Shown here in pieces: positions 1 through 64,000 of a stretch of 64,000 nucleotides of DNA (within the stretch, counting starts at the first letter, position 1; each line of letters opens with the position of its first letter). The notes below the pieces were generated by a model. That model was not told where the DNA came from. It made no database searches and saw nothing but the letters and a program-made list of their open reading frames with translations. The position numbers and the translations under genes are program-made. Source of the DNA: Nitrososphaeria archaeon (GTDB lineage Archaea > Thermoproteota > Nitrososphaeria > Nitrososphaerales > JANXEG01); the NCBI GenBank assembly GCA_029775915.1, contig JARVKA010000001.1, positions 98,594 through 162,593 on the forward strand, read 5' to 3'.

Positions 1-1057
1 TATTTCTCAATTCAAACTCATCATATTGTGAAGTTTCTAAAACCGAATTTTTGTAAGGAAGTGAAATTAACAATCTCAAGAGAGATTCTAAACATTCATC
101 AGAAAACTTTAATCTAAACTCTTCTTTCAATTTCTCAATAAATTTTAATCCAACTTCTGAGATGATTGTACCATCTTTAACTACCTCCAACACACTACGT
201 GCAAATAATTCATACACGTAATAATTCTTTACCAAAGTAATTAAATCACTTATATCGCCCGTATTTAACAATGGTATTATATCTTTTATAGGGAATGAAT
301 CTTTCCAATATTTTTCGAATAATTCAAACTCTAAAATTGAATAAAGCTCATTCGATTGAATGAATAAGCCTGTCCCTCTACCTCCATCTACAATTAATAA
401 TTGCGTATCATCTGAAATAAATACGCTTTGTCGAAAAATGTGATGAGAAACTCTTAATTTAACATTTGATGGAAAACAATTTTTCACATTATCTATACTT
501 GATGAGAGTAAGATTTTAAAATCGATATTTGTAGAGAATTTATCCTTAAATGGATTAAACGCATCTTGTAAAAGCTTAAAGCCCCACCCATCAACTATAC
601 AATGAATATACCTTCTTACTCCTTGAATGATTTGAGTAAGCTTTGTTAAAATAGCTTGCCCTCCCAAATTTGTATGTGTTACCTCATTAGCACCCTCTCT
701 AAATTTTAACTCCTCACTAAAGCGTTTAAGTTTGAGTATCGCTCTCTTTAACCTTCTCAACCTTCGTTCTTCTTGGGAAAGAATCTGTTCGAAGCTATCC
801 TTCATTGGTGTTATTTGACAGCGAATAGGCTTACTTGGGAGTATCACAATGAGCTTTTTATTCGCTAGCTTTTTAACGGTCGTATAAGCTTTTGTTCTCG
901 GTATGCCAGCATAATACGCTAATTCACCAATAGGTAGCGAACCTTTTCTTACTAAAGCAATATATGCTTTAGCTTCATAAGCAGAGAGTCCAAGATCCTC
1001 TAACGTTGCAGTTAAATCTGATATATCTTGATTAGTCACCTTGATATGCGTCACCAT
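1..1057 (-). CDS. TrmB-family winged-helix transcriptional regulator, partial (C-terminus lies beyond the window start)
   Basis: Not in the ORF track because no stop lies inside the window. My translation from ATG at 1057 (minus strand) reads MVTHIKVTNQDISDLTATLEDLGLSAYEAKAYIALVRKGSLPIGELAYYAGIPRTKAYTTVKKLANKKLI... This is the same LGL-x-YE-x-KAY..G-IP-x-K-Y wHTH signature as the TrmB paralog at 12780-13541. The frame stays open to position 1 (last residues ..SQYDEFELRN). Confidence 0.6.
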   Translation of the reverse strand, partial: MVTHIKVTNQDISDLTATLEDLGLSAYEAKAYIALVRKGSLPIGELAYYAGIPRTKAYTTVKKLANKKLIVILPSKPIRCQITPMKDSFEQILSQEERRLRRLKRAILKLKRFSEELKFREGANEVTHTNLGGQAILTKLTQIIQGVRRYIHCIVDGWGFKLLQDAFNPFKDKFSTNIDFKILLSSSIDNVKNCFPSNVKLRVSHHIFRQSVFISDDTQLLIVDGGRGTGLFIQSNELYSILEFELFEKYWKDSFPIKDIIPLLNTGDISDLITLVKNYYVYELFARSVLEVVKDGTIISEVGLKFIEKLKEEFRLKFSDECLESLLRLLISLPYKNSVLETSQYDEFELRN

Positions 1058-1116
1058 AGTAACATTAACTTCTAGTACATTAACAATAAAGAATATAGTT
1101 TATTAATTTCAACTAG

Positions 1117-1776
1117 GTGCTAAAATTGTCCCAATTTATTAATAAATGGAATAAACCAAAAGGTTCGAGCCTCGGTGATAGAATTAAAGAGGCTATGAAG
1201 CCAACTGGTCCATTAAAACCACGTTTAGAGCAAGCTATAAGGAGTATTCAAATTCAAATCGCAAAGCTTGAGGCTGTTTCCAGTAAGTTGAAGGATAGAG
1301 ATTCAAAAATCTTCAATAAAGTTGTAGGATCGATTACCAAGCATGATATGGCTCATGCTTCAATATACGCTAATGAACTTGCTGAATTGAGAAAGATGCA
1401 TAAAATAGTAACTCAAGCTAAATTAGCCCTTGAGCAAATAGTACTCCGTTTGAACACAGTTCAAGAGTTAGGTGATATTGTTGTTACTCTTACACCAGCG
1501 ATGTCCGTTATTAAGAGCGTTAAATCAGGTTTAACCAGCATCCTACCTGAAGCGGAGCGTGAGATTAGCGAAATAAGTGGTTTACTTGGTAGTGTATTGG
1601 TAGATGCGGGCCAAATCGGTGGCTATACTATCAATTTCGAAGCTGCTAATGAAGATGCTGAAAAGATACTTAATGAAGCATCAGCTATAGCAGAGCAAAG
1701 AATGAAAGAGAAATTCCCAGACTTACCTACTGAAATTCCAGAACCACCAACCGCTGAATCTGAAAGCCTATCTTAA
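1117..1776 (+). CDS. cdvB: ESCRT-III / Snf7-family cell division protein CdvB
   Basis: 219-aa all-helical ORF in the same operon-like unit as a Vps4 gene. It is homologous along its whole length to the ORF at 22793-23473. Pro-rich acidic tail (KFPDLPTEIPEPPTAESE). GTG start inside a GGTG motif. Confidence 0.8.
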   Translation: MLKLSQFINKWNKPKGSSLGDRIKEAMKPTGPLKPRLEQAIRSIQIQIAKLEAVSSKLKDRDSKIFNKVVGSITKHDMAHASIYANELAELRKMHKIVTQAKLALEQIVLRLNTVQELGDIVVTLTPAMSVIKSVKSGLTSILPEAEREISEISGLLGSVLVDAGQIGGYTINFEAANEDAEKILNEASAIAEQRMKEKFPDLPTEIPEPPTAESESLS

Positions 1777-1793
1777 GCTGTACACTAAAATAT

Positions 1794-1875
1794 GGTAGTG
1801 CGACAGCTATGTGCCTTGTTATTATAAAAACTCTGAGTTTTTATAATAATGGGGATAATCAGCTGTCGCACTACC
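1794..1875. repeat. Nested perfect inverted repeats (82-nt potential double hairpin) in the cdvB / ESCRT-III-like spacer
   Basis: Outer arms are GGTAGTGCGACAGCT (1794-1808) and AGCTGTCGCACTACC (1861-1875), a 15/15 match. The inner palindrome is TTATTATAAAAACTC (1819-1833), T, GAGTTTTTATAATAA (1835-1849), also 15/15. Confidence 0.85.
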
Positions 1876-1921
1876 TCATTTTATTTAACCAACATTACCC
1901 AATTATAGGTGATGATTTTCT

Positions 1922-2659
1922 TTGTTAAAATTAATCTTTCCTATTAAAAGTCTGATTAAACTTATTCATCAAAATAAAGATAAAGATTTAGAGTATAAAG
2001 TAAATAAAGCCATAAGGCAAATTGAAATTCAATATCGAGAGTTAGAAGGTTTAAGAAGAAAGATAGAGATTCGAAGATTAGCCCTTTTTAAGGCTACCGT
2101 GAAAGCTATTGAGCAAAGGGATTGCGCAAAAGCATCCATATGTGTAAATGAATACGTTGAGTTGAAAAAGGTGATCAAAGCGATTTCACACAGTATGATG
2201 GCTTTAACTTTTGTGTCATTAAAATTGGAGAGTATGCGTGACATAAAGGATGTGATGTATCATGTATCATCTGCATTTAAGTTGATTAAAGGGTTGAATA
2301 AAATCATTCCAAATCTTACCATTATACTTGAAAGTTTTACAGAGGAAATAAACTCGACGTTAACCGAGATTACGACTTGCTGTGCAATACCCAATATAAT
2401 AATTGATAATGATTTTGAAGATTGTGAAAAAATATTAGCGCAAGCGAGGAGCTATGTAAAGGAAAGATTCTTAACTAAAGAACCTATCCAACAATCTGAA
2501 AGTTATTTATCTCAAATTAATGAATGCATTTCCTATTATAATGGAAAACAAATTGATAATTCATTTAAATTGAATCTCTCTCCTAATGAAGCTATATTAC
2601 GTAATATTTCTCAAACCGAATCAGAATTATCAGAGATTTTATGTGAGGGGATAGCATGA
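1922..2659 (+). CDS. Diverged ESCRT-III (Snf7-like) paralog with extended C-terminal tail
   Basis: 245-aa helical ORF. Segments align by eye with CdvB: KAIRQIEIQ vs QAIRSIQIQ, NEYVELKKV vs NELAELRKM, DCEKILAQARSYVKERF vs DAEKILNEASAIAEQRMKEKF. Its stop overlaps the vps4 start (ATGA at 2656). Confidence 0.55.
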   Translation: MLKLIFPIKSLIKLIHQNKDKDLEYKVNKAIRQIEIQYRELEGLRRKIEIRRLALFKATVKAIEQRDCAKASICVNEYVELKKVIKAISHSMMALTFVSLKLESMRDIKDVMYHVSSAFKLIKGLNKIIPNLTIILESFTEEINSTLTEITTCCAIPNIIIDNDFEDCEKILAQARSYVKERFLTKEPIQQSESYLSQINECISYYNGKQIDNSFKLNLSPNEAILRNISQTESELSEILCEGIA

Positions 2660-3846
2660 GCGCAGATGCAGCAAAAGAATTGGAGAATGCAGCAAGTAGG
2701 TACGCAGCAGAAGCTATTAGATTAGATTCACAGGGAGCTCGTGGAATGGCTATTGAAATGTATCAACGAGCAATAGCAACACTCATTAAACTTGCTAAGT
2801 TATACCCCGATTATAATCTCAATAAATTATATATGGAGCGAGCTTTAGCTTATCAACAAAGAATCAAAGCCCTTCAATTAGCTCATGGTATTAATATTTC
2901 AGAGAAAAGTCAAGCAGCTACGAATGAAAGTAATCATGGTCCTAAAATGGTTCAATCTCTTAAAGCTTCTTATTCAGATCTTATATTAGAAGAGAAGCCT
3001 GATGTAAAATGGGAAGAGGTTGTAGATCTTGAAGATGCTAAGAGAGCAATTCAAGAATCTATAATCTTCCCTACCCAACGCCCAGATTTATTTCCCTTAG
3101 GCTTCCCAAGAGGCATACTACTTTACGGCCCACCGGGTTGTGGTAAAACGATGTTAGCAGCAGCTACAGCTGCTGAGATTAAAGGGCGATTTATAACTGT
3201 TGATGCAGCAACAATTATGAGTAAATGGTTAGGAGAGGCTGAGAAGAATGTTGCTCAACTTTTCGAATATGCACGAAATATCGTTATTAATGAAAATACT
3301 CCAGTAATAATCTTTATCGATGAGGTTGATTCATTACTCGGTACAAGGAGTCAAGAGGTTGGTGGTGAAGTTCGTGTGAGAAATCAATTCCTTAAAGAGA
3401 TGGATGGTATCATGGATAAGGGTAAGAAAAACCTTCATTTATACGTGATAGGTGCTACAAACAAACCTTGGTGTTTAGATTGGCCATTTTTACGCCGCTT
3501 CCAAAGGCGAATTTATGTACCTTTACCAGATTTAAAATCGAGGATTGAAATGTTTAATCTTTATACCGCACCATTAAAGTTAAGTGAAAATGTGAAGGTT
3601 GAAGAACTTGCTAAATTAACTGAAGGGTATACGGGTAGTGACATTCGAGATATATGCCAATCTGTTCAAATTAGAGTTGTAGCAGAGTTATTTGAGAGTG
3701 GTATGGCATTGGATAAAACATCAAAGCCTCGTGAGATCACAATGAATGATTTTAAGGAGGTTTTAAAGTTTAGAAAGCCGAGTATTTCGAAGGATATGAT
3801 TAGAGCATATATAACGTGGTCTGAAAACTTTAAAGCATTGGTTTAA
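2656..3846 (+). CDS. cdvC: Vps4-type AAA+ ATPase CdvC (MIT domain + AAA)
   Basis: N-terminal helical MIT-like region, Walker A GPPGCGKT, Walker B IIFIDEVD, and RRFQRRIYVPLP in the second region of homology. 396 aa, directly downstream of the ESCRT-III genes. Confidence 0.9.
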   Translation: MSADAAKELENAASRYAAEAIRLDSQGARGMAIEMYQRAIATLIKLAKLYPDYNLNKLYMERALAYQQRIKALQLAHGINISEKSQAATNESNHGPKMVQSLKASYSDLILEEKPDVKWEEVVDLEDAKRAIQESIIFPTQRPDLFPLGFPRGILLYGPPGCGKTMLAAATAAEIKGRFITVDAATIMSKWLGEAEKNVAQLFEYARNIVINENTPVIIFIDEVDSLLGTRSQEVGGEVRVRNQFLKEMDGIMDKGKKNLHLYVIGATNKPWCLDWPFLRRFQRRIYVPLPDLKSRIEMFNLYTAPLKLSENVKVEELAKLTEGYTGSDIRDICQSVQIRVVAELFESGMALDKTSKPREITMNDFKEVLKFRKPSISKDMIRAYITWSENFKALV

Positions 3847-5169
3847 TTATGGTGTAAGTCTAAATCGATCTCTTGGATAAAGTACAACCTCTCTAATATT
3901 CTTCTTACCTGTTAAAACCATCATTAATCTATCCAATCCCATACCCCAACCCGAGTGGAATGGCATCCCCCAATCATAAACTTTTAAATGTGAAGAAAAA
4001 CTTTCGAGATCTAAATTTGATTGAATAAGCCTCCTTTTTAATTCCTCTTTTCTCCACACTCTCAAACCTCCAGATGCTATCTCCAAGTATCCATATTGTA
4101 AATCAAAAGAGTGTGTGAATTCAGGATTATCTTCCTTTACTTCAATGTAGAATGGCTTTAACTTTGTAGGCCACTCTGTTATAAAGTAAAACTCATTATA
4201 CTTTTTTCCAATTATACGAAGAAGACTATCCGTTAAATCATCCCCAATATTAATGTTAATACCATCTTTACGAAGTTCTTCAATAGCTTGAGAATATGTG
4301 ATTCTTTTAAATGGTTTAATAGGTTTTGGAGGCGAATAATTCAATATCTCTAACTCTTTCTTACACTGCTCAGAAACATCTTTGAATACATTAACAATAA
4401 TATCCTCAGCAACTTCCATTGCGTCATTCTCATCGAAGTAAGCGGCTTCCATATCCACACTGATAAATTCGTTAAGATGCTTACGAGTATGTGATTTTTC
4501 AGCTCTAAAGAAATTGGATATTTCAAATACACGTTCAAGTGATAATGTTAATTGCTCTTTGTATAATTGTGGACTTTGTGCTAAGTAAGCGATTTTTCCA
4601 AAATAATCGAGAGAGAATAAATTCGCCCCTCCCTCAGCTGCTTGACCAATAATTCTCGATGTGTTAACTTCAATAAAACCTCTCTCTATGAATGTTTTTC
4701 TAATAGATTGAAGAGCGTGATGGCGAATTTTAAAAATAGCTGCAACACTTGGGTTACGAAGATCTAAAGCTCTAGCATCTAATCTCGTATCTATTGAAGC
4801 TTTCACTCTACCAGTAGGATCAATAGGTAATGGATGAATCGCTTCAGCTAAAATCTCTAACTTTTCACCTTCTACTTCAACCTCAAAATCCTTCGCTTTA
4901 CTCTCTTTAACCTTCCCCTCAACCATTATTACACTCTGCCTAGGTATTTTTTTTACAACTTCAAATAATTCTAATGGGGTTCTCTCTTTAGTAAAAACAA
5001 TTTGAGCCTTTCCCATCACATCTCGAATAGTTAGAAAGATAATACCTCCTAAAGCACGGATATCCTCAATCCAACCGATTACACTTACCTTACTACCTAA
5101 CAAGCTTTTACTCAATTGTGAAGAATAATGTGTTCTTCTAACTTTTCTCAAATTCAACAAGTAATTCAA
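3847..5169 (-). CDS. aspS: Aspartyl-tRNA synthetase (archaeal class IIb)
   Basis: OB-fold N-terminus GWIEDIRALGGIIFLTIRD, motif 2 FRAEKSHTRKHLNEF, motif 3 GMGLDRLMM. 440 aa. Confidence 0.9.
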   Translation of the reverse strand: MNYLLNLRKVRRTHYSSQLSKSLLGSKVSVIGWIEDIRALGGIIFLTIRDVMGKAQIVFTKERTPLELFEVVKKIPRQSVIMVEGKVKESKAKDFEVEVEGEKLEILAEAIHPLPIDPTGRVKASIDTRLDARALDLRNPSVAAIFKIRHHALQSIRKTFIERGFIEVNTSRIIGQAAEGGANLFSLDYFGKIAYLAQSPQLYKEQLTLSLERVFEISNFFRAEKSHTRKHLNEFISVDMEAAYFDENDAMEVAEDIIVNVFKDVSEQCKKELEILNYSPPKPIKPFKRITYSQAIEELRKDGININIGDDLTDSLLRIIGKKYNEFYFITEWPTKLKPFYIEVKEDNPEFTHSFDLQYGYLEIASGGLRVWRKEELKRRLIQSNLDLESFSSHLKVYDWGMPFHSGWGMGLDRLMMVLTGKKNIREVVLYPRDRFRLTP

Positions 5170-5647
5170 TCCCCCTTACTTCCTTTGCGATTTTAATTAC
5201 TTTTTCTATATCTATAGGGAATCTTTTAGTCTTTTTGCCAGGAATTATTACCTTTGTGAGCTTACTCCCATCAGGAAGCCAAACAACATTTACTGTAAGA
5301 ATTCTAATTGGGTAAAATAAATCCTCAAGCATAACTCGATCTGTACTCTCTCCCTCTAAAAGCCACAACTTTCCACCTAAATCATCTTCCAATCTCTTTT
5401 GTAAGGTAGGATCTCTACGTATAAATGCTAAATCCCCTGCGCTCAAAATTAATACTAAATCACTATTTATAGTTAAAGCTTTTTGAAGTGTAATTTTATT
5501 TAACTCAGGGAATTTACTCGCTAATTTAACGAGTTTTATTGATGCATCTACATCCGCTTTGGTAATATGCCCTCCTCTCAATTTAGCTTCACATTTTGGG
5601 CATAGAATCCCAGTCTTTGCATCGAATAAACAAATCGGTAGCTTCAA
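5138..5647 (-). CDS. Conserved archaeal zinc-ribbon protein, possibly a NusA-like KH RNA-binding protein
   Basis: 169 aa. N-terminal CPKC zinc knuckle (LFDAKTGILCPKCEAKLRGGHITKADVD) followed by an alpha/beta region. From memory it resembles crenarchaeal proteins annotated NusA-like; this is unverified. It overlaps the aspS start by 32 nt. Confidence 0.3.
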   Translation of the reverse strand: MKLPICLFDAKTGILCPKCEAKLRGGHITKADVDASIKLVKLASKFPELNKITLQKALTINSDLVLILSAGDLAFIRRDPTLQKRLEDDLGGKLWLLEGESTDRVMLEDLFYPIRILTVNVVWLPDGSKLTKVIIPGKKTKRFPIDIEKVIKIAKEVRGIELLVEFEKS

Positions 5648-5713
5648 ACTCTATAGTATGTCGGAATTAAGGGTAAATAAAGATATATGGAAAAAAAGGT
5701 GGGTGTGGCCTTG

Positions 5714-5989
5714 TTACTTTCCTAGTTGAATCTCCATCGAGCTGACGTTACTAACAGTGCCTGTTTGTTCATTCTTTATTTGCTCTGTATCGATACTGAT
5801 TTTTTTCACTTTTACATCAGTTAAGAATCGCTTGGTAACGATTTGTACTACATCCACAGCCTTACTAATAGCTCTCCCCCGCGCCTTTACAATTACCTCA
5901 TTCGAACCGTCTTGGAAGAGTGTTAAGCAGGCCAGCACGTAATTCATTACAGGCTTCTTACCCACTAGTACAACGTTTGTTGTTGCCAT
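5714..5989 (-). CDS. albA: Chromatin / RNA-binding protein Alba (Sso10b family)
   Basis: 91 aa. [14 protein letters not shown]...[13 protein letters not shown]... matches the Alba family in length and signature. GGTGG Shine-Dalgarno-like motif upstream. Confidence 0.9.
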
Positions 5990-6117
5990 TTAACCACCTA
6001 CTCTATTGAAAAGCCTTTAATAACCTTACTTAAATACATTTCGGTAAAGAACTATCTATTAAAAATTAATAGAAAAATTTTAATCGAATATTTTGGAGGG
6101 TTAATAATGGTGTTAAG

Positions 6118-6285
6118 ATGCCAATCACAGACGTTGCTAAGAAGCAAATAGCACAAAGAAGAAGATTATTTTTTAAGATTTGCCTCAGATGTGGTGCTAA
6201 AAATGCTATTAACGCTATTAGGTGTAGGAAATGCAGATCTGAAGACCTTAGGTTGAAGAATAGGGCGTTAAGCGCAAAGAAGTAA
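6118..6285 (+). CDS. rpl40e: Ribosomal protein L40e
   Basis: Below the track cut-off; my translation is MPITDVAKKQIAQRRRLFFKICLRCGAKNAINAIRCRKCRSEDLRLKNRALSAKK (55 aa). It has a CxxC...CxxC zinc ribbon and the basic N-terminus typical of L40e. Confidence 0.8.
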   Translation: MPITDVAKKQIAQRRRLFFKICLRCGAKNAINAIRCRKCRSEDLRLKNRALSAKK

Positions 6286-6395
6286 TTAAAGGTTAAAATA
6301 TTATTTTGATAAAGCTAAATAAAACTTCAATGTGAAATATGAATCATCTCGAATTATAATGATTTTCAAAATTAATTAAACTATGCTATATAAAA

Positions 6396-6549
6396 TGGTG
6401 GGGACGGTGGGATTTGAACCCACGACCTACAGGTTCCTCCCGCTCCAGATGGGGCATCATCCATACGTCAGAGAACCTATAGTTAACCTCTGGAGCCTGT
6501 TGTCCTTCCTTTCCAGGGTTCCAGAGGAACCATGCTAGACGACGTCCCC
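6396..6549 (-). tRNA. tRNA-Trp (anticodon CCA) with two introns and an encoded CCA end
   Basis: Acceptor GGGGACG/CGTCCCC. D arm GTCT..GGAC. Anticodon arm ACAGG-CUCCAGA-CCTGT. Variable loop AGGTC. T arm GTGGG-TTCAAAT-CCCAC. Discriminator A, with CCA at 6396-6398. There are two insertions: 21 nt in the D loop (6507-6527) and 55 nt at position 37/38 (6435-6489). Confidence 0.7.
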
Positions 6550-6698
6550 ACTTTAAAAGTTCAAATAATTTATTGTTTATTAAGTTTGATATATACGTTA
6601 CTTAATGATCATTAAGAATAAGAGATGTTAATGAAATTTGAAAGACTCAGAATGCTTAATTTGTTTCAGTAATTACTATAAGAATGGGATGATACTTT

Positions 6699-7136
6699 TT
6701 GATAAATGTTAGAAGGTGCAAATGGGAAGATTTAAATCGAGTCTTAGAGATTGAAAGAACTTCATTCAATCAACCTTATGATCGAAACGTATTCATATAC
6801 TACTTAATGAATGAATCTGAAAGGTTTTTAGTAGCTGAAGTGAATAATTTTGTAGTTGGTTATATTATCTCATCTATATTAAATAATGTGGGTTTGATAA
6901 TTTCATTAGCTGTGGATAATAAGTGGAGAAGAAAAGGCATTGGGAAAAAGTTATTAGAAGTGGCTTTTCAACAATTATCAAATAAAGTAAAACGTGTTGA
7001 ACTTCAAGTGAGGGTGAGCAATGAATCTGCATTGCGTTTTTATCTCAATTTTGGATTTAAGATTGAAAAAAGAATAAAAGAATATTACCCTGATGGAGAA
7101 GATGCATACCTTATGGCAAAAGATCTTGATTTTTAA
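6699..7136 (+). CDS. rimI: GNAT N-acetyltransferase, RimI / archaeal Ard1-like
   Basis: 145 aa. Acetyl-CoA binding motif RRKGIGKKLL. Overall pattern of ribosomal-protein-alanine / N-alpha acetyltransferases. Confidence 0.8.
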   Translation: MINVRRCKWEDLNRVLEIERTSFNQPYDRNVFIYYLMNESERFLVAEVNNFVVGYIISSILNNVGLIISLAVDNKWRRKGIGKKLLEVAFQQLSNKVKRVELQVRVSNESALRFYLNFGFKIEKRIKEYYPDGEDAYLMAKDLDF

Positions 7137-7219
7137 CTTAATTACTATTGTATCCTCAAAATTAATCTTTTTACATCACAAAAGACTTAATATGTGGCAT
7201 CATTTATTAATTCTTTGAT

Positions 7220-8206
7220 ATGAGCAAGGAGGAATTAGAGCTCGATACATTGGAAGGCATAGGGCCAGTTACAAAGCAAAAATTGATAGATGCTGGAATA
7301 TACACAATTCTTGATCTTACTATTCGAGGCCCTATGGAGATAGCAGATGCTTTAGGTTGGGATTTGCATAGAGCTATTGAGCTTTGCAATAAAGCACGAA
7401 TGAAGCTCATAGAACTTGGTAAATTGGAAAAGGATTTCGTATCAGCTAGTGAAGTGTATAAGAAAAGGCAAGCTATAGAAAGAATTACAACTGGCTCAAA
7501 AAATCTCGATGATCTTTTAGGCGGCGGTATTGAAACACAAGCTGTGACTGAATTTTATGGAGAGTTTGGCTCTGGAAAGACTCAAATATGCCATACATTA
7601 TGCGTGACTGTACAATTACCGAGAGAAAAAGGCGGTCTTCAAGCTGGTGCGGTTTATATAGATACTGAGAATACATTCCGACCAGAGCGTATAATCGAAA
7701 TAGCGAGTGCTCGTGGTTTAAATCCTGAACAAGTTTTGCAAAGAGTTATCGTTGCAAAAGCATACAATAGTGCACATCAAGAGCTTATTGTAGGAGAATT
7801 GGGTAGCGTTATTAATGAGAATAACATAAAGTTAGTGATTGTTGATTCAGCGGTAGCTCATTTTAGAGTTGAATTTCTTGGTAGAAGTACATTAGCTGAA
7901 AGGCAACAAAGATTAAATCACTTTATGCACTTATTATTAAGAACCGCTGAAGCTTATAACGTTGCTTTCGTAGTTACCAATCAAGTTCAAGCCGCACCCG
8001 ATGTATTCTTTGGCGACCCATCAAAACCAACAGGTGGTCATGTGGTAGCACATACCAGTACTTATAGAATTTATTTGAGAAAAGCTGCGAAGAATAGAAT
8101 TGCTCGTATGGTAGATAGTCCTTATCATCCTGAAAGGGAAGCGGTCTTTATACTTAATGAGAAAGGAATAGATGATCCTGAGGAAGAAACACCTCGTAAA
8201 AAATAG
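7220..8206 (+). CDS. radA: DNA repair and recombination protein RadA
   Basis: HhH N-terminal domain LEGIGPVTKQKLIDAGI, Walker A GEFGSGKTQ, Walker B LVIVDS. 328 aa. Confidence 0.95.
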   Translation: MSKEELELDTLEGIGPVTKQKLIDAGIYTILDLTIRGPMEIADALGWDLHRAIELCNKARMKLIELGKLEKDFVSASEVYKKRQAIERITTGSKNLDDLLGGGIETQAVTEFYGEFGSGKTQICHTLCVTVQLPREKGGLQAGAVYIDTENTFRPERIIEIASARGLNPEQVLQRVIVAKAYNSAHQELIVGELGSVINENNIKLVIVDSAVAHFRVEFLGRSTLAERQQRLNHFMHLLLRTAEAYNVAFVVTNQVQAAPDVFFGDPSKPTGGHVVAHTSTYRIYLRKAAKNRIARMVDSPYHPEREAVFILNEKGIDDPEEETPRKK

Positions 8207-8215
8207 TGATTAATT

Positions 8216-8476
8216 ATGCCATGCTTTTTAACAAGAATTAAACGCTTACCTTTGAGATTAAGACAGAATCTCACAATTCCCATAGGTGAAGATTTTGAAA
8301 GAGAGTTAATGAGAGAATTAGGTGTAGATACTCATGAGGAAATGGCTAAACGAATTGAGTCTATGGGTGATGAAACTTTTTTAACTCTAATTAATACCAT
8401 TGTAAATAGAATAAGGAAAGCCTCACGTAAAACCTCAGAGGAAATTATTCAAAAGGAAGTTATTTACATAACTTAA
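8216..8476 (+). CDS. Hypothetical protein
   Basis: 86-aa ORF starting 9 nt after the radA stop on the same strand. No motif recognised. Confidence 0.4.
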   Translation: MPCFLTRIKRLPLRLRQNLTIPIGEDFERELMRELGVDTHEEMAKRIESMGDETFLTLINTIVNRIRKASRKTSEEIIQKEVIYIT

Positions 8477-8494
8477 CTTGGAATATATTTATAA

Positions 8495-11158
8495 GTGAAT
8501 AATCGAATGGTAATAACTAAAATGAAGAGCATAGCATTAATAATTACTTTCACATTAATCTCCCAACTCATTCCTATAGGAATCGCATCTACTTCAACTT
8601 GGAGTTATAGTGAGAGGCTTAATTTAACTATACTTGGAAATGATGTATTTTGGGAGTTTGTATTTACGGATGGGAATGTTACTTCAAGCTTACTATCAAA
8701 TGTTGAAAAAGTTCCAAATATTTTAAACTTCAAATTAATTATGGCAAAGTTGGAAGGATGGCTACCTGATTATCATTTAATTCATGAGTTGAAAACCGAT
8801 CAATTACCACCTAATGGTTTAATTCTTAAAGTAAAATCTCTTTCGAGAATTTCTGCTGATAAAATAGCTTCAATTATAGATGTAATATTTAATGTAAATC
8901 TTCAATTAATTGAGTCAGCTATTAATGAATATGTATTTTATTCACCAATAGATTTTAACACATTTGTTGAGAAGCATCTCAAACTTCTTTTACCTAAATC
9001 ATTAGGAGGTCTTAGCCTCTTATTAAGTGAGAAAATGCTCACTAGTGAAAAGATAGGTATTATTACTATAACTGCTAATAAATCGAATACGAATTTTCAA
9101 TATTCAATAAGTATATCGAGTGTGAAGCAAAACTTTATTAAAGATGAATTAGATTTATCAAAACTCTTCCCACTTTACAGTAAAATAAATGCCTCCCAAT
9201 TCTCTAATTCATCGATTATTTATATTAAAGTTCTTGGAGGCTTCATCGATTCAGCAAGTATTGGAAAGGTTGAAAATAATTTACAAAACTTTACTTCACA
9301 ACTCTCATTAATATTACAACCAAATAAATCACTCCCTCATCTTACTATCAAAATCATTAATGATTTTCCTTCATTAATTGCGATTCGCCAAATCGATAAA
9401 GGTTCTGTTAATTTGAATGAAACTATTGAGGTTCGAATTAAATTAAAAAATATCGCCCCGCCCAATGCTCCTCCTATTGAAAATATTCGTATAAATGAAG
9501 ATTGGTGGTTACCATACTTTGAAAAAATAGCTGGTGAAACATCTTTAACCATTCCACGTATCGAATCGGGTGAAGAGAAAATTATAGCGTATATGTTAAG
9601 AGCAATTTCACCATTAAGCATTACAATTACTCAATCATCATTTAAAAACTTAATCACATACTCATATAAAATACGTGATAAAATAGTTAATGCGAGTACC
9701 CTTTTGAATCAAGCTGAAGTTTCATTAAATACTCTTCGTTCAGCCATACGTATTGAAGCATTTACAAATTTATCAAGTACGCCTTTAGCGTCATCATTAC
9801 CAATAAACTTAACCGTGATTAATTATGGTAATAGAGCTGCTTTTAATCTTAAAATCTACTCTGATGGAATTTTATTAAGTGAAATTAACACCTTACTTCC
9901 TAATCAACGTTGGAGTATAACTACAAATGTAAGTTCAAAGTCTTTAACTAATATAAGTTTAGTTAAAGGATGGTTGGTAGAGTGGCTTTCAAATGAAGAA
10001 GTGAGAAAAGCGGAATCAAATACTATTACCTTCTTTAATCGATTATCTAAAACAAATTTACCAAGTTTAGCCCTTTCTAAAAGTGCATCCACTTTAAATG
10101 TTAATGATAAGTTATTTGTCAATGTGACTGTTAAGGTTAATAATATAGGTCGAAGTGATTTAAAGGATATTGTTGTAGAAGATTCTATCCCTATTGGATT
10201 AAATTATGTAAATGGAAGCTTCATTTTTGCAAATGGGCGTATACAAGCAAAAATTTCAGAACTTAAAGTTGGTGAGAGTAAAATTGTTAATTATTTAAAT
10301 GAAGTTGTTAATAAAGATGAGAATTATGTATTTCCTCCAGCTATTGCTAATATTAAATGGTTTAATTCAACTTTTCATTACATCTCTACATCATCTGGTT
10401 TGCCATTAGGTATAAGTGTTGAGAAATTCCTTTCAATAAATGAAGGATTCATAGGTATGAATACATCTGTATTGGTAAAGGTTACGAATAAAGGAAGCAA
10501 ACCGATATTTAATTTAATTATACAAGAACAACGGGATTCATCTTTAAAACCTATCCTTGATATTACTAAAGGGAATCAAAGTATTTTAGCTAGTGGTGAA
10601 ACTTCCCAAATGAATTATATAGCGAGAATGGATCGAATTGGTGAATTTAAAACATCAAGCGCAATCGCTCAATTTATATTTGCAGGGATGTTACAAAGTA
10701 AAGAGAGTAATACACCGATTGTAAAGATTCACAAAACTCCCATTGTGAGTTTATCATTTAATCCTTCACAATCATTAGAGGGAAAGGATTTTGAAGCTAT
10801 ACTTGTAGTGCATAATCCATCTCAACTTCAAGTTTTTAATATCTCTGTAAAGACTATACTTCCATCGAGCTTAAAGATTATTAAAGGCTCATTAAATCTT
10901 ACTCATTATAGTTTAAAACCTAATGAAAATATTACATTAAAAGCGAATTTGATAAGTTATTTAGCGAATAGTTATCAAATTAGCAAACCGATTTTAACCT
11001 TTATCTATGAAGGGCAGAATTTAATTGGAAACTCAAATGAAGTTAAAATTACTATAATGGAAGATCTTTCAAATAGATATGGTATTCCCATCGCAATCGC
11101 TCTTTTAATGTCTTTAGTTACGGTTATTATTGTGAGGCGAATAACATACTCTACTTAA
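8495..11158 (+). CDS. Large cell-surface protein (N-terminal signal/anchor, C-terminal TM anchor, CARDB/DUF11-like beta repeats, sequon-rich)
   Basis: 887 aa with a hydrophobic N-terminus (IALIITFTLISQLIPIGIAS) and a C-terminal TM helix (IPIAIALLMSLVTVIIV) followed by RR. Repeated beta-sandwich-like segments: IEVRIKLKNI, VTVKVNNIGRSDL, VLVKVTNKGSKPI, AILVVHNPSQ. Many N-x-S/T sequons. Confidence 0.6.
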   Translation: MNNRMVITKMKSIALIITFTLISQLIPIGIASTSTWSYSERLNLTILGNDVFWEFVFTDGNVTSSLLSNVEKVPNILNFKLIMAKLEGWLPDYHLIHELKTDQLPPNGLILKVKSLSRISADKIASIIDVIFNVNLQLIESAINEYVFYSPIDFNTFVEKHLKLLLPKSLGGLSLLLSEKMLTSEKIGIITITANKSNTNFQYSISISSVKQNFIKDELDLSKLFPLYSKINASQFSNSSIIYIKVLGGFIDSASIGKVENNLQNFTSQLSLILQPNKSLPHLTIKIINDFPSLIAIRQIDKGSVNLNETIEVRIKLKNIAPPNAPPIENIRINEDWWLPYFEKIAGETSLTIPRIESGEEKIIAYMLRAISPLSITITQSSFKNLITYSYKIRDKIVNASTLLNQAEVSLNTLRSAIRIEAFTNLSSTPLASSLPINLTVINYGNRAAFNLKIYSDGILLSEINTLLPNQRWSITTNVSSKSLTNISLVKGWLVEWLSNEEVRKAESNTITFFNRLSKTNLPSLALSKSASTLNVNDKLFVNVTVKVNNIGRSDLKDIVVEDSIPIGLNYVNGSFIFANGRIQAKISELKVGESKIVNYLNEVVNKDENYVFPPAIANIKWFNSTFHYISTSSGLPLGISVEKFLSINEGFIGMNTSVLVKVTNKGSKPIFNLIIQEQRDSSLKPILDITKGNQSILASGETSQMNYIARMDRIGEFKTSSAIAQFIFAGMLQSKESNTPIVKIHKTPIVSLSFNPSQSLEGKDFEAILVVHNPSQLQVFNISVKTILPSSLKIIKGSLNLTHYSLKPNENITLKANLISYLANSYQISKPILTFIYEGQNLIGNSNEVKITIMEDLSNRYGIPIAIALLMSLVTVIIVRRITYST

Positions 11159-11181
11159 GGTTAGAAACAATTTTTATTCAA

Positions 11182-12708
11182 TCATTTTAATGGGATAGAT
11201 AAAGCCCTTTCAACCTCTGATCGATGGATTGTATTCATTGTACAAAATGGTATAATTCTTCCATCTGGTAAGCCATAATGTATAGTGCATCTTTGAACAC
11301 GTTCTAAATCAAAATTGTATAAATCCATAAAGTGCATCATACCTATCATAACCATGCGATAATGCAAATCAGCTAATGATTTATAACTACCAGTTTTTAA
11401 AATCGGCAATAAGAGTTTGCGCAATAAGCCCCATTTAACATATTTGAGAGAGCTAATCATTTTCATTTTAGCTTTAATCTTATGACCATCTTTAGCCAAT
11501 TGATAAACTTCTTCCATCACGCTCATAAATTTCTCAACATTCGCATAACGTGTTATAGGAATCATTTTATCTCCTTCAACAAATACATAAGTAGCCATAC
11601 CACAATGGGGATGTACAGTAAACTCAACATAGCGATGATTATGCAATGCACCTACAGCTTGTGATATAGGAACAACGAATGGTACTGGGTAAAAATCATC
11701 TGCTTTTATTTGACCATCAGTTTGCTTTTCAATTAACTTTATACATTCTGGAATAGTAATTCTCATTTCTTTACGCTTTTCATAATCGATTCTACCAGTA
11801 ATCGAGACTGGTTGAAAATTAACACATCGAACAACATCTGCATTAGCTACACCAAATTTTATTATATCGCCCAATTGATCATCATTCACACCTTTAATAA
11901 TTGTAGGAACGAGAATAATTGCATCAAAACCAATCTTTCTACAATTTTCAATAACTTTGAGCTTAACATCAAGTAAATCAATACCTCGTGTTTTCAAATA
12001 TGTTTCTCTTTTAACACCATCAAATTGGAGATAAATTGCACAAGCACCCGCATCTACTAATTTTTTACAATAATCGATAGAATTCGCTAATCGAATACCA
12101 TTTGTATTCACTTCAATATGATGAAAACCAGACTTTTTCGCATATTCAATAAGCTCAGGTAAATCATCTCTAACAGTTGGCTCTCCACCACTAAATTGGA
12201 GTGCTGGTGGTTTAACTGGCTCATTCGATCTAAAATTATCAATAATGCGCTTTATCTCATCAGTGGTCGGTTGATAAAGATAGCCAGTAGCCTCAGCATT
12301 CGCAAAGCATACTGGACATTTAAGATTACATCTATTTGTCACATCTATTATAGCTAAAACTGTATGTGATTTATGCTCATTACAAATCCCACAATCGAAT
12401 GGGCATCCCTTTTCAGTACGTTTAGTTCTCGGATTTGTTAAACCATTTCCAATATGCTCGAATCTTTTAGCTTTTAAATACATTTGATAATCAGACCAAT
12501 AAATATCCTCAAAAATACCATGAATAGGGCACTCCTTTATTATAACCACCTGATCTTTTTCATCACGGAAGAGTTGAGCTTTTAAAACTTTTAAGCATTC
12601 TGGACAAAGTGATTCTGTATCCTTTATCTTCTCCATAGTTGCAAGTTTTTGTTTAATGGTATCTTTCGATAATAACTCATTATTAATAACATTAAAACCT
12701 TCCTTCAA
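11182..12708 (-). CDS. Radical SAM enzyme, tetraether lipid synthase (Tes / GDGT-MAS, MJ0619-type)-like
   Basis: Radical SAM motif CNLKCPVC. Cys-rich N-terminal region (CPECLKV..CPIHG and CPFDCGICNEH). 508 aa. The architecture is as I remember it for the MJ0619 family; the assignment is from memory only. Confidence 0.5.
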   Translation of the reverse strand: MKEGFNVINNELLSKDTIKQKLATMEKIKDTESLCPECLKVLKAQLFRDEKDQVVIIKECPIHGIFEDIYWSDYQMYLKAKRFEHIGNGLTNPRTKRTEKGCPFDCGICNEHKSHTVLAIIDVTNRCNLKCPVCFANAEATGYLYQPTTDEIKRIIDNFRSNEPVKPPALQFSGGEPTVRDDLPELIEYAKKSGFHHIEVNTNGIRLANSIDYCKKLVDAGACAIYLQFDGVKRETYLKTRGIDLLDVKLKVIENCRKIGFDAIILVPTIIKGVNDDQLGDIIKFGVANADVVRCVNFQPVSITGRIDYEKRKEMRITIPECIKLIEKQTDGQIKADDFYPVPFVVPISQAVGALHNHRYVEFTVHPHCGMATYVFVEGDKMIPITRYANVEKFMSVMEEVYQLAKDGHKIKAKMKMISSLKYVKWGLLRKLLLPILKTGSYKSLADLHYRMVMIGMMHFMDLYNFDLERVQRCTIHYGLPDGRIIPFCTMNTIHRSEVERALSIPLK

Positions 12709-12779
12709 TTTACCACCAAAAGTTGTAAATATTTAAAATATAATAATTTTATCAAACTATTCATAAGGTGTAAAGTGGT

Positions 12780-13541
12780 ATGGTTATAAGTGAGAAAACC
12801 TATCGATTATTACGAGCTTTAGGTTTAACAGAGTATGAGATTAAAGCTTACCTCACTTTACTTAAATTCGGCTCACAAACCGCAAGTGTAATAAGTATGG
12901 ATAGTGGAATACCATATTCAAAAATTTATGATGTATTAAGGAATTTGGAGAGAAAAGGTTGGATTGAAGTTGAACGAGCTAAACCTAGTAAGTATTATCC
13001 TAAACCTCCTGTGTTGGCTTTTAATTCAACTAAGATGAAGTTAGAGAAGGAATTAAAAGAGACTGAACTTCAAATTTTACAAGAACTTCAGCCTATGTTC
13101 GAAAGGAAAGAGATAAAGGAGAAGCCTGATATTTGGATTGTGAGAGGAGAGTTTAATGTATTATCAAAAATTAAGGAAGCTTTTGATAGATGTGAAAATG
13201 AGCTTTTAATCGCAATTCCGAGTGTACCAGATGAATGGATAGAAGCATTAATTCCTACTATAATCAATTTGAAGGATAAGAATGTGAAGATTATGATTAT
13301 GACTACACACGATATGAGTAGTAAAATATTGAAAAAATTGGTTAGATATGGTGATTTAAGAATAAAGTATGAAATGTTTGGAGGTGGTGTGATTATTGAT
13401 GGTAAAGAAGTGGTTTTACTTTTAAGTGGTGATAAGGGGGGTTGGCCATTAGCTATATGGTCAGATTATGTTAGTTTAGCAAAATTTGCAAAAGATTACT
13501 TTACTCATTTATGGAGAGAGGCTGAGAAGATCAATATTTAA
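12780..13541 (+). CDS. TrmB-family transcriptional regulator
   Basis: N-terminal wHTH LGLTEYEIKAYLTLLKFGSQTASVISMDSGIPYSKIYDVLRNLERKGWI plus a C-terminal effector-like domain. 253 aa. Confidence 0.8.
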   Translation: MVISEKTYRLLRALGLTEYEIKAYLTLLKFGSQTASVISMDSGIPYSKIYDVLRNLERKGWIEVERAKPSKYYPKPPVLAFNSTKMKLEKELKETELQILQELQPMFERKEIKEKPDIWIVRGEFNVLSKIKEAFDRCENELLIAIPSVPDEWIEALIPTIINLKDKNVKIMIMTTHDMSSKILKKLVRYGDLRIKYEMFGGGVIIDGKEVVLLLSGDKGGWPLAIWSDYVSLAKFAKDYFTHLWREAEKINI

Positions 13542-13603
13542 ATAATCTTTTAATTTTTCTATGATTAAGATATTAAGATTAATTATTTTAGGAAGGGGTA
13601 ATT

Positions 13604-13753
13604 ATGAAAATTGTGTTTAAAGTAACCTTCATACCAAAAGCCAGTTGGGTTGATGAAATTTATCTTGGTAATATGTTAATAGAGATATTAGCTGCACTAA
13701 GGGATAGGCAGAATGTTTTTGATTTTGAAGTTACAAAAGAAAGCGTAGAGTAA
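13604..13753 (+). CDS. Small hypothetical protein (49 aa)
   Basis: Below the track cut-off: MKIVFKVTFIPKASWVDEIYLGNMLIEILAALRDRQNVFDFEVTKESVE. A GGAAGGGG purine-rich motif lies just upstream of the ATG. No homology recognised. Confidence 0.25.
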   Translation: MKIVFKVTFIPKASWVDEIYLGNMLIEILAALRDRQNVFDFEVTKESVE

Positions 13754-13874
13754 TAAACTATTTACAAAAGTATTACAATAAAAGGAAGGTATGTGGTTAT
13801 TCAAAGAATTCTTTTTATTAAATGTTAAAATCTTAATTTAATGTTATATAGGTTAATTCGGATGGAATAAATAC

Positions 13875-15200
13875 TCAATCAAACTCATTTACTATTTCTT
13901 TAAATCTAGATAATTCATAAGAATTGCTGGTGTTGAATGATAAGAAGCCCTCTCGAATAAGTTTATTCAAAATATAAGCTGAGTAAGCTGGTGCTCCTGT
14001 TGCTCCTGGTGAATTAAAATTTACAATGTGGCAAGAGTAATCATTTTTTAATTCAATCGCTTCTGGCACAAAGCCTTTTTTATTTATAACCGAATTACGA
14101 ACACCAGCTATACCTCTGCGAATTAAATAATTGCTTCTTAACTCAGGTATAAATCTTCGCACTCTATTACACATCTCCCTTTTAAATAAGGAGCTTCTCC
14201 ACTCTCTCGAAACTAATTCGATAAATTTTTTATCGATAAATAATCTTAACTTATTAATTATAGGTTTCTCAAAAATTTCATTTAAAAGCTCTATGGGATT
14301 ATTTGCCAAGCCACGATATGTTTGAGAACCAGCCACAAGTACAGCATTAGGCCCTATTTCTCTCATACCGTTGTAACGAACTATAAAGTGAGGATCTAAG
14401 AAAGGATACTCTTTAACGTAAGGAACGGAGTAGATATTGCGATGGATTAATTCTCCAAATGAAGGCTCTACAACCCAATACTCACCCCGAAAGTGAAGAT
14501 CTGTATACTCCATACCTAAATTCATACTATGCGCAATACTTAAAGAACTACCGCCAGCACAATTTATCAAATAATCTGCTTGGAATGGCTCATCTTTACC
14601 TTTAATAAAGATATTTAGCCCACCATTTTTAATCTTTATCCTTGAAACTTGACAATTCATTAAAAATTTCACATCAAAAGCTTCAGCATCATGCCTTAAA
14701 GCTTCAGCAAATTTTTTAAAATCTACCGCTGTATCAGTTTTACATAAAACAGCGGCTAAGCATTTCACATAAGGCTCAAACTTTTTTACATCTTTACCAT
14801 CTAGAAACTCAAGCTCACTCTTATTCATACCATTCTCAAGACCCCACTTCATATAATCATAAAGCTCTTTCACATCACTCTCATTTACAGCTATTTTATA
14901 TGTACCGATTTGCTCCCATGGTAATTTTTTCTCCTTAGCATATTTACACCAAAACTTCTCATAAGATAATTGAGCACTTTTAGCAAAGATCCTCTTCTTT
15001 ATTGGATTAAGATAGAATGGTCTATGTATAACGCCTGTATTACGATAAGTTGCATGTAAACCTACTCCATTCTCTTTTTCAAAAACAATAATAGAAGCAT
15101 TACAAACTCTAGATGCCCAATATGCGAATGAAGTTCCTAAAATACCAGCACCTACAATCGCTAATTTGATTGGCATTTCATTAATATTAATATTAATCAA
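13875..15200 (-). CDS. FAD-dependent oxidoreductase, L-2-hydroxyglutarate oxidase (LhgO)-like
   Basis: Dinucleotide-binding motif LAIVGAGILGTSFAYW and NTGVIHRPFY, similar to the LhgO HNSGVIH-GIYY segment. 441 aa. Confidence 0.6.
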   Translation of the reverse strand: MINININEMPIKLAIVGAGILGTSFAYWASRVCNASIIVFEKENGVGLHATYRNTGVIHRPFYLNPIKKRIFAKSAQLSYEKFWCKYAKEKKLPWEQIGTYKIAVNESDVKELYDYMKWGLENGMNKSELEFLDGKDVKKFEPYVKCLAAVLCKTDTAVDFKKFAEALRHDAEAFDVKFLMNCQVSRIKIKNGGLNIFIKGKDEPFQADYLINCAGGSSLSIAHSMNLGMEYTDLHFRGEYWVVEPSFGELIHRNIYSVPYVKEYPFLDPHFIVRYNGMREIGPNAVLVAGSQTYRGLANNPIELLNEIFEKPIINKLRLFIDKKFIELVSREWRSSLFKREMCNRVRRFIPELRSNYLIRRGIAGVRNSVINKKGFVPEAIELKNDYSCHIVNFNSPGATGAPAYSAYILNKLIREGFLSFNTSNSYELSRFKEIVNEFD

Positions 15201-15211
15201 TCTTGATAAAT

Positions 15212-15817
15212 TTATTCTTTATTTGATTTCATTATTCCAACCAATTGTAAAGTGAGTTCTTTCCAACAATTTATACAAAACCAATCACCTTTTCGATAAA
15301 GCTCAATAGGTGAGTTAGAGTAATGCATAACACAATTCCAATCATTACAGTGGGGTAATCCTAAAGTATGTCCAAACTCATGAATGAGAACCTTTTTAAA
15401 TTGCTTCTTAAAGAATGCTCTTCCTTTATTCGTGTAATGAAAAATCTCTTCAAATCCTTTCCAAAAGCTTGGATTTATTCGAGCTGATGAGATTAAAGCT
15501 GAACCGATGGTGGCTAAGCCAAAGATATAATTTGTACCAGTAGTATAAATATCAGTTGATGTTAATACAATAATCACATCATTCCTTCTCATTTGAATAG
15601 CAGCTTTTAAAATTACATCAGCTAAATATTGCTTACCGAAAATAGTTATTCGATATGGGAATTCATCCAAATTTAAAGCTTTATTTGAAATTTTAACGTT
15701 TACATACTCTATAAATGCATCTTTATATGTGTTTAAAGCAAAATCTAAATCGATATTCGCTACATCATTTGTTGGAACTATCTCTACATCCACCTTTCTT
15801 AATCCCAAACTTTTCAC
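15212..15817 (-). CDS. amzA: Archaemetzincin (zinc metalloprotease AmzA)
   Basis: HEFGHTLGLPHC catalytic motif plus a second Cys cluster (CVMH ... CINC). 201 aa. Confidence 0.85.
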   Translation of the reverse strand: MKSLGLRKVDVEIVPTNDVANIDLDFALNTYKDAFIEYVNVKISNKALNLDEFPYRITIFGKQYLADVILKAAIQMRRNDVIIVLTSTDIYTTGTNYIFGLATIGSALISSARINPSFWKGFEEIFHYTNKGRAFFKKQFKKVLIHEFGHTLGLPHCNDWNCVMHYSNSPIELYRKGDWFCINCWKELTLQLVGIMKSNKE

Positions 15818-16059
15818 CTATAATTTACCAACAATATATTATTTACACCAATGATTATAAATTAATAATCTCTCAAAAGGAATAAGATTATTACGAGTAC
15901 TACTCGAGTTAAATTATAATACTTCCCCTCATTTCATTCCTTGCCATATAACCATATAATATCACTTTTTCTATTATCCATTCTAGATATTATCACATCA
16001 TAATTTCATGATGGTTATAAGATTAAAATCCAAAAATTTATTTCCCTTACAATAACTCA

Positions 16060-17286
16060 TTATTTTTTTGGCAAATTTTTGAATATTATAAAGCCAAAAA
16101 TAGAACCTATTATCAAAAAGGATGAGATTAAAAGAAGTAAAAAAGGTGGAGATTGTGAATAAACGTATCCGCCTATTAAAGAACCAATGGTAGCACCAAA
16201 ATAATAGGATAAATTCATGAAAGTTTCTGCCCTACCTCTTAAATTTTGCTTAACCATTCGAGCTACAATTGTTCTCTCAATGCTATAGGTTAACGCACCA
16301 CAAATATTCAATAAAGCCATAGAAATAAACAAAGCAATTTTCATATTAAGAAAAAAGAATAAGGGTGTTAACCCTTCGCAAAATACGAGAATTCCGTAAG
16401 AAATAGCTGGCTTAATCCTACTAACAAGCTTGGTTAAAGGTAAAGCGAGAATATATGAAATAGAGGATAATGATACAATTAATCCCCATTCTGTAAAAGA
16501 GACTATTTGGGCATAATTAACAGCATAAAGAATAGCAAAATAGTAAAATGCAAAGGTGCCAATTAATAAGGCAAAACTGCGTAAAAATATAAGTTTTTTT
16601 ATAACAGAATCCAATATTTGAAAGTCTTTTACAACATTTATGTATATTTTATACAACATCTTAATATTGAAATGTTTGATATCTTTCATCGTCTCTGATA
16701 AAACTCTCCATCTTAATAACCCCATAATTAATGTAATAAACCCTCCAAAAATAAAACCAAATTTTAAACCTAAAATACCATAAGATTCCCTAAGGTAGCC
16801 ACCTAATATTGATGTAATTGCGAACGGTAAATGATCGATAACAAGCGCTAAAGTAAAGATAGTTATTAATTGCTCACCACTCACAGAATCCATTATCATA
16901 GCATTAAAGGCTGGGAAATAAATTGAAGAAATACCTTCACTCACAGCTGCTAAAATAAATCCAAATTCATCATTAGCTAATGCATATATAATTTGGGAAA
17001 ATCCGAGTAAAAAAGTCCCGATCCAAATAGGCTTCTTTCTACCAATATGATCGGTGAAAAAACCACCAAATATCAAAAAGCATATGCAAGTGGTATTATG
17101 AATTGATGCTACAACTCCTGCTATAATCGCACTACCAGTTACAGTATAAATATATTCAGAAAGGAATGGATAAGCAATGCCTATCGAGAAGCTTAAAAAA
17201 CCAGATGTAATTAATAAAGCCTTAACGTTAAGGTTGAGCTTTTTAAACAATACTAAACCACCTAAATGGGTGATTATTCTTAACAA
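16060..17286 (-). CDS. MFS transporter
   Basis: 408 aa, about 12 hydrophobic segments. MFS motif-A-like loop DHIGRKKP after TM2. Confidence 0.7.
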   Translation of the reverse strand: MLRIITHLGGLVLFKKLNLNVKALLITSGFLSFSIGIAYPFLSEYIYTVTGSAIIAGVVASIHNTTCICFLIFGGFFTDHIGRKKPIWIGTFLLGFSQIIYALANDEFGFILAAVSEGISSIYFPAFNAMIMDSVSGEQLITIFTLALVIDHLPFAITSILGGYLRESYGILGLKFGFIFGGFITLIMGLLRWRVLSETMKDIKHFNIKMLYKIYINVVKDFQILDSVIKKLIFLRSFALLIGTFAFYYFAILYAVNYAQIVSFTEWGLIVSLSSISYILALPLTKLVSRIKPAISYGILVFCEGLTPLFFFLNMKIALFISMALLNICGALTYSIERTIVARMVKQNLRGRAETFMNLSYYFGATIGSLIGGYVYSQSPPFLLLLISSFLIIGSIFGFIIFKNLPKK

Positions 17287-17393
17287 AGGATTATAAAACT
17301 TTATTCATTTCTCTCTTTATTACAAAAGTCATCCTAACCATAAAAATAAGACTTTGATAATAAAGCTTATAAAGGCACAACTTTAAGTTAGTT

Positions 17394-18359
17394 GTGAATA
17401 TGAAGTTTGAGATGGCAAGAGCTGCAAGAATCGCTGTAGAAGAGTGTATGGGTGTTAAAAGTGATGAAGAGGTTTGCATAGTTACAGATACAAATATGCT
17501 CTCAATAGCTGAGGCATTAGCATATGCAGCTAAAAGTGTAGGTGCTGAGACAATAATGGTTATAATGAGTCCAAGAGAGATGCATGGCAATGAGCCTCCA
17601 AAAGTGGTAGCTCAAGCGATGCTTGGTGCTAATGTTATTTTAGCCCCAACTACCTATTCCATCACACATACAAAAGCGAGAGTAAAGGCTAGTGAAAATG
17701 GTGCTAGAGTCTTAATATTAAGAGGTGTGACTGAAGAAATGATGATAGATGGTGCGATGTTAGCTGATTATAAAAAAGTAAAAGAGGATACTGAGAAAGT
17801 AGCAAGTATTTTATCAAAAGGTAAAAGGGTTAGGGTAATAAGTAAACTTGGGACTGATGTTGAATTTAGCATAGAGGGAAGGGAGAGTTTTGTATTAGCT
17901 GGCTTTTACAATCCAAAGACTGGCTTTGCAGTCTTGCCTGATGGCGAAGCCCCTATAGCTCCTGTTGAAGGAACAGCTAATGGTGTTATAGTGTTTGATA
18001 CATCTATGGATGGCATCGGCTTATTGAAAGAACCTATACGACTTACAGTAAATAATGGTAAAGTTGTGAAGATTGAAGGAGGGCATGAAGCTGAAAGGTT
18101 AAAGGAAATAATAGAAAATGCTGATGAAAATGCTAAAAATATCGCTGAATTTGCCATAGGCACAAACCCAAAGGCAAAAATCATAGGTATTTTGGCTGAA
18201 GATAAAAAAAGGATAGGGAGTGTCCATTTCGCTTTAGGTAGTAACTTTACATTAGGAGGTAAAATTAAAAGTAAAATTCACATAGATGGACTCATAAAAG
18301 AGCCTACAGTTATTGTAGATGGAAGAGAAGTTGCTAAAGATGGCAAGCTTATTTTATAA
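17394..18359 (+). CDS. M29-family (AmpS/PepS-like) aminopeptidase
   Basis: 321 aa. C-terminal GSVHFALGSN..GGKIKSKIHIDG resembles the metal-binding HxAxG...H-D segment of thermophilic M29 aminopeptidases. Confidence 0.5.
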   Translation: MNMKFEMARAARIAVEECMGVKSDEEVCIVTDTNMLSIAEALAYAAKSVGAETIMVIMSPREMHGNEPPKVVAQAMLGANVILAPTTYSITHTKARVKASENGARVLILRGVTEEMMIDGAMLADYKKVKEDTEKVASILSKGKRVRVISKLGTDVEFSIEGRESFVLAGFYNPKTGFAVLPDGEAPIAPVEGTANGVIVFDTSMDGIGLLKEPIRLTVNNGKVVKIEGGHEAERLKEIIENADENAKNIAEFAIGTNPKAKIIGILAEDKKRIGSVHFALGSNFTLGGKIKSKIHIDGLIKEPTVIVDGREVAKDGKLIL

Positions 18360-18641
18360 TCAAATCAACCAATAATTATTCTAAAGCTTTTAGAAAAGCA
18401 GTTATAACACTTAATAATTAAGGTTTAATGGGGGTAATGATAAATTTATTTCGTGTAATCATCCTAACGTTAATCAACTTTCATAATACATTTAGTATAT
18501 CTTCACATTTAATGCTTAATTGGTTTGAACTTTTACATACTGAAATTTAAAAATATCGTTTTTGATAGATACGTATATATGATAGTAATGAAAAATACTT
18601 TCAATTTGTGAGTAAATAATGCGGAATTTAATAAAATAACA

Positions 18642-19181
18642 GTGAGGTTAATAATTATGGTTAAGAAAAACACATTAAGCAATCCTTTAATTAAAAATCG
18701 TTTTATGAGTTGGGTTGAGCGTAATATATCAAATCCAAAGTATTTAACTATATGTGATTGGCAAGCTGAGTTTGGTAATGATTTAACATTTAATGAAGCG
18801 ATAAATATGGCATTATCCAAATATCCAACAATTTGGAAAGAAAATGTTATTCAAAACCATTATCAAAAAATAAAGCAAATAGTATTCATAAAGCCATTAA
18901 TTGAGAAGATTTTAAATAATGAAGTTCAAGTCTCATATAGAAAAACTCCAAAAATTGGTTATTATTATGTAATTGATAATCGTTTTAAACCTTGTGAACC
19001 GAAAATCATTTTGGAGTTTTATAAATATGAAAAAGTAAATCCTTATAAGCTAACTGATGATGATGCGAAATTAGCTGGTATTGATAATGCTGATGAGATT
19101 CGCAATTTGTTTAGAAAGTGGTATGGAGATCCTATACCGATGTTATTCAGAAATTGGTTTAAAGTAGTCTCTATTGGGTAA
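18642..19181 (+). CDS. Hypothetical protein (possible ASCH/PUA-like C-terminal domain)
   Basis: 179-aa ORF. The C-terminal half (FIKPLIEKILNNEVQVSYRK...ILEFYKYEKV...) loosely resembles ASCH domains. Weak. Confidence 0.35.
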   Translation: MRLIIMVKKNTLSNPLIKNRFMSWVERNISNPKYLTICDWQAEFGNDLTFNEAINMALSKYPTIWKENVIQNHYQKIKQIVFIKPLIEKILNNEVQVSYRKTPKIGYYYVIDNRFKPCEPKIILEFYKYEKVNPYKLTDDDAKLAGIDNADEIRNLFRKWYGDPIPMLFRNWFKVVSIG

Positions 19182-19249
19182 AATCATTTTTACGTTAATT
19201 CACAAGAATATTTAAATTAAATTTTTGAATTATTGAATAGCATACGTTA

Positions 19250-19558
19250 TCACATGTATGGTCTTCTTTCCCCTCTTTCAAGTAATTCAGGTCTCATACC
19301 TTTTTTAGTAGCCTCTATATCAAATTCTATATAACTCAAAGCAAATTCTTTCAGCTTTTCAAAAAACTCTTTTAATGTCGCTTCATCAAACATTGACATA
19401 AGTGAAGGGTTGGATAACCATTGTAGCCATCCCAAATTACTACGGCCTATCGCATTTATACACTCAAAGCAAGCGCTAATGTAATCTAATCGATCTTTTG
19501 GAGATAGTTTACTAATTCTCTCTTTTGCCTCTTCCCTACTTTTTATCCAATCGGACAT
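19250..19558 (-). CDS. Hypothetical helical protein
   Basis: 102-aa ORF in clean intergenic context. No motif recognised. Confidence 0.4.
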   Translation of the reverse strand: MSDWIKSREEAKERISKLSPKDRLDYISACFECINAIGRSNLGWLQWLSNPSLMSMFDEATLKEFFEKLKEFALSYIEFDIEATKKGMRPELLERGERRPYM

Positions 19559-19615
19559 AAAATCACCATAATTTTTAATTATGAACTATCTTAAATTGCT
19601 TTATGTAGCTAAATT

Positions 19616-20080
19616 TTATTTTTTAACTTCGTAAAGATAAATTCTACGCCACTCAACCTCTTTTATACGAATTGGTTTCCAACCCCGAATTTCATAATTA
19701 TGTGAAACAACACGAGTGCCCGACTTAAGCTCTTTCTCAAGCTTCGGCTTAACAATTTCATTTCCACGTTCAGTTAAGTATAAAGTCACAACATTTGCAT
19801 CAGAAATATCAACATTCATAAAATCGCCATGAATCACTTTAATCTTATCTTCAAGATTTAACTCACGAATTTTATCAATCGTTCTCTTAACTAAACTCTC
19901 ATTTAACTCAATACCTATAGCGCGTGCACCAAAATCTTTAGCTGCAATTATCAATATTCTACCATCACCCGAGCCCAAATCGTAAAGCAACTCTCCAGCT
20001 TTCAACTCTGCTAACTTAAGCATTTCATATACGACCTTTTCTGAGCTTGAAACAAATGGTGCGAGTGACAAATTTATCAC
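19616..20080 (-). CDS. Class I SAM-dependent methyltransferase
   Basis: Motif I LYDLGSGDGRILI, with an acidic residue after beta-2 (IGIELN). 154 aa. Confidence 0.8.
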   Translation of the reverse strand: MINLSLAPFVSSSEKVVYEMLKLAELKAGELLYDLGSGDGRILIIAAKDFGARAIGIELNESLVKRTIDKIRELNLEDKIKVIHGDFMNVDISDANVVTLYLTERGNEIVKPKLEKELKSGTRVVSHNYEIRGWKPIRIKEVEWRRIYLYEVKK

Positions 20081-20127
20081 CGTTGGGACATATCGATGTT
20101 TAGAAGTTTAAATCTTTTTCTAATAAC

Positions 20128-21365
20128 GGTTTTGGTGCATCTTCGAGTGTTGAGTGGTAAAACTTAAAATAAAATACCCTAAATTATTTCCGTACTCGCA
20201 GTTAAAGCATTCAGAGCCTATAGATGATTTGCTGGAAACTTTCAGAAGCATGGTTAACGAAGCTGTTAGAGTTGCCTTAGAGCAAAGGATAACGTCAAAG
20301 TTCACACTCATCAAGACGGTATATGAGTCGTTCAAGCGCTATGGTTTGCATACCCATTATATTTTGAGCGTTTGTGAAGTGGCTTATTGGCTTATCAGAA
20401 ATAAAAAAGAAGGAAGAACCCATACATTCACAAAGCCTTTGAAGCTTGATAATCAAACCTTTAAGATTGAAGGTGGCATCTTAAGAATCCCAATGAAACC
20501 AAGGCAGTTCCTTAAAATTCCTTTAGGAATCGGCGAATACCAGAGATGTTTCTTATTTGACTCCACGCTCAAAAATAGGCTCAGTCATCGTGAGTGCGAG
20601 CACAGTTACGGTGGTTTTCTCAAAGACCCTGAGGTGATTGAGCCTAAGGGATACGTGGCTATAGATACTAACGAGAAGTCTTGACTGTGCAACCAGCAAA
20701 GGAGAACTTTTCAGGTATGATTTGAGTTGCCAAGGATTCACCACGTATACTTTGAAAAGCGTAGGCGTATTCAAAAGGAGTTTTGGGGAGATGGAAGAAA
20801 GTCTTAAAAGCTTTAAGTCAAATACTGTGAAAGGGAGAAACACAGAACTGAGCAATTAATGCATTTGGTTAGTAAAGACATTGTCAAGCAAAGGAAAACA
20901 ACTTTGGAATAATCTTGGAATAGATAAGATACATCAAAACATCAGTTAACCAAAAGGTTCTCAGTATGAACAAGTTTAACGGAAAACTTCAACGAATAAG
21001 CAAATACTCAAAGAAGCTTAAGTGGAGACTTAACTCTCGGGGCTTCCGAAAACTTCAAAACTCCATCGAATACAAAGCTAGATGGGAAGGCATGCCTGTC
21101 ATCTACATGAATCCAAAAGGTACCTTGCAGACTTGCCCGATATGTGGCTATAGAGAAAAGCGGATGGGCAACTGTTCAGATGCTTTAAATGCGGATGGAT
21201 AGGCACTTAAATGCTGCTATAAACCTACTCAAAACTCAATATGACTCGCTGGTTCGGTGAGTATAGCCTCCCACATGTAGCTGTGAACTATCCCTTAAAC
21301 AAGGCAGGAAGCAGAAGAGGTGAAGGTACACTTCATCACTCAACACCTGAAGATGCACCAGAACC
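20128..21365 (+). mobile_element. TnpB-type (IS605 OrfB-like) insertion element with terminal inverted repeats and target-site duplication; tnpB decayed
   Basis: Left end GGTTTTGGTGCATCTTCGAGTGTTGAGTGGT (20128-20158). The reverse complement of the right end (21335-21365) is GGTTCTGGTGCATCTTCAGGTGTTGAGTGAT, a 27/31 match. The element is flanked by direct repeats CTAATAAC at 20120-20127 and 21366-21373. Confidence 0.75.
20154..21240 (+). pseudogene. tnpB: tnpB (OrfB, RuvC-like RNA-guided nuclease family) pseudogene with several frameshifts
   Basis: Fragments lie in three frames. 20154-20684 is the N-terminal part, ending ..GYVAIDTNEKS. 20966-21202 carries the zinc finger (..[26 protein letters not shown]). 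After another shift comes [12 protein letters not shown], the RuvC-III D-x-NAA-x-N motif, at about 21200-21240. Confidence 0.7.
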
Positions 21366-22673
21366 CTAATAACAATTTATTCCATTTATTCTAATGTATG
21401 GACCACCTTCAGATATTGGATACCCTTTTTCCACATTCGGTCTTAAAAAATACTCTTCACTTATCGCATCTATCTTTTGAAGATCTTCAATATTTCCTAT
21501 TATTCTGAAGTTTTTAATGGGCTTTGTGATTCGCCTCCCTTCAATAAGATAAGCTATCTCAGGTATAATTTCTATTCTACCATTCGTAGCGTCAATTTCA
21601 GCTCTAATTATACCTTCTGTAAAAATACCATATTTAGTCTCTTCAAATATTTCTTTAAACTTCCAATCTGAAGGTTTAATAAATATGTTACTCATCATAG
21701 GTCTTGGTTTATGTGTGATACCGTGAGCATTACCCGCTACTTCACCAATCTTAGCCGTTAACCTTGTATGTAAAAGATTTATACCATCTTTTGAGATTAA
21801 GCACTTTCTTAAACTTTTAACACCCTCATCATCCCAATAAAAAGAACCGTACCCATTGATTAATGTTGGATCGTCTATAATTTCTAAATCATTTAAATTG
21901 AAATTGGCAAATAACTTACGTTGATAAATATCCGCCTCGAGCATATGAGCAACTTCATGTGCGATCGCTCCAGCTCCTTCATAATCTAAAATTACTTTCA
22001 GCTTTTCACCATTAAATTTTGAAGATGAAGCTTTAGAAGAAGATTTAGCTCTCTTCACTAAGCCTTCTATAATTTCATCCCATGATTGTTGTAAAATTAT
22101 TTCATAACCACCCATTCCTCCAATAATTTTACTTGAATATCCTTGTGCGTAATCTTTAACCAATATGTAAATTATCATTTCAATAAGATGCTTACATTCT
22201 TTTACATACGTACCTTCAGATGAGATAAAGTTTGACTCTAAATCGTGATAAGAAAGGATTAACTCTGATCTTGTATAAAATTGAGCTAATAAATCTTTAA
22301 TTTTCTTCTCTATATCCCTTAAGAATCCACATACTTCATTAATTTCTAATTCTTTCTTTATAGGATGCTCAAATTCACCACGCTCTACATTAATAGGAAT
22401 AAGATTAGCATTACTCTTACATATCTTAGCTTGCTTAATTGCAAGTTTATGCATTTGTTTCACATAATCCATATCAAAATTATCGGTTGATACTACACCA
22501 TAACCACCATCAACCATTGCTCTACATATTATGCTTTTAGAAGAATGTTCATAAATATCAAATGACTCACACCTTAAAGCTACTTCAAAATCCTTTTGTT
22601 TAAAGATTCTAAAATCAGCATAATCTACAGAAGATTCATTTAGAATATTGGTAAGCTTATCTATATCGATCAT
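21366..22673 (-). CDS. TldD/PmbA-family metalloprotease
   Basis: 435 aa with AIAHEVAHMLE metal-binding motif and family-typical length. The stop codon lies inside the 8-bp target duplication of the adjacent IS. Confidence 0.8.
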   Translation of the reverse strand: MIDIDKLTNILNESSVDYADFRIFKQKDFEVALRCESFDIYEHSSKSIICRAMVDGGYGVVSTDNFDMDYVKQMHKLAIKQAKICKSNANLIPINVERGEFEHPIKKELEINEVCGFLRDIEKKIKDLLAQFYTRSELILSYHDLESNFISSEGTYVKECKHLIEMIIYILVKDYAQGYSSKIIGGMGGYEIILQQSWDEIIEGLVKRAKSSSKASSSKFNGEKLKVILDYEGAGAIAHEVAHMLEADIYQRKLFANFNLNDLEIIDDPTLINGYGSFYWDDEGVKSLRKCLISKDGINLLHTRLTAKIGEVAGNAHGITHKPRPMMSNIFIKPSDWKFKEIFEETKYGIFTEGIIRAEIDATNGRIEIIPEIAYLIEGRRITKPIKNFRIIGNIEDLQKIDAISEEYFLRPNVEKGYPISEGGPYIRINGINCY

Positions 22674-22792
22674 CTACTTATTAAAATTGGTAAGTTTAAG
22701 ATAAGAATTTTTCATTACTCATTAATGGCATGAAGTGTTTCATAATGTTGATTAATAAAATATAGGTTTAAAGTAAAAGATTCTAAACTTTA

Positions 22793-23473
22793 ATGCGTAT
22801 ATTTTATTATAATCACTACAAATTGGTGATACTCTTGAGTCAGTTTAAGAATAAATGGAATGGAGCTAAAGGTGTAAGCTTTAAAGAAAGGTTAGACTCT
22901 CTTAAACCACAAGAGCCACTAAGAATGAGGCTTGAGCAAGCTACACGCCGAATTCATGCTCAAATAACTAAGTTAGATACAACTCTTACAAGGCTTAAAG
23001 ATAGAGATTCATCCCTCTTTAGAAAGGTTGTAGCTGCACTTCAAATACATGATAATCAAACAGCTCTTGCCTTATCTAATGAGATAGCTGAAATTAGGAA
23101 GATAGTGAAGATAGTAAGTCAAGCAAAAATAGCGCTTGAACAAATTGTTCTCAGATTAGAAACGGTTCGAGATTTTGGTGATCTTGCTGTTACATTAACG
23201 CCCACTGTAAGTATTATTAAATCGATTAGATCCGGATTGGCGAGTATAATGCCTGAAGCTGAGCATGAAATAAGTGAAATTAGCGGTTTACTTAGTAGCA
23301 TATTAGTAGATGCGGGGCAGCTCGGTGGTCTTTCACTAAACTTTGAAGCTGCTAATGAAGATGCTGAAAAGATACTAAGTGAAGCATCAGCTATAGCAGA
23401 GCAAAGAATGAAAGAAAAATTCCCAGAATTACCAATTCCTCCAAGTTCGTCTGAAGAATCACAACAAACTTAA
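22793..23473 (+). CDS. cdvB: ESCRT-III / Snf7-family protein CdvB paralog
   Basis: Colinear homolog of 1117-1776 (LSQFKNKWNGAKG.. vs LSQFINKWNKPKG..). Pro-rich tail KFPELPIPPSSSEE. The likely true start is the in-frame GTG at 22826 (GGTG context, as in the paralog). Confidence 0.8.
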   Translation: MRIFYYNHYKLVILLSQFKNKWNGAKGVSFKERLDSLKPQEPLRMRLEQATRRIHAQITKLDTTLTRLKDRDSSLFRKVVAALQIHDNQTALALSNEIAEIRKIVKIVSQAKIALEQIVLRLETVRDFGDLAVTLTPTVSIIKSIRSGLASIMPEAEHEISEISGLLSSILVDAGQLGGLSLNFEAANEDAEKILSEASAIAEQRMKEKFPELPIPPSSSEESQQT

Positions 23474-23475
23474 AG

Positions 23476-23712
23476 GTGTGGAAATTGGGTAGAAAATCCA
23501 TTATTTTTGGAATATGGTTGTTAGGGTATGCTATTGGTTTTATTGGTTATTTGATATTACCATGGGCTGGTAAATGGTTTAGTGAAATAATTCCAAGATT
23601 AATTGAAAATGAAATTTTATTTGGTGCATTTCTTACAGGGATCGTAGGATCGATGATTACTACATTATCAGCTGTTATTTGGGCAAGATTTTCCAAAAAA
23701 TCTGAGATGTGA
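23476..23712 (+). CDS. Small two-TM membrane protein, probably translationally coupled to cdvB paralog
   Basis: 78 aa with two hydrophobic helices (IIFGIWLLGYAIGFIGYLILPW and ILFGAFLTGIVGSMITTLSAVIWA). The GTG start is 2 nt after the cdvB stop. Confidence 0.5.
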   Translation: MWKLGRKSIIFGIWLLGYAIGFIGYLILPWAGKWFSEIIPRLIENEILFGAFLTGIVGSMITTLSAVIWARFSKKSEM

Positions 23713-23766
23713 TGCATTAAAAAATTTGATTTATTGAAATTATACAAATCCTTTAGGTTATGAGGA

Positions 23767-24117
23767 ATGAACTCACATAAAAGGATTCGAGACTCATCTT
23801 CTAATATATTATCATCTATTGAGGAGATTCGAAAAGCTTACCAAGCTAAAAGAATAAGTTTAGAGGCTCTTAAAGCAGCAAGGCTTGAAGCACAATCTCA
23901 AATTAAAACTTTGAATGAAAAGCATGATATTGGCAGGAAGTTTTTAGCTGTTGGTTTGGCTCTTATAATTTGTCCCGAACCTATTTTTTCAAATTTAATA
24001 GGAACCCCTTTGCTTATTTTAGGTAAAATTATAAACCGAATTTATCATCCATCAACGATTGCAGATTTGATGAATGAGTTAAGATCTAACTTAGATGATT
24101 TAAAAGAGATAATTTAG
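23767..24117 (+). CDS. Coiled-coil protein with central hydrophobic hairpin
   Basis: 116 aa. N-terminal heptad-like helix (SLEALKAARLEAQSQIKTLNEK), hydrophobic Pro-containing segment FLAVGLALIICPEPIFSNLIGTPLLILGKII, and a C-terminal amphipathic helix. Confidence 0.45.
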   Translation: MNSHKRIRDSSSNILSSIEEIRKAYQAKRISLEALKAARLEAQSQIKTLNEKHDIGRKFLAVGLALIICPEPIFSNLIGTPLLILGKIINRIYHPSTIADLMNELRSNLDDLKEII

Positions 24118-24201
24118 ATCATCTTTAACTGAGTCTTTAACTGAGAGTTAAGGATGATCGATTAAGTGCTATAAGAAAATAATTGAAATGGTTGAGTAAA
24201 C

Positions 24202-25431
24202 TTGAGTGAACGTAGTTTAAATCTAAAGATTTGGTTACCATTCATACCCGCATATATGAGCTTTGCTTTACTCGATATTTTAATCGTTTTATACGTTGTA
24301 GAATATTTAAAGCAAGATTTGATTTATGTTGGACTTCTTGAGATGGTAAGTGAAGCAGTTTTTATCCCATCATCCGCATTTTGGGGCTATATTTGTGATC
24401 GTTTAGAACATTACAAAATATTCTTAACGATTCCTTTTTTATTTATGGGTATAATAACGCTTCTTGTTACTCATATAAATAACCCTTATGCATTACTATT
24501 GATTTATGGATTATTCTCTTTCTTACTTTCCATGCATAAACCAGCGATTAATCTCTTTATAGCTGAATCGAATCCTTCTGATGAGTGGTTACAAGTAATT
24601 ACATCATATATGTTAATAAAGAATATTACATCATCGATGGGCCTTCTTTTAGGTATATTTTGCTCAAACCTCCCTTACTTTTTATTATTTATTGGTATTG
24701 GTGCTTTTTACCTCTTATCTTTCACTTTATCCTCACTTGCAATTTATGAGCCTAAGCTAAAAATTGAGAGGAGAATCACATTTATCGATAAAAGATTAAA
24801 TGCTATAAATTACTCATTAAGCCTTCTTCGATTCGCTAATAATCCAAATTATTCATCTTACGTGCTTAAAATGATCTCAAAACAAGGAACAAGCTTTGTA
24901 AGATTTCTTTTAGGCTTATTATTATTCACACTCGCTACAAGTTTAATTTTTACACCTATGCCTATTCTTCTCAAGCGAGCATTTATTGAGCAATTTATTG
25001 TGTTTTTAATCTTCTTCATTAATTCAATAGCATCTGCCATAACATACCTATTCATTGGTAAAATTGGAGAATGTGGTATAAGAGGTGTTAAAATAAGTTG
25101 CTTGTTAAGGAGTATTTTAGTATTGATACTCATTCCATTCCTCTTAAACCCCTCATTCTTTTCCATAGTGATCGTTTCGACCATTTTTGCATTTATGGGT
25201 ATAATGTGGGCTATCTTTGATTTATCAACAAATTATCTATCTTTAGAGCTCAGTCCATATGGTTGGATGGGTTTATATTTTTCATTATCGAAACTTGGAT
25301 CTCTGGTAGGAGCTTTTTTAGGAGGTTTTCTAACAACCTTATATGGTTTAACAACAACGCTTGTAATTGGATGTGTGATCTTTCTTAGCGCTTTTATCAC
25401 TTTCTTATCACTGAAAGAATCCTCTTTATAA
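24202..25431 (+). CDS. MFS-like membrane transporter
   Basis: 409 aa with about 10-12 hydrophobic segments. No soluble domain. Confidence 0.55.
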   Translation: MSERSLNLKIWLPFIPAYMSFALLDILIVLYVVEYLKQDLIYVGLLEMVSEAVFIPSSAFWGYICDRLEHYKIFLTIPFLFMGIITLLVTHINNPYALLLIYGLFSFLLSMHKPAINLFIAESNPSDEWLQVITSYMLIKNITSSMGLLLGIFCSNLPYFLLFIGIGAFYLLSFTLSSLAIYEPKLKIERRITFIDKRLNAINYSLSLLRFANNPNYSSYVLKMISKQGTSFVRFLLGLLLFTLATSLIFTPMPILLKRAFIEQFIVFLIFFINSIASAITYLFIGKIGECGIRGVKISCLLRSILVLILIPFLLNPSFFSIVIVSTIFAFMGIMWAIFDLSTNYLSLELSPYGWMGLYFSLSKLGSLVGAFLGGFLTTLYGLTTTLVIGCVIFLSAFITFLSLKESSL

Positions 25432-25733
25432 ATTTTGTAATAATTTTACTTATTGATCTTTCTCGCAACATTGATTGCATTATTAATATATACCATCATA
25501 ACGTTTCTTGTGTGAAATGTGAAAGAGTATTTAGGAATATAAATGTATTCAATTCTCTTTAGGTGATTCAAAAATTCTGGCAAAAGTGGAGGACGATCAC
25601 TCAATTATTGTCTTTCAATTCTCTTTATGAGATCCTCAATTTCCTTTTGAGATTTTAATTTTGCATAGTTGTTAATTTTGGCGATTTTGCCTTTTGAAGC
25701 TTTTTCAAAAGGGATTTCATAGAAACTTTATAA

Positions 25734-27173
25734 TCAAACTTCCGCCTCAACTACTGAGTAATCCTCTTTCTTGCTGATATTATATACGACGTCTGCTACG
25801 TCCTCTATTTCGTGATGATGTGTTATTACAATCATTTGTGGAATAATTCTACCTCCTTCTTTGAAGAAGGAGTTTAATATGTTAACAAGTTCTTTTCGTC
25901 TTTCCTCGTCTAGATGTGTTGAGGCTCGTCCATAATAATAGTTTCAACTCTTTCTGGTAGGACTCTGGCTATGGCTAATCTCAGAGCTATTGCCAGTGCC
26001 ACTCTTTCGCCGCCACTAATTTGGTCTATTGCTTGGATGCCGACAGCTTCGATCACTGAAATGTTATAATCATCGTCTATCTGAACGTCTGAAAATTCTA
26101 AGTTAAATCTTTCAAAAAACTCACGGGTATACCTCTCCAGTAGGGGTCTTGATCTAGCTCTAATAAGTCGTTGAAGCCCGTCTTTATGAAAGGCTCCCCT
26201 AATTTTTTCCAGAATTTTAATGAATTCTTCAACGTTTTTTCATTTCTTGTTCCTTTTCTATAAGCTGTTTTAGTTCATTTTCACACATGCTTTTCTCTGC
26301 TTCTTTGTTTCGGATTCCAGTCTGTAGCTCCACAATCTCTTTTTCTAATTTGTTTTTTTCTTGCGCTTAATTATCAAAATCTTCTCTAACTTTTTGGTGA
26401 AGATCTTCATCGTAATCAAGTTCCTTAATTTCAATTAAGATCTTAGAAAGGTCCTCTTTGGCGACCGATAATCCCTTTTTCAGGTTTTGGACTTCGATCA
26501 ATAGAGTGCCTCTCCTTTTGGCAATGGGTTCATTTCTATCATATTCCTCTTTCTTTTGTCGAAGATCAGACAGTTCTTGCTCCGAATTTTCCGGTTTATA
26601 TCCAAGTTTGTCTATCAAATCTTCTATTTTCTGCCGAATTGTATTAATTTCTTCACTAATCCGGTTAATATTAGTCTCCACTTCATTCATTGAAGGCCAT
26701 TTGGCAAGTTCACGTTTTGTTGTTTCGTAATTTTGATAAGCATCTTCAAGCATTGCTATTTCCTTTTCAAGCATCGAGACTTCATCAATTTTTTCAACGC
26801 TGCTGCTTCTTGCTCTAATTTTTCTATTTCTTTCAACTCTTGATCAATAGCACCATTTAATTCTTCAATGTCGCTTTCAATCTCCTTAATTTTTTCTGGG
26901 TCAATTGAAGCTAATTTTTTAAGGATTTTTCATATTTCTTCCGTTCGGTGGTCGCTTTTTTAAGCTCGCTTTCAAGCTTGCTTATTTTTTCATTATTTAC
27001 TCGAAGTGCCTCCTCAAACTCGTGTTGAAGTTTTCCTTTATGATCAGGAGTTAATTCTCCAATCTCTTCCATTAAACTGGCTAGCATTGATAAAGGAGGC
27101 CGTATCCTTCTTCGAATTGATTTATCCATTCGTCAACAATTTTTTGAGCTTGTTTTATGGTTAATTCTTCCAT
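25734..27173 (-). pseudogene. SMC/Rad50-like ABC ATPase with long coiled coil, disrupted by multiple frameshifts
   Basis: My minus-strand translation gives ..QISGGERVALAIALRLAIARVLPERVETIIMDEP (ABC signature and Walker B), a 1-nt shift, then THLDEERRKELVNILNSFFKEGGRIIPQMIVITHHHEIEDVAD (D-loop and H-loop), with the stop at 25734-25736. Upstream coiled-coil fragments (ORFs 26367-26774 and 26911-27129) sit in other frames. Breaks coincide with T/A homopolymers. The extreme N-terminal fragment, MEELTIKQAQKIVDEWINQFEEGY / PPLSMLASLMEEIGEL, is MazG-like at low confidence. Confidence 0.55.
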
Positions 27174-27222
27174 AAACTCACCTATTTGAGTATTTCATCT
27201 CAATTCACATAAAAGATGAATC

Positions 27223-27619
27223 TTAAGATAATAATCTCACTACTTTCTCCCATTTTTCTTTATGTTCAATAATTTGATGAGAACTAACACCAGCGCCTAT
27301 ATATTCATCTTTCCCTTGTGGAATATATCCCTCGATAATTTCCAATCCAAGATTAGAAATTACATTTTTTAAGAAACTCTTGCCAGTCTTTTGTGTTTAA
27401 AATATAGAAATCAGGTCTTTCATTATCCTTTTTATTTTCAAAATTAACGAAGATTAAAAGTGTTTGGTTGTCAATGATACCTTTGATACTAGGCCACTCC
27501 CTTGTTTTGTTTTTAACCTCAATTCTTAATTCTTCCCCTGTTTGTGGATTATACATAAGTATATCGGTCCGCTTCAAACGTCTTAATGTTATTTGGGCGT
27601 AAAAAATTTTCTCCGACAA
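27223..27619 (-). pseudogene. Nuclease-like (PD-(D/E)xK-type D...ExK motif) ORF, apparently frameshifted and N-terminally eroded
   Basis: The 88-aa ORF has a weak TTG start and contains TDILMYNP...LRIEVKNKT. The reading frame continues after a 1-nt shift at an A/T run as ..FLKNVISNLGLEIIEGYIPQGKDEYIGAGVSSHQIIEHKEKWEKV, stopping at 27223. Confidence 0.3.
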
Positions 27620-27676
27620 ATTTCAATAGCAACAGAATAGACAACGATCAAGTGTTATAATTTACCGGTAAATTAG

Positions 27677-27790
27677 TGCGGGGGGTGGGATTTGAACCCA
27701 CGAACCCCTAAGGGACAGGAGTTCTGCAACCAGCTTCCTCAGTCTCGCCCTTAAAGACCTGCGCCTTTGACCTGGCTTGGCAACCCCCGC
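27677..27790 (-). tRNA. Class II tRNA, tRNA-Leu-like, with 29 nt of intron sequence in the anticodon arm (best model: anticodon GAG, two mini-introns)
   Basis: Acceptor GCGGGGG/CCCCCGC. D arm GCC-AAGCCAGGTCAAA-GGC. Long variable arm TCCCTTAGGGGTTC. T arm GTGGG-TTCAAAT-CCCAC. Discriminator A, and no encoded CCA. The anticodon region is 46 nt instead of 17. Confidence 0.7.
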
Positions 27791-27853
27791 TACTAAATTA
27801 ACAAAATGTTCATACTTAAAAAATTATATGCTTAGGAAATTATCGCTATGAAT

Positions 27854-28858
27854 TTACTTGAATATTAAATTAATATTCATACCAATATTGAGCTCTTTCG
27901 CTCTTTTGTAAACTAAATCGGCTGTAACTGCATCGGTAATAGCGACTCCAGTAGAATCAAAAATAGTGATCTCATCATCAGATACCCTACCCTTCACCTT
28001 TCCAATAACTACATCAGCAAGTTCTCCACAAATATCCTTTTTAGAAAGAATCCCCTTTGTAATAGGAACATTTACTTCACCACTATGAATAGCTTGATCC
28101 ATATCATCAACGATAATTCTAGCTTTCTTTAATATTTCAGGGTCGAGCTCTTGTTTACCAGGTGCATCAGCACCAATCGCATTAATGTGAGTCCCTGCTT
28201 TGATCCATTCTACTTTTACATGAGGCTCTCTAGTAGGCGTGATTGTGATTATCACATCCATACCATCAACCGCTTCACGCTCCGATTCAACAGCTATAAA
28301 TTTAATATTGGGGTATTGAACACTCATCATATTAACGAAATTTACCTTTGCTTTCTCATCTATATCATACACATATACTTCTTCAATTTTAAGAACTTCT
28401 AAAGTTGCTATAAGTTGATAAAATGCTTGTGCACCAGCTCCAATAAGCCCAAGAACTTTAGAATTCTTTCTACTCATATACTTTGTTGCTACACCAGTTG
28501 CAGCACCTGTTCTCATACATGTGATTAAAGTACCGTCCATTATAGATAAGGGGAAGCCTGTCTCAGGATCTATAAGTATGATCGTAGCCATAATACTGGG
28601 TAAATTATACTTTTTATTATTCGGGTGAACATTCACAACTTTAATAGCTGATACATTAATACTCTCAAGAAATGCTGGCATGACCCTTAAATCTCCTCCA
28701 TACTTTTCATAATACAAGTATACTTTTGAAGGGCATTGAACCCTTCCTAAACCTTTTTCCCGAAAAGCCCCTTCAACAACTTTGATAATCTCACACATAT
28801 TAATTATACCCTCAATATCCCTTCTACTCAATAATAAAGTATTTAATTTAAGACTCAA
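27854..28858 (-). CDS. Ornithine cyclodeaminase / mu-crystallin family protein (archaeal alanine dehydrogenase-like)
   Basis: 334 aa. Rossmann motif LGLIGAGAQA at the family-typical position. Confidence 0.75.
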   Translation of the reverse strand: MSLKLNTLLLSRRDIEGIINMCEIIKVVEGAFREKGLGRVQCPSKVYLYYEKYGGDLRVMPAFLESINVSAIKVVNVHPNNKKYNLPSIMATIILIDPETGFPLSIMDGTLITCMRTGAATGVATKYMSRKNSKVLGLIGAGAQAFYQLIATLEVLKIEEVYVYDIDEKAKVNFVNMMSVQYPNIKFIAVESEREAVDGMDVIITITPTREPHVKVEWIKAGTHINAIGADAPGKQELDPEILKKARIIVDDMDQAIHSGEVNVPITKGILSKKDICGELADVVIGKVKGRVSDDEITIFDSTGVAITDAVTADLVYKRAKELNIGMNINLIFK

Positions 28859-28951
28859 TTCCTTAACACAATCTAATCTTTCTTAACAACTTTTTATGAA
28901 TCTTTCCTATATATTGTATAAAATCTTAAAGATTCAAGTAATTTTTTTATT

Positions 28952-30376
28952 TTGATATCTCAATTAACTGTTAAATACTTAATCAAAAATATAATTGTTG
29001 TGATTAACGCGCGAAGATTTTTTGGAACGAATGGTATTAGATTTAAGCCTGGAATCGATTTCAGCTTAGATTTCGTAATAGAAATGAGTGAAGCTATCGG
29101 TACTTATTTCTCTAAAGGCTCTATATTAATTGGATACGATGGTAGAAATACTAGTCCTATGATCGCTAAAGCCGTTATGGCTGGATTGATGAGTGTTGGA
29201 TTACAAGTTGGTGAAGCTGGACTCTCACCCACACCAGCTCTTCAATATGCAATTAGTAAATTGGGTTATAATGGTGGTGTAATGATAACCGCTTCACATA
29301 ATCCGCCTGAGTATAATGGTATTAAGGTTATGGGGCAAGATGGTGTTGAAATTTCAAGGGAAGATGAAGTTAAGATTGAAAGAATCTTTTTAGAAAAAAG
29401 TATGAGAAGAGCTGATTGGCGAACAGTTGGCACTTATCAACAAGAAACTAAAGTTTTAAGCACTTACATTCAAGGCATTCTTTCACAAGTTGATATCGAT
29501 TTGATTAGTAGTAAAAGATTCAAAATTGTGCTCGATTTAGGGAATGGTGTTCAATCGCTCGCTGCTCCTTACATTTTAGAAAAGCTCAATTGCGAAGTCA
29601 TAACGATTAATAGTGATATTAATGGTGAATTTTCTGGAAGGGGTGCTGAGCCTACACTTGAAACATTAATCGGTTTATCTAAAGCGGTTAAAGCATATAA
29701 TGCAGATTTAGGTGTTGGTTACGATGGAGATGGTGATCGAAGCATCTTTTGTGATGAAAATGGTGTGATTTATACAGGTGATCGTAGTGGAGCGGTAATT
29801 ATGGATTATGTTTTATCAAAAAAACCTGGATCTTTGGTAGTCACAACTGTAAGTACTTCACAAATTATCGATTATGTAGCCAATCGGTATGGGTCAAAGG
29901 TTTTGAGAACTAGAGTAGGTAGTGTGGATGTATCAAGGAAAATGATAGAAACTAAAGCTTTATTCGGTATAGAGGAGAATGGAGGTTGCTTTTATGCTCC
30001 TCATATCCCTGTAAGAGACGGTGCTATGTCAACCGCTTTAATGTTAGAATGTATAGCTAAAAGAAATCAAAAGTTTTCAGAACTCATTAAAGATTTGCCT
30101 CAATTTTATCAAAAAAAGACTAAATTCACATGTCCAAATGAGCTTAAAACAAGGGTTATGAATTTGATTGAAAGATATTCTGAGGGAGAGGTTGAGAAGA
30201 TCGATGGTATTAAGTTATGGATTGATAAATCTTCATGGATTCTTTTAAGACCTAGTGGTACAGAGCCTTTAATAAGAGTCTTTGCTGAGTCTGATGATGA
30301 GAAAAAACTTGAGGAGATTATCTCAAGATTTTCATTTATAGTTGAAGATTCCATAAAAAAATGTGGGGGTGGGTGA
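28952..30376 (+). CDS. Phosphohexomutase (phosphoglucomutase/phosphomannomutase/GlmM family)
   Basis: Active-site Ser loop TASHNPPEYNGIK and Mg loop GYDGDGDR. The probable true start is the in-frame GTG at 29000 (VINARRFFGTNGIR). Confidence 0.85.
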   Translation: MISQLTVKYLIKNIIVVINARRFFGTNGIRFKPGIDFSLDFVIEMSEAIGTYFSKGSILIGYDGRNTSPMIAKAVMAGLMSVGLQVGEAGLSPTPALQYAISKLGYNGGVMITASHNPPEYNGIKVMGQDGVEISREDEVKIERIFLEKSMRRADWRTVGTYQQETKVLSTYIQGILSQVDIDLISSKRFKIVLDLGNGVQSLAAPYILEKLNCEVITINSDINGEFSGRGAEPTLETLIGLSKAVKAYNADLGVGYDGDGDRSIFCDENGVIYTGDRSGAVIMDYVLSKKPGSLVVTTVSTSQIIDYVANRYGSKVLRTRVGSVDVSRKMIETKALFGIEENGGCFYAPHIPVRDGAMSTALMLECIAKRNQKFSELIKDLPQFYQKKTKFTCPNELKTRVMNLIERYSEGEVEKIDGIKLWIDKSSWILLRPSGTEPLIRVFAESDDEKKLEEIISRFSFIVEDSIKKCGGG

Positions 30377-30380
30377 AAGA

Positions 30381-30572
30381 TCACTTTATCCCTAAATCGG
30401 GAAACTCTGCTTGCTTCACTCCAAGCTCTTTTTGAAGAGTTCTGATTCTTTCAGCGTAGAGCTTCATTCTTTCGATATCCTTTTGAACTTTAGCAATTTT
30501 GTAAGCTTTCCACGCTTTCTTCAAAGCACCCCAAGTTTGACCTTTTGTATATTGAGGTTGAGACATACTCAA
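30381..30572 (-). CDS. Small basic helical hypothetical protein
   Basis: 63-aa ORF downstream of thiL on the same strand. No motif recognised. Confidence 0.35.
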   Translation of the reverse strand: MSMSQPQYTKGQTWGALKKAWKAYKIAKVQKDIERMKLYAERIRTLQKELGVKQAEFPDLGIK

Positions 30573-30637
30573 TCCCTCTCATTAATATGAAATATGAGAG
30601 AGAAATATAAACTTTTCATTTAATGTGAAGATTATCA

Positions 30638-31606
30638 TTAAGCTAGATGAACCCATCCCTTCCTTAATATTGGCTCTAAGCCTTTTTCACTTAACAATAA
30701 CACCTTTGGAGATCCTTCAATCACTCTACCTATCTCCACGAGTTGAATCGACATTTCTTTAGCTATAAGCATTGCCTCATTAACTCTTTCTTTTGGTAAA
30801 GTGGCTACAATTTCATACTCTTCCCCACCATAAAATACTAAATCTTTAATATCTATACCATATTGGGATGAAAATTGAATTATCGATTCCGTTGTAGGAA
30901 GTTTATCAATCACTATACTTACATTACTTTGTTGGGCAATTTCATATAATGAAATAGCTAATCCATCGCTAGAATCTATCGATGCAGATAAGATTTTTGA
31001 GAGCTTTATGCCCAAATCGAGCCTCGCCTTTGGCATAAGGATTGAGGAGATAGCTTTCTCTTTAAGAGATGAATTCACCTCTAACCCCTCCAATAGAATT
31101 TTTAAACCTAGTGATGAGTAGCCAAATACACCTGAAGAGATCACAACATCACCTGGCTTTGCCCCACTTCTTGGTACAATCCTTTCAGCAAAGCCGAACA
31201 TACAGCAATCGATTATAAGATCATCAGCTTCATTCGTATCACCACCAATTACCTCGATTGAATACTCTTCCTTCGCCATTTTGAAGCCTTTAGCCAACTC
31301 TTCAATATCATTCTGTTTAAACTCTCTCGGTATTCCGATTGAAATAAGAGTTGCTAATGGCCTAACACCTTTAGCTGCAAAATCACTTACACACATCACT
31401 ATACTCTTTCTAGCTGCTTGCCATAACTTCATTTCATTTGGTACATCAGTCTTTCTTACTAGCATATCACACTTTACAACCAATTTACCATCTTTTATTG
31501 GAAAATACGCTACATCATCACCAATCTTTGAGTAATCACCTTTAGGTTGGCCTAAAGTATTGAGAAGAATGTGAATAATTTCAATTTCATTTATACGATT
31601 TGCCAA
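30638..31606 (-). CDS. thiL: Thiamine-monophosphate kinase ThiL (AIR synthase-related family)
   Basis: 322 aa. N-terminal IGDDVAYF metal/ATP motif and PurM-like fold pattern. Confidence 0.7.
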   Translation of the reverse strand: MANRINEIEIIHILLNTLGQPKGDYSKIGDDVAYFPIKDGKLVVKCDMLVRKTDVPNEMKLWQAARKSIVMCVSDFAAKGVRPLATLISIGIPREFKQNDIEELAKGFKMAKEEYSIEVIGGDTNEADDLIIDCCMFGFAERIVPRSGAKPGDVVISSGVFGYSSLGLKILLEGLEVNSSLKEKAISSILMPKARLDLGIKLSKILSASIDSSDGLAISLYEIAQQSNVSIVIDKLPTTESIIQFSSQYGIDIKDLVFYGGEEYEIVATLPKERVNEAMLIAKEMSIQLVEIGRVIEGSPKVLLLSEKGLEPILRKGWVHLA

Positions 31607-31608
31607 AC

Positions 31609-32982
31609 TTAACCTCCTCTTAACCGTTTTAATAACTCTTCAATCTTTGAAGAGTAATATTTAATAAGAGAATCTGCTTCACTTTTACTCTTTGCCTCTA
31701 CAGAAATTCTTAATAAATTTTCAGTATGAGAAGGCCTAATTAAAACCCATGAATCTCTTGATATTGTTAACTTTACACCATCTAATCGATCAACATTAGT
31801 TTCACTTTCAGATAATACTTGAATTACAAACTTTGCTTCTTCTTCCTCACATGGGATACTTTTTCTCAATTGATAGTATTTTGGCAAATCCTTTAAGATA
31901 TTCTCAATACCAAACTCCTTCTCTAATTTTGCGATTAATGCTGAAGCTAATACTCCATCCCTACACCATGAAAAATCGGATAAGATCAATCCACCACTAC
32001 TACCTTCACCACCCAATTTGCACCTTGTCTCCATCATCCCTCTTACCACATTCGCCTCTCCAACTGGTGTATAATGAATTGATCCACCATTACGAATAAC
32101 GATATCTTCAATCATCTTACTAGTGTCTATACTTACAACTACAAGCTTCACTCTCTCACTTTTTAAAATATACCATAATGGTAAAGCAAGTGTATAATCG
32201 GGCTCAAGCTTTATACCTTTCTTATTAACCACAACCAATCGATCAGCATCACAATCATAAGCGAATCCTATATTACAACCTTGATTAATCACCACTTCAG
32301 AAAGATGGGTTAACCCATCTATGGTTGGATCTATTAATCTTGAGAAAAGTCCAGCTATGCCATTAACAACCACAACTGAGCAACCCAAAGCTCGAAATAT
32401 TTGTGGAATGATTTGACATCCAGCCCCTCCACCTGGATCAATAGCAATTTTTAATCCAGAGCATGAACCCTCTCCTATATATGAGACTAAATCTTTAGGG
32501 TAAATCGGTATTGAATGTGAATAATTACCCACTTTGGTAATGCTTTTTTGCAAAGGTGTGGAACAAACTTTTTCTAACTCATCTTTAAATAATCCCCTAC
32601 CTCCTGTTGTAATGAACTTTATCCCATTCCACTCAGGAGGGTTGTGAGAAGCGGTAATCATTATACCACCTGTTAACTTTCTCACAAAAACCTCTCTAAA
32701 GACTGCTGGTGTTGATGTAATGCCTAAATCGTATACATCACAACCTTCAGCTAATAAACCGCTAATAACAGCATTTGCAAGTAATGCTCCAGATCTTCTT
32801 GTATCCCTTCCAACAACATATGCCCCTTTTTTAAAGGAACCGATTCGCCGAGCGAATTCCATAGCATGAATTGGTATAAAATCCTTACCAACTATTCCCC
32901 TTACACCAGACTCTGAAATTATCAATTTCTTCACACTAAATCGAGAGTATTTAATTATTTTAATTCTCTTAAGCCTTACCAT
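31609..32982 (-). CDS. Phosphohexomutase (PGM/PMM/GlmM family), second paralog
   Basis: TASHNPPEWNGIK active-site loop and Mg loop AYDCDADR. 457 aa. Confidence 0.85.
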   Translation of the reverse strand: MVRLKRIKIIKYSRFSVKKLIISESGVRGIVGKDFIPIHAMEFARRIGSFKKGAYVVGRDTRRSGALLANAVISGLLAEGCDVYDLGITSTPAVFREVFVRKLTGGIMITASHNPPEWNGIKFITTGGRGLFKDELEKVCSTPLQKSITKVGNYSHSIPIYPKDLVSYIGEGSCSGLKIAIDPGGGAGCQIIPQIFRALGCSVVVVNGIAGLFSRLIDPTIDGLTHLSEVVINQGCNIGFAYDCDADRLVVVNKKGIKLEPDYTLALPLWYILKSERVKLVVVSIDTSKMIEDIVIRNGGSIHYTPVGEANVVRGMMETRCKLGGEGSSGGLILSDFSWCRDGVLASALIAKLEKEFGIENILKDLPKYYQLRKSIPCEEEEAKFVIQVLSESETNVDRLDGVKLTISRDSWVLIRPSHTENLLRISVEAKSKSEADSLIKYYSSKIEELLKRLRGG

Positions 32983-33062
32983 TTAACCAACGTAGTATGA
33001 AATTTTATTTATAGTTTTTAAACCGAAAAAGGTTTAAGTGTTGCAATGAGTAAATTTTTATG

Positions 33063-33147
33063 GCCCTGGTAGCTCAGTTGGAAGAGCGATCGCCTCGTAT
33101 CAATGAGAGATAGCGATAGGTCGCGGGATCGAGACCCGCCCAGGGCT
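33063..33147 (+). tRNA. tRNA-Thr (anticodon CGU) with 12-nt intron
   Basis: Acceptor GCCCTGG/CCAGGGC. D arm GCTC-AGTTGGAA-GAGC. Anticodon arm ATCGC-CUCGUA[12-nt intron 33100-33111]A-GCGAT. Variable loop AGGTC. T arm GCGGG-ATCGAGA-CCCGC. Discriminator U. Confidence 0.8.
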
Positions 33148-33403
33148 TTGATAATGGATAAATAATTCTACAATTCATTATTAATCTCACATAATTATAA
33201 AGTGGGTAATAAAATGAAAACTATAAGTTCATTATTAAACTGAACGTTATGAATAATTGTTATTAATCTAAATTTAAAAACCATTAATGCTAATTTTTAA
33301 AGTTATGATAAGTAGAATAACTAAAAATATAAATAACGCTTAAAATATTCGAGATGGATAGATAGTAATATTTGTTGAAGTTTAAAATTATACTGCGATA
33401 CCA

Positions 33404-34096
33404 TTGTTATTACAATACGGAGGTTCTCCTATGGGAATCTATTTAATGAATATGTATCGGAGTCCGAATATAGGGATTTATGCAAAAGCTAATGAGCATT
33501 TTATTCTTCTTCCAAAAAGTTTAGCACCGACTAAAATACAAAAGTTTTCATCACTTTTAGGTGTAAAACCTGTTGGAACTTCAATAGGAGGTTCAAGATT
33601 AATAGGCTCTTTAGTTGTTATGAATAGTTATGGTGTACTCGTTTCAAGATTTGCTGATGATGAAGAGATTAATATAATTAAAGAAAATACCAATCTACCA
33701 GTTGAAAGGGTTCCTTTTAAATATACCTCTATAGGGAATCTTATCGCAGCTAATGATTATGGCGCGGTAGTTTCTAAAATTCTTCCAAGATTTGTAAGAG
33801 ATTTAGTAGAGAAAGTTTTGAATGTTCCTACTAAAGCTATGTCTATATCTTCTTATCCCCAAGTTGGTTCTATGATTGTGGCGAGTAATAATGGGGCTGT
33901 AATTCATCCATCAGCTTCTCAATCAGAAATCTTTCAAGTTGCCAATATATTAAAAGTAGATGTTGAGCCTTGTACAGTGAATGGTGGAGTACCTTATGTT
34001 TCTTCTGGTATCTTAGTGAACTCTCGAAATGCTATTGTAGGCACATTAACTAGCGGTTCTGAATTAATGATTTTAAGTCGTGCTTTTAAGCTTTAG
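33404..34096 (+). CDS. eif6: Translation initiation factor 6 (aIF6)
   Basis: SPNIGIYAKANEHFILLP and the pentein-repeat pattern (IGSLVVMNSYGVLV, IGNLIAANDYGAVV, VGSMIVASNNGAVI). The true start is probably the internal Met, MNMYRSPN. Confidence 0.85.
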   Translation: MLLQYGGSPMGIYLMNMYRSPNIGIYAKANEHFILLPKSLAPTKIQKFSSLLGVKPVGTSIGGSRLIGSLVVMNSYGVLVSRFADDEEINIIKENTNLPVERVPFKYTSIGNLIAANDYGAVVSKILPRFVRDLVEKVLNVPTKAMSISSYPQVGSMIVASNNGAVIHPSASQSEIFQVANILKVDVEPCTVNGGVPYVSSGILVNSRNAIVGTLTSGSELMILSRAFKL

Positions 34097-34203
34097 CCAA
34101 TTGATAGAGATATTTAAAGAGATTTATGTAACATTTATTACTCTCCATATCAATTAACAATCAAACTTAAATGGAAGTATCTACTTTCTTGAGGTAGATA
34201 AGC

Positions 34204-34629
34204 TTGAGTGATGAGGAAAAACTGCAATCTTTTATCGCTGAATTAAGAATGATTGAAGCTCAATTGAATGCCTTAAATTCACAAATCTCTATTGTAGCAA
34301 GTGCCATTATGGATAATCGTGCCGCTCTTGAAGCATTAAGAAGTTTGCCAAAAGATAGTGAGTCTGAAGCTTTAACACCAATTGGTGGAGGCATATTCAT
34401 AAAGGCGAATATACCCCCTCCAACCAAATTGGTGGTAAATATAGGTGCCAATACTGCGGTTGAAAAAACTTATGATGAAACTATATCATTTGTTGAGAAT
34501 AGATTAAAAGAATTGGAGAAGATTATATCAACACTCGAGGATCAAAGAATCTCTTATCTTAAAAGAGCGGAAGAACTTCGATTAACTATAAGTAAAATGA
34601 TAGAGGAGATGCAACGTAAGCAGGGCTAA
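34204..34629 (+). CDS. pfdA: Prefoldin alpha subunit
   Basis: 141 aa. Coiled coil, central beta-hairpin region, coiled coil. Conserved position between aIF6 and ftsY. Confidence 0.7.
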   Translation: MSDEEKLQSFIAELRMIEAQLNALNSQISIVASAIMDNRAALEALRSLPKDSESEALTPIGGGIFIKANIPPPTKLVVNIGANTAVEKTYDETISFVENRLKELEKIISTLEDQRISYLKRAEELRLTISKMIEEMQRKQG

Positions 34630-34632
34630 GTT

Positions 34633-35538
34633 ATGTTTGAAAAACTCCGTTCAGCTATTAAATCCTTCACACAAGCTATTAGTGAGCGAACTTTAAGTGA
34701 AGAGGAAGTTGAGAAGATTCTTTGGAATTTAGAAATGGAGCTTTTAGAGAGCGATGTTGCTTTAGAAGTAGCTCATGAATTAATAAATAGGGTTAAGTGT
34801 GAAGTTATAGGTAAAAAACTTGAGCGTGGTACTTCATCAACTGAATATTTAAAAAAATACCTAATGAATACAATTTTCAACATTTTATCTCAAGCAAAAC
34901 CTCCCAATTTAATCGATTTAATTCGAGAGAAAAGAGCTAAAGGCGAACCTTACGTGATTATCTTTTTAGGGATTAATGGTACTGGAAAAACGACTACTAT
35001 AGCGAAACTTGCATACATTTTAAAGGAGAAAGGTTTAACTCCAATTTTAGCTTGTGCTGATACTTACAGAGCTGGTGCTATAGAGCAACTATCTGAGCAT
35101 GCTAAGCGCCTCTCAATTAAGATTATAACTCAAAGGTATGGTGCTGATCCAGCTGCAGTCGCTCGTGATGCCGCATCTTATGCGAAAGCACATAATATCG
35201 ATGTGGTTTTGATAGATACTGCTGGGCGTATGCAAACGAGCAAAAATTTGATGGAAGAGATGAGGAAAATTATTCGTGTTGTAAATCCAGATTTAAAGTT
35301 ATTCATTGGTGATGCTTTAGCTGGGAATGACATGGTTTCTCAAGCGAAAGAATTCCAAACCTTTACAAATTTCGATGCCTCAATTTTAACGAAGGTTGAT
35401 GCTGATGTTAAAGGTGGTGCTGCTCTCTCAATAACCTACATAACAGGTAAGCCTATTCTCTATTTAGGTGTGGGGCAAGCGTATAGTGATTTAATACCTT
35501 TTAATCCAGAAAAATTCGTGAAATCTCTATTTGAATAA
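34633..35538 (+). CDS. ftsY: Signal recognition particle receptor FtsY
   Basis: NG domain motifs: G1 GINGTGKTTT, G3 DTAGR, G4 TKVDAD. 301 aa. Confidence 0.9.
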   Translation: MFEKLRSAIKSFTQAISERTLSEEEVEKILWNLEMELLESDVALEVAHELINRVKCEVIGKKLERGTSSTEYLKKYLMNTIFNILSQAKPPNLIDLIREKRAKGEPYVIIFLGINGTGKTTTIAKLAYILKEKGLTPILACADTYRAGAIEQLSEHAKRLSIKIITQRYGADPAAVARDAASYAKAHNIDVVLIDTAGRMQTSKNLMEEMRKIIRVVNPDLKLFIGDALAGNDMVSQAKEFQTFTNFDASILTKVDADVKGGAALSITYITGKPILYLGVGQAYSDLIPFNPEKFVKSLFE

Positions 35539-35560
35539 TTAGAATTTAATGGCTAAAGGA

Positions 35561-38500
35561 TTAAGACTTTCTTATCTCTAAAATCTCTTGGTAAAGATTT
35601 TTTAAGACTTCATTATAGTCAACTTTTCCTTGCTCTACTAAATCCATTAATCTTTCAAGTTCTCTTGTCGTTTCTTCACAAGTGTACTTTCCAAAATTTT
35701 GATTCAAATACATGTAAACTTTGAAGCCTAAAGGTGTGCTAAAAAGTCTATTCTCACGTTCAATTATGTATCCTCTTTCTAAAATTGTGAGTATTGTTTT
35801 TGCATATGTACTCGGTCTTCCTATAGCTTTCTCACGCATCAAAGCTACCACTTCACCTTGAATGAAAGGTTTAGCCGCTGGTAAGTAAAGAAGCTTTGCG
35901 AATTTCAATGTGTACTCACCTCCTTCTACAGGTTTTTTTAATTTTATTGGCAAGACTTTATTGAAACCTTCATTTATTATACTAACTGGATTCTCAACAA
36001 ATATTTGATTACTATTAATTAAAACTTTGAATTTTTGGTATAAAATTAGTGCTTCTTTCATTTGACTTGCAATGAATCGTTTAAATATTAATTCATATAG
36101 TTGGAAATGATCTTTAGTGAGTATTTTTGGAAATCGTAAAAATGAAATTGCAGTCTTTAACCTTTCTACATCTATCGCTCTTGTTGGTCTTATACACTCA
36201 TGAGCACCTTCCATAAAGTATCTTCGTGGTGAGAAAAGATTCGGATATTTCTCTTGGATGTATTCTTTAGCTATGTTTATACCCATTGTAGAAACGGTTG
36301 TTGCATCAGTTCTATGGTATGTACACAAACCCATTTCAAAAAGATCTTGAGCGATTTTCATTGTTTTAGTGGCTGAAAAACCAAGTTTTATTGAAGCATC
36401 ACGGATTAACATGTCCGTAGTGTAAGGTGGAGGTGGATAAATTGTTCGTTCTTCATTTTCTAAACTCTCTATTTTGGCTTTGAGATCTTTTAGTTGAAGT
36501 GGGTATTTGAAATTCGGATTTTCAATTAAAACCTTTAAACCATTTGAAAGTATAGCTGAAAGAACTTGCTTTTTCCTTCTCGATTCTTTAGTGCGTTCTA
36601 TTATCCAACCTAAAACTGGTGTTTGAACTCTTCCAGCTGAAAGTTTATGGTTTTGGAAACGTTGCCAAAGCTTTTGACTTAATTCAAACCCTATCCATCG
36701 ATCTTCTATGCGACGTATAACTTGTGCTTTTACCATTTCAATGTTTATTACTCTTCTTTCTTTTATAGCTTGAAGGAAAGCCTTCTTTGTTATTTCATGA
36801 AACTCTAACCTTTCAATACGTTTATTTAAAGGGTAAAGTGAGCAATAAACATCATAAGCGATTTTTTCTCCCTCAATATCGGGATCTGTAGCGACAAAAA
36901 TTGTGTTAACTTCAAGAGCGATTTTTCTCATAGCTTTGATTAACTCTTTCTTAGAGTAGTATTGTTGAGCTTTACATTTTGGACAATAATCAAGCCCTGT
37001 GAATTGATCTCCACATTTTTGACATTTTTTAATGAAGTCATATATTGGTACAAAATAATCTTTCTCAACTTTCACACCATGGAAACCTTCATCCAAAACA
37101 AGATCGTAAATATGTCCCATACTCGCTACAATATTAAGTACAAACTCACCAGCATTCACTTCAAAAACAGTTATATTTCCAACTTTTCTTTTGAAAAGTT
37201 TTCCGAAAAATTTTGAAATCGTTCTTGCCTTTGTTGGAGATTCAACGATTAACAAAGCTGTCTTAATAAAATCTTTTAATCTCTTTGAAATTTTTCCTTC
37301 TTTGATATTTCGAATAATTTCCCGATCTTGATCTATACCTTTAAACCATCTCTCAACATCCCTTAGATTAAACTTTATTGGTAAGAATTCACCAAGTATG
37401 AATTTTAACCTCTCCTTAAGTGAGTAAAATGCTTTTTCATCATCAATTATAATAAAGCTTGCACCTCTAGTTATACCACCAGCAAACATTCTAGAAGTTC
37501 TTCCCGAAGCTTGAACATAAGCTATAGGATCTACTACAACCAAAAAGAATTCACCTTCTTTCTGAATTAAGGAAACCTCTTTGCTACTTGATATTTTCCC
37601 AAAAACCTTAGGAGTTATGGCTTTCTTTAAAAAACTTTGAGTATCTAAAATGATTTTTCTAACAAATTCATCAAAACCTTCTAACTGAATTCCTTTTTCT
37701 AATGCATCTTTAACTTTTTCAACAGTTTGTTTACTTATTGGTAAGATTTTGCGGAGAGTATTAATTCTTTGACTTGCTTCGTCTTGAGCTTTTGGTTCGA
37801 GAAACTCCCTAATATTCTTAAGAAGAGTGAGAAGCTTAACTGGATTATACTCTTCCCAACTCAATCGAATTTCAATTCTTGGAATTCCTGTAAAAATCAC
37901 ATAACGAATTCTTTCTGGAAGATCTATACCCCTTGCTAATGGACTTCGGAAACTTGCAACCCCTATAAGTACCTCATACTCACCTTTCTCAAACTTCTCT
38001 AACATCTCCTCCTCATCCATTTTCACATAAGGGTAAGCTTTAACACCATTAGCATTCAAAAACTCACTAAGTTTTAATATGTACTCTTTACCTAAAACTG
38101 AAGGAACAAAAATAAGACATCCGCTACCAAACTTCTTGATAAGAGATAAAACTTGTTCTTTCATCTCTTGTTTAGACTCAATGTAATAATCCTTGATATT
38201 TCTTAAAAATTCAGGCTTAAATCCTATTTGGAAGTTTAAAAGCTCTTCAAAAAGTTTTATTCGCTTGGTTCTCTTTGCTTTAACAGTTGCTCCAGAAACT
38301 ACAAGAAGGCCTATTTTATTTTGACATTTATACTCATTAATTTGATTCCGCAAACTTTCCAACTTCTCAAGAATTGATTGATAAGATTCTCCCATTCTTT
38401 TCAAACGGCTAACTTCTTTTCTTAACTCTATTATTTGGAAAGCTAAATTTATTATCTCATCACTAAAACCTAAAATCTTCATAATTTTATCTATATTCTT

Positions 38501-39193
38501 TGGGGACTTGAGAAATGAATCGACATCATCTACAAAAACAAAGTCAAAATTCTTATATTGAATGATATCAAAATGATTAATTAGAAACCTTTCAGTCGTT
38601 ACCAAAATTTCAAAGTCTTCTTCTTCAACCCTTTTTAAAATCTCTTTCTTCTTACTCTCACTTATTCCAGCGTGATAACATATTATTTTAGGCTCGAAAC
38701 CAATTCTTTTTGAGTAAATATTAATTTTCTCTTCGACTTGTTGAACAAGAAGTGCAGTTGGCACTATAATGTAACTTTTTTTACCATTAACCACAAAGTA
38801 TAAAGCTGAAACTATTCCTAAGACAGTTTTCCCAACACCTGTAGGCGCTACTATTGAAAAACTTCTGTTTAAAAGGATTCTTCTAACCCATGTTTCTTGG
38901 AGGGACCACATTCTTTGCCCAACAACTTTTTTAAAAAATGAAGAAAAATCATTAAATTTTTTATAAAAGTTAAAAATGTCTTCAGCAAAATAAAGCTTAC
39001 CTCTCTCTTTTAAAACTTTTAAAAGTTCCTCTTGACTTTTTATATCCTCAATTTTTTCAATGCAATTTTCACATACTCCAAATTGGAGCAATCTTTCATT
39101 TGATATTATGCCTTCACAATTAATGCATAAACTATGGTAAATACTTCGAATCATCAACTCTTCAACTCTAATGAATAAGGTTTTATAAATCAA
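35561..39193 (-). CDS. rgy: Reverse gyrase
   Basis: 1210 aa. N-terminal zinc finger, helicase motifs APTGVGKT and VDDVD, Toprim ESPTKA and DPDIEGEKIA, and a topoisomerase IA active-site region (YHRTDA). Confidence 0.95.
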   Translation of the reverse strand: MIYKTLFIRVEELMIRSIYHSLCINCEGIISNERLLQFGVCENCIEKIEDIKSQEELLKVLKERGKLYFAEDIFNFYKKFNDFSSFFKKVVGQRMWSLQETWVRRILLNRSFSIVAPTGVGKTVLGIVSALYFVVNGKKSYIIVPTALLVQQVEEKINIYSKRIGFEPKIICYHAGISESKKKEILKRVEEEDFEILVTTERFLINHFDIIQYKNFDFVFVDDVDSFLKSPKNIDKIMKILGFSDEIINLAFQIIELRKEVSRLKRMGESYQSILEKLESLRNQINEYKCQNKIGLLVVSGATVKAKRTKRIKLFEELLNFQIGFKPEFLRNIKDYYIESKQEMKEQVLSLIKKFGSGCLIFVPSVLGKEYILKLSEFLNANGVKAYPYVKMDEEEMLEKFEKGEYEVLIGVASFRSPLARGIDLPERIRYVIFTGIPRIEIRLSWEEYNPVKLLTLLKNIREFLEPKAQDEASQRINTLRKILPISKQTVEKVKDALEKGIQLEGFDEFVRKIILDTQSFLKKAITPKVFGKISSSKEVSLIQKEGEFFLVVVDPIAYVQASGRTSRMFAGGITRGASFIIIDDEKAFYSLKERLKFILGEFLPIKFNLRDVERWFKGIDQDREIIRNIKEGKISKRLKDFIKTALLIVESPTKARTISKFFGKLFKRKVGNITVFEVNAGEFVLNIVASMGHIYDLVLDEGFHGVKVEKDYFVPIYDFIKKCQKCGDQFTGLDYCPKCKAQQYYSKKELIKAMRKIALEVNTIFVATDPDIEGEKIAYDVYCSLYPLNKRIERLEFHEITKKAFLQAIKERRVINIEMVKAQVIRRIEDRWIGFELSQKLWQRFQNHKLSAGRVQTPVLGWIIERTKESRRKKQVLSAILSNGLKVLIENPNFKYPLQLKDLKAKIESLENEERTIYPPPPYTTDMLIRDASIKLGFSATKTMKIAQDLFEMGLCTYHRTDATTVSTMGINIAKEYIQEKYPNLFSPRRYFMEGAHECIRPTRAIDVERLKTAISFLRFPKILTKDHFQLYELIFKRFIASQMKEALILYQKFKVLINSNQIFVENPVSIINEGFNKVLPIKLKKPVEGGEYTLKFAKLLYLPAAKPFIQGEVVALMREKAIGRPSTYAKTILTILERGYIIERENRLFSTPLGFKVYMYLNQNFGKYTCEETTRELERLMDLVEQGKVDYNEVLKNLYQEILEIRKS

Positions 39194-39282
39194 AAACTTT
39201 TTTCTAATATCGCTCAGAAATTAAATATTAGAAAAATGGGGATTAGGATGTAAAGAGAGATTAAATTTACAAGGAGCAAATT

Positions 39283-39675
39283 CTATTTACTGTAAAGGTC
39301 TTCACATAATTTACATTTTACATCCTTAAGCTCAGGCTCGATTGTTGTATGCAATTTACAGAGAGTGAGTGAGATTCTAAGGTGGTAGCAAACTTTACAT
39401 AACGCTTTCATTAACTCAAACTCTGAAATTTTATTAGACGCTATTTTCTTTACCACATCATCAATTAAGGGTGTTAAGTGCTTTCGCTCCATTTCTCCTA
39501 ATTCAATATTTCCTCTTTTTCTCTTAATATATTGGGAAACAGCTGCTTTTGTAATGCCTAAATATTCAGCTACATCTTTTTGTTTCATTCCAAAATTTTC
39601 AATAGCTTCTCTTGCTATCCATGCTCTTACACTTGGGAGAATTATTGCATTTACTAATTCACATGCCACTTTCAT
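39283..39675 (-). CDS. HTH transcriptional regulator with C-terminal Cys cluster
   Basis: HTH KQKDVAEYLGITKAAVSQYIK. C-terminal CKVC...CKLH...CKLC. 130 aa. Confidence 0.6.
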   Translation of the reverse strand: MKVACELVNAIILPSVRAWIAREAIENFGMKQKDVAEYLGITKAAVSQYIKRKRGNIELGEMERKHLTPLIDDVVKKIASNKISEFELMKALCKVCYHLRISLTLCKLHTTIEPELKDVKCKLCEDLYSK

Positions 39676-39765
39676 ACGATATTTAAATAAACACTACATT
39701 TTATAAAGTTAACGGCGTTAACTTTAAATTAAACTCTTTAAGAAGGTATCAACGAATGCTAAAAG

Positions 39766-40689
39766 GTGAAGAATGTGATAGTCGCGAGTAATATAACTGA
39801 GTTGATTGGGAGAACACCAATGGTAAGAATAAATAAGCTTACCGAACCGAATGATGCAACGATTTATGCAAAACTTGAGTGGTTTAACATTGGTGGCTCT
39901 GTTAAAGATAGAATGGCATTATATCTTATAAAATATGCAGAGATTGCTGGAAGATTAGATAAAGGTAAGGTGATTTTAGAAGCAACATCTGGAAATACGG
40001 GTATTGCTCTTGCTATGATTGCTGCAGCAAAGGGATATAAAATTACAATTATTATGCCAGAGTCCGTTAGTATTGAGAGAAGAGAGATAATAAGAGCTTA
40101 TGGTGCTGATTTGATTCTCTCAAGTGCTGAGAAAGGAACTGGAGGTGCTATTGAGCTTAAGCAGAGGTTGCTTAAGGAGCATCCTGAAAAGTATATTGAT
40201 ATAGATCAATTTAAAGATCCTGCGAATATTTTAGCCCATTATGAGACAACTGGTAAAGAAATTTTAGAGCAAACAAATGGTAAGGTGGATATGATTGTGG
40301 TTGGTATAGGGACTGCTGGAACAGGAGTTGGTACTTCAATGCGTGTAAAAGAGTATAATCCAAATATAAAGATCGTAGGTGTAATGCCACAATTGGGCAT
40401 AAGTATTCAAGGTTTAAGAAATCCAAAAGAACCATATCCAACACAATTATTTAGAGAAGATAAATTTGATGAGATTGTGGAGATAACAAAAGAAGACTTG
40501 CCTAAGACTTTTGAAGTTGCACGAAGAGCAGCAAGAGAAGAGGGTTTATTTATAGGTATGAGTTCAGGAGCTATTATGTACGTTGCGTTACGAAAAGCAA
40601 GAGAGTTAGGTAAAGGTAAGATAATAGTTGCAGTATTGCCAGATAATGGGGATAAATACTTATCAACAGGCTTATTTACCATTGAATAA
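39766..40689 (+). CDS. cysK: Cysteine synthase / PLP-dependent beta-synthase family (CysK/CysM/CBS-like)
   Basis: PLP-lysine motif GGSVKDR and TSGNTGIALA loop. 307 aa. Confidence 0.8.
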   Translation: MKNVIVASNITELIGRTPMVRINKLTEPNDATIYAKLEWFNIGGSVKDRMALYLIKYAEIAGRLDKGKVILEATSGNTGIALAMIAAAKGYKITIIMPESVSIERREIIRAYGADLILSSAEKGTGGAIELKQRLLKEHPEKYIDIDQFKDPANILAHYETTGKEILEQTNGKVDMIVVGIGTAGTGVGTSMRVKEYNPNIKIVGVMPQLGISIQGLRNPKEPYPTQLFREDKFDEIVEITKEDLPKTFEVARRAAREEGLFIGMSSGAIMYVALRKARELGKGKIIVAVLPDNGDKYLSTGLFTIE

Positions 40690-40807
40690 CACTTACGGGG
40701 AAATAATTTATAAATGGTGATGTGAGTAAAAAGGAAACTTTATCTAAATAGTGATGCAAAAAGAAACATAGATGCACTTCAATAACCTCTTCATTTAAAT
40801 ATTTGAT

Positions 40808-41773
40808 TTGTATAAAAACTCTGGGATGATTAAGGGTAAAGATATACTCACACTACTTGAGCTTTCACCACAAGAGATTGAATTGATATTAAATCTTGCT
40901 GATAAACTTAAAATGGAAGCCGTTAAAGGAATTTATAAACCTTTGTTAGCAAATCGTACTTTGTGCATGATTTTTCAAAAGCCCTCTACACGCACTAGAG
41001 TAAGCTTTGAAGTAGGTATGTTTGAACTTGGTGGGTATACAATAACCCTTACACCATCTGAGATGCAATTATCTAGAGGCGAGACTATAGAAGATACCGC
41101 TAGAACATTGTCAAGGTATGTAAATATATTGGCTGCACGTGTTTTTAATCATAATGATGTTGTAAGGTTAGCGGAAGCAGCTACGATACCAGTAATTAAT
41201 GCTCTATCAGATAAATGGCATCCTTGCCAAATACTTGCTGATCTTCAAACGATTCGTGAAGTAAAAGGTAGGCTTAAAGGTTTGAAATTGGCTTGGGTTG
41301 GTGATGGGAATAACGTTTGTAACACACTTTTAATTGGGTGTGCAAAAATGGGTATTAATATGGTTGTAGCCCATCCACCCGGTTATGATCCACTTAAAGA
41401 AGCTTTAAATGAAGCTTATAAATGCGCAGAGGAGAGTGGTGCTAAGATTGATACTACACACGATCCAAAAGTAGCGGTTAAAGATGCAGATATTGTAGTC
41501 ACAGATACATTCATATCTATGGGGAAAGAGGAGGAAAGGGAGGAAAGAATGAAGGTCTTTTTACCAAATTATCAAGTTAACACGAGGTTAATGAGTTTAG
41601 CAAAGCCTGATGCTGTTTTTATGCATTGCCTTCCAGCAAAAAGGGGTGAGGAAGTTACAGATGAAGTTATTGATGGGCCTAAATCGATAGTTTGGGAAGA
41701 AGCTGAGAATCGTAAGCATACTGAAAAGGCATTATTGTGTTTACTCTTACTTGATGAAAAAGCTTTATTCTAA
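40808..41773 (+). CDS. argF: Ornithine carbamoyltransferase
   Basis: Carbamoyl-phosphate motif STRTRVSFE, plus HPCQ and HCLPA. 321 aa. The start may be the internal Met, MIKGKD. Confidence 0.9.
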   Translation: MYKNSGMIKGKDILTLLELSPQEIELILNLADKLKMEAVKGIYKPLLANRTLCMIFQKPSTRTRVSFEVGMFELGGYTITLTPSEMQLSRGETIEDTARTLSRYVNILAARVFNHNDVVRLAEAATIPVINALSDKWHPCQILADLQTIREVKGRLKGLKLAWVGDGNNVCNTLLIGCAKMGINMVVAHPPGYDPLKEALNEAYKCAEESGAKIDTTHDPKVAVKDADIVVTDTFISMGKEEEREERMKVFLPNYQVNTRLMSLAKPDAVFMHCLPAKRGEEVTDEVIDGPKSIVWEEAENRKHTEKALLCLLLLDEKALF

Positions 41774-42085
41774 CTTAAACTTGGTGAATAAGTGTTTATC
41801 AAAATCTTGTATCCATCCATTGATAATTTTAATCCCTTCAGACTCTAACAAACGAATCTTTTTATCTATACCGCTTTTAAAGCCTCCCACATGACCATTC
41901 GCTTTAACTACTCTATGGCATGGTATAATAATCGGTTTCGGATTTACATTCATAAATTTACCAACTGCTCTTGCAGCTTTTGGATTACCAGCAGCTTTAG
42001 CTATAGCACTATAAGTAGAAATCATCCCTCGAGGTATTTGCCTTGTTAATTCATAAACTTTATCTTTAGAAATGCTTTTAACCAA
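41765..42085 (-). CDS. ogt: Methylated-DNA-protein-cysteine methyltransferase (MGMT/Ogt, DNA-binding domain only)
   Basis: Active-site PCHRVV. 106 aa. The 3' end overlaps the argF 3' end by 9 nt (convergent). Confidence 0.85.
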   Translation of the reverse strand: MVKSISKDKVYELTRQIPRGMISTYSAIAKAAGNPKAARAVGKFMNVNPKPIIIPCHRVVKANGHVGGFKSGIDKKIRLLESEGIKIINGWIQDFDKHLFTKFKLE

Positions 42086-42892
42086 TTATACTTTCACCAC
42101 TCTTAACCCAAACTCTTCAACTAAATTAAGTATACGCTCTTTCTCACTACCTAAACCTTTCCAATCCAAAACTGCATATTTTACATCTTCTACACATTTA
42201 TGAATCATTTGATAAATAATATCTCGATTAACATGATTTAAAATATACTTAGGTGCTATTGCACCTAAAGCAAAATCTGAGTTTAATATGAATCGAGTAA
42301 ACTTTTCTGAATAATGCACACCACCAAAACCAATTCCAATTTTACTTACCCTAATTGGTCTTAAAAGAGCTCTCATCAAAGCTTTACTTACCACATTTAC
42401 TGCAACTTTATCATTCCATTCGATTGGTGAGGAGCCAATTTCTACAAATAAAACGGGCTTCATTAAATTTGTTGGACCATGATGTGTAGCTTCAATCACT
42501 ATTTGATAATTTGGCACCAATTCTTTCATTAACCACAATTTTTCCATATATCCCTTTTGCAAACTTGGATAAGTAAAACTAAGTTCTCTACATTTGCCAC
42601 CATATTCACATGTATTAGAAAAATTACCTGGAAAGTGAGATGTAAGTGAAGGTAAGCCTCTTTCAGATTTATGCTTTGAAACAAAGATGTAACAATCTGG
42701 TGAAAAATAATTATCCAAATGATTCACATTCACAATCTCTTTACTAACGTATATTAACCTTAAATTCTCTTTAATATAAATGGGATTACCTTCAAAAGCC
42801 TCTTCACTTTTTACAAATCCATAGTCACTTACCAATTTATTTGCAATATTAAATCCAGCTGGATCCTGCTTAGATACAACTATAATGTACAT
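42086..42892 (-). CDS. dtdA: D-aminoacyl-tRNA deacylase, archaeal DtdA (GEK1) type
   Basis: 268 aa. N-terminus IIVVSKQDPAGFNIANKL and EATHHGP motif, as remembered for DtdA. Confidence 0.6.
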   Translation of the reverse strand: MYIIVVSKQDPAGFNIANKLVSDYGFVKSEEAFEGNPIYIKENLRLIYVSKEIVNVNHLDNYFSPDCYIFVSKHKSERGLPSLTSHFPGNFSNTCEYGGKCRELSFTYPSLQKGYMEKLWLMKELVPNYQIVIEATHHGPTNLMKPVLFVEIGSSPIEWNDKVAVNVVSKALMRALLRPIRVSKIGIGFGGVHYSEKFTRFILNSDFALGAIAPKYILNHVNRDIIYQMIHKCVEDVKYAVLDWKGLGSEKERILNLVEEFGLRVVKV

Positions 42893-43131
42893 TAACTCTT
42901 AGTAAGAGTTTATTCCATTTATATATTATGTTGGGAAAAATATGCTTATAACTTCTCAATAATTCTTCTTTACCTTTAGCCCCATTCAATTTAATCCTCT
43001 CAAGAATTCACGTAGCAATTCAATATTATCAATTTTTGATTTTAAATGAAGAGCCTAAAACCTCTCTTTAACATTTTAAAGAAGAATATATAAGTAGGAA
43101 TCATTTACAAAAGATTGATTGGCGTATTAAA

Positions 43132-43308
43132 ATGGGTTTAAGATCATTTTTAAAGTCGGTTATATTAACCTTGAGGCTCTCAAAGAAGTCGGACATGCGT
43201 GAATTTTTACTTTACGCAAAATTAGTTTTGTTAGGGGTTGCTATTGTTGGTGGTATTGGTTTTCTTATACAACTTATAGCTGCTATAATTAGGCTCACTA
43301 GTAGGTAA
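43132..43308 (+). CDS. secE: Preprotein translocase subunit SecE (Sec61 gamma)
   Basis: Below the track cut-off: MGLRSFLKSVILTLRLSKKSDMREFLLYAKLVLLGVAIVGGIGFLIQLIAAIIRLTSR (58 aa, single TM). Conserved position immediately upstream of spt5. Confidence 0.7.
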   Translation: MGLRSFLKSVILTLRLSKKSDMREFLLYAKLVLLGVAIVGGIGFLIQLIAAIIRLTSR

Positions 43309-43313
43309 TTGAT

Positions 43314-43781
43314 ATGAGTAAGGAGGCTCCATCAAGAATTTTTGCTGTAAAAACTACTGGAGGTCAAGAAAGAATAGTAGCGAATTTTATAGCTACAAGA
43401 GTGTTACTAAAGGAGAAACGAGTTCATTCTATACTCGTTTTAGACTCATTAAAAGGTTACGTATTTTTAGAAGCTGATAATGTACAAATAGTGAATGAAG
43501 TTATTAGTGGATTTAAACATGTTAAAAGCTCAGTCCCAGGTATCATACAATTTTCAGATATAGAAAGATTTCTTATTACAAAACCTATTATTTCTGAGTT
43601 GGATATTGGTGATATTGTAGAGGTAATAGCTGGTCCATTTAAAGGCATGAGAGCAAAAATTAATCGAATTGAAGAAGCAAAATCTGAAGTTACTGTAATT
43701 TTATTGGACGCACCTTACCAACTCCCAGTTACCATAGATGCAAATTATTTAAAGATCATTCAAAAAGTATCCAAAACTTAG
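43314..43781 (+). CDS. spt5: Transcription elongation factor Spt5 (NusG)
   Basis: NGN domain IFAVKTTGGQERIVANFI and KOW motif GDIVEVIAGPFKGMRAKI. Confidence 0.9.
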   Translation: MSKEAPSRIFAVKTTGGQERIVANFIATRVLLKEKRVHSILVLDSLKGYVFLEADNVQIVNEVISGFKHVKSSVPGIIQFSDIERFLITKPIISELDIGDIVEVIAGPFKGMRAKINRIEEAKSEVTVILLDAPYQLPVTIDANYLKIIQKVSKT

Positions 43782-43870
43782 TGTGCTTGAATTATTAAAT
43801 AATGAGGTATAAATGATTATAAGAGAGTTTGTTTACATAATTTTCGAAATGGTTATAACGAACTAATATA

Positions 43871-44380
43871 ATGTGGAATGGTGTGAGTATGGGCGAAAAG
43901 AAATCTATTTCTCTATTGGTTACAGGTGGAGAGGCTACTGCAGGTCCACCTTTAGGTCCAGCTATAGGTCCACTAGGTGTGAATGTTATGGCTGTTGTGA
44001 ATCGAATTAATGAATTAACTCGTGAATATTCAGGGATGAGAGTTCCCGTTGTTGTGAATATAGATGTTGAAACAAAGCAGTTTGATGTTGAAGTAGGTGT
44101 ACCAACAACTTCAGCTTTAATTGCGAAAGAAGCGAAGATTGAAAAAGGCTCAGGAGCACCAAATACAAATTACGTAGGTAATTTAACTATGGCACAAGTG
44201 GTGAAGATAGCTCGATTAAAAAGGTGTCAATCCTATGGAAAGACTTTAAAGTCTTTAGTTAAAGAAGTTTTAGGCTCTTGTGTGAGCATGGGTGTTAAAG
44301 TGGAGGGTAAAAATCCAAAAGAAATTATTAAAGAGGTTGATCAAGGCTTATGGGATTCCCAATTAAAAGATATTCAATAA
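43871..44380 (+). CDS. rpl11: Ribosomal protein L11 (uL11)
   Basis: GPPLGPAIGPLGVN motif. The start is probably the internal MGEKK. Confidence 0.9.
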   Translation: MWNGVSMGEKKSISLLVTGGEATAGPPLGPAIGPLGVNVMAVVNRINELTREYSGMRVPVVVNIDVETKQFDVEVGVPTTSALIAKEAKIEKGSGAPNTNYVGNLTMAQVVKIARLKRCQSYGKTLKSLVKEVLGSCVSMGVKVEGKNPKEIIKEVDQGLWDSQLKDIQ

Positions 44381-44473
44381 TTTTAAAGTTTATTAAAATG
44401 TTGAGAAATTTTTATATGAAGATTGCCACAACTCTTTTAATAATCCATTCTTATAAATCAAGGTTGTGTTATT

Positions 44474-45121
44474 ATGGTTAACAAAGATCAATTGTTGGAT
44501 TTGATAAAAAAAGCTTTGGAGGTTAAGGGAGAGCGGAATTTTCGTCAATCTATAGAGTTGATACTCACATTACGGGATATAGATTTGAAGAAGCAATCAT
44601 TTAGCATAAATGAAATTATAACTTTGCCCTCCGGCTTAACAGATAAACCAACTATATGTGTTTTAGCGGGTGGAGATCTTGCTTTTAGAGCGAAGCAAAT
44701 TGGCGTAGATAGAGTAATCACACCAGATGAGCTTGACCGAATCATAAATGATAAAAAAGAGGCGAAAAAAATTGCAAAAAGTTTTACATTCTTCTTGGCT
44801 GAGGTTGATTTAATGCCAAAAATCGGTAAAATTCTTGGCCCATATCTCGGTCCGAGAGGAAAGATGCCTACGCCTCTCCCACCTAATGCTCCTATTGAAA
44901 TGATTGTTGAACGTTTTAAAAAATCAGTTCGAGTAAGAAGTAAAGGTCAACTATCTATCTCATGTAAAATTGGTGATGAGGGTTTAACTTATGAAAAAAT
45001 TGCTGAGAATGCGATGGCTGTTATAAGCACAATTGAGAGAAAACTCCCAGCAGGATTGAAAAATATTCGGAGCATAATTGTGAAAACGACCATGGGCTCA
45101 CCAGTTAAGTTAATAATTTGA
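44474..45121 (+). CDS. rpl1: Ribosomal protein L1 (uL1)
   Basis: 215 aa. The family pattern (..NFRQSIELILTLRDIDLKK.., ..LGPRGKMPTP..) and operon position both fit. Confidence 0.9.
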   Translation: MVNKDQLLDLIKKALEVKGERNFRQSIELILTLRDIDLKKQSFSINEIITLPSGLTDKPTICVLAGGDLAFRAKQIGVDRVITPDELDRIINDKKEAKKIAKSFTFFLAEVDLMPKIGKILGPYLGPRGKMPTPLPPNAPIEMIVERFKKSVRVRSKGQLSISCKIGDEGLTYEKIAENAMAVISTIERKLPAGLKNIRSIIVKTTMGSPVKLII

Positions 45122-45131
45122 GGTTATCATT

Positions 45132-45992
45132 ATGCAGGTTATTAAAAAGAGTTCAAAAAGTAGGAAGATTGAAATAATTGGGAAGATCGAGTCTTTAATG
45201 AAGAAGTATTCTGTGGTGGCAGTATCAAAACTTTACAAAGTACGTTCTACTCAATTAATGGTTTTAAGAAAGAAGTTTAGAGATGTTATGACGATTCTCG
45301 TTACAAAGAATACTCTAGCCTCTATAGCATTTGAAAGAGCAGGGCTTCCAAAAGAGTTTACAGAAAATCTAAGTGGACAGAATGTTTTCATATTTACCAA
45401 TCTCTCTCCCTTTAAACTCCAATTACTTTTAGAAAAAAATAGGGTAAACCTTCCAGCTCGAGCTGATGATGTAGCTACTGATGATATTGTAATCCCGGCT
45501 GGAAATACAGGAATCCCACCAGGTCCGATTCTCAGTGACTTTAAAGCATTGAACATACCTACGAAGATCGATGTAGGGAGCATTTGGATTTTGAAGGATA
45601 CTTTAGTAGCAAAGAAGGGTGATGTAATTAATCCGAAGTTAGCTGGATTACTATCGAAATTGAATATAAATCCAATTAGAGCAGGACTTTCAATAATGTT
45701 TGCATATGAGAATGGGCTAATGTATAAAGAGCAAGATCTTTATATCGATTTCAATCAATATAAAAATGCAATTATAGATGCGTATCAATCAGTTATAAAT
45801 CTTAGCGTGGCTATTAATTATCCTATGAAAGAAACGATGCCACTTTTACTTTTAAAAGGATTTAAGGATGCACAACAACTTTTATTAAGTGTGGATTACT
45901 ATGCAAAAGAGAATATAGAATTTAAGCTTACACAAGCATATATTAATGCAACAATATTGAATCGAATGGTTGAATCGAAAGGATATTCTTGA
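45132..45992 (+). CDS. rpl10: Ribosomal stalk protein L10 / P0 (uL10)
   Basis: 286 aa, position after L1. The P0-like N-terminal domain fits (..VRSTQLMVLRKKFRD..). Confidence 0.85.
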   Translation: MQVIKKSSKSRKIEIIGKIESLMKKYSVVAVSKLYKVRSTQLMVLRKKFRDVMTILVTKNTLASIAFERAGLPKEFTENLSGQNVFIFTNLSPFKLQLLLEKNRVNLPARADDVATDDIVIPAGNTGIPPGPILSDFKALNIPTKIDVGSIWILKDTLVAKKGDVINPKLAGLLSKLNINPIRAGLSIMFAYENGLMYKEQDLYIDFNQYKNAIIDAYQSVINLSVAINYPMKETMPLLLLKGFKDAQQLLLSVDYYAKENIEFKLTQAYINATILNRMVESKGYS

Positions 45993-46002
45993 GTTTATAC
46001 TA

Positions 46003-46320
46003 TTAGCCGAATAAGCTGGATAAACCGACCAACGCCTCTTCCTCTTCTTTCTTCTCTTCCTTCCTCTCTTCCTTCTCCTCTTTCTTTGGAGCTTCAGCAG
46101 GTGTTGCACCAGTTGAAGGAGTTGGTTGGGTAATAATTGGTGTTGTAACAGCGCTCTTTAAAACTTCATCAATATTTACTTCACTCAATGCTGCTACCAA
46201 AGCTTTAACTTTTACTTCATTGGGAGTGGCACCAGCCGCTTTTATCACATTTTTTAAATTCTCTTCAGTAATACTCTTATTCAACCTATGCAGTAAGAGC
46301 GCAGCATAAATGTATTCCAT
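46003..46320 (-). CDS. rpl12: Ribosomal stalk protein L12 / P1
   Basis: [11 protein letters not shown].. N-terminus, Ala/Pro hinge, and a KKEEKEE acidic tail ending [12 protein letters not shown]. It is on the opposite strand to L10. Confidence 0.9.
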
Positions 46321-46475
46321 CTTCGCTCAAGATATAAAAAAGGCTACTTATAAATCTTTTACAATGAGCTTGAATGACTTAGATTATATGGTGAATTGAG
46401 CTCTAACACTATTTCATAAAATTAATCCACTATAAATATTTAATTAAATTCTATATTAAATTTAAGGATTAAAGG

Positions 46476-46814
46476 TTGAAGGTTTACTTTATTCGTGAAC
46501 CAACAAAGCAACAAAAGAAGCATGAGGCAAAATGGTCTAAAACTACTGAAAAAATACTAAACGTGATTAAATCTAAAGGAGAGATTGATACACGAACATT
46601 AGCTGAGATTACTGGTTACAAGCTCGGTACTATAAATGCTCAAGTAAGTATCCTTCGCCGTCTCGGACTTGTTACTACTCGCGAACATGAGAATTTAGAG
46701 GTATCTTTATGCCCTCCACATCAATGGTCAGAGGAAGTTACTTTAAGGCCTTATGGCGATAATATAATAATTCGAAAGTGTAGGATTTGTGGAAAAGTGG
46801 AGCGTGCTTATTAA
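46476..46814 (+). CDS. Small winged-helix + zinc-ribbon protein (putative regulator)
   Basis: 112 aa. wHTH-like TRTLAEITGYKLGTINAQVSILRRLGLV. C-terminal CPPH...CRICG. Confidence 0.4.
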   Translation: MKVYFIREPTKQQKKHEAKWSKTTEKILNVIKSKGEIDTRTLAEITGYKLGTINAQVSILRRLGLVTTREHENLEVSLCPPHQWSEEVTLRPYGDNIIIRKCRICGKVERAY

Positions 46815-46884
46815 TCAAAAGTTTCTTTGTAATTTTGATAGAATTTATGATTGAGTTTTTAATAACCAAATTATTTATAAAAGG

Positions 46885-47886
46885 TTGTTAATCAATGCTA
46901 ATAAAATGTTGATAATCGCAATTTTTGCATTCGTAATTACATTTATACTCACGTATACACTTACGAAATTTCTTATTTCATATTTAAAGAAAATTAATCG
47001 AATTGTTAAAGATTATCATAAACCAGGGGAAGTTAAAGTTCCAATGCCTGGTGGGCCGGCGCTCGTTATACCCATAATAATTGTTGAGATTATGGTTTAC
47101 ATCTTCACTCAAGATATTAGAATTTTATCACTCATCTTCACTATAATGATTGTATTCATCATAGGTATTATAGATGACCTTTATATATTGAGTGGAATCT
47201 TAAAGCCAACACTTCTTATTTTAGGTGGCTTACCAATTATTATTCTTAAAACTTACAATCCATATTTAACTTTCCCTTTATTCGGAACGGTTAGGTTAAC
47301 CATAATTTATCCTATACTCATTTTAATTGCAATAACTATCACATCCAATACAATCAATTCGATTGATGTATTAAATGGTGCAGTAAGTGGTTTCTTAATA
47401 ATAGCTACTGTACCGATTATGTTTGCATTAATCTTAAAGGCTGATTACATTGCTATTACATTCACTTTGCCTTTATTAGCATCTTTACTCGCCTTTTATA
47501 AATACCATCGATACCCATCCAGAATTTTCCCTGGAGATTCTGGGAGTTTATCTATAGGTGCTATTTATGGCGCATTAACAATTTTAGGTAGTGTGGAAGT
47601 AGTAGGAGTAATTGCATTACTCCCGGCAATTCTTAATTCATTCCTTTTCCTTACAAGTGTTAAAAGATTGGTGGAGCATCGTGAAATAAAAGCAAGGCCT
47701 ACCATACTTTTAGAAGATTATCGCATAGCTGCCTCTAAAGATATTTCTGCACCTATAACACTCATCAGACTTATATTGGCAGATGGTCCTTTAAGTGAAA
47801 GTGAAATAGTTAAAGAGATATTTAAACTTGCAATCTTTACAGCAATTCTAGCATCAATCACAGCTTATATTACATGGGGGCTTTAA
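46885..47886 (+). CDS. aglH: Glycosyltransferase family 4, UDP-GlcNAc:dolichyl-phosphate GlcNAc-1-P transferase (AglH/MraY-like)
   Basis: Polytopic membrane protein with IGIIDDLYIL, NSIDVLNGAVSG and FPGDSGSL motifs. Confidence 0.75.
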   Translation: MLINANKMLIIAIFAFVITFILTYTLTKFLISYLKKINRIVKDYHKPGEVKVPMPGGPALVIPIIIVEIMVYIFTQDIRILSLIFTIMIVFIIGIIDDLYILSGILKPTLLILGGLPIIILKTYNPYLTFPLFGTVRLTIIYPILILIAITITSNTINSIDVLNGAVSGFLIIATVPIMFALILKADYIAITFTLPLLASLLAFYKYHRYPSRIFPGDSGSLSIGAIYGALTILGSVEVVGVIALLPAILNSFLFLTSVKRLVEHREIKARPTILLEDYRIAASKDISAPITLIRLILADGPLSESEIVKEIFKLAIFTAILASITAYITWGL

Positions 47887-47887
47887 C

Positions 47888-48133
47888 TTGACATACCGCT
47901 TACTTCCACTTATGGGAATACTATTAGTAGCATGGCTTTTAATCTTTTTAGGATCATTCATCATTTTTAAAATTGTCGCTCCAATCCCTGAATTTTTACC
48001 TGGTTACTTTGGAGTATTAATTACAGCGATAATAAAAGTAATTATTTCAACTCTTCTTGTGATATGTTGGATATTAATTATGGTTTGGTTAAGAGATTTA
48101 TATGTAAGAAAGAAGTTTTTAAAGAAAAGTTAG
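47888..48133 (+). CDS. Small membrane protein
   Basis: 81 aa with two hydrophobic helices. It starts 2 nt after the aglH stop. Confidence 0.45.
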   Translation: MTYRLLPLMGILLVAWLLIFLGSFIIFKIVAPIPEFLPGYFGVLITAIIKVIISTLLVICWILIMVWLRDLYVRKKFLKKS

Positions 48134-48232
48134 TTCAACATAATTTTAAACCCTTTTTATTTAGTAAATTGCGTCGATTTTAATTAAACTTAAATTAAAG
48201 TTACTCATAAATTCCTAAAATGAGTGTAAGCC

Positions 48233-49363
48233 ATGCATAATCGACAAGCCTCAACTTTTAATCATTCAGGGAAATTCGAATCTCCAAATTACGTTAGAAC
48301 AAGTTTAGCTGGTGCGATGATGTTAGGCTTTATACAAGGTCGCTTTTATCGTGATGCGAAATCATATTGCTTAAACCTCTTATTAACTTACAATGATGGT
48401 TGTATTGGTAAATGTGCATATTGTGGACTCTCACGTTCCCGCTCAATTAATGAGCCATGGTTTAAAAAGAGCTTTATAAGAGTGGATTGGCCAATAGTTA
48501 ATCTTGAAGATGTGATTGAAAGAATTCACACAGCTACTTGTGATTTAGAACGTGTTTGTATATCTATGATAACTAACGGTAGAGCAAAATCTGATACTTT
48601 AACTATTGTAAAGAGAATTAGAAGTGTATTCGATCAAATTTCTGTTCTTATAACTCCAACAATTGTGGATAAGGCTTGGTTAGAAGAGGTTAAGGATTTA
48701 GGTGCAGATATGATTGGTGTAGCTATTGATGCTGCAACAAAAAATCTCTTTGATAAGCTTAGAGGTAAAAATGTTGGCGCTCCTCATCGATGGGAACAAT
48801 ATTGGAGCATTTTAAAATCTGCTATAGATATTTTTGGTAAATTCAATGTAGGCATACACTTAATAGTTGGTTTAGGCGAAACTGAGCGTGAGATGGTAAT
48901 GACGATTCAACGTGCTTACGATATGGGTGCTTTAACACATCTTTTCTCATTCTTCCCTGAAGAAGGCTCACCTATGGAGCACCATCCACAACCACCAATA
49001 GGCTCCTATAGGCGTATACAATTGGCAAGATATTTAATTAATAACTCTCTTACTAGAGTTGATAAAATGTTATTCGATTATAAAGGTAGAATTGTAAATT
49101 TTGGCTTGGATGATAAAGAAGTTGAAAGATTCATAAATTCGGGAGAACCATTTATGACATCAGGTTGTAGAAGTAAGAATCGTGAAAATGCATGTAATAG
49201 ACCATACTCAAACTCAACACCATATCAAGCCTTAATAGGAGAGATAAGAAATTATCCTTTTAAACCCGAGCCAAAAGATATTGAGATAATACGATTACAA
49301 CTTTTTGATTATTCTGATATACCAGTTAAAAAATGGATTGACACACCTTACTTAATAGAGTGA
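48233..49363 (+). CDS. Radical SAM protein, LipS1/LipS2-type lipoyl synthase component
   Basis: CxxxCxxC motif CIGKCAYCG. 376 aa. First gene of a radical SAM / radical SAM / LplA / GGR-like cassette; which of LipS1 or LipS2 it is cannot be decided by eye. Confidence 0.6.
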   Translation: MHNRQASTFNHSGKFESPNYVRTSLAGAMMLGFIQGRFYRDAKSYCLNLLLTYNDGCIGKCAYCGLSRSRSINEPWFKKSFIRVDWPIVNLEDVIERIHTATCDLERVCISMITNGRAKSDTLTIVKRIRSVFDQISVLITPTIVDKAWLEEVKDLGADMIGVAIDAATKNLFDKLRGKNVGAPHRWEQYWSILKSAIDIFGKFNVGIHLIVGLGETEREMVMTIQRAYDMGALTHLFSFFPEEGSPMEHHPQPPIGSYRRIQLARYLINNSLTRVDKMLFDYKGRIVNFGLDDKEVERFINSGEPFMTSGCRSKNRENACNRPYSNSTPYQALIGEIRNYPFKPEPKDIEIIRLQLFDYSDIPVKKWIDTPYLIE

Positions 49364-49367
49364 TTAA

Positions 49368-50378
49368 ATGATGCATATACTTGATTATTGCTTTCATCAA
49401 CCTTTTACCAATCTTAAACACTTATTCAATAAAGCATCAGAAATCTTAAAGCGCAACTTTAATGGTAAAATCTTCTTTTACATACCGAGTATGGTAAGAT
49501 ATGAAACTAACTATTATAAATTTAATAAGCGAGCATTTCCAGCGATATCTGTAACAGGTAAAAAGTGCCTTCTTAATTGTGATCATTGTGGAGGAAAACT
49601 TCTTGAGAGTATGATTCCAGCTGAAAAGCCAGAAGAGGTTTATGATATATTAAGAAAGATTTATGAGAATGGTGGGAAAGGTTGTTTAATAAGCGGGGGT
49701 TGTAATCTTGAGGGCTACGTTCCTCTCGAACCTTTTTTACCTATAATAGCGAGGGCTAAACGTGAGATGGATTTAGAGATAGTTATGCATACAGGTTTAA
49801 TTCCACTAGAGATGATAAATGTGCTAATTGATACTAACGTAGATGCTATACTTCTTGATATAATCGGCTCTGAACTCACTCTCAAAAAAGTATGCCATCT
49901 TGAAAAAAAGATAGAAGCATTTGAAAGTTTACTTAAAGCACTTAATAATAAACGATTATCAGTAGTTCCACACATTGTAGTTGGTATGCATTATGGTAAA
50001 ATGTTAGGTGAGTTAATAGCTTTAGATTTAATTTCACGTTATAAGCCTGCTGCAGTTGTGATAGTAGCCTTTATGCCAATTGAAAGTACTAAAATGGCAA
50101 ATATTCAACCACCATCTCCACAAGATATAAGTAGAGTTATGCTTGCTGCTAGATTTTTATTACCATCTACACCCATTGTATTGGGATGTGCTAGACCAAG
50201 AGGTAATCATAGAATAACTACGGATGCTTTAGCGATTAAATGTGGTTTAAATGGTATCGCTTATCCTACTGAGGCTGCTTTTATTATTTGTGAAAATTTA
50301 GGTTATAATACGGTAATTTTTGATAAATGTTGTAGTCTCATTTGGAAGGATATTACTAAATTGAGTCATAAAATATGA
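49368..50378 (+). CDS. Radical SAM protein, LipS1/LipS2-type lipoyl synthase component
   Basis: CxxxCxxC motif CLLNCDHCGG. 336 aa. Starts 4 nt after the previous gene, and its stop overlaps the lplA start. Confidence 0.6.
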   Translation: MMHILDYCFHQPFTNLKHLFNKASEILKRNFNGKIFFYIPSMVRYETNYYKFNKRAFPAISVTGKKCLLNCDHCGGKLLESMIPAEKPEEVYDILRKIYENGGKGCLISGGCNLEGYVPLEPFLPIIARAKREMDLEIVMHTGLIPLEMINVLIDTNVDAILLDIIGSELTLKKVCHLEKKIEAFESLLKALNNKRLSVVPHIVVGMHYGKMLGELIALDLISRYKPAAVVIVAFMPIESTKMANIQPPSPQDISRVMLAARFLLPSTPIVLGCARPRGNHRITTDALAIKCGLNGIAYPTEAAFIICENLGYNTVIFDKCCSLIWKDITKLSHKI

Positions 50379-51976
50379 AATCATTTTGGAGAGTTCTTGA
50401 TACAGGTTTTAAAAGTGCAGCAGAGAATATGGCTTTAGATGATGTAATCTTAGATTGTAAAGCTATGGAATTAATCCCAAATACAATTCGCTTTTTACGC
50501 TTCAAGCCACCATGTGTACTTATAGGGTATCATCAAGATGTTGAACATGAAGTAAGATTGGATTATGTTAAAGCTAACAATATAGATGTTAATAGAAGAA
50601 TTACAGGTGGAGGTGCTATTTACTTTGATGAGAACACAATAGGTTGGGAGATTTTTGCATCTAAGTCTTCCATAGAAGATTGTAATAAAATTGAGGATTT
50701 ATTTGAAATTATGTGTAAAGCGCCTATTAAGGCACTTAGAAAGATTGGAATAAATGCAACATTTAGACCAAAAAATGATATAGAAGTAAATGGTAGAAAA
50801 ATCTCAGGGACTGGTGGTACAGAGAGAGGTTGTGCTTTTTTATTTCAAGGCACTTTATTAACTGATTTTGATATAGAGTCGATGATTAAATCGCTTAGAA
50901 TACCTATTGTAAAGCTGAAGGATAAAGGGATACAGTCAGTTAAGCAAAGAATCACATGTGTGAAATGGGAATTGGGTTATACATTAACTTATGAAGAATT
51001 TAAGCGTTTACTTATTGAATGTTTCGAAGAAACATTCAATATTGAATTAATTGAAGGTGGTTTATCTGAAAAAGAAGAGCGTTTATTATCAGAGAGACTC
51101 CCATACTTTCAATCGCCAGAATGGCTTTATTTAGATCGTCGAGCACCTGAAGAGAGTGGTATAGTTAGAGCTATCGATAAAACAAAAGGTGGATTGATTG
51201 AGGTTACGCTATCATTAGATAAAAGGGCAAAAGTTATTAAATCTATACTTATCACGGGAGATTTTTTTGTCACGCCAGCGAGGGGGATACTCGATTTGGA
51301 AGCTGCACTTAAATTTAGTAGCTACGATGAAGAATCTATTAAAAAGATAGTTACATCAACCTTCAAAAGGTATAATATACAAATAGTTGGGATAGAGCCA
51401 CAAACCATTATCAACTTAATACTTGAAGCTATTAATAAAATGAGATATGAAGAGCTAGGTATAAGCTTAGAGGAAGCTAACAGTATTTACTCTCTTACAA
51501 AAGATCTTTCAAGTCTTTTGAATGGGAATTGTAAATATCTTCTTCTTCCATACTGCTCTAAACTCCTAAGTTGTTCATTACGCAAAGAGGAGGGTTGTTC
51601 ATTATGTGGATTGTGTAGCGTTGGTGAGGCATACAAACTTGGACAAGAAGCTGGCCTTATAGTTAAAACTATACAAAACTTTGAGCATTTAATGGAAACA
51701 TTAAAAGAGATAAAAAAATCAAACTCAAGTTACATAGGTTGTTGTTGTGAAGCATTCTATATAAAGCATTTAGATGATCTTCGAGAAACAAAAGTTCCAG
51801 CTTTACTTATAGATATAGATGATAAAACTTGCTACGATCTTGGTAAAGAGGATGAAGCTTATAAAGGCTCTTTTGAAGGCCAAACAACCTTAAAGTTAGA
51901 CTTATTAAAAAAGCTCATTGAAGCTATAAGATTTAAAGATCATTTTCAAAATAAAGAGAGTGTTCAACTTTCATGA
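50375..51976 (+). CDS. lplA: Lipoate-protein ligase (LplA catalytic + LplB-like accessory domain) fused to a Cys-rich C-terminal domain
   Basis: BPL/LPL catalytic pattern (..LRFKPPCVLIGYHQ.., lipoyl-AMP lysine motif NGRKISGTGG). About 150 extra C-terminal residues carry CSLCGLCSVGEAY and GCCCEAFY. Confidence 0.75.
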   Translation: MKSFWRVLDTGFKSAAENMALDDVILDCKAMELIPNTIRFLRFKPPCVLIGYHQDVEHEVRLDYVKANNIDVNRRITGGGAIYFDENTIGWEIFASKSSIEDCNKIEDLFEIMCKAPIKALRKIGINATFRPKNDIEVNGRKISGTGGTERGCAFLFQGTLLTDFDIESMIKSLRIPIVKLKDKGIQSVKQRITCVKWELGYTLTYEEFKRLLIECFEETFNIELIEGGLSEKEERLLSERLPYFQSPEWLYLDRRAPEESGIVRAIDKTKGGLIEVTLSLDKRAKVIKSILITGDFFVTPARGILDLEAALKFSSYDEESIKKIVTSTFKRYNIQIVGIEPQTIINLILEAINKMRYEELGISLEEANSIYSLTKDLSSLLNGNCKYLLLPYCSKLLSCSLRKEEGCSLCGLCSVGEAYKLGQEAGLIVKTIQNFEHLMETLKEIKKSNSSYIGCCCEAFYIKHLDDLRETKVPALLIDIDDKTCYDLGKEDEAYKGSFEGQTTLKLDLLKKLIEAIRFKDHFQNKESVQLS

Positions 51977-53040
51977 GTGTTGATTATGATGTAATTATCG
52001 TAGGTGCAGGTCCAGCTGGCTCATCTGCAGCTATAAGTTGTGCTAAAGTAAATTCCAAAACACTACTTATTGAACGTAGTTTTTTTGGTAGGCATAAACC
52101 TTGTGGCGGTATTTTACCACCAATTACCCTTTACATCTTTGATGAGTTAGGGATAAATATACCTTCAAAAGTTTTTTGCAATCCTAAAAGCCTTAAGCTA
52201 TTTTACATACCTCCAAGTGGCAAGTTGAATGGAGGAGCTTTAAAATGTTACAAACTTCTCAATATTAATAGAGATTTATTTGATAAATGGTTGGTTGAAG
52301 AGGCTTTAAATAAGGGTGTTGACTTTCAAACAAACTCAACTGTAATATCATTTAAACAAGATGATGATAATGTGGAGGTAAAGTTAAGGTGCCGTGATGA
52401 AAATATAAGAGTAACTGCTAAATATTTACTTGCAGCAGATGGTACTCATTCAATTATAAGAAAGTGCTTTGAAGGGGCTTATCAAAAATTTTTAATCATA
52501 ATGCAAGAATATTGGAAGTGTGAGGGCGAGTTTGAAGATTGTTTTTATACCATTTTAAGTAAAAGAATAACACCAACTTATGGTTATGTTGTGCCGAAGG
52601 ATAACGCCATATTAATTGGAAGTGGTGCTAAAGACTTAAAACAAAGTATTCAAAGTTTAGAGAACTTAAAGAATTGGTTGAAAGAGGAATTTAAATTCAA
52701 GCCCCAATCTTTAATTAAAAGGGAAATTGGTTTTATACCATACGATAAATGTTTTATCGGAATGGGTCGAGTTATACTATTAGGTGACGCTGCAGGTTTT
52801 TGCAATAAATTCTCTGGTGAAGGTGTAAGATTCGCACTTGAAAGCGGATTGATAGCATCAAAAGCGATAGAGGAAGCTGAGAATAAGGGTGTTCAAGTTT
52901 CTGAAGCATACGCTAAGAAAGTTCAACCTTTATTAGAATTTATAGAGAAGACTAAAAGTATCATCAATATAGATACTGATAAGTGGAGAGAAGAGTTCGT
53001 CTTAAATGAACTTAAGCGCTTGAATATTTGGCAAAGATAA
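51973..53040 (+). CDS. Geranylgeranyl-reductase-like FAD-dependent oxidoreductase (LipT-like)
   Basis: FAD motif DVIIVGAGPAGSSAA, and GDAAGF near the C-terminus. 355 aa. The 4-nt start/stop overlap with lplA indicates co-translation. Confidence 0.65.
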   Translation: MSVDYDVIIVGAGPAGSSAAISCAKVNSKTLLIERSFFGRHKPCGGILPPITLYIFDELGINIPSKVFCNPKSLKLFYIPPSGKLNGGALKCYKLLNINRDLFDKWLVEEALNKGVDFQTNSTVISFKQDDDNVEVKLRCRDENIRVTAKYLLAADGTHSIIRKCFEGAYQKFLIIMQEYWKCEGEFEDCFYTILSKRITPTYGYVVPKDNAILIGSGAKDLKQSIQSLENLKNWLKEEFKFKPQSLIKREIGFIPYDKCFIGMGRVILLGDAAGFCNKFSGEGVRFALESGLIASKAIEEAENKGVQVSEAYAKKVQPLLEFIEKTKSIINIDTDKWREEFVLNELKRLNIWQR

Positions 53041-53128
53041 CTTTCATTAGATTATGTAAGATATTAAAACGATTTTTCGATAGGATTAAAAATTAGTGGT
53101 TACCACATTATAATCAGAGGAGTAGAAA

Positions 53129-53449
53129 ATGGAGATAATGGGAAAGGAAGTTTTATGGATTAGGAATGAGGGGCTAAGCATGAAAACGGTTATACGAGTG
53201 GGCATTACAGAACGCCTCACGAATATTCTTAATTCTATTAAAGCTATTCGATTATTATCAGAGGGTAGGTGTGTGAATGAAGATTTCCCATTCGCTTTAA
53301 TCGAGTATGGTAAACGTAAAATACTTTTAAAAAGCCCTATCTCTGGATTTATTCTTGAGGTTAATAAAGAGGTTTTGAAGAACCCACAATTGATTAATAA
53401 CGATCCTTATGGTAAAGGTTGGCTCGCTTTAATAAAACCTACACCTTAG
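53129..53449 (+). CDS. Minimal GcvH-like lipoyl-carrier protein (LbpA-like)
   Basis: 106 aa. IEYGKRKILLKSPISG has the lysine 8 residues before P-x-SG, as in the H-protein ESVKA..P-x-SG segment. C-terminal NNDPYGKGWL. Lacks the usual N- and C-terminal extensions. Confidence 0.65.
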   Translation: MEIMGKEVLWIRNEGLSMKTVIRVGITERLTNILNSIKAIRLLSEGRCVNEDFPFALIEYGKRKILLKSPISGFILEVNKEVLKNPQLINNDPYGKGWLALIKPTP

Positions 53450-54301
53450 GTGTTTAAATTGGTTGAATTACCAATAGTGATTGCTTCCGCATTCTTCACG
53501 ATTGGTACGATTATATTTATAATTGGCGTATTATTGAATTTGAGGATTTGGTTACTCGGTTCAGAGAGCATTATTGGGACCTTTAAAGAAGTCATATCAA
53601 CTCTCATAAACCCAAAGTTTTGGTCCACAATTCTTAAAACATTTATAACAAAAATTTTCGGCCAATATAAGCTTTACAAAATCGATAATTTAAGAGGGAT
53701 TGAAAAATGTTGCTTTGTAACTTTTTATGTGTTAGTCATACTTGCAAATCATATAGCAGCTGATATAGCGAGTGGTGCTAAAACATTAACAGAATTTATT
53801 ATAGAGTTTTTCAAATCACCATTCTTTCCAGGTTATATATTCTCCGAGTTAGGTGCTGAATTAAATGGTTTTTGGATAGCATTTCTCTTTATTGATAATT
53901 TCGCAATGGTAATGGTATTTCTCTCAGAAGGTTTAGTGATGTATAGAAGATTTATTAAAAAATATTTTATATTCGCCACAAAAGAGGATGTAATCGGCTT
54001 ACTATTACCAGTAATTTGGTTTATCTTTCGTTGGATCGCTGAAGCAGCAACTATTGTAAAGTTTGGTACACCATCTGGTAGTCATTATATGTTTATAGCT
54101 TACTTAATCTCAAGACCACTTACATTACTTACACCAAATCAAGTTGAGATTCTTTATAGTATTATGTGGCCGGCTTCAGGCTTCTTCCTTAGTCTTTTCT
54201 TTGGTTTAATACCCTATACTGGCAGGTTATGGCATGCTTTCGCTGGACCTATAACTATGTTACTTAACTCTGTACCATACAAAAAGGAGGTATTGAGGTA
54301 A
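53450..54301 (+). CDS. Polytopic membrane protein, NarI/HdrE/DsrM-like (putative cytochrome b quinone-interacting subunit)
   Basis: 283 aa with about 6 TM segments. C-terminal GRLWHAFAGP resembles the NarI-family R-L-x-H-x-x-x-x-P motif, and further His residues lie in TM segments (ANHIAAD, GSHYMF). The GTG start abuts the stop of the GcvH-like gene, and its stop overlaps the next start (TAATG). Confidence 0.5.
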   Translation: MFKLVELPIVIASAFFTIGTIIFIIGVLLNLRIWLLGSESIIGTFKEVISTLINPKFWSTILKTFITKIFGQYKLYKIDNLRGIEKCCFVTFYVLVILANHIAADIASGAKTLTEFIIEFFKSPFFPGYIFSELGAELNGFWIAFLFIDNFAMVMVFLSEGLVMYRRFIKKYFIFATKEDVIGLLLPVIWFIFRWIAEAATIVKFGTPSGSHYMFIAYLISRPLTLLTPNQVEILYSIMWPASGFFLSLFFGLIPYTGRLWHAFAGPITMLLNSVPYKKEVLR

Positions 54302-55545
54302 TGAAACAAACTAAAATCCCACTTAGTGTGAAGCAATTAATAGAGTTAGATGGGTGTGCGAGATGTGAGTTATGTAGAGAATTTTGCTCATTATATGCGT
54401 TATTAAATGAAAACCCACACCCACTCAAATTCCCAACTAGTACTGTAGCTGTAATTAAACAATTTAGATCGATTTTACGGGATCAATTTGGATTAAAAGC
54501 GAAGCTATTAAGAAGTAAACCTAAGATTAAAGAAAAGTTATGGATGCTCGCTGATGCATTATTTTTATATTGTACAACTTGTGGTAGATGTAAAGTGGTA
54601 TGCCCACTCGGTATTGACACATGGTCTCTTTTAAACTCTGTAAGAGAATACTTTATGAATAATTTCACAAGCCAATATCCTACACATTGTGTTATAGATT
54701 TTATATCAAACACGATTAATACAACTATACAAAATTCAGGCAATATCTTTAATGTATCAAATGCATCACGTCATGATTGGGCTTTATACACAGGTGCTGA
54801 TATTCAAGTAAAGGATAATGCAAAAGTCGTATACTTTGTGGGTTGCGTATCTTCTTACCAAGGTAGAGCTCAAGATATAGCTCATGCGATAACAGCGATT
54901 CTCAATTCAGTGGGAGAAGATTGGACTTTATTAAAGGATGAATGGTGTTGTGGACACCCACTCACTATAAGTGGTGCTGGGAATAAAGCAAAGAGTATTG
55001 CAGAGCATAATTTAAGGATGATAAGGGATGTTGGAGCTAAAATGGTTATAACAGGATGTCCAGGGTGCTATTTAGCCCTTAAGCATGAATATCCAAAGAT
55101 TTTAGGTAAACCTGTAGAGTTTGAAGTATTGCACTTTACAGAACTCTTAAATATTTATCTTAATGAGGGAAAATTAAAACCAATAAAACTCGATGGGAAA
55201 GTAACTTATCATGATCCATGTGAATTGGGAAGGTTGGGTGGTGTTTTAAATGAGCCACGACGAATTATTAATACCTTTACTAATGGATTGTTAGAACCTT
55301 ATGGTTCAGGTATGGATGGTATATGTTGTGGTTCTGGGGGGTTGATAAAAGCTACAAATCCTTCATTGGCTGACTTACTTGCAATTAAAAGGTTAGATAT
55401 GCTTATGGAAACTAAATCGAAGTTAATACTTTCCGCATGCCCTACATGTGTACAAAGCTTAAGTAAGGTAGCTATGGATAAAAATAAGGAATTACGTGTT
55501 ATAGATTTAGCTGAGTTAGTTGCTCAACAACTGGGCTTGATATAA
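54301..55545 (+). CDS. HdrD/DsrK/GlcF-like Fe-S protein (two 4Fe-4S ferredoxin motifs + two CCG domains)
   Basis: CARCELCREFC and CTTCGRCKVVCP clusters. CCG motifs WCCGHP and CCGSGG, plus YHDPCELGR and SACPTC. 414 aa. Confidence 0.8.
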   Translation: MKQTKIPLSVKQLIELDGCARCELCREFCSLYALLNENPHPLKFPTSTVAVIKQFRSILRDQFGLKAKLLRSKPKIKEKLWMLADALFLYCTTCGRCKVVCPLGIDTWSLLNSVREYFMNNFTSQYPTHCVIDFISNTINTTIQNSGNIFNVSNASRHDWALYTGADIQVKDNAKVVYFVGCVSSYQGRAQDIAHAITAILNSVGEDWTLLKDEWCCGHPLTISGAGNKAKSIAEHNLRMIRDVGAKMVITGCPGCYLALKHEYPKILGKPVEFEVLHFTELLNIYLNEGKLKPIKLDGKVTYHDPCELGRLGGVLNEPRRIINTFTNGLLEPYGSGMDGICCGSGGLIKATNPSLADLLAIKRLDMLMETKSKLILSACPTCVQSLSKVAMDKNKELRVIDLAELVAQQLGLI

Positions 55546-55548
55546 AGT

Positions 55549-55980
55549 TTACGTTAATTTAAGCCTTTGTAACTCACTTTTAATAAACTCCTCAAGTTCT
55601 TTGAGATCAGATATTAAAGCCTTCTTATCTTCCTCAAAATTTGATGGTTGTATAACAGCTATCCATCCAGCCCCATAAGGGTCTTCATTAAGTAACTTAG
55701 GTTGACTCTTTAAATTCTCATTCACTTCTACAAGTGTTCCTGAGACTGGTGAGATTAATGGGCCGACCCACTTCCCCGTCTCTATTGTTCCTAAAGGCTT
55801 TCCTTTAACAACTAATTTACCTTTAGGCAAAAGTCGGATGAAAGTTATTGGCCCTGCCGATCTTTGAGCAACATCAGTTACTCCAACACGCACCTTTCCA
55901 TTCTCTAACTTAACCCACATATGGTCTTTTGAGTAATATAACCCTTCTTTAAACTCGAATTTTTCAAGTAACTTTACCAA
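55549..55980 (-). CDS. gcvH: Glycine-cleavage H-protein family lipoyl-carrier protein
   Basis: 143 aa. HMWVKLENGKVRVGVTD, lipoyl-lysine segment IETGKWVGPLISPVSG, and NEDPYGAGWI. Last gene of the glcD-glcE-glcF-like operon. Confidence 0.8.
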   Translation of the reverse strand: MVKLLEKFEFKEGLYYSKDHMWVKLENGKVRVGVTDVAQRSAGPITFIRLLPKGKLVVKGKPLGTIETGKWVGPLISPVSGTLVEVNENLKSQPKLLNEDPYGAGWIAVIQPSNFEEDKKALISDLKELEEFIKSELQRLKLT

Positions 55981-56059
55981 GTTTACCCCAAAAATTTTTC
56001 AACTTAATGGTTTATTAATTTTATGCATTCTTCTAAGAGTTTTTTATTATACAGTAATT

Positions 56060-57217
56060 TTACATTAAACCTAATCTTTGAGCGATGAGTTCTGCTATAT
56101 CAATTACTTGTAGAGCTTTATTCTTACGTGAGGTAGCATCAGCAAGGCTTTGATAACAAGTTGGACAAGCTGAGATTATAACCTCAGCACCTGTTTTAAT
56201 GAGCATTTCTAATCGCTTATTAGCTATACTCTCAGATAATTGTGAATCGGTAACTTTTAAAAGCCCCCCTCCGCCACAACAAAATCCTTCTTTACCACGC
56301 TCTATTGGTTCTACAAATTTATCACTTATAGATTTAATTACCCTTCTTGGCTCATTTATAATCCCTAAAATCCTTCCCAACTCACATGGATCGTGATAAG
56401 TTACTTTACTCTCAAATTTAGGTATTTTTAGCTTTCCTTTCTTTATATATTCGTCTAAAATTTGTGAAAAGTGTAAAACTTCGAAGTTAAGTTTTCGCCC
56501 CAATACCTCTGGATACTCTTTTTTTAACGCTAAGCAACAACCCGGACATCCGCTAACTACCTTCGTTGCACCAGTTTCCTCTATCATCTTTACGTTATGC
56601 TCTGCAACTTTTTTGAACTCTTTTGTAGCGCCTTCTAACTTTAATGGGTGTCCACAACACCATTCATCCTTTAATAAAGTCCAATCTTCTCCAACGTAAT
56701 TTAAGATTGATGCTATAGCTTGAGCGACTCCTTGTATCCTTCCAGAGTATGATGTGACACAACCAACAAAATATACCATATCGGCTTTATCTTTTATTGG
56801 AGCTTCAACGCCTGTATAAATTACCCAATCCTTTCTTAATGTGTTATCCATCATAAAGATATTCTTCGCATTATTTATAGTATTTACCAATTGCTCAGCC
56901 CCAAGAGGTACTGCATTTGCTTCAGCCATAATTTCACGAGTGATAAACATTATATCCGTATATTTTACTGCGGATGGACAAGCGATTTCACAATTCGCAC
57001 ACATAGTGCATTTATAAAGGTGATTCGCCACATCCTTAGCTATATCGATTCTTTTATCAACCATAGCTCTGGTTAAATAAAGCCTCCCTCTTGGTGAATC
57101 TGCCTCAATTCCTAATACTCTATAAGTTGGGCAACTTTGAAGGCAGAAGCCACAATGAACACAACGAAGAATTAATTTGTAATAATCGGATTGGTCGAGT
57201 TTATTAAATTTAGCCAA
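56060..57217 (-). CDS. glcF: GlcF/HdrD-like Fe-S subunit (two 4Fe-4S motifs + two CCG domains)
   Basis: CVHCGFCLQSCP, CTMCANCEIACP, WCCGHP, CCGGGG and SACPTC. Close paralog of 54301-55545 in the C-terminal two thirds. Confidence 0.8.
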   Translation of the reverse strand: MAKFNKLDQSDYYKLILRCVHCGFCLQSCPTYRVLGIEADSPRGRLYLTRAMVDKRIDIAKDVANHLYKCTMCANCEIACPSAVKYTDIMFITREIMAEANAVPLGAEQLVNTINNAKNIFMMDNTLRKDWVIYTGVEAPIKDKADMVYFVGCVTSYSGRIQGVAQAIASILNYVGEDWTLLKDEWCCGHPLKLEGATKEFKKVAEHNVKMIEETGATKVVSGCPGCCLALKKEYPEVLGRKLNFEVLHFSQILDEYIKKGKLKIPKFESKVTYHDPCELGRILGIINEPRRVIKSISDKFVEPIERGKEGFCCGGGGLLKVTDSQLSESIANKRLEMLIKTGAEVIISACPTCYQSLADATSRKNKALQVIDIAELIAQRLGLM

Positions 57218-57218
57218 A

Positions 57219-58571
57219 TCAAATCCCTCCTATAAATCTACCTGGATTCAATATCCCTTTCGGATCAAATCGATCTTTAATAGCCTTCATTAAGAAAAAG
57301 TCCTTTCTAATAGGTCCCCATACATCAACTTTTTCTTTAACACTTAATGGTGCGCATTCAACCACTAAACTACTCGCAGAGCCTATACTTAATACATAAG
57401 CTCTTAACTCTTCTATCGCTTTTACAAGCTCGTATGGATTTTCGGAATTAAAATAAGTATAAAGAATACCAAGCCCCAAATGGGCTGTTATAGAATATTG
57501 TAAAGCATATTTCTCAGAAATCTTTTGTGTAAAATCCATAACATCCCCAACTTTAGAGATTAAAGTACTGATCTTACATCTAATTGAGAACTTATTTGAT
57601 GATAAATTAGGATATTCTTGTATTTTCTTCCATAATGATTCATGCTCACTACCATTTATGGAGAATGCAGTTATTGAATCATGCTTCTTAACAATTTCTA
57701 ACAACTCAGAAATCCTTCTTCTCATACTATCTTTAGTTATGCTTAATACCTTTAAAGCTAGTAAATACCCCTTAGAGATATTCAAACTATTTAATATCTC
57801 ACATGAGTTAGGATCGAATCCTTCTATAGCTGAAGGCCCTATACCTATAGATGAGTGGCTTACCATTAATACTTCTTTATACGCTTTAACAAAATCGTTA
57901 ATTGAGTTAAATACTGCAAGAAAGCTTTCTTCAAACTCTGGTAAAGGTGCGAGTTTAAAAGTTACTTGAGTTATTACACCGAGTGTACCGATTGAACCTA
58001 TGTATAATTTCTTTATATCATAACCAGCTACATTTTTTACAACTTTTCCACCAAACTTCGTTAAAGTCCCGTCAGAGTTTGCTACTTTAATACCCAACAA
58101 AAGATCTCTTACCCCGCCGTAAAGATGGCGTATAGGTCCAAAAGAATTTGAGGCAACTACACCTCCTAATGTAGCTAATGATGAGTATGGTGGATCTAAT
58201 GGTAAAAATTGACCTTTATTAACTAAAACTTTTTGAAGTTCATCTAAAATAATTCCTCCTTCAGCTGTAACTACAAGTTCTTCTGGCAAATACTCAATTA
58301 TTTTATTCAACCTTTTGAGTAAAAGTATTATATCTACCCTTTTAGGTATATTACCTAAACTCATCATAGTCCCCCCTCCCCAAGGTATAATTGAAATACC
58401 CTCATCATTCGCTCTCTTTAAAATCTCAGCTACTTCCTCCATCGATTTTGGAATAACTACAGCTTTTGGTTTAAGACCATCAACTTCGAACTTTTCAACT
58501 TCCTCACTAGTAAGCGCTTCTGAATTTGAGATTACACGATTTATTGCTAACTCTGAATTTTTATTTGACAT
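57219..58571 (-). CDS. glcE: FAD-binding PCMH-type oxidase subunit, GlcE-like
   Basis: 450 aa. FAD-binding segment IIPWGGGT. C-terminal ..DPKGILNPGRF typical of FAD-linked oxidases. Confidence 0.7.
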   Translation of the reverse strand: MSNKNSELAINRVISNSEALTSEEVEKFEVDGLKPKAVVIPKSMEEVAEILKRANDEGISIIPWGGGTMMSLGNIPKRVDIILLLKRLNKIIEYLPEELVVTAEGGIILDELQKVLVNKGQFLPLDPPYSSLATLGGVVASNSFGPIRHLYGGVRDLLLGIKVANSDGTLTKFGGKVVKNVAGYDIKKLYIGSIGTLGVITQVTFKLAPLPEFEESFLAVFNSINDFVKAYKEVLMVSHSSIGIGPSAIEGFDPNSCEILNSLNISKGYLLALKVLSITKDSMRRRISELLEIVKKHDSITAFSINGSEHESLWKKIQEYPNLSSNKFSIRCKISTLISKVGDVMDFTQKISEKYALQYSITAHLGLGILYTYFNSENPYELVKAIEELRAYVLSIGSASSLVVECAPLSVKEKVDVWGPIRKDFFLMKAIKDRFDPKGILNPGRFIGGI

Positions 58572-58581
58572 ATAAAAAACC

Positions 58582-59988
58582 TCACGAAGCTAAAATCTTT
58601 ACCTCCTTTTCAGGGAAAATCTTACCAGGATTGCATAAGCCTTTAGGATCGAAGATTTCTTTGATAAAGAGCATACGCTTCAATTCATCTTTACTATATT
58701 GTACGGGCATTAACTCAGCTTTTTCAATACCTACTCCATGCTCGCCAGTAATCGTCCCACCAACATCTAAACATAATTTGAGAATATCAAGGCCTAATTT
58801 CAAAGCCTCTTGCTCCTTACCCTCAACTCTTGGATCGTAAAGAATTATAGGATGAAGATTCCCCTCTCCAGCATGAAATACATTAGCGATCATGAAACCA
58901 TGCTCCTCGCCCCACTTTCTTATAATAGGCATAACTTCAGGGAGTTTGGATCTAGGTATTGTACCATCATCAACTACATAACTAGGTGCAAGATTGCCCA
59001 TAGATCCGAAAGCTGCTTTACGACCAGCCATTAACTTAGCCATGCCATCAGGATCCTTCGCCATCTCTACACTACGTGCATGATTCTTCTTACAAATCTC
59101 TATAATCTTCTCACTTTGCACATCTAACTCATCTTCAAACCCATCAACTTCGAATAGTAAGATCGCTTCTGCATCTAAAGGCAAGCCACAAGCTTTAACA
59201 CCAGATTCAACAGCCTTAATAGCATACTTATCCATGAATTCTATAACAGCTGGAAGCTTACCTACTGCTATAACTTCAGAAACGGTATTTGACGCATCTA
59301 CCAAAGAGTCGAATATTGCTAGAATAACCGCAGTAGCTGGTGGTTTACGTAAAATCCTTACAACAGCTTTTGTTACTATACCTAAAGTCCCTTCAGAACC
59401 TACCATAAGTCCAACTAAATCGTAGCCTGGTGGATCGAGTGCTTTTCCACCCAATTCTAAAACATCTCCATTAGGTAAAACCATTTCTAATCCCAATACA
59501 TGATTCGTTGTAACACCATATTTGAGGCAATGATTTCCTCCAGCATTATGAGCTATATTACCACCTATGCTCGATACTGTATAGCTTGCAGGATCTGGAG
59601 CGTAAAAGAAGCCCTTTTCCGATGCAACTGCGGTTATTTGTGGTGCAGTAACATAAGGCTCAACAACAACCCTTTGATTATCAAAATCAACTTCTAAGAT
59701 GCTATTCATTCTTGCAAATGCAATAACAACCCCTCCCCTTATTGGTACAGCGCTACCACTTAACGCAGTCCCAGCACCCCTCGCTAAGTATGGAATATTG
59801 TATTTATTACAAATATTTACAATATTCACAACTTCATCCCTTGAGGTTGGTAAAACTACAACATCGGGCATACTTTTGAAGAATGTTTGACCATCACATT
59901 CATATACCATAAGCTCTTCTTTTTTACGAAGTAAACGATCAATACCTACAATACTCTCTAACTCTTTTAAAATATGATCACTAATCAT
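58582..59988 (-). CDS. glcD: FAD-linked oxidase, GlcD / D-lactate dehydrogenase-like
   Basis: 468 aa. RGAGTALSG FAD motif, GEHGVG, and C-terminal DPKGLCNPGK. Confidence 0.85.
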   Translation of the reverse strand: MISDHILKELESIVGIDRLLRKKEELMVYECDGQTFFKSMPDVVVLPTSRDEVVNIVNICNKYNIPYLARGAGTALSGSAVPIRGGVVIAFARMNSILEVDFDNQRVVVEPYVTAPQITAVASEKGFFYAPDPASYTVSSIGGNIAHNAGGNHCLKYGVTTNHVLGLEMVLPNGDVLELGGKALDPPGYDLVGLMVGSEGTLGIVTKAVVRILRKPPATAVILAIFDSLVDASNTVSEVIAVGKLPAVIEFMDKYAIKAVESGVKACGLPLDAEAILLFEVDGFEDELDVQSEKIIEICKKNHARSVEMAKDPDGMAKLMAGRKAAFGSMGNLAPSYVVDDGTIPRSKLPEVMPIIRKWGEEHGFMIANVFHAGEGNLHPIILYDPRVEGKEQEALKLGLDILKLCLDVGGTITGEHGVGIEKAELMPVQYSKDELKRMLFIKEIFDPKGLCNPGKIFPEKEVKILAS

Positions 59989-60524
59989 TTTATTTAATCA
60001 CCATTTTATGATTTAACATCTCAATCGAAATAATTAGCGGCATCATCTACTTTATATCATTTGCGCTTATAGAATTAGAGATTGTCAATAAAGTAATAAA
60101 ATTATTCACCCTTTATTTAGTGTAAACGAGCAGAAAAAATTTAATTTTTTCTAAAAAAATCTAACACTAAAAATTTTCAAAAACTCAAGAATTTTTAACA
60201 TTTACACGATGCTCTTGTATTTGTTTGAATGGATTTAAATTTAGATATAAATGATTTTTCAATTTTCATTACCATCTTCACGATCTCATAGAATTATAAT
60301 ATTAAATATATGGGAATATTTTTGCCTTAGTTAATGCCTCAATATACTCAAAAATTACAATCCTCTTTGGTAATTTGGTAATATTATTTTACAATTATAG
60401 GAACTTTGATTGTTAAGATGATGAACTCGAATAAGAATAAATTAAATTTTTGTCCATTTTTGCTTACCTTATCTTAACAAACTTTTCGCAAAACTTTTAT
60501 ATAGATTTTACTAAATTTTAAAGT

Positions 60525-60710
60525 ATGCCAACAGTTCATATACATATGTATGAGGGAAGAACAAAAGAGCAAAAGCGCAATCTGGTTAAGAATGTGACTG
60601 ATGCGATTGTAAAGAGCCTTGATGTTAAGCCTGAAGCAGTTACTATCTTTCTTCATGAAATATCAAAAGAGAATGTTGCAAAAGCTGGAAAGATTGTTGC
60701 TGAGGCTTAA
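60525..60710 (+). CDS. 4-oxalocrotonate tautomerase family protein
   Basis: 61 aa. MPTVHIHMYEGRT has the catalytic Pro1 after Met removal, with a beta-alpha-beta pattern. Confidence 0.8.
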   Translation: MPTVHIHMYEGRTKEQKRNLVKNVTDAIVKSLDVKPEAVTIFLHEISKENVAKAGKIVAEA

Positions 60711-60780
60711 ACATTATCTATGTGATAAGGTCGTAGTAGACATAATGGGAGTGCTTTGTATTATAAAGTAGCACTAATTT

Positions 60781-61650
60781 TTAGTGTATTTTATCTTTAA
60801 AGATAGTTGAAGCAATTATTAATGTTAGTGAAGAAAAGATTAGAAATGAGCCTAAAATTTTGTTTAAAGTGAGTACCTCATTAAATATTAATACTCCTAT
60901 GGAGACGCCCAAAGCTGGTTCAATTAAAGTGATGAATCCTACTTTACTTGCCTCAATCAATTTAACGCTCTTAAATAAAAGATAATAAGCCAAAGCTCCT
61001 CCAATTAAACCTAAATAAATAGCGCATACTAACCATAAACCTAAACTTGGCTTTGAGATAAATGATGAATATAATGTTAAAATTAAGAATGCCCAAAATG
61101 CTGATCCTGTTGAAATATCAAACGTTGCAAAGCCTTTCGTACCCAAATATTTACCATAAACTGTGATAAGTGCGTAAAGAAAACCTGAGGAAATAGCTGA
61201 TATTAAACCTAAAGCACTCATTGTATTATCCCTCATCCCTATATTATCACTTAAAAAGAATACACCAATTATCGCTAAAATCAAACTAACTATTTTATAC
61301 CTTGTTATATGCTCATTAAATAAAAATTTTGAGAGAATCATCACCCATGCTGGTGAAGTATATAGTAAAAGTACCGCTACCGATATGCCGACTTCTTGAA
61401 TAGCTTTAAAATAAGTTATTTGAAATGGGGCTATGATTAATAATCCAAATGCTATAAGCTCTTTCTTGAAGAAGTTTTTAAATCTTCCTAAAACTATTAA
61501 TGGAATACTGGTAAAGAGTGTTCTTATAGCACCTATCCATAAAATATCCCCTCCAAGATAAATTCCAATTTTTATAGTGGCACCTACGGTAGACCAAATA
61601 CATCCTGCACTTATAGCGTATAAAAGTCCTATAATCCCTTTAGTTCTCAT
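60781..61650 (-). CDS. EamA/DMT-family transporter
   Basis: 289 aa with about 10 TM segments in two similar halves. Confidence 0.7.
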   Translation of the reverse strand: MRTKGIIGLLYAISAGCIWSTVGATIKIGIYLGGDILWIGAIRTLFTSIPLIVLGRFKNFFKKELIAFGLLIIAPFQITYFKAIQEVGISVAVLLLYTSPAWVMILSKFLFNEHITRYKIVSLILAIIGVFFLSDNIGMRDNTMSALGLISAISSGFLYALITVYGKYLGTKGFATFDISTGSAFWAFLILTLYSSFISKPSLGLWLVCAIYLGLIGGALAYYLLFKSVKLIEASKVGFITLIEPALGVSIGVLIFNEVLTLNKILGSFLIFSSLTLIIASTIFKDKIH

Positions 61651-61830
61651 AATTTTTCAGTTTTTAATAACAAAGCTTACATTAATCACTTTTGCTAACA
61701 TTCTTTAATCAATATCATAGATCATTTTATTATTTTTCCTTTTCTCACATAAAAGAAAATTGAAGAAGTATATGAAATGGATTTAATGAACAAACATAAA
61801 AATCACTTAGTTTTTGATATATTAAATTGC

Positions 61831-63072
61831 TTATATGAGTTTCTTTTGTAAAGATTCGATTACTATTTTCCCATAAAGACCATCATATCCAGGTATTACT
61901 TTAATGCTATCCTCCCTAACCGCTTGTATAGTTATTGCTATTTCTTTACCAGCTACCCTTTCAATCTCAGCCAATGGTGCAAATATCATAACTGAAAATT
62001 CATTTCCAAAAGCTTTTATGAGATTATCATAAATCATTTGAACACTTTTTACATAAGGTGATGAAGCTCCAATAACAGTAGCAATAACTTCATGAAGTGG
62101 GAGTAAATGATGGAACCAAGGTACATCCTTAGGCATATATCCTTGTGGTCTATCAGCCAATTCTTCAACCCTTTGCTCAACACCTTTCGTTAATATCTTT
62201 CCACACTTTGGACATTTATTACCATGTTTAATCGCTTCAATACCTGACATTGATACTTCACAATTTCTATGGCCGCTATAATGATACTTACCATATTCAG
62301 GCTTTGTCTCTATTGTAGATAGGAATCGTTTAGGGTCTTTTGTACGAATCACATTTAATATCTCAATATAGCTTAACTCATCTAACTCAAATACATTTGC
62401 TTCACGCCCTAAACGGTAAGGTTGGGGTGAATGGCTATCACTATTTGAAATTAATGTATATCGATCAAGCTCACTTACTCTCCAATTCATTGGTGGATCG
62501 CTTGAAAGGCCAGTCTCCAATGCATGAATATGATGAACTTGATCTGCATAACATTCCTTTATTGAATCATATCCACTATTAGCACCCAAAATACTCCACC
62601 ATGGTGTCCAAATATGTGCTGGAATAATCTCAATAAGCTCAGATATTTGCTTTATTTTCTCAACAAGCTCTGGTGATGTTAATGTTAAAACTGGTCTACC
62701 ATCAACTTCTAAATCACCACTCTTTCTTAATACATCAGAGATTTGAGCTGCTACATCTAAAGATGGAATTAAGAGTAAATGATGAATTTTACGAGTCTTA
62801 CCAGCATCAAAATAAACTGTAGCTACCTCTGTAGTTATCATAAACCGTATGGGTAATTGAGGCTTTTCCTTTAATTTTAAAAGATTCGTATCACCATCTG
62901 GAATTAATAATTCTGAAACTTCTTTAAACCATTTTGGATGTGTTATATCACCAGTACCAACAATTTGAAGCCCTTTTATCATAGCGTAATAAGCTATTGT
63001 GTGAATATTCATATTCACACTTGTTGCTGCACTATACTTTGAATGAATATGTAAATCAGCAAATATTTTCAT
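61831..63072 (-). CDS. Endonuclease Q-like PHP-domain nuclease
   Basis: ADLHIHSKYS PHP motif, NSDSHSP, zinc finger CPKCG, and C-terminal PGYDGLYGKI. Colinear with Pyrococcus EndoQ as I remember it. Confidence 0.7.
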   Translation of the reverse strand: MKIFADLHIHSKYSAATSVNMNIHTIAYYAMIKGLQIVGTGDITHPKWFKEVSELLIPDGDTNLLKLKEKPQLPIRFMITTEVATVYFDAGKTRKIHHLLLIPSLDVAAQISDVLRKSGDLEVDGRPVLTLTSPELVEKIKQISELIEIIPAHIWTPWWSILGANSGYDSIKECYADQVHHIHALETGLSSDPPMNWRVSELDRYTLISNSDSHSPQPYRLGREANVFELDELSYIEILNVIRTKDPKRFLSTIETKPEYGKYHYSGHRNCEVSMSGIEAIKHGNKCPKCGKILTKGVEQRVEELADRPQGYMPKDVPWFHHLLPLHEVIATVIGASSPYVKSVQMIYDNLIKAFGNEFSVMIFAPLAEIERVAGKEIAITIQAVREDSIKVIPGYDGLYGKIVIESLQKKLI

Positions 63073-63112
63073 CTAACCCTTCCCAAATATGTATTTTTAA
63101 CATCATAAATTT

Positions 63113-63748
63113 TTATGTTTCAATTTGAGATGGAAGCCATTTCTTAAGAAGCTTTGCCCAATTAATTTTCACCATAGCGTAAATGATTATAATAACGATA
63201 ATTAAAAAGATTATCGCTACAATTATACCTAAAGCTGGATCGATCGTTCCCTCCATAAAAGGCTCAATAAAAGTTATTCCAAACATTCGAGCGCCAAAAG
63301 CAACTATGCTTATGAGAATTATCTTACCAGAAAATGTAGCGATAATGAAGCGCCAAAGGCTATATTTTGTGAAACCTAATGGAATATACACAATATCATC
63401 GGGTATTGGTGTTGCTGCTGCTATAAATGCAGCAATCCAACCATATTTTCCTACTAAAGTTTGGAGTGGTTGAATATTCTTTCTAGTCTTTTCACTAAGT
63501 AACCTTTGCCCTTCATAACTTACTCTAAATATCGCAGTTTTTGCTATAGTGGCACCAATTGCACTCGATAAAGCGATTAATAACGGGTCGAATGAAGGGT
63601 TAAGGCTAGCGAGTGCGACTGGTACAACATAAGGCGCAGGTATAAAAACTATGAAATTTGCAAGAAGGCTGAATACGAATATACCAAGATAGCCATAAGT
63701 GATTAAGTTCACATCGAACCATAACCAAAGATTTTGTAAAGAATTCAT
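63113..63748 (-). CDS. DedA / VTT-domain membrane protein
   Basis: 211 aa. TM segments plus the ..ATPIPDDIVYIPLGFTKYSLWRFIIATFSGK.. pattern of the DedA family. Confidence 0.55.
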   Translation of the reverse strand: MNSLQNLWLWFDVNLITYGYLGIFVFSLLANFIVFIPAPYVVPVALASLNPSFDPLLIALSSAIGATIAKTAIFRVSYEGQRLLSEKTRKNIQPLQTLVGKYGWIAAFIAAATPIPDDIVYIPLGFTKYSLWRFIIATFSGKIILISIVAFGARMFGITFIEPFMEGTIDPALGIIVAIIFLIIVIIIIYAMVKINWAKLLKKWLPSQIET

Positions 63749-63786
63749 TTCTTAATTACATTCCTTTATGAAGCTCATAAAACGTA

Positions 63787-64000
63787 TTAATAAGCTTTAC
63801 CAAAGTATGCAACAACACTAGCTTTATCACCACAATAAATGCAATTTGAAAAGACTTTTTCCTTTTTTAATGGTATGAGGCGAATATCAGCCCCAGTCTC
63901 TTCTTTTATCTTTTTCTCACATACAGGTTTTTGACACCAACATGCTTTCAATAAACCACCCTTACTATCCAAAAGCCTTTTAAATTCTTCATAATCTTTT
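63787..64000 (-). CDS. proS: Prolyl-tRNA synthetase, C-terminal fragment (gene continues beyond the window end)
   Basis: Archaeal-type ProRS C-terminal zinc domain ..CWCQKPVCEKKIKEETGADIRLIP...CIYCGDKASVVAYFGKAY, ending in Tyr. The frame is open upstream to position 64000 (..KDYEEFKRLLDSKGG). Confidence 0.75.
   Translation of the reverse strand, partial: KDYEEFKRLLDSKGGLLKACWCQKPVCEKKIKEETGADIRLIPLKKEKVFSNCIYCGDKASVVAYFGKAY

Follow-up and report, generated by a model that had tools for sequence, protein, structure and literature searches.

The stretch of DNA analysed here (the window, 64,000 nucleotides of contig JARVKA010000001.1 of a Nitrososphaeria archaeon) contains at 20128-21365 a 1,238-bp element that is bounded by terminal inverted repeats (TIRs) and has tnpB as its sole gene. 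It interrupts the spacer that separates the stop codon of a TldD/PmbA ORF (minus strand, 21366-22673; Pfam PF19289 at 1e-30) from a methyltransferase gene, on the promoter side of the latter. Its features, by window position, are:

20117..20119, plus strand: TTT immediately upstream of the left target duplication, a candidate target-adjacent motif (TAM) for TnpB; the consensus in the family is TTD
20120..20127: left 8-bp target-site duplication (TSD), CTAATAAC, identical to 21366-21373
20128..20158, plus strand: left TIR, beginning GGTTTTG, 27/31 identical to the reverse complement of the right end
20154..21260, plus strand: tnpB pseudogene with RuvC-I (DTNEKS), RuvC-II (ILE), a CPICG zinc finger and RuvC-III, read from a three-frame translation
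21214..21365, plus strand: predicted omega-RNA-like scaffold, matched at full length by covariance model R1 (36.8 bits, E 3.3e-7) and ending at 21365
21244-21249 with 21256-21262, plus strand: helix 1 of the scaffold, predicted by the covariance model
21266-21271 with 21316-21321, plus strand: helix 2 of the scaffold, predicted by the covariance model
21325-21332 with 21352-21359, plus strand: helix 3 of the scaffold, its 3' arm within the right TIR
21335..21365, minus strand: right TIR, reading GGTTCTG inward; a solo remnant on contig C7 stops at the same point
21366..21373: right 8-bp TSD, containing the minus-strand TAG stop of TldD/PmbA
21366..21385, plus strand: putative guide-templating flank (the target duplication and ~12 nt), placed by analogy with canonical TnpB systems, whose guides begin where scaffold and element end

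The TIR pair is the longest inverted repeat of the region. A sequence-only reading of this DNA had described a 1238-bp element with imperfect TIRs, a flanking 8-bp duplication and the TldD/PmbA stop codon in the right-hand repeat, and each of these was recovered on recomputation. The duplication is real, since the empty site in a genome of the same genus (G001), where both flanks are contiguous with one TCAATAAC between them, has the 8-mer once. A second, solo right-end remnant (C7:61211-61282; 72 nt, 82% identity) loses its similarity at the same ...CAGAACC terminus as the window element, so that the duplicated 8-mer is not part of the element and the likeness between copies ends at the boundary that the sequence-only reading had drawn. 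The search for further copies which that reading had proposed returned this remnant and no full copy in the genome. A 16-nt exact TIR match at C8:38788 was rejected as a solo end and treated as chance because it lies inside a 279-aa ORF, where it encodes Gly-Ser-Gly-Ala-Ser. The TIRs and the 8-bp TSD are the footprint left by staggered, DDE-type strand transfer.

The tnpB gene is broken. Compared by tblastn with an intact relative it has at least five in-frame stops and at least two frameshifts, and residues 9-318 of the 372 in that relative are covered in two frames with stops present. The split over three frames had been seen from the sequence, as had the zinc finger and RuvC-III motif, which are still legible despite the breakage; the gene matches Pfam PF07282 at 1e-12. 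An intact relative reaches 123 bits against the NCBIfam model guided_TnpB, above the cut-off of 100, and the RuvC D-E-D triad (D166, E250 and D336) and four Cys residues are invariant in 10 intact relatives. Because tnpB has acquired stops and frameshifts, the TIRs have drifted and all of the genome's IS6-like transposase genes are broken, the window copy is an immobile fossil. We consider it quite likely that the element is a dead, non-autonomous insertion carrying tnpB and an omega-RNA scaffold as cargo between IS6-like TIRs, a degree of confidence that refers to the whole explanation developed below, including an IS6-like transposase acting in trans and the homing steps.

A family of solo tnpB elements with an omega-RNA-like scaffold

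The sequence-only reading had placed a guide scaffold overlapping the right TIR at about 21240-21365 and suggested a covariance search for an omega-RNA. Such a search, with a model built from relatives only (the window being excluded), now agrees with it: the match extends from 21214, terminates on the element's final base and puts the 3' arm of helix 3 in the TIR. The helices covary in relatives, with 79% of cells paired compared with 57% in shuffles and 31-44% with slid partners. The model also matches 60 of 69 further loci, and in relatives its matches stop at TSD-confirmed element ends. Thus, the prediction of a structured, three-helix omega-RNA-like scaffold at the 3' end of tnpB, conserved across relatives, is borne out, and across the solo-tnpB family the final stem of the omega-RNA scaffold takes its 3' arm from the right TIR. 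The hairpin is confined to the right end in the window and in relatives alike. The model gave no match to the C7 remnant at E <= 1, and a match at 52800-52940 of the window (10.8 bits, E 0.44) was set aside as chance level. An Rfam search of 19500-22000 at permissive E-values returned chance-level snoRNA and miRNA matches and no known family.

Thermoproteota and Asgard MAGs hold relatives of the gene with 39-49% amino-acid identity, at a total of 294 loci. These relatives are solo tnpB elements of 1.2-1.3 kb whose TIRs read GGYTCTG... and which are flanked by 8-bp TSDs. When the window ends were compared with distant relatives by BLAST there were no matches; the likeness of the ends emerged once the locus of each relative was scanned for its own inverted repeats. 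In 29 loci with a clear TIR pair the TSD agreed at 8/8 positions in 14 and at 7/8 in five, the maximum among 116 shifted controls being 5/8, and when right ends were set by the covariance model there were 18 perfect 8-bp TSDs and six at 7/8 (locus L171, from the unpublished genome G197, was excluded from every end analysis). The duplicated 8-mer differs in each relative. Several relatives have good TIRs and no TSD, which counts against our preferred explanation. One MAG carries two tnpB copies with identical TIRs; two complete end pairs and four solo ends were all that it contained, and it yielded no DDE element with matching ends. Searched by tblastn with 31 IS6-like ORFs, about 100 tnpB loci held no DDE gene in cis; at one of them (L077) there is an adjacent but separate IS6-like copy. 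The window element is therefore one of many in archaea that pair a solo tnpB with TIRs and an 8-bp TSD, and together they form a large family. An unusual TnpB-carrying family and a non-autonomous element mobilised in trans had been offered by the sequence-only reading as two options; the evidence supports both jointly, as a family of this kind with no transposase in cis.

The TTD motif outside the left duplication

Next to the left TSD of the tnpB elements lies a short conserved motif. Across 25 independent insertions, position -3 is T in 23 (binomial p 8e-10), position -2 is T in 22 and position -1 is never C, and the right flank shows no conservation, making the motif one-sided relative to the direction of tnpB. 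TTD precedes 20 of the 25 tnpB elements compared with 2 of 11 DDE-only elements (Fisher p 8e-4). We infer from this pattern that TTD is a candidate TAM for TnpB. The motif could instead be a target preference of the transposase, or a product of survivorship in AT-rich, promoter-proximal spacers. The flanks are indeed rich in A and T, with TATA-like TAAA runs a few nucleotides upstream, and in the window the motif borders the methyltransferase gene's TATA-like box. We nevertheless regard this explanation as rather unlikely, in view of the strict one-sidedness of the motif and the unconserved right flank, the general lack of TTD at DDE-only elements with the same kind of ends, and the position of TTD, which is precisely the one required of a TAM if the guide begins at the right end of the element.

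Read as a candidate TAM, a one-sided TTD outside a random 8-bp duplication makes a concrete prediction, namely a TAM of NTTD and a guide consisting of the duplication and the right flank. If the transposase has no preference for TTD, insertions adjacent to TTD are left unexplained by a model of movement in trans. The family also points to compact archaeal, partly thermophilic TnpB/omega-RNA pairs with a candidate short, T-rich TAM.

IS6-like ends and the probable type of transposase

The two ends of the window element, GGTTTTG and GGTTCTG, begin with GG, have G as their seventh base and fit the IS6/IS26 TIR consensus GGTTCTGTTGCAAA, which likewise starts with GG, has G7 and is accompanied by an 8-bp TSD (Harmer and Hall 2019, PMC6807381). 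The element is thus IS6/IS26-like on two counts, its GG/G7 TIR starts and its 8-bp TSD. In archaeal 'IS6' members the TIRs are longer, at least 18 bp (PMC6807381). Unlike IS6 elements, which are 0.7-0.9 kb long with one DDE transposase gene, the window element has tnpB and an omega-RNA-like scaffold, and no DDE_Tnp_IS240 transposase was found in it. Since it encodes no DDE gene, and about 100 related loci have none in cis, it cannot be filed as a member of IS6 proper.

Where, then, might the transposase be encoded? The host genome has PF13610 remnants whose ends read GGCTCTGTTA(A)CTT... and are flanked by duplications of 8/9 bp; IS6/ISC774 is what these remnants match best in NCBIfam. The IS6-like copies of this genome, with GGCTCTGTTAAC... 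ends, are all short and broken, and the window TIR matches the genome's own IS6-like ends at ~11/18 positions. Searches of this genome found no intact IS6-like transposase, no match to a long-form IS6-like transposase and no match to the IS1 DDE domain PF03400. Long-form IS6-like DDE elements, whose enzyme combines SWIM, zinc finger, HTH and DDE_Tnp_IS240 domains, occur in 87 of 201 genomes of one class (a count that includes the unpublished G197). They are 2-4 kb long, none contains tnpB, and their ends match those of tnpB elements over as many as the first 18 bases; at 11 of 29 loci, TIRs of the GGTTCTGTCAAGTCTTCG type are combined with a perfect 8-bp TSD. At the level of the order, PF13610 is present in 9 of 11 genomes with this tnpB and in 15 of 50 without it, the related genomes not being independent.

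These observations suggest that an IS6-like DDE transposase encoded elsewhere moved the element in trans, and the long-form transposase appears to be the best candidate type of mobilising enzyme. The DDE-type footprint recognised in the sequence-only reading stands and can be refined to IS6-like (GG, G7, 8-bp TSD). That reading had also looked to the genome for a DDE transposase with matching ends; here the result is mixed, the host genome having just the broken short copies, and near-identical ends being found on long-form elements in other genomes. Classical IS6 movement produces cointegrates, a mode that simple chromosomal insertions fit poorly.

The mobilising enzyme could also belong to another DDE family whose elements end in GGnnnTG and duplicate 8-9 bp (IS1-like or ISMhu11-like), or to a separate archaeal family outside IS6 proper. 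The long-form transposase scores 116 bits against the NCBI IS6 cut-off of 125, has an IS1/IS1595-type zinc domain and gives a secondary IS1 match of 66 bits, and Harmer and Hall caution that archaeal 'IS6' elements may fall outside the IS6/IS26 family (PMC6807381). We judge this unlikely, given that the best Pfam and NCBIfam matches are to IS240/IS6 for every candidate, that the host genome lacks a PF03400 match and that every clean TSD measures 8 bp.

The routes by which tnpB genes usually move, the Y1 mechanism of IS200/IS605 and the serine-recombinase mechanism of IS607, fare worse. An IS607-type element that had lost its serine recombinase, with the GG termini representing the GG crossover dinucleotide, would account for the GG at the element ends, and the genome does contain a decayed IS607-like element (contig C4, ~40.7-42.1 kb) with a serine-recombinase fragment and a frameshifted tnpB. 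The C4 tnpB, however, shares at most a weak 97-nt similarity with the window element, and the TIRs and 8-bp TSD set the latter apart from the duplications of 0-2 bp left by serine recombinases and the absence of TIRs in IS607 (PMC6188088; PMC13565253), so that such an origin is very improbable. The window element resembles the IS1341 group of IS200/IS605 in its TnpB cargo and in a 3' omega-RNA ending at the right end, and tnpB is the hallmark cargo of IS200/IS605, where most solo tnpB genes are filed. IS200/IS605 elements have no TIRs and no TSD and move as single-stranded DNA by a Y1 TnpA beside a 4-5-nt target motif (PMC13565253), and the window element departs from all three features. That it is an ordinary member of this group, its end likeness and repeated 8-mer being incidental (the 8-mer could, say, be a target motif that recurs where the right end is cleaved), is scarcely credible given the true duplication proved by the empty site, the C7 remnant that places CTAATAAC outside the element, the 8-mers that differ between relatives and are yet duplicated, inverted-repeat ends in place of co-oriented subterminal hairpins (the hairpin being at the right end alone), and the absence of any match to PF01797 (Y1_Tnp) in the 99%-complete genome.

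Proposed homing and relation to known TnpB systems

In the explanation that we prefer, a trans-acting IS6-like DDE transposase would insert the TIR-bounded tnpB/omega-RNA element and so generate the 8-bp duplication. In an intact copy, the omega-RNA might then read into the right flank and use the duplication and downstream bases as its guide. Intact TnpB could cut unoccupied alleles in which TTD lies directly 5' of the guide-matching sequence, and the element might be copied into the cut allele by recombination (homing). Cutting would be limited to unoccupied alleles because the guide would start with the TSD and the TAM would lie just outside the left TSD. In its full form, this proposal holds that this archaeal tnpB lineage has become fitted to an IS6-like DDE transposon, with the TIR serving as an omega-RNA stem arm, the guide starting with the 8-bp TSD, a TTD TAM just outside the left TSD, homing driven by cutting of unoccupied alleles, and a transposase acting in trans, probably replicatively and with no excised donor site. 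We put this combination forward tentatively, as a possibility that falls somewhat short of an even chance. If it is true, TnpB is used here for homing rather than in a restorative role. The persistence of TnpB has been attributed to restoring or homing transposons with scarless excision (IS605, IS607), and an IS6-like tnpB family raises the question of what benefit the nuclease brings to a transposon that leaves no clean empty donor site.

Altae-Tran et al. (2023, PNAS, PMC10691335) describe TnpB branches associated with DDE transposases (DDE-1 to DDE-6), together with solo TnpBs that share their ends and for which mobilisation in trans was proposed. As in those systems, tnpB in the window lies between inverted terminal repeats with its 3' end <250 bp from the transposon end; unlike the DDE-associated branches, elements of the window family have no transposase in cis. 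The main text of that paper names IS630 as the only DDE family and contains no IS6-like partner, 8-bp TSD, TTD outside the TSD or TIR acting as an omega-RNA stem (PMC10691335). A 2026 review lists ISL2, IS630 and IS1031 as DDE partners of TnpB (PMC13565253), a paper on Haloquadratum IS1341 elements deals with classical hairpin-ended elements, and our literature search found no paper pairing an RNA-guided TnpB with IS6. DDE-associated TnpBs were already published in 2023; no paper naming an IS6-like partner was found. The pairing of tnpB with IS6-like ends is widespread in archaea and barely described. The value of the window copy, fossil as it is, lies in a clean empty-site proof and in showing that the family reaches a further archaeal lineage.

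Fanzor proteins in DDE transposons offer a further parallel, as TnpB-type RNA-guided nucleases on transposons with TIRs and TSDs. In Fanzor1 the TAM includes the 5' TSD, and the scaffold includes the 3' TSD (PMC13565253). In the family described here, by contrast, the 8-bp TSD is unconserved, with the conserved motif beyond it, and the scaffold model stops short of it.

An insertion in a short intergenic spacer

Direct reading of the sequence placed the element in the window at 20128-21365, and the neighbouring features are as follows.

The TnpB element and its surroundings (window coordinates)
19616-20080, minus strand: SAM-methyltransferase gene with a GTG start, left of the element
20107-20113: TTTAAAT, a TATA-like box adjoining the insertion site on its left and about 27-33 nt upstream of the methyltransferase GTG start
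20117-20119: TTT, at the TTD position
20120-20127 and 21366-21373: target duplication CTAATAAC, immediately flanking both element ends
20128-21365: TnpB element, 1,238 bp
21366-22673, minus strand: TldD/PmbA ORF (Pfam PF19289 at 1e-30)

The left end (GGTTTTGGTGCATCTTCGAG...) and the reverse complement of the right end (GGTTCTGGTGCATCTTCAGG...) match at 27 of 31 positions, and an inverted-repeat search found this pair of terminal inverted repeats (TIRs) to be the longest in the region. The sequence-only reading had described such TIRs with flanking 8-bp repeats, which direct reading confirms, and had placed the stop codon of the TldD/PmbA gene in the right-hand repeat; given the ORF at 21366-22673, that stop does fall within the right CTAATAAC copy. 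Since it lies to the right and the methyltransferase gene to the left, the insertion is in a short spacer bordered by the stop of one gene and the promoter side of its neighbour. The element sits between the methyltransferase promoter and the TldD/PmbA stop, and neither gene is broken.

The site is empty in a same-genus genome (G001), where the left flank runs up to C33:9066 and the right flank starts at 9073; the adjacent flanks hold one TCAATAAC, whereas the window has the element between two CTAATAAC copies. The window's genome (34% G+C, 1.47 Mb, 99% complete) contains only one full copy of the element, along with a solo right-end remnant of 72 nt whose likeness stops exactly after ...CAGAACC, so that the 8-mer is target DNA outside the element. 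The empty site and the remnant agree that the 8-mers are duplicated and that the repeat likeness lies at the element boundaries. Both the duplication and the boundaries of the window copy are genuine.

tnpB relics elsewhere in the window's genome
C7:61211-61282 (L002:1500-1571), minus strand: solo right-end remnant, 82% identical to window 21295-21365
C4, about 40.7-42.1 kb (L003:374-1782): second, unrelated tnpB relic, IS607-type

The C7 remnant preserves the TIR of a related element together with the 3' half of its omega-RNA scaffold; it has no tnpB or left end in its neighbourhood and lies downstream of a 223-aa coiled-coil/nuclease-like ORF. In the C4 relic, what is left of an IS607-type serine recombinase, a C-terminal fragment, precedes a tnpB spread over three frames. 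The genome holds decayed mobile elements of both kinds, TIR-ended tnpB and IS607-type.

As the earlier reading had it, the only gene of the window element is a broken tnpB with its zinc finger and RuvC-III still readable. In a three-frame translation the N-terminal domain and RuvC-I (DTNEKS) share one frame, RuvC-II (GIILE) and the CPICG zinc finger occupy another, and RuvC-III returns to the first after a second frameshift. The gene matches Pfam PF07282 (Cas12f1-like TNB) at 1e-12, and its homology to an intact relative covers residues 9-318 of 372, with at least five stops and at least two frameshifts. The copy in the window is a fossil, no longer mobile.

An archaeal family with a conserved RNA scaffold

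Intact TnpB relatives (39-45% identity) are present in genomes of the same order, and the two ends of each element form an inverted repeat of its own that begins GGTTCTG.... Scanning species-representative genomes yielded 294 related loci; most are in MAGs with the label Nitrososphaeria/Thaumarchaeota or Bathyarchaeia, and some are in Asgard. The elements are 1.2-1.3 kb long with tnpB as the only gene; 10 intact relatives all retain the catalytic D, E and D together with the four cysteines of the zinc finger, and one relative scores above the NCBI cut-off for RNA-guided TnpB. A GGYTCTG TIR pair is clear at 29 loci; the 8-bp duplication is perfect at 14 of these and matches at 7/8 at another five, whereas none of 116 shifted control comparisons exceeded 5/8. 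With right ends set by the covariance model described below, 18 loci have a perfect duplication and six match at 7/8. All the 8-mers differ, and these are therefore independent insertions. At five loci (L106, L125, L139, L140, L120) the TIRs are well matched (19-23/24) and the flanking 8-mers unrelated, a pattern that could stem from copies recombining and swapping flanks, or from intramolecular events of the IS6 type. One relative (L097, contig CAZALZ010000017.1) is in a MAG labelled Gammaproteobacteria, in a tnpB clade otherwise archaeal; either misbinning or transfer could account for it.

The last 150 nt could be aligned in 17 relatives and contain conserved blocks and three covarying helices. 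Helix cells are paired in 79%, against 57% in shuffles (0/500 at the observed value) and 31-44% with slid partners (covariation score 0.54 vs 0.06-0.18), and G-U pairs fall in the strand of tnpB sense. In helix 3, right-TIR positions 7-14 pair with a segment upstream of them; no matching hairpin was found at left ends, which argues for an RNA feature and not a symmetric transposase site. With the window sequence left out of its construction, a covariance model matches 60 of 69 further relatives, in tnpB sense every time, and matches window 21214-21365 at full length (36.8 bits, E 3.3e-7). The window match stops at the element's final base, bearing out the proposed 3'-end guide scaffold overlapping the right TIR. 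The helices are partly eroded in the window copy (6/8 pairs left in helix 3).

IS6-like ends and a candidate mobilising enzyme

The window element lacks the defining features of both IS200/IS605 and IS607, and membership of either was rejected. The Y1 transposase (PF01797) had no match in the 99%-complete genome. IS6/IS26 TIRs have the consensus GGTTCTGTTGCAAA, in which GG and G7 are nearly universal; they are longer in archaeal members and are accompanied by 8-bp duplications (Harmer and Hall 2019, PMC6807381). The window ends and the family consensus GGYTCTGTTAAC.TCTTCGG are consistent with this pattern; the element has the ends and duplication of IS6 but no IS6 transposase. We therefore class it as a non-autonomous, IS6-like-ended TnpB element, outside the IS6 family proper, which supports the original suggestion of an unusual TnpB-carrying family or an element mobilised in trans.

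Four remnants of DDE_Tnp_IS240 (PF13610) are present in the window's genome. The IS6-like remnants there all have broken transposase genes, and their top NCBIfam matches are IS6/ISC774.

Short IS6/ISC774-like elements in the window's genome
C2:282543-283230 (L034:1354-2041): PF13610 remnant
C10:10081-10715 (L142:582-1216): without a PF13610 match
L035:225-751: short element of the same type

The C2 and C10 remnants, and L035 with them, have GGCTCTGTTA(A)CTT... ends and 8/9-bp duplications. A long-form enzyme, about 380 aa in length (SWIM, IS1/IS1595-type zinc domain, HTH, DDE_Tnp_IS240; NCBIfam IS6 score 116 bits, cut-off 125), exists in other archaea; within one class it was present in 87 of 201 genomes, a count that takes in one unpublished genome, G197, on which no other result rests. 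Of 29 long-form loci, 11 are elements of 2-4 kb that have perfect 8-bp duplications and TIRs of the same type as those of the tnpB elements: the ends of L192 and L067 are identical over the first 18 bases, and those of L176 resemble the window's GGTTCTGG... ends. No tnpB was found inside long-form DDE elements, nor a DDE gene in cis in about 100 tnpB loci examined. At the order level PF13610 occurs in 9 of 11 genomes with the family tnpB and 15 of 50 without it, which is no more than suggestive given the non-independence of related genomes. We infer that an IS6-like DDE enzyme moves the tnpB elements in trans. At 2-4 kb, long-form elements (such as L159:1125-3242 and L156:1057-3387) greatly exceed their 1.1-kb transposase gene, and they carry additional small ORFs, several membrane-spanning in appearance.

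Elements of this kind have already been published: six TnpB branches are associated with DDE transposases, all with inverted terminal repeats, and trans mobilisation was proposed for solo TnpBs that share these ends (Altae-Tran et al. 2023, PMC10691335). The DDE partner in the main text of that paper is IS630; a 2026 review (PMC13565253) lists ISL2, IS630 and IS1031 and describes prokaryotic OMEGA systems beyond IS605 and IS607 as uncharacterised. A literature search, with the 2023 supplement and ISfinder outside its reach, found no paper joining RNA-guided TnpB with IS6-like ends. The window copy represents a widespread, little-described variant of DDE-borne TnpB elements.

A one-sided motif at the insertion sites

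With 25 independent insertions set in the orientation of tnpB, TTD (T, T, not-C) is the triplet adjoining the left duplication on its 5' side: position -3 is T in 23 (p 8e-10), -2 is T in 22, and C occurs at -1 in none. An A-rich run lies some bases beyond, and conservation is absent from both the duplication and the right flank. TTD may be the TnpB target-adjacent motif (TAM), with the duplication and right flank as guide. A guide starting at the scaffold end would consist of the duplication and downstream flank; the unoccupied allele would present TTD and target, the layout needed for a TnpB TAM, and the occupied allele, with just 8 matching bases after TTD, would be spared. Insertions may come to lie beside TTD through selection by homing or through targeting. 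The motif is missing from DDE-only elements whose ends are of the same type (2/11 vs 20/25 in tnpB elements, Fisher p 8e-4).

Follow-up and report, generated by a model that had tools for sequence, protein, structure and literature searches.

Several described systems resemble the locus reported here. In the sHdr-LbpA system (Cao et al. 2018, PMC6067878; Tanabe et al. 2023, PMC10332631) a GcvH-like lipoate-binding protein and CCG-containing Hdr-like proteins are accompanied by the same four-gene lipoylation cassette (sLpl(AB)-LipS1-LipS2-LipT), and the proposed function of lipoate lies beyond the classical complexes of 2-oxoacid and glycine metabolism. HdrDE of cytochrome-containing methanogens shares with the locus the pairing of a NarI-superfamily membrane subunit with a soluble subunit encoded next to it, in which two complete CCG motifs accompany two ferredoxin-type clusters. 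Mycobacterial EtfD (9ojn; PMC13083937) has the same transmembrane, 2x[4Fe-4S] and 2xCCG architecture and one haem b (His78/His241); its CCG clusters are sealed and non-catalytic, with CT in place of CC and a His in CPHC. Glycolate oxidase (GlcDEF) and D-lactate dehydrogenase-type enzymes correspond to a GlcD-, GlcE- and GlcF-like three-gene operon. In the non-methanogenic Culexarchaeia a GcvH gene lies within the Ehe-type hydrogenase/HdrBC clusters, and its product was suggested, speculatively, to offer HdrB a lipoyl group with its disulfide (Kohtz et al. 2022, bioRxiv 10.1101/2022.04.06.487207 / PMC9723716). In lipoyl-dependent Ohr and OsmC systems, e.g., the H-protein/L-protein/OsmC system of Trichomonas (cited in PMC10332631, references 7 and 8), a free-standing lipoyl H-protein carries thiol redox equivalents in a role other than glycine cleavage.

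The locus is an 11.8-kb cluster (positions 48233-59988) of the window, i.e., the whole 64-kb stretch of DNA that was analysed, from a hyperthermophilic archaeon. The gene set was confirmed: all eleven open reading frames of the preliminary description are present at the coordinates given there, with families that agree at the domain level, and its 3-nt gap between the convergent stop codons is exact (55546-55548). The plus-strand genes overlap or lie 0-4 nt apart, the sole exception being an 88-nt gap upstream of the H106 gene. On the minus strand 1-10 nt separate the three enzyme genes, and a 79-nt gap precedes the H143 gene. Names of the Glc and Hdr type denote domain architecture only; no NCBIfam equivalog cut-off was reached by any of these proteins. 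Domains of GcvT, GcvP, Lpd, E1, E2, HdrA, DsrE, TusA and rhodanese were not found among the scanned window ORFs of at least 100 aa, as had been noted earlier for all of these except rhodanese. OsmC or other peroxidase genes, methanogenesis genes and the Mvh-Hdr genes known from relatives were likewise not detected in the window.

The plus strand begins with the lipoylation cassette. The LipS2-like radical SAM lipoyl synthase subunit (48233-49363, 376 aa, PF04055) scores 234.5 bits against NCBIfam LipS2, below the cut-off of 270, and carries a CX3CX2C motif from C57; its orthologues occupy the same cassette in related loci (L009, L010, L035, L036, L086-L091 and L096). LipS1 (49368-50378, 336 aa), the other radical SAM subunit, scores 232.8 bits against the NCBIfam LipS1 cut-off of 230, with CX3CX2C from C67. 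The lipoate:protein ligase (50375-51976, 533 aa; PF21948, PF10437 and PF01976) is a fusion of an LplA catalytic domain, an LplB-type C-terminal domain and a C-terminal Cys-rich DUF116 domain, found in more than 120 protein clusters. Its DUF116 part has nine invariant cysteines, and no solved structure was found as a structural neighbour of the AF2 model (pLDDT 89). The LipT-like FAD oxidoreductase of the geranylgeranyl-reductase family (51973-53040, 355 aa) scores 166.8 bits against TIGR02032 (cut-off 158.8), and the position of its gene in the cassette is unchanged in relatives; its role is taken as proposed in PMC10332631. By family membership and adjacency, these four proteins would constitute a complete lipoic-acid attachment pathway beside its carrier.

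Two proteins have the GCV_H fold (PF01597), and in both a Lys aligns with the lipoyl-bearing residue of solved GcvH structures. The type-A protein H143 (55549-55980, minus strand, 143 aa) scores 132 bits against PF01597 and passes the NCBIfam PRK01202 GcvH subfamily cut-off (126 vs 117 bits), but remains below the gcvH equivalog cut-off (100 vs 115.85 bits). In place of the canonical GcvH motif ESVKAxSD it has IETGKWVGP, of which GKW is kept in Caldarchaeales-like, Bathyarchaeia and Thorarchaeota homologues; one Bathyarchaeia locus (L010) encodes one canonical and one type-A H-protein. H143 contains no Cys, and the absence of the two cysteines typical of sulfur-carrying LbpA fits a purely redox role. 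H143 is the candidate lipoyl carrier of the locus. The type-B protein H106 (53129-53449, plus strand, 106 aa) is 46% identical to Terraquivivens H122, which is likewise encoded upstream of a membrane gene. Its lipoyl position is K, whereas every other type-B member examined has R or M. H106 is therefore unlikely to be a conserved lipoyl carrier and probably serves the membrane module as an accessory subunit, and the two carriers assumed in the preliminary description are probably not two.

The 283-aa membrane protein (53450-54301, plus strand) yielded no sequence match in Pfam, NCBIfam or PDB. In a Foldseek search with a low-confidence model (pLDDT 62), the best match was EtfD (E 6e-3, TMq 0.56), followed by NarI. 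Profile searches detected homologues with N-terminal fusions to Fer4 and CCG domains (673-696 aa, fused as in EtfD), and distant homologues carry PF02665. Fold and profile evidence thus bears out the NarI-like partner that had been suggested. Only two His residues are invariant (H101 and H262, 161 residues apart), which suggests one haem, as in EtfD, and not two, as in HdrDE. The protein is likely a divergent NarI/HdrE/EtfD-like subunit that binds one haem b.

The membrane gene stop and the start of CCG414 (54301-55545, plus strand, 414 aa, HdrD-like) overlap by 1 nt. CCG414 and CCG385 (56060-57217, minus strand, 385 aa, GlcF-like/HdrD-like) share approximately 45% identity overall, mostly through matches in the CCG half, and this close paralogy implies a common substrate. 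Each contains two CxxCxxCxxxC ferredoxin motifs and two C-X33/34-CC-X35/36-CxxC CCG domains. EtfD is the best sequence match of both, and the top PDB matches of CCG414 are EtfD and HdrB. All ten CCG cysteines are present in CCG385, which aligns to EtfD with CC instead of CT and CPGC instead of CPHC. The assignment of both as CCG proteins can accordingly be sharpened, as they have the full HdrB-type ten-cysteine signature and not the non-catalytic EtfD variant. The signature is permissive, not diagnostic, since CCG domains of GlcF, GlpC and SdhE-type proteins can also have complete cysteine sets, and these proteins presumably pass electrons to quinone without thiol chemistry. Upstream of CCG385 in the same operon lie GlcE450 (57219-58571, minus strand, 450 aa), with FAD_binding_4 (PF01565), a weak PF02913 match and 172 bits to NCBIfam GlcE (cut-off 284), and GlcD468 (58582-59988, minus strand, 468 aa), with FAD_binding_4 (PF01565) and FAD-oxidase_C (PF02913). 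The top PDB matches of GlcD468, a 2-hydroxyacid dehydrogenase-type flavoprotein, are 9qgz 'glycolate oxidase' (289 bits) and LctD (247 bits).

Regarding 78 species-level loci chosen by CCG-protein similarity alone, an H-like gene was present in 20 (null approximately 2; binomial P ~2e-14, which overstates significance as the loci are not phylogenetically independent) and lipoylation genes in 11; the co-location is not attributable to chance. The H-associated CCG proteins form a single subtree. The same building blocks occur in Caldarchaeales, Bathyarchaeia, Hecatellales and Thorarchaeota, where MvhAGD-HdrABC hydrogenase and OsmC frequently accompany them. Conserved superclusters were found in Terraquivivens, Scotarchaeum, a second Nitrososphaeria-like lineage, Bathyarchaeia and Hecatellales, and independent arrangements include H-LplA-HdrC-HdrB beside a membrane hydrogenase, FAD4-CCG-H-LplA-H-FAD4-CCG, and an H gene near FAD4+CCG in a Thorarchaeote. 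An OsmC gene adjoins the type-A H gene in Terraquivivens, Scotarchaeum, the second Nitrososphaeria-like lineage and the loci L101 and L096, and the canonical-motif H gene in L010. In the closest relative (91% identical) the glcD-glcE-CCG-H operon is also opposed by a membrane HdrDE-like module, albeit one of another kind (NarI+CCG405). Most relatives have the flavoprotein FAD475 instead, together with Mvh-Hdr and OsmC, and the closest relatives of CCG385 are paired with FAD475 and a lysine-less H-like protein encoded upstream. An H gene is absent within 10 kb of many more distant GlcD+CCG pairs, in Asgard archaea and some of the Bathyarchaeia. H-like genes, CCG modules and the LipS1/LipS2/LplA/LipT cassette are repeatedly found together across distant archaea, so that the co-occurrence analysis proposed in the preliminary description gave a positive result; the composition is modular and not fixed.

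It appears about evenly balanced whether the region constitutes a self-contained system that centres on Hdr-type disulfide reductases and a lipoyl protein, a reading whose basis beyond domain identity is gene neighbourhood. In such a system the cassette would assemble the lipoyl group on H143, and the paired noncubane [4Fe-4S] sites in CCG414 and CCG385 would act on its dithiolane disulfide/dithiol; this shared substrate is suggested by the conservation of the neighbourhood and by the catalytic cysteine signature, which is intact. CCG414 and the membrane subunit, probably with H106 as accessory subunit, would form an HdrDE/EtfD-like complex in which two cubane clusters, and probably a single haem b, connect the lipoyl couple to the quinone pool. 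Given the E0' of lipoamide of approximately -290 mV, this complex would most plausibly be a dihydrolipoyl-protein:quinone oxidoreductase. GlcD468, GlcE450 and CCG385 would form a GlcDEF-like flavoenzyme linking the lipoyl couple to a 2-hydroxyacid/2-oxoacid couple. The lactate/pyruvate (approximately -0.19 V) and glycolate/glyoxylate (approximately -0.09 V) potentials lie above that of lipoamide (-0.29 V). The first relay step suggested previously, from 2-hydroxyacid to lipoate, is thus uphill by approximately 100-200 mV at standard potentials, which makes the relay direction doubtful. The net reaction could be either a quinone-pulled hydroxyacid oxidation or the reduction of a 2-oxoacid by the dihydrolipoyl protein. 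The lipoate relay first put forward is partly supported: the co-occurrence of the genes, the paralogy and cysteine signature of the CCG proteins and the membrane partner speak for it, whereas a second carrier is improbable, the direction of the first step is doubtful and the composition is modular.

The modules could instead be independent neighbours, with GlcD-GlcE-CCG385 passing electrons from a 2-hydroxyacid (glycolate or D-lactate) to quinone like any GlcDEF-type oxidoreductase, the membrane protein and CCG414 as an HdrDE- or DsrMK-like complex for another thiol or protein, and H143 as a client or assembly hub of the cassette. The three-subunit architecture, the distant GlcD+CCG pairs without a nearby H gene and the subfamily-level GcvH score of H143 agree with this, and electron transfer from hydroxyacid to quinone needs neither an intermediate carrier nor an uphill step. 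It is nevertheless considered rather unlikely: H-like genes are strongly enriched beside this CCG clade in many lineages and directly adjoin HdrBC or FAD4+CCG and LplA in unrelated arrangements, the close paralogy of the CCG proteins points to one substrate, and H143 lies below the equivalog cut-off and lacks the canonical motif. H143 could also be the H-protein of a glycine cleavage system or another lipoyl enzyme encoded elsewhere, in line with its GcvH-like score at the subfamily level, with the HdrDE-like complex re-oxidising dihydrolipoyl-H to quinone in place of an NAD-dependent dihydrolipoamide dehydrogenase. Such a transfer is strongly exergonic and the window has no Lpd-type gene, but neither GcvT nor GcvP was found in the window or in the approximately 100 related loci mapped (screened with our own query set), the type-A motif differs from canonical GcvH with L010 having both kinds, and the FAD/CCG385 module and the type-B proteins would be left unexplained; this is very unlikely.

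An antioxidant function, in which the CCG modules keep the lipoyl H-protein reduced for a thiol peroxidase or other disulfide targets, as in the Ohr/OsmC and Trichomonas systems above, appears distinctly unlikely for the window. OsmC genes do adjoin H genes in relatives, where H2-driven Mvh-HdrABC could provide low-potential electrons; the window, however, has no detected OsmC or peroxidase gene, and quinol and hydroxyacids are too oxidising, so that neither window module would be a thermodynamically sensible lipoate reductase. Extremely improbable is sulfur oxidation of the sHdr-LbpA type, with the lipoyl protein bringing sulfane sulfur to Hdr-like proteins. Its hallmark combination of Hdr-like CCG proteins, lipoate-binding protein and LipS1/LipS2/Lpl(AB)/LipT (PMC6067878, PMC10332631) is present, but the conserved LbpA cysteines are all missing from H143, the window has no sHdrA, DsrE, TusA or rhodanese gene, and in relatives the Hdr genes follow the hdrCBA-mvhDGA hydrogenase pattern instead of shdrC1B1AHC2B2.

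Returning to the lipoyl-protein system, the same carrier class beside MvhAGD-HdrABC and OsmC in relatives suggests a general lipoyl-protein thiol/disulfide currency, which would play the role that CoM-S-S-CoB has in methanogens. As the arrangement recurs in distant archaea, protein-bound lipoate may be the disulfide substrate of Hdr-like enzymes outside methanogens. Judged from its genes, the system would be a variation on the Hdr-like/lipoate-binding-protein theme. It differs from sHdr-LbpA in lacking sHdrC1B1 and sHdrC2B2 along with the sulfur-oxidation genes named above, in its cysteine-free H-protein, in a ligase that bears DUF116, and in its partners, an HdrDE/EtfD-like membrane complex and a GlcDEF-like flavoenzyme, joined in relatives by Mvh-HdrABC and OsmC. 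In contrast to HdrDE, the membrane subunit is too divergent for a PF02665 match, and a lipoyl disulfide bound to protein, in place of CoM-S-S-CoB, is proposed as the substrate. EtfD receives its electrons from ETF, of which no genes lie near the cluster, and its sealed CCG sites differ from the HdrB-like CC and CPGC retained here. Unlike in GlcDEF enzymes, the operon ends with an H-protein gene, no subunit reaches its equivalog cut-off, and the closest relatives of CCG385 use FAD475 and a lysine-less H-like protein. Compared with the Ohr/OsmC systems, the window has neither OsmC nor L-protein, and the redox partners would be iron-sulfur CCG enzymes. For Culexarchaeia, the presentation of lipoate to HdrB was mentioned only in passing, for a single type of cluster, whereas here HdrDE-like and GlcDEF-like modules occur with a lipoylation cassette, in many lineages.

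All eleven ORFs placed at 48233-59988 by the preliminary description were found, with domain identities assigned by Pfam and NCBIfam. The plus strand encodes a LipS2-like protein, LipS1, a lipoate:protein ligase, a LipT-like protein, the H-like protein H106, a 283-aa membrane protein and the HdrD-like protein CCG414; the convergent minus-strand genes encode the H-like protein H143, the GlcF-like protein CCG385, GlcE450 and GlcD468. The facing stop codons are separated by 3 nt, as reported earlier, and the reported lack of GcvT, GcvP, Lpd, E1, E2, DsrE and TusA was borne out, as was that of rhodanese, among the scanned window ORFs of at least 100 aa. Hdr, Mvh and OsmC queries gave no match in the window (phmmer screen), and the AT-rich intergenic regions, read for promoters and terminators, yielded nothing informative.

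The lipoate assembly cassette contains, by domain scores, all gene members of the LipS1/LipS2-Lpl(AB)-LipT pathway. LipS1 scored 232.8 bits (NCBIfam cut-off 230) and LipS2 234.5 bits, which is under the cut-off of 270 but still the best match of a gene adjoining LipS1; both radical-SAM proteins carry a CX3CX2C motif. The LipT-like protein belongs to the geranylgeranyl-reductase family (TIGR02032, 166.8 bits vs 158.8, a general model that is not specific for LipT). The ligase (50375-51976, plus strand) consists of an LplA catalytic domain (PF21948, 164 bits), an LplB-type accessory domain (PF10437, 30 bits) and, as an extra domain outside the described Lpl(AB) family, DUF116 (approximately 51422-51973). 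This LplA-DUF116 fusion is common, with proteins of 520-550 aa in over 120 clusters from Nitrososphaerota, Bathyarchaeia and one Chloroflexota MAG. The DUF116 domain contains nine invariant cysteines, including CxxCxxC and CCC, and possibly carries an Fe-S cluster with a role in lipoyl synthesis; its AF2 model, although confident (pLDDT 89), had no significant structural match in the PDB, and a literature search for DUF116 turned up only unrelated DUF1162 papers.

In both H143 and H106 a lysine falls at the position of the lipoyl-lysine in the solved GcvH structures 3ift and 1onl. Both remained below the cut-off of the gcvH equivalog TIGR00527 (100 and 51.9 bits, respectively, vs 115.85), and in place of the canonical ESVKAxSDxYxP motif they have IETGKWVGPLISP (H143) and IEYGKRKILLKSP (H106). 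Three classes separate among about 50 H-like ORFs of related loci. Type A, which includes H143 (motif ETGKWVGP), has a conserved lysine in a motif that differs from canonical ESVKAxSD, and ranges from Caldarchaeales-like MAGs to Bathyarchaeia and Thorarchaeota. H106 belongs to type B, where it is the only member with a lysine at the lipoyl position, which is R or M in all others (GRK, GRR, GMR, ARK). Type-B genes always lie immediately 5' of either the membrane protein/CCG414 pair or a pair formed by CCG385 and the flavoprotein FAD475 (53129-53449 in the window; 9597-9965 and 13311-13712 in the related locus L001; 6911-7309, 8464-8832 and 3453-4233 in the related loci L009, L101 and L102, respectively). 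Canonical GcvH was also seen, e.g. as the second H gene of the Bathyarchaeia locus L010. Since the lysine is conserved in type A and replaced by R or M in type B, H143 is the plausible lipoyl carrier. H106 probably serves instead as an accessory subunit with the H fold, although with its own lysine it may be lipoylated in this organism. The earlier proposal of two lipoyl-carrying H-protein modules is therefore retained for H143, whereas the composition of its class speaks against H106.

CCG414 and CCG385 are paralogues with 45% overall identity, the matches lying mostly in the CCG half. Each contains two CxxCxxCxxxC motifs and two C-X33/34-CC-X35/36-CxxC motifs, the latter forming the ten-cysteine HdrB signature (C182, C216, C217, C253, C256 and C307, C342, C343, C380, C383 in CCG414; C153, C187, C188, C224, C227 and C278, C313, C314, C351, C354 in CCG385). 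Two CX31-39CCX35-36CXXC motifs with the second cysteine of the CC pairs, as in catalytic HdrD/HdrB, are thus present in both proteins. Full CCG motifs are thought to be present in GlcF- and GlpC-type proteins too, so that the signature is permissive and not diagnostic; nothing usable was found in the literature on GlcF and CCG biochemistry. Among solved structures, mycobacterial EtfD (9ojn) is their nearest relative and HdrB the next. The CCG clusters of EtfD are sealed and non-catalytic, because threonine replaces the second cysteine of the first CC pair and the other cluster is capped by a histidine (CPHC) (PMC13083937). Aligned with HdrB and EtfD, the window protein instead carries CC and CPGC, as HdrB does, by which the window CCG proteins resemble the catalytic type and not the wire type. 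Neither CT and CPHC nor an ETF partner of the EtfD kind was found, and no ETF genes lie nearby.

The 283-aa membrane protein was without match in sequence searches of Pfam (including PF02665), NCBIfam and the PDB. Its only invariant histidines, H101 and H262, lie 161 residues apart and would suffice for one haem but not for two; in EtfD the one haem b is held by His78 and His241, 163 residues apart (PMC13083937). Foldseek, run with a modestly confident AF2 model (pLDDT 62, pTM 0.64), returned EtfD as the best match (E 6e-3, probability 1.0, TMq 0.56) and NarI as the second (E 0.2). A word-indexed homologue search found 16 close relatives, and an exhaustive profile search of 1.84 billion representatives yielded just 44 related clusters, which indicates that the family is really small. 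Several of these clusters are 673-696-aa fusions of the membrane domain with Fer4 and two CCG domains. Single-polypeptide fusions of a membrane or NarI domain with Fer4 and CCG domains (proteins P0139-P0147, 673-696 aa; related loci L102, 147-2033, and L008, 5249-7159) come from archaeal metagenomes and have an EtfD-like architecture. PF02665 (NarI family) is present in more distant profile matches. The earlier label 'NarI-like' is acceptable at superfamily level. In the window the gene overlaps the start of CCG414. Histidines, fold, fusions and gene overlap together point to the membrane protein and CCG414 as one HdrDE/EtfD-like unit.

The minus-strand module has the domain architecture and three-gene order of GlcDEF. 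The 450-aa protein scored 172.5 bits with the GlcE model (cut-off 284) and 188 bits with TIGR00387 glcD (568), and the GlcF model gave 142.5 bits (333); all of these values lie below the equivalog cut-offs. NCBIfam Hdr, Dsr and Tfr models likewise gave no window protein at cut-off. Because none of these NCBIfam cut-offs was reached among the proteins scored, the Hdr and Glc names denote architecture only. FAD475 of most relatives was considered as an orthologue of the window GlcD/GlcE and rejected, the identity being just 24-31%.

The membrane protein has few relatives, and in Ca. Terraquivivens these lie in a larger supercluster. It comprises hypF, hdrC-hdrB-hdrA-mvhD-mvhG-mvhA and hycI; a narI-like gene with the CCG protein CCG405; a type-B H gene with the membrane protein and CCG414; a PhoU/AbrB-like regulator; a type-B H gene with FAD475 and CCG385; and a type-A H gene with OsmC, hyp genes, LipT, LplA-DUF116, LipS1 and LipS2. 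A second lineage, from a metagenome scan with the membrane-protein alignment, has hdrCBA-mvhDGA-membrane-CCG414, type-A H, OsmC, CCG405 and the regulator, followed by type-B H-FAD475-CCG385-LipS2-LipS1. GTDB species genomes were scanned with an alignment of five CCG paralogues and the loci mapped with phmmer. H-like, CCG, flavoprotein and lipoylation genes were grouped in Ca. Scotarchaeum (no flavoprotein module nearby), a 'Nitrosopumilales'-labelled MAG, several Bathyarchaeia, Geothermarchaeales, Hecatellales and a few bacterial-labelled MAGs. Homologues of the type-A H gene were also found in other, independent arrangements: as H-LplA-HdrC-HdrB beside a membrane-bound [NiFe] hydrogenase, as FAD4-CCG-H-LplA-H-FAD4-CCG and, in a Thorarchaeote, near FAD4 and CCG genes.

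The association of H-like and CCG genes was confirmed in 78 loci picked by CCG similarity alone: 20 have an H-like gene, with about 2 expected under a generous null (binomial P approximately 2e-14, a value inflated by the relatedness of the loci). Lipoylation genes are present in 11 of the 78, ten of them with H. A neighbor-joining tree of 114 CCG proteins places those associated with H in a single large subtree, to which both window proteins belong; the GlcD-partnered clades from Asgard archaea are without H. The 91%-identical relative L100 (contig SRR32459162_17487) has kept glcD-glcE-CCG385-H, which at 10803-12790 faces NarI and CCG405 in place of the H106/membrane/CCG414 module and the cassette of the window. 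The composition of the cluster varies between genomes; what stays constant is a type-A H gene with at least one CCG module.

Further genes accompany these loci. Upstream in L100 are a TRAP transporter, an isocitrate-lyase/PEP-mutase-family gene and a succinate-dehydrogenase-like flavoprotein. The [NiFe] hydrogenase/heterodisulfide reductase genes hdrCBA-mvhDGA and hyp maturation genes, none of which are in the window, are contiguous with the cluster in relatives (loci L001-L007, L084, L086-L091, L096 and L101, e.g. L001 687-7313); in one lineage the membrane/CCG414 pair directly follows mvhA, as if in one operon. An AIRS-family gene beside LipT in relatives is probably no member of the system but HypE, because it sits among hypA/C/D/F. 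AbrB/MazE-plus-PhoU-like proteins, which may be regulators, are conserved inside relatives' clusters (L001 12088-13179 and 17370-18443; L102 2234-3292; L101 8985-10052), and a window counterpart was not found. The membrane/CCG414/type-B H module is fragmented in L096 (14708-16929), a locus in a Logan assembly of a Terraquivivens-like genome, through either pseudogenisation or assembly and frameshift errors.

In the mechanism best supported, the cassette would lipoylate H143, and the lipoyl disulfide/dithiol would be the common substrate of both paralogous HdrB-type CCG sites. CCG414 and the membrane subunit would couple the carrier to quinone, and GlcD, GlcE and CCG385 would couple it to a 2-hydroxy/2-oxo acid pair. 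Established are the gene identities, the motifs, the paralogy, the fusions that support the membrane unit and the conservation of the neighbourhood; from these, lipoylation of H143, its lipoyl arm as CCG substrate, haem binding and coupling to quinone are inferred. The evidence for the cluster as a whole is entirely comparative; the core of the reading, in which the CCG enzymes act on lipoyl-H143, is given about an even chance. Lactate/pyruvate (approximately -0.19 V) and glycolate/glyoxylate (approximately -0.09 V) are both more positive than lipoamide. For the latter an E0' of -0.29 V has been quoted (PMC6067878). Transfer from dihydrolipoyl to quinone is strongly downhill, whereas transfer from hydroxyacid to lipoate is uphill and would need to be pulled by the quinone step; alternatively, the flavoenzyme may work in the reductive direction. 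The complete relay of the preliminary description, from hydroxyacid via lipoate to quinone, appears rather unlikely. In a wider and more doubtful version of the lipoyl-carrier reading, lipoate on 'GKW' H-proteins would be the general Hdr disulfide/dithiol currency of non-methanogenic Thermoproteota and Asgard archaea in place of CoM-S-S-CoB. It would link H2 (MvhAGD-HdrABC, membrane hydrogenase-HdrBC), organic acids (FAD-CCG), the quinone pool (HdrDE/EtfD-like) and peroxide detoxification (OsmC), with the lysine-less H-like class as built-in subunits of the CCG enzymes.

Among the rival explanations, two independent modules with nothing in common except the cassette are improbable. In relatives an OsmC-family gene neighbors the type-A H gene, or in L010 an H gene with the canonical motif (L001 16879-17334; L009 4009-4536; L010 2917-3447; L096 9460-9915; L101 12249-12713), which hints at a link to lipoyl-dependent peroxidases and would suit an antioxidant system feeding OsmC-type enzymes. 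The window, however, has neither a peroxidase nor a thermodynamically suitable reductant module, and such a system is considered distinctly unlikely. Slighter still is the prospect of a substitute for the L-protein of a glycine cleavage system encoded elsewhere. LbpA proteins of sulfur oxidizers have two conserved cysteines, N- and C-terminal, besides the lipoyl-lysine, some archaeal LbpAs being exceptions (PMC6067878). H143 has no cysteine and H106 one (C48), and the window has no shdr cluster with DsrE/TusA-type sulfur transferases near the H genes. Sulfur oxidation of the sHdr type was rejected as extremely improbable in view of the missing sulfur transferases, sHdrA and LbpA cysteines.

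The window has a G+C content of about 33% and encodes the archaeal ribosomal proteins L1, L10P and P1, Vps4-like and Snf7-like Cdv/ESCRT proteins (2656-3846 and 22793-23473, plus strand) and reverse gyrase (35561-39193, minus strand), a hyperthermophily marker by which the organism is regarded as a hyperthermophile. Proteins identical to those of the window were found in the MAG assemblies GCA_038867915.1 and GCA_038844305.1 (NCBI label 'Nitrososphaerales archaeon'). A 61-aa ORF of the 4-oxalocrotonate-tautomerase family (60525-60710, plus strand; PF01361, 62 bits) lies in the 0.8 kb that separate the GlcD-like gene from an EamA transporter gene. ARAGORN reported one tRNA-like gene (33062-33148, plus strand; 'tRNA-???', anticodon undetermined), possibly an archaeal tRNA with an intron. 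A radical-SAM protein with an HMPTM-type zinc ribbon (11182-12708, minus strand) neighbors an 887-aa DUF11-repeat protein (8495-11158, plus strand), which may be a surface protein.

Many archaea and bacteria without CoM or CoB synthesis have Hdr-like proteins, and which disulfide these act on is an old question. The cluster and its relatives offer a testable candidate in the form of a small lipoyl protein accompanied by genes for its maturation, and what Hdr-like enzymes reduce outside methanogens becomes approachable by experiment. The system is small enough for expression, being made up of a carrier, a soluble flavoenzyme and a membrane complex of two subunits. If the proposal is true, lipoate would have roles other than carrying acyl and aminomethyl groups and serving the sHdr sulfur pathway, archaeal respiratory chains would gain a new entry point, and bifurcating Mvh-HdrABC in non-methanogens would be explained; DUF116 and the lysine-less H-like class gain a functional context.

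Neither the HdrDE-like/GlcDEF-like/lipoyl-H supercluster nor the lysine-less H class nor the LplA-DUF116 fusion was found described in the searchable literature, and the Wolframiiraptoraceae paper mentions neither lipoate nor Hdr nor glycine cleavage. The sole earlier mention found of the GcvH-HdrB lipoyl idea in a non-methanogen is a speculative sentence on the Ehe hydrogenase cluster of Culexarchaeia, in which GcvH presents a lipoyl disulfide to HdrB (10.1101/2022.04.06.487207). The closest known system is sHdr-LbpA, which has an identical maturation cassette. In contrast to it, the window has no sHdr or sulfur-transferase genes and no LbpA cysteines, and the partners of the cassette are HdrDE/EtfD-like and GlcDEF-like modules.

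Follow-up and report, generated by a model that had tools for sequence, protein, structure and literature searches.

An HdrDE/EMO-like membrane gene pair beside lipoate-assembly genes in a hot-spring archaeon, possibly linking a lipoyl H-protein to quinone

In the genome of a hot-spring archaeon of the Nitrososphaeria, genes for a predicted membrane-anchored iron-sulfur/heme enzyme resembling heterodisulfide reductase (Hdr) lie beside genes for lipoic acid assembly and for H-protein-like carriers. This suggests that the redox substrate of the enzyme is a lipoyl group bound to a protein. We analysed the stretch of 64,000 nucleotides that contains the locus (the window). Three ORFs stand at its core, at 53129-53449 (106 aa), 53450-54301 (283 aa, GTG start) and 54301-55545 (414 aa). 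The TAG stop codon of the 106-aa gene (53447-53449) abuts the GTG of the 283-aa gene (53450-53452), and the 283-aa and 414-aa genes overlap by 1 bp in the TAATG at 54299-54303, which confirms the abutting and overlapping codons reported in a first-pass annotation of this DNA. Directly upstream, on the same strand, lies a lipoate-assembly set, LipS2-LipS1-Lpl(AB)-LipT (48233-53040). Downstream, a gene for a 143-aa GcvH is convergent with the 414-aa gene, 3 bp from its stop codon. The features are as follows.

48233..49363, plus strand: LipS2-like radical SAM lipoyl synthase subunit (Pfam Radical_SAM; NCBIfam LipS2 is the best match, 234.5 bits, below the 270-bit cutoff)
49368..50378, plus strand: LipS1 lipoyl synthase subunit (NCBIfam LipS1, 232.8 bits, above the 230-bit cutoff)
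50375..51976, plus strand: lipoate/octanoate-protein ligase (LplA catalytic and LplB-like C-terminal domains) fused to DUF116 (Pfam LplA-B_cat 4.8e-48, Lip_prot_lig_C, DUF116)
51973..53040, plus strand: LipT-like flavoprotein of the geranylgeranyl-reductase family, lipoate assembly cluster (NCBIfam GG-red-SF, 166.8 bits, above cutoff)
53129..53449, plus strand: short H-protein-like protein, 106 aa (Pfam GCV_H 1.6e-21)
53450..54301, plus strand: polytopic membrane subunit, predicted divergent NarI-superfamily cytochrome b of the EtfD/EMO type (family profile, hhalign, Foldseek)
54301..55545, plus strand: HdrD-like cytoplasmic subunit, 414 aa (Pfam CCG 7.6e-30, Fer4_8)
55549..55980, minus strand: canonical 143-aa GcvH (Pfam GCV_H 9.6e-39; NCBIfam PRK01202, 126 bits, above the 117-bit cutoff)
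56060..57217, minus strand: GlcF-like CCG iron-sulfur protein with two complete CCG motifs, 45% identical to the 414-aa protein (Pfam, NCBIfam)
57219..58571, minus strand: GlcE-like FAD-binding subunit (Pfam FAD_binding_4, FAD-oxidase_C; NCBIfam GlcE, 172 bits, below cutoff)
58582..59988, minus strand: GlcD-like FAD-linked 2-hydroxyacid dehydrogenase subunit (Pfam FAD-oxidase_C 8.1e-59, FAD_binding_4; NCBIfam glcD, 476 bits, below the 568-bit cutoff)

The role name LipT for the product of 51973..53040 is taken from PMC11094781. Orthologues of the LipS2-like protein, 71-72% identical, occur in the same islands of related genomes, and the ligase-DUF116 fusion (513-530 aa) recurs in related loci.

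The 283-aa protein has about five to six hydrophobic helices and no match in Pfam or NCBIfam. A TTG at 53459, inside its ORF, is an alternative start that matches the N-termini of orthologues slightly better. Near the C-terminus we found R259-L-W-H262-A-F-A-G-P267, which is invariant across the family, so that the earlier description of a polytopic membrane protein with a NarI-like R-L-W-H-x-x-x-x-P motif held. The motif is similar to PFSKLFHxxxSP, which related genomes show in a neighbouring protein that truly belongs to the NarI family. A profile search with the family reached proteins in which it is fused to HdrD domains, as well as distant members of PF02665, and hhalign aligned the family with NarI-like proteins over 242 columns (99.9% probability, E 5e-33). 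The only invariant histidines are H101 and H262; the four-histidine, two-heme pattern of PF02665 (two histidines each in helix II and helix V) was not found in the family. AlphaFold modelled the subunit poorly (pLDDT 62), and the top Foldseek match was EtfD (9ojn) with a probability of 0.98 but a weak E-value of 0.25. These data point to the 283-aa subunit as a divergent cytochrome b of the NarI superfamily whose two invariant histidines are enough for one heme. From the histidines and the homology we infer that it binds a heme b through H101 and H262, and that it binds quinone. EtfD of M. smegmatis ligates its one heme b through His78/His241, and menaquinone lies 4-5 Å from it (PMC13083937); the heme bP ligands of the Syntrophus aciditrophicus EMO are His87/His251; mono-heme forms have been read as uncoupled (preprint 10.64898/2026.08.18.745454).

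The 414-aa protein contains CxxCxxCxxxC at residues 19 and 91 and two CCG motifs, C-x33-CC-x35-CxxC at residues 182-256 (with WCCGHP) and C-x34-CC-x36-CxxC at residues 307-383 (with CCGSGG). It therefore has the layout by which HdrD/HdrB-type proteins are recognised, two CxxCxxCxxxC and two complete CX31-39CCX35-36CXXC motifs, and all ten cluster cysteines of HdrB (8rvv_B) aligned in it. This bears out the earlier reading of two ferredoxin-type and two CCG motifs. Its score lay below the curated HdrB/HdrC cutoffs, and DsrK, HmcF and TmcB were among the NCBIfam matches, with scores far under their cutoffs (DsrK at 86 versus 400 bits). The best PDB match by sequence was EtfD (3.6e-33). However, EtfD has CT, a Thr for the second Cys of the first CC, and CPHC (PMC13083937) where the 414-aa protein has CC and CPGC. 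Since both CCG motifs are complete, unlike those of EtfD/EMO, the noncubane site would be expected to carry out thiol/disulfide chemistry and not to act as a wire alone. Complete-motif CCG proteins also occur in enzymes with no known activity on disulfides, such as GlcF, GlpC and LutA.

The three genes are closely packed and conserved. In every related locus examined (L001-L006, L008-L021) the membrane gene is followed by the CCG gene, and in distant relatives the two domains are fused in one polypeptide of 673-696 aa. Since fused homologues exist, the two proteins very likely form one complex, with an architecture of the HdrDE/EMO/DsrMK type. The HdrED/DsrMK likeness proposed in the first-pass annotation stood as regards this architecture, given the NarI homology and the HdrB/HdrD cysteines, but the closest characterised relative is the one-heme EtfD/EMO and not the two-heme HdrE/DsrM. 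EtfD and the S. aciditrophicus EMO combine a NarI-type five-helix domain, two cubane clusters and two CCG domains in a single polypeptide, a layout shared with the fused relatives, whereas the window version is split into two genes. The single proximal heme b of M. smegmatis EtfD is held by two histidines, which corresponds to the two invariant ones here; the distal histidine conserved across EMOs is absent from the 283-aa protein. An EtfAB partner is not indicated: neither the window ORFs that we scanned nor any of the related loci showed ETF domains. Unlike EtfD/EMO, the pair has H-protein paralogues and lipoate-assembly genes as conserved neighbours.

HdrDE of Methanosarcina (methanophenazine:CoM-S-S-CoB) resembles the pair in its two-gene split and in joining a NarI-like cytochrome b to an HdrD with complete catalytic CCG motifs. 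It connects a membrane electron carrier to a disulfide; the pair is likened to it by architecture. HdrE is multi-heme, with more histidine ligands than the 283-aa subunit (preprint 10.64898/2026.08.18.745454), and no methanogenesis genes lie beside the pair whereas the HdrDE substrate is CoM-S-S-CoB. DsrMK (and HmcEF / TmcBC), known from sulfate reducers and sulfur oxidisers, likewise unites a NarI-like membrane subunit with an HdrD-like CCG protein, and acts on a protein-bound disulfide/trisulfide (DsrC). However, DsrM carries two hemes where one is predicted here, and no dsrC or dsrAB lies near the pair. In relatives, a separate and more canonical NarI+HdrD pair, whose NarI-family protein has all four histidines (H94, H104, H213, H231), adjoins the one-heme unit.

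We found the membrane/CCG pair within an island in 8 species representatives and many MAGs. The island contains lipoate-assembly genes, several H-protein paralogues, hdrCBA-mvhDGA (methanogen-type HdrABC-MvhADG, with an HdrA of 659 aa), the second NarI+HdrD pair, FAD-oxidase+CCG pairs and OsmC. The 64-kb window yielded no HdrABC, Mvh, second NarI pair or OsmC. Four closely related CCG paralogues occur in the island, each with a different electron module, which argues for a common thiol/disulfide substrate. We also examined fused homologues in four other lineages. In three of these (an unrelated archaeal MAG, a deltaproteobacterial MAG and one more lineage), GcvH and/or lipoate ligase genes flank the fusion. 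Thus a functional link of the pair to lipoyl carriers and lipoate assembly, which had been suggested from this DNA before, is strongly supported by gene neighbourhoods. The carrier then proposed was the 106-aa protein; the 143-aa GcvH is more plausible.

The long GcvH has its lipoyl lysine in ETGKW, and the lysine is present in 11 of 11 orthologues (142-148 aa); this canonical lysine is invariant only in the long proteins and not in the short family. The long gene adjoins the membrane/CCG pair in most loci, and in essentially all of them it is either adjacent or no more than a few kb away. In the window it is also the last gene of a glcDEF-like operon, and so could belong only to the glcDEF-like enzyme. 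As judged from its sequence, the 143-aa protein is likely a true lipoyl carrier.

The 106-aa protein matched PF01597 (GCV_H) with E 1.6e-21 and 76.9 bits against a 22.2-bit cutoff, over profile positions 9-101 of 122. K62 lies in EYGK, and P70 (P-I-S-G) follows at +8, in agreement with the minimal H-protein fold and lipoyl lysine spacing noted at first. The protein was then taken as a lipoylated carrier whose lipoamide arm is the disulfide substrate of the complex, making the enzyme a quinone-linked E3 replacement. The position of K62 in the canonical column, the abutting codons that place the gene immediately 5' of the membrane gene, and the lipoate ligase and LipS1/S2 genes directly upstream all speak for this. 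However, the lipoyl-lysine column of the short family holds R/M/T/V in 26 of the 27 nearest database clusters, with K only in the window copy, and in 8 of 8 syntenic orthologues; the Scotarchaeum orthologue has a hairpin without any lysine. The protein also scored far below all NCBIfam GcvH cutoffs (PRK01202, 66.2 versus 117 bits; TIGR00527, 51.9 versus 115.85) and is shorter at both ends than its orthologues. Moreover, several genomes have the membrane/CCG pair without a short H-like gene upstream. Neither the scanned window ORFs nor the 10-kb flanks of related loci showed a gcvP or gcvT domain. The loss of the lysine across the family argues that the 106-aa protein is probably not the essential carrier, and we regard its arm as quite an improbable substrate. 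The sequences describe it as a lysine-less H-protein derivative in which the lysine appears to have been regained in this genome, and with K62 it might be lipoylated in the host organism. Most likely, it is not lipoylated and assists the CCG protein as an accessory or docking subunit.

The best explanation of the locus, which we put at a little under an even chance, is an HdrDE/EMO-like oxidoreductase that would connect a thiol/disulfide couple, most plausibly lipoyl-GcvH(143), with an electron carrier in the membrane that is probably a quinone. Quinone as the partner of the complex is rather probable; lipoyl-GcvH(143) as its substrate is a candidate with slightly less than even odds. The genes at 53450-55545 would specify a membrane oxidoreductase of two subunits, of the HdrDE / EMO(EtfD) / DsrMK kind. 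Its 283-aa subunit would keep only the proximal heme, on the side of the cytoplasm, with H101 and H262 as ligands, and the 414-aa subunit would be attached to the cytoplasmic face of the 283-aa subunit. Electron flow would connect the noncubane site with the cubane clusters, the heme and the membrane carrier, presumably a menaquinone-type quinone bound near the heme. Since there is one heme, the reaction should not be electrogenic. The substrate would be the lipoyl/dihydrolipoyl arm of the 143-aa GcvH, lipoylated by the machinery encoded upstream. With an E0' of -0.29 V for lipoamide (PMC6067878), the thermodynamically easy direction would be from dihydrolipoyl-GcvH to quinone. In relatives, the same carrier would link the complex with HdrABC-MvhADG, the FAD-oxidase/CCG dehydrogenases and OsmC.

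It is possible, though unlikely, that the complex is instead an electron wire like EtfD/EMO, in which the CCG clusters do no disulfide chemistry and only pass electrons from a docked protein donor on to heme and quinone. The GlcDEF-like dehydrogenase could be this donor, as could a different flavoprotein or a redox protein that the H-like subunit recruits, and the H-like proteins would then be structural adaptors. By sequence and fold, the nearest homologue of known structure is EtfD, whose CCG clusters are purely an electron wire (PMC13083937); noncubane-type clusters do electron transfer in both EMO structures (PMC13083937; preprint 10.64898/2026.08.18.745454). GlcF-like paralogues partner FAD dehydrogenases, and lysine-less H-like proteins are unable to carry lipoate. 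However, both CCG motifs retain the complete HdrB cysteine set that is partly lost in EMOs, no etfAB lies nearby in any locus, and a wire leaves unexplained the persistent co-location of a lysine-bearing GcvH and lipoate ligase, which extends to fused homologues in other phyla. An antioxidant role, in which lipoyl-GcvH reduces an OsmC/Ohr-type peroxidase and is re-reduced by the Hdr-like enzymes including the membrane complex, would resemble the OsmC / H-protein / L-protein peroxide detoxification of Trichomonas hydrogenosomes. OsmC lies beside the long GcvH or the membrane/HdrD unit in most related loci, and directly upstream of the fused homologue in L007; lipoyl-dependent Ohr/OsmC peroxidases are described as established (Cussiol 2010 and Nyvltova 2016, as cited in PMC10332631). 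We consider this role improbable for the complex, as the window lacks OsmC, and as electron flow from a menaquinol-type donor to the lipoyl disulfide (-290 mV) is strongly uphill, and a one-heme subunit has no obvious coupling to the membrane potential. It concerns the physiological role rather than the enzyme chemistry, and could coexist with the quinone-linked lipoyl-GcvH reading, with HdrABC-Mvh as reductase.

Sulfur trafficking like that of sHdr-LbpA or DsrMK-DsrC has a slim chance of being correct. The substrate would be a protein-bound persulfide, trisulfide or mixed disulfide, with the sulfur attached to the short H-like protein at its cysteine and/or to the lipoyl arm, and electrons from sulfane-sulfur oxidation would enter the quinone pool. 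The lysine-less short family does have an invariant mid-sequence cysteine (C48; GRC[V/I]N, GRCVN in the window), and the fused homologue in L024 lies among TusA, DsrE, DsrH, a sulfite-reductase-like gene, GcvH and lipoate-assembly genes. There is also the precedent of DsrK, an HdrD-type CCG protein whose substrate is the protein DsrC. H-protein-like genes occur with Hdr-like CCG genes here as in sHdr-LbpA systems, and the lipoate-assembly set upstream is the one tied to them (PMC10332631, PMC11094781); type II sHdr clusters contain EMO together with LbpA (PMC11094781). However, neither shdrC1B1AHC2B2 nor a type II set, and no sHdrA-type set, TusA, DsrE or rhodanese (Rhd) genes, were found in the window or in the close relatives, the Nitrososphaerota/Geothermarchaeales islands; TusA/DsrE appeared only in the distant L024. 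The Hdr of the islands is not sHdr; its HdrA, of 659 aa, is encoded with MvhDGA hydrogenase. In LbpA a lysine is strictly conserved and two conserved cysteines lie near the N- and C-termini (PMC6067878); the short family is devoid of this lysine and contains a single cysteine, which cannot make an intramolecular disulfide, and the 143-aa GcvH has the lysine but no cysteine. The analogy to GcvH-like LbpA of sHdr systems, drawn at first, was not upheld.

The three-gene unit had been thought undescribed, but the general idea is not new: besides the clustering of LbpA with EMO (PMC11094781), the lipoyl disulfide of GcvH has been suggested as an Hdr substrate in non-methanogenic archaea from the Ehe cluster of Culexarchaeia (Kohtz et al. 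2022, PMC9723716). That system likewise comes from a TACK archaeon that is not a methanogen and has HdrB/HdrABC-Mvh with a GcvH encoded alongside. Its partner is a membrane [NiFe]-hydrogenase-HdrBC complex, in contrast to the cytochrome b and HdrD unit of the window, and lysine-less H-like paralogues and a linkage to lipoate assembly are undescribed for it (PMC9723716). A broader and more doubtful proposal is that a lipoylated H-protein is the long-sought dithiol/disulfide carrier replacing CoM-S-S-CoB in thermophilic, non-methanogenic Nitrososphaerota/Geothermarchaeales. HdrABC-MvhADG and the FAD-oxidase/CCG enzymes would reduce or oxidise this carrier in the cytoplasm, two membrane HdrDE-like complexes (the one-heme window unit and the two-heme NarI+HdrD unit) would exchange its electrons with the quinone pool, and a dedicated family of lysine-less, cysteine-bearing H-protein derivatives would provide the CCG enzymes with docking or regulatory subunits. 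If true, the whole would amount to a 'heterodisulfide' cycle built on a protein, with a cofactor-assembly operon of its own.

The three open reading frames of the triplet were found where the first-pass annotation had placed them:

53129-53449, plus strand, 106-aa H-like protein (Pfam GCV_H, E 1.6e-21)
53450-54301, plus strand, 283-aa membrane protein (GTG start; nothing matched in Pfam or NCBIfam family scans)
54301-55545, plus strand, 414-aa CCG protein (two Pfam CCG domains and a dicluster ferredoxin domain)

The tight junctions were also as described, with TAG at 53447-53449 abutting the GTG at 53450 and TAATG at 54299-54303. We observed an alternative TTG start for the membrane gene at 53459 (MVELPIVIAS...), which is closer to the orthologue N-termini MIEDPINIAA and MVLDAIFFAS than GTG 53450 is and which would turn the abutting TAG-GTG into a 9-nt gap (window 53450-53461). 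An 88-bp gap separates the triplet from a set of lipoate-assembly genes upstream, and the AT-rich TATA-like strings in this gap before 53129 are indistinguishable from background at 33% G+C, the composition of the window. Because archaeal ribosomal and transcription proteins and a reverse gyrase are encoded in the window, we take the host to be a hyperthermophilic archaeon.

35561-39193, minus strand, reverse gyrase of 1210 aa (helicase and topoisomerase IA)

Using a narrower alignment (A1), which covers close, unfused forms, we found the membrane gene in 8 of 185,579 species representatives. The carriers are three Ca. Terraquivivens species (Wolframiiraptoraceae), Ca. Scotarchaeum otlingeri (Geothermarchaeales), and four MAGs labelled as Nitrososphaeria-type (two), Nitrosopumilales (one) and uncultured archaeon (one). 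In these eight and in further MAG and metagenome contigs, the CCG gene always follows the membrane gene. The short H-like gene is missing altogether from several genomes that have this pair, and there the long GcvH gene lies convergent just downstream. At one related locus (L021 10001-11733) the membrane gene was matched only in part and the partner CCG gene is split into three ORFs, as might result from gene decay or from a fault in sequencing or assembly.

The membrane family is tiny. It comprises 16 clusters (90% identity), and these come exclusively from Nitrososphaerota-type MAGs or metagenomes. An exhaustive profile search with this family recovered 38 representatives. The closer ones include fusions of 673-696 aa, in which the N-terminal ~270 residues correspond to the membrane protein and the C-terminal part to a ferredoxin and two CCG domains, and the distant ones are proteins with Pfam Nitrate_red_gam (NarI) domains, in some cases joined to multiheme cytochromes c. 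When the enlarged family was compared with NarI-like proteins by hhalign, a probability of 99.9% (E 5e-33, 242 columns) was obtained. This value required distant members in both alignments; an earlier comparison with three nearly identical NarI neighbours had given 1.35% because both alignments were too shallow. H101 and H262 are the only invariant histidines of the family, the latter in the C-terminal motif R259-L-W-H262-x4-P267. In related genomes, a neighbouring protein of true NarI type shows all four classical histidines and ends in a C-terminal PFSKLFHxxxSP motif, which corresponds to YTGRLWHAFAGP in the 283-aa protein. A PDB sequence search with the membrane-family profile returned only noise. 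With a pLDDT of 62, the AlphaFold model has low confidence. The Foldseek search, in which M. smegmatis EtfD (9ojn) was the best PDB match at probability 0.98 and NarI was among the hits, therefore serves only as support for the sequence evidence.

Published structures agree with this assignment. EtfD (the ETF:menaquinone oxidoreductase, EMO) has five helices, one heme b on His78/His241 and a menaquinone 4-5 A away (PMC13083937), and in Syntrophus EMO heme bP is bound by His87/His251, with a further, distal His233; mono-heme EMO forms have been interpreted as carrying out uncoupled electron transfer to menaquinone (preprint 10.64898/2026.08.18.745454). We conclude that the 283-aa protein is a predicted NarI-superfamily cytochrome b in which only the proximal heme site would be kept. 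The NarI/HdrE-like assignment thus stands at the superfamily level and fails as membership in the two-heme type.

The 414-aa protein contains the two ferredoxin motifs (CxxCxxCxxxC at residues 19 and 91) and the two full CCG motifs (C-x33-CC-x35-CxxC and C-x34-CC-x36-CxxC) that had been claimed for it. No curated NCBIfam cutoff was reached, and TfrB, LdhH, GlpC, DsrK, HmcF and TmcB were partial matches. Its best solved relative in a PDB sequence search was EtfD (E 3.6e-33), far ahead of HdrB (5e-7), a ranking that is biased because, to our knowledge, no HdrD structure exists. Each of the ten cysteines that belong to HdrB's two noncubane clusters has an aligned counterpart in the 414-aa protein. 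In contrast, EtfD has C-T and C-P-H-C at two of the HdrB-type cysteine places, so that one of its clusters is a linear [3Fe-4S] and the other has a His ligand and is non-catalytic (PMC13083937). In its ligand set the 414-aa protein is therefore like the catalytic Hdr type, and in its overall architecture like EMO. Compared with its GlcF-like paralogue, a ~29-residue insertion lies between its ferredoxin motifs (window 54385-54555, residues ~30-85) and may be an element docking onto the membrane subunit.

The 106-aa protein had been proposed as the lipoyl substrate of the enzyme, and the lipoyl-lysine spacing is present as claimed, with K62 (EYGK) 8 residues before P70-I-S-G. When the H-like proteins of the compared loci were aligned together, three classes were found. 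The long class (142-148 aa) has E-[T/S]-G-K-W with the lysine in 11 of 11 sequences and includes the window's 55549-55980 product, which scores above the NCBIfam GcvH subfamily cutoff. In the short class, encoded upstream of the membrane gene, the lysine column is R in 8/8 orthologues and a cysteine in G-R-C-[V/I]-N is invariant; the Scotarchaeum protein has a hairpin without any lysine. In the third class, upstream of FAD-oxidase/CCG pairs, the column is M or R and the conserved cysteine is absent. A database-wide search with the short-class profile returned 27 clusters of lysine-less classes, with K only in the window's protein. Since the family is lysine-less and the short gene is missing from several genomes, the best reading of K62 is that a conservative change from R to K took place in a family independent of lipoylation. 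The likely lipoyl carrier is instead the 143-aa GcvH. Each lysine-less class goes together with a single CCG paralogue, so the short proteins are probably accessory subunits bound to CCG proteins.

The third class (128-133 aa) always lies directly upstream of an FAD_binding_4 oxidase and a GlcF-like CCG protein, and public records label it 'glycine cleavage system protein H':

L001 13311-13712, L006 16910-17296, L013 11611-12009, L017 6911-7309, L019 15412-15807 and others (related loci), second lysine-less H-like class

Upstream of the triplet on the plus strand, a LipS2-like radical SAM gene, LipS1, a lipoate-protein ligase-DUF116 fusion and a geranylgeranyl-reductase-family flavoprotein (LipT) are separated by 4-bp gaps or overlaps. 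Together they make up the sLpl(AB)-LipS1/S2-LipT set for lipoate assembly that is known from publications of the Dahl laboratory (PMC10332631, PMC11094781). The ligase fused to a cysteine-rich C-terminal DUF116 (window 50375-51976, plus strand; L024 15337-16878; ends of L001, L005, L012 and L013) is a 513-533 aa protein kept across related islands. Downstream, a minus-strand operon ends 3 bases past the CCG-gene stop:

55549-59988, minus strand, glcD-like, glcE-like and glcF-like genes and a terminal lysine-bearing GcvH gene (143 aa; Pfam/NCBIfam scans)

Its glcF-like gene encodes a CCG protein that shares 45% identity with the 414-aa protein. Co-transcription of a 2-hydroxyacid dehydrogenase with an H-protein is unusual. 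Relatives have a single 475-495 aa FAD subunit instead, with a lysine-less H-like gene upstream. A glycine-cleavage role was rejected as the main reading, as gcvP and gcvT were not found nearby.

In relatives (the eight representatives and further contigs) the pair is embedded in a conserved island with the following content:

hdrCBA-mvhDGA(-hycI) and hyp genes
canonical NarI+HdrD pair
one to three further H-protein genes
FAD_binding_4 oxidase and GlcF-like CCG protein, sometimes another CCG protein
AbrB/PhoU-like gene and OsmC
lipoate-assembly genes

None of HdrABC, Mvh, the NarI pair or OsmC was found within the 64-kb window. The AbrB/SpoVT (MazE_antitoxin Pfam) and PhoU-like protein of about 350-368 aa, often in two copies, may be a regulator:

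L001 12088-13179 and 17370-18443; L008 14235-15341; L011 2234-3292, AbrB/SpoVT-PhoU-like protein

Among fused homologues of other lineages, the association with H-protein or lipoate genes is kept in three of four. L007 has the order OsmC, fusion, GcvH, LplA, with HdrABC alongside; a deltaproteobacterial MAG has an H-like gene, also lysine-less, directly upstream of the fusion; L024 has TusA, DsrE, DsrH, then the fusion, GcvH, LplA, a CCG protein, a second GcvH and lipoate-assembly genes. L023 had no neighbours of the H-protein or lipoate type.

From the gene order, motifs, homologies, fusions and neighbourhoods, which were observed directly, we infer the steps of a mechanism. A chain of b-heme, two [4Fe-4S] and two noncubane clusters would link a membrane carrier to a cytoplasmic thiol/disulfide site, and the substrate would be the lipoylated 143-aa GcvH. 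Menaquinone-type quinones have a potential of about -0.07 V. With dihydrolipoyl at -0.29 V (PMC6067878), electrons would pass from dihydrolipoyl to a menaquinone-type quinone, presumably with no charge translocation because only the proximal heme is predicted. The same carrier would be used by the GlcDEF-like enzyme and, in relatives, by HdrABC-MvhADG and OsmC. For glycolate or lactate, reducing lipoyl-GcvH would be an uphill reaction.

That the pair acts only as an EMO-like wire with a protein donor would fit the EtfD match, and we consider it unlikely given the complete set of HdrB-type cysteines. An antioxidant role centred on OsmC, quite unlikely in our judgement, draws on the OsmC-family (peroxiredoxin-like) gene kept beside the long GcvH or the membrane/HdrD unit in relatives; none was found in the 64-kb window.

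L001 16879-17334, L007 3332-3820, L008 12545-13066, L013 8789-9235, L016 5534-5995, L017 4009-4536, L019 12594-13037, OsmC-family gene

Lipoylation of the 106-aa protein itself has the spacing of K62 in its favour and is improbable with arginine in every orthologue. Least probable is a sulfur-carrier role via the invariant cysteine of the short class, which is suggested by L024. There (3499-18073) the fusion lies amid two copies of TusA, DsrE, DsrH-like genes and a sulfite-reductase-like gene. The locus also has LipS genes, LipT, two ligases and two genes for GcvH/LbpA-like proteins that carry the lysine, and it may represent a membrane-bound version of the sHdr-LbpA system for sulfur oxidation. 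Membership of the window's unit in sHdr-LbpA was rejected, as the conserved LbpA cysteines are absent and the window has no sHdr set or sulfurtransferases.

Hdr-type enzymes occur in many non-methanogenic archaea and bacteria, and for their physiological disulfide the locus offers a concrete, testable candidate in a lipoylated 143-aa H-protein. This candidate is encoded together with a dedicated set of lipoate-assembly genes and with several CCG enzymes, among them a membrane complex that is compact and easily expressed. If this were confirmed, lipoate would have roles past sHdr sulfur oxidation and past 2-oxoacid and glycine metabolism, E3 dihydrolipoamide dehydrogenase would have a defined quinone-linked alternative, and EMO/EtfD, HdrDE and DsrMK would be joined by a form with catalytic CCG sites on a one-heme anchor. 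No description of the three-gene unit was known to the first-pass annotation, and full-text literature searches gave none, nor one of the island in Wolframiiraptoraceae/Caldarchaeales papers. Related Hdr/lipoyl ideas are already published: LbpA is associated with sHdr (PMC6067878), type II sHdr clusters contain LbpA, EtfAB and EMO together (PMC11094781), and in Culexarchaeia GcvH was explicitly suggested as a possible carrier of the unknown Hdr disulfide (PMC9723716). The lysine-less H-protein family is a new sub-observation and a warning against annotation as 'glycine cleavage system protein H'.

Elsewhere in the window, and unrelated to the triplet, we observed a radical SAM protein that begins with a zinc ribbon of HMPTM type at its N-terminus (11182-12708, minus strand) and an 887-aa DUF11-repeat protein (8495-11158, plus strand) that is likely a surface protein.
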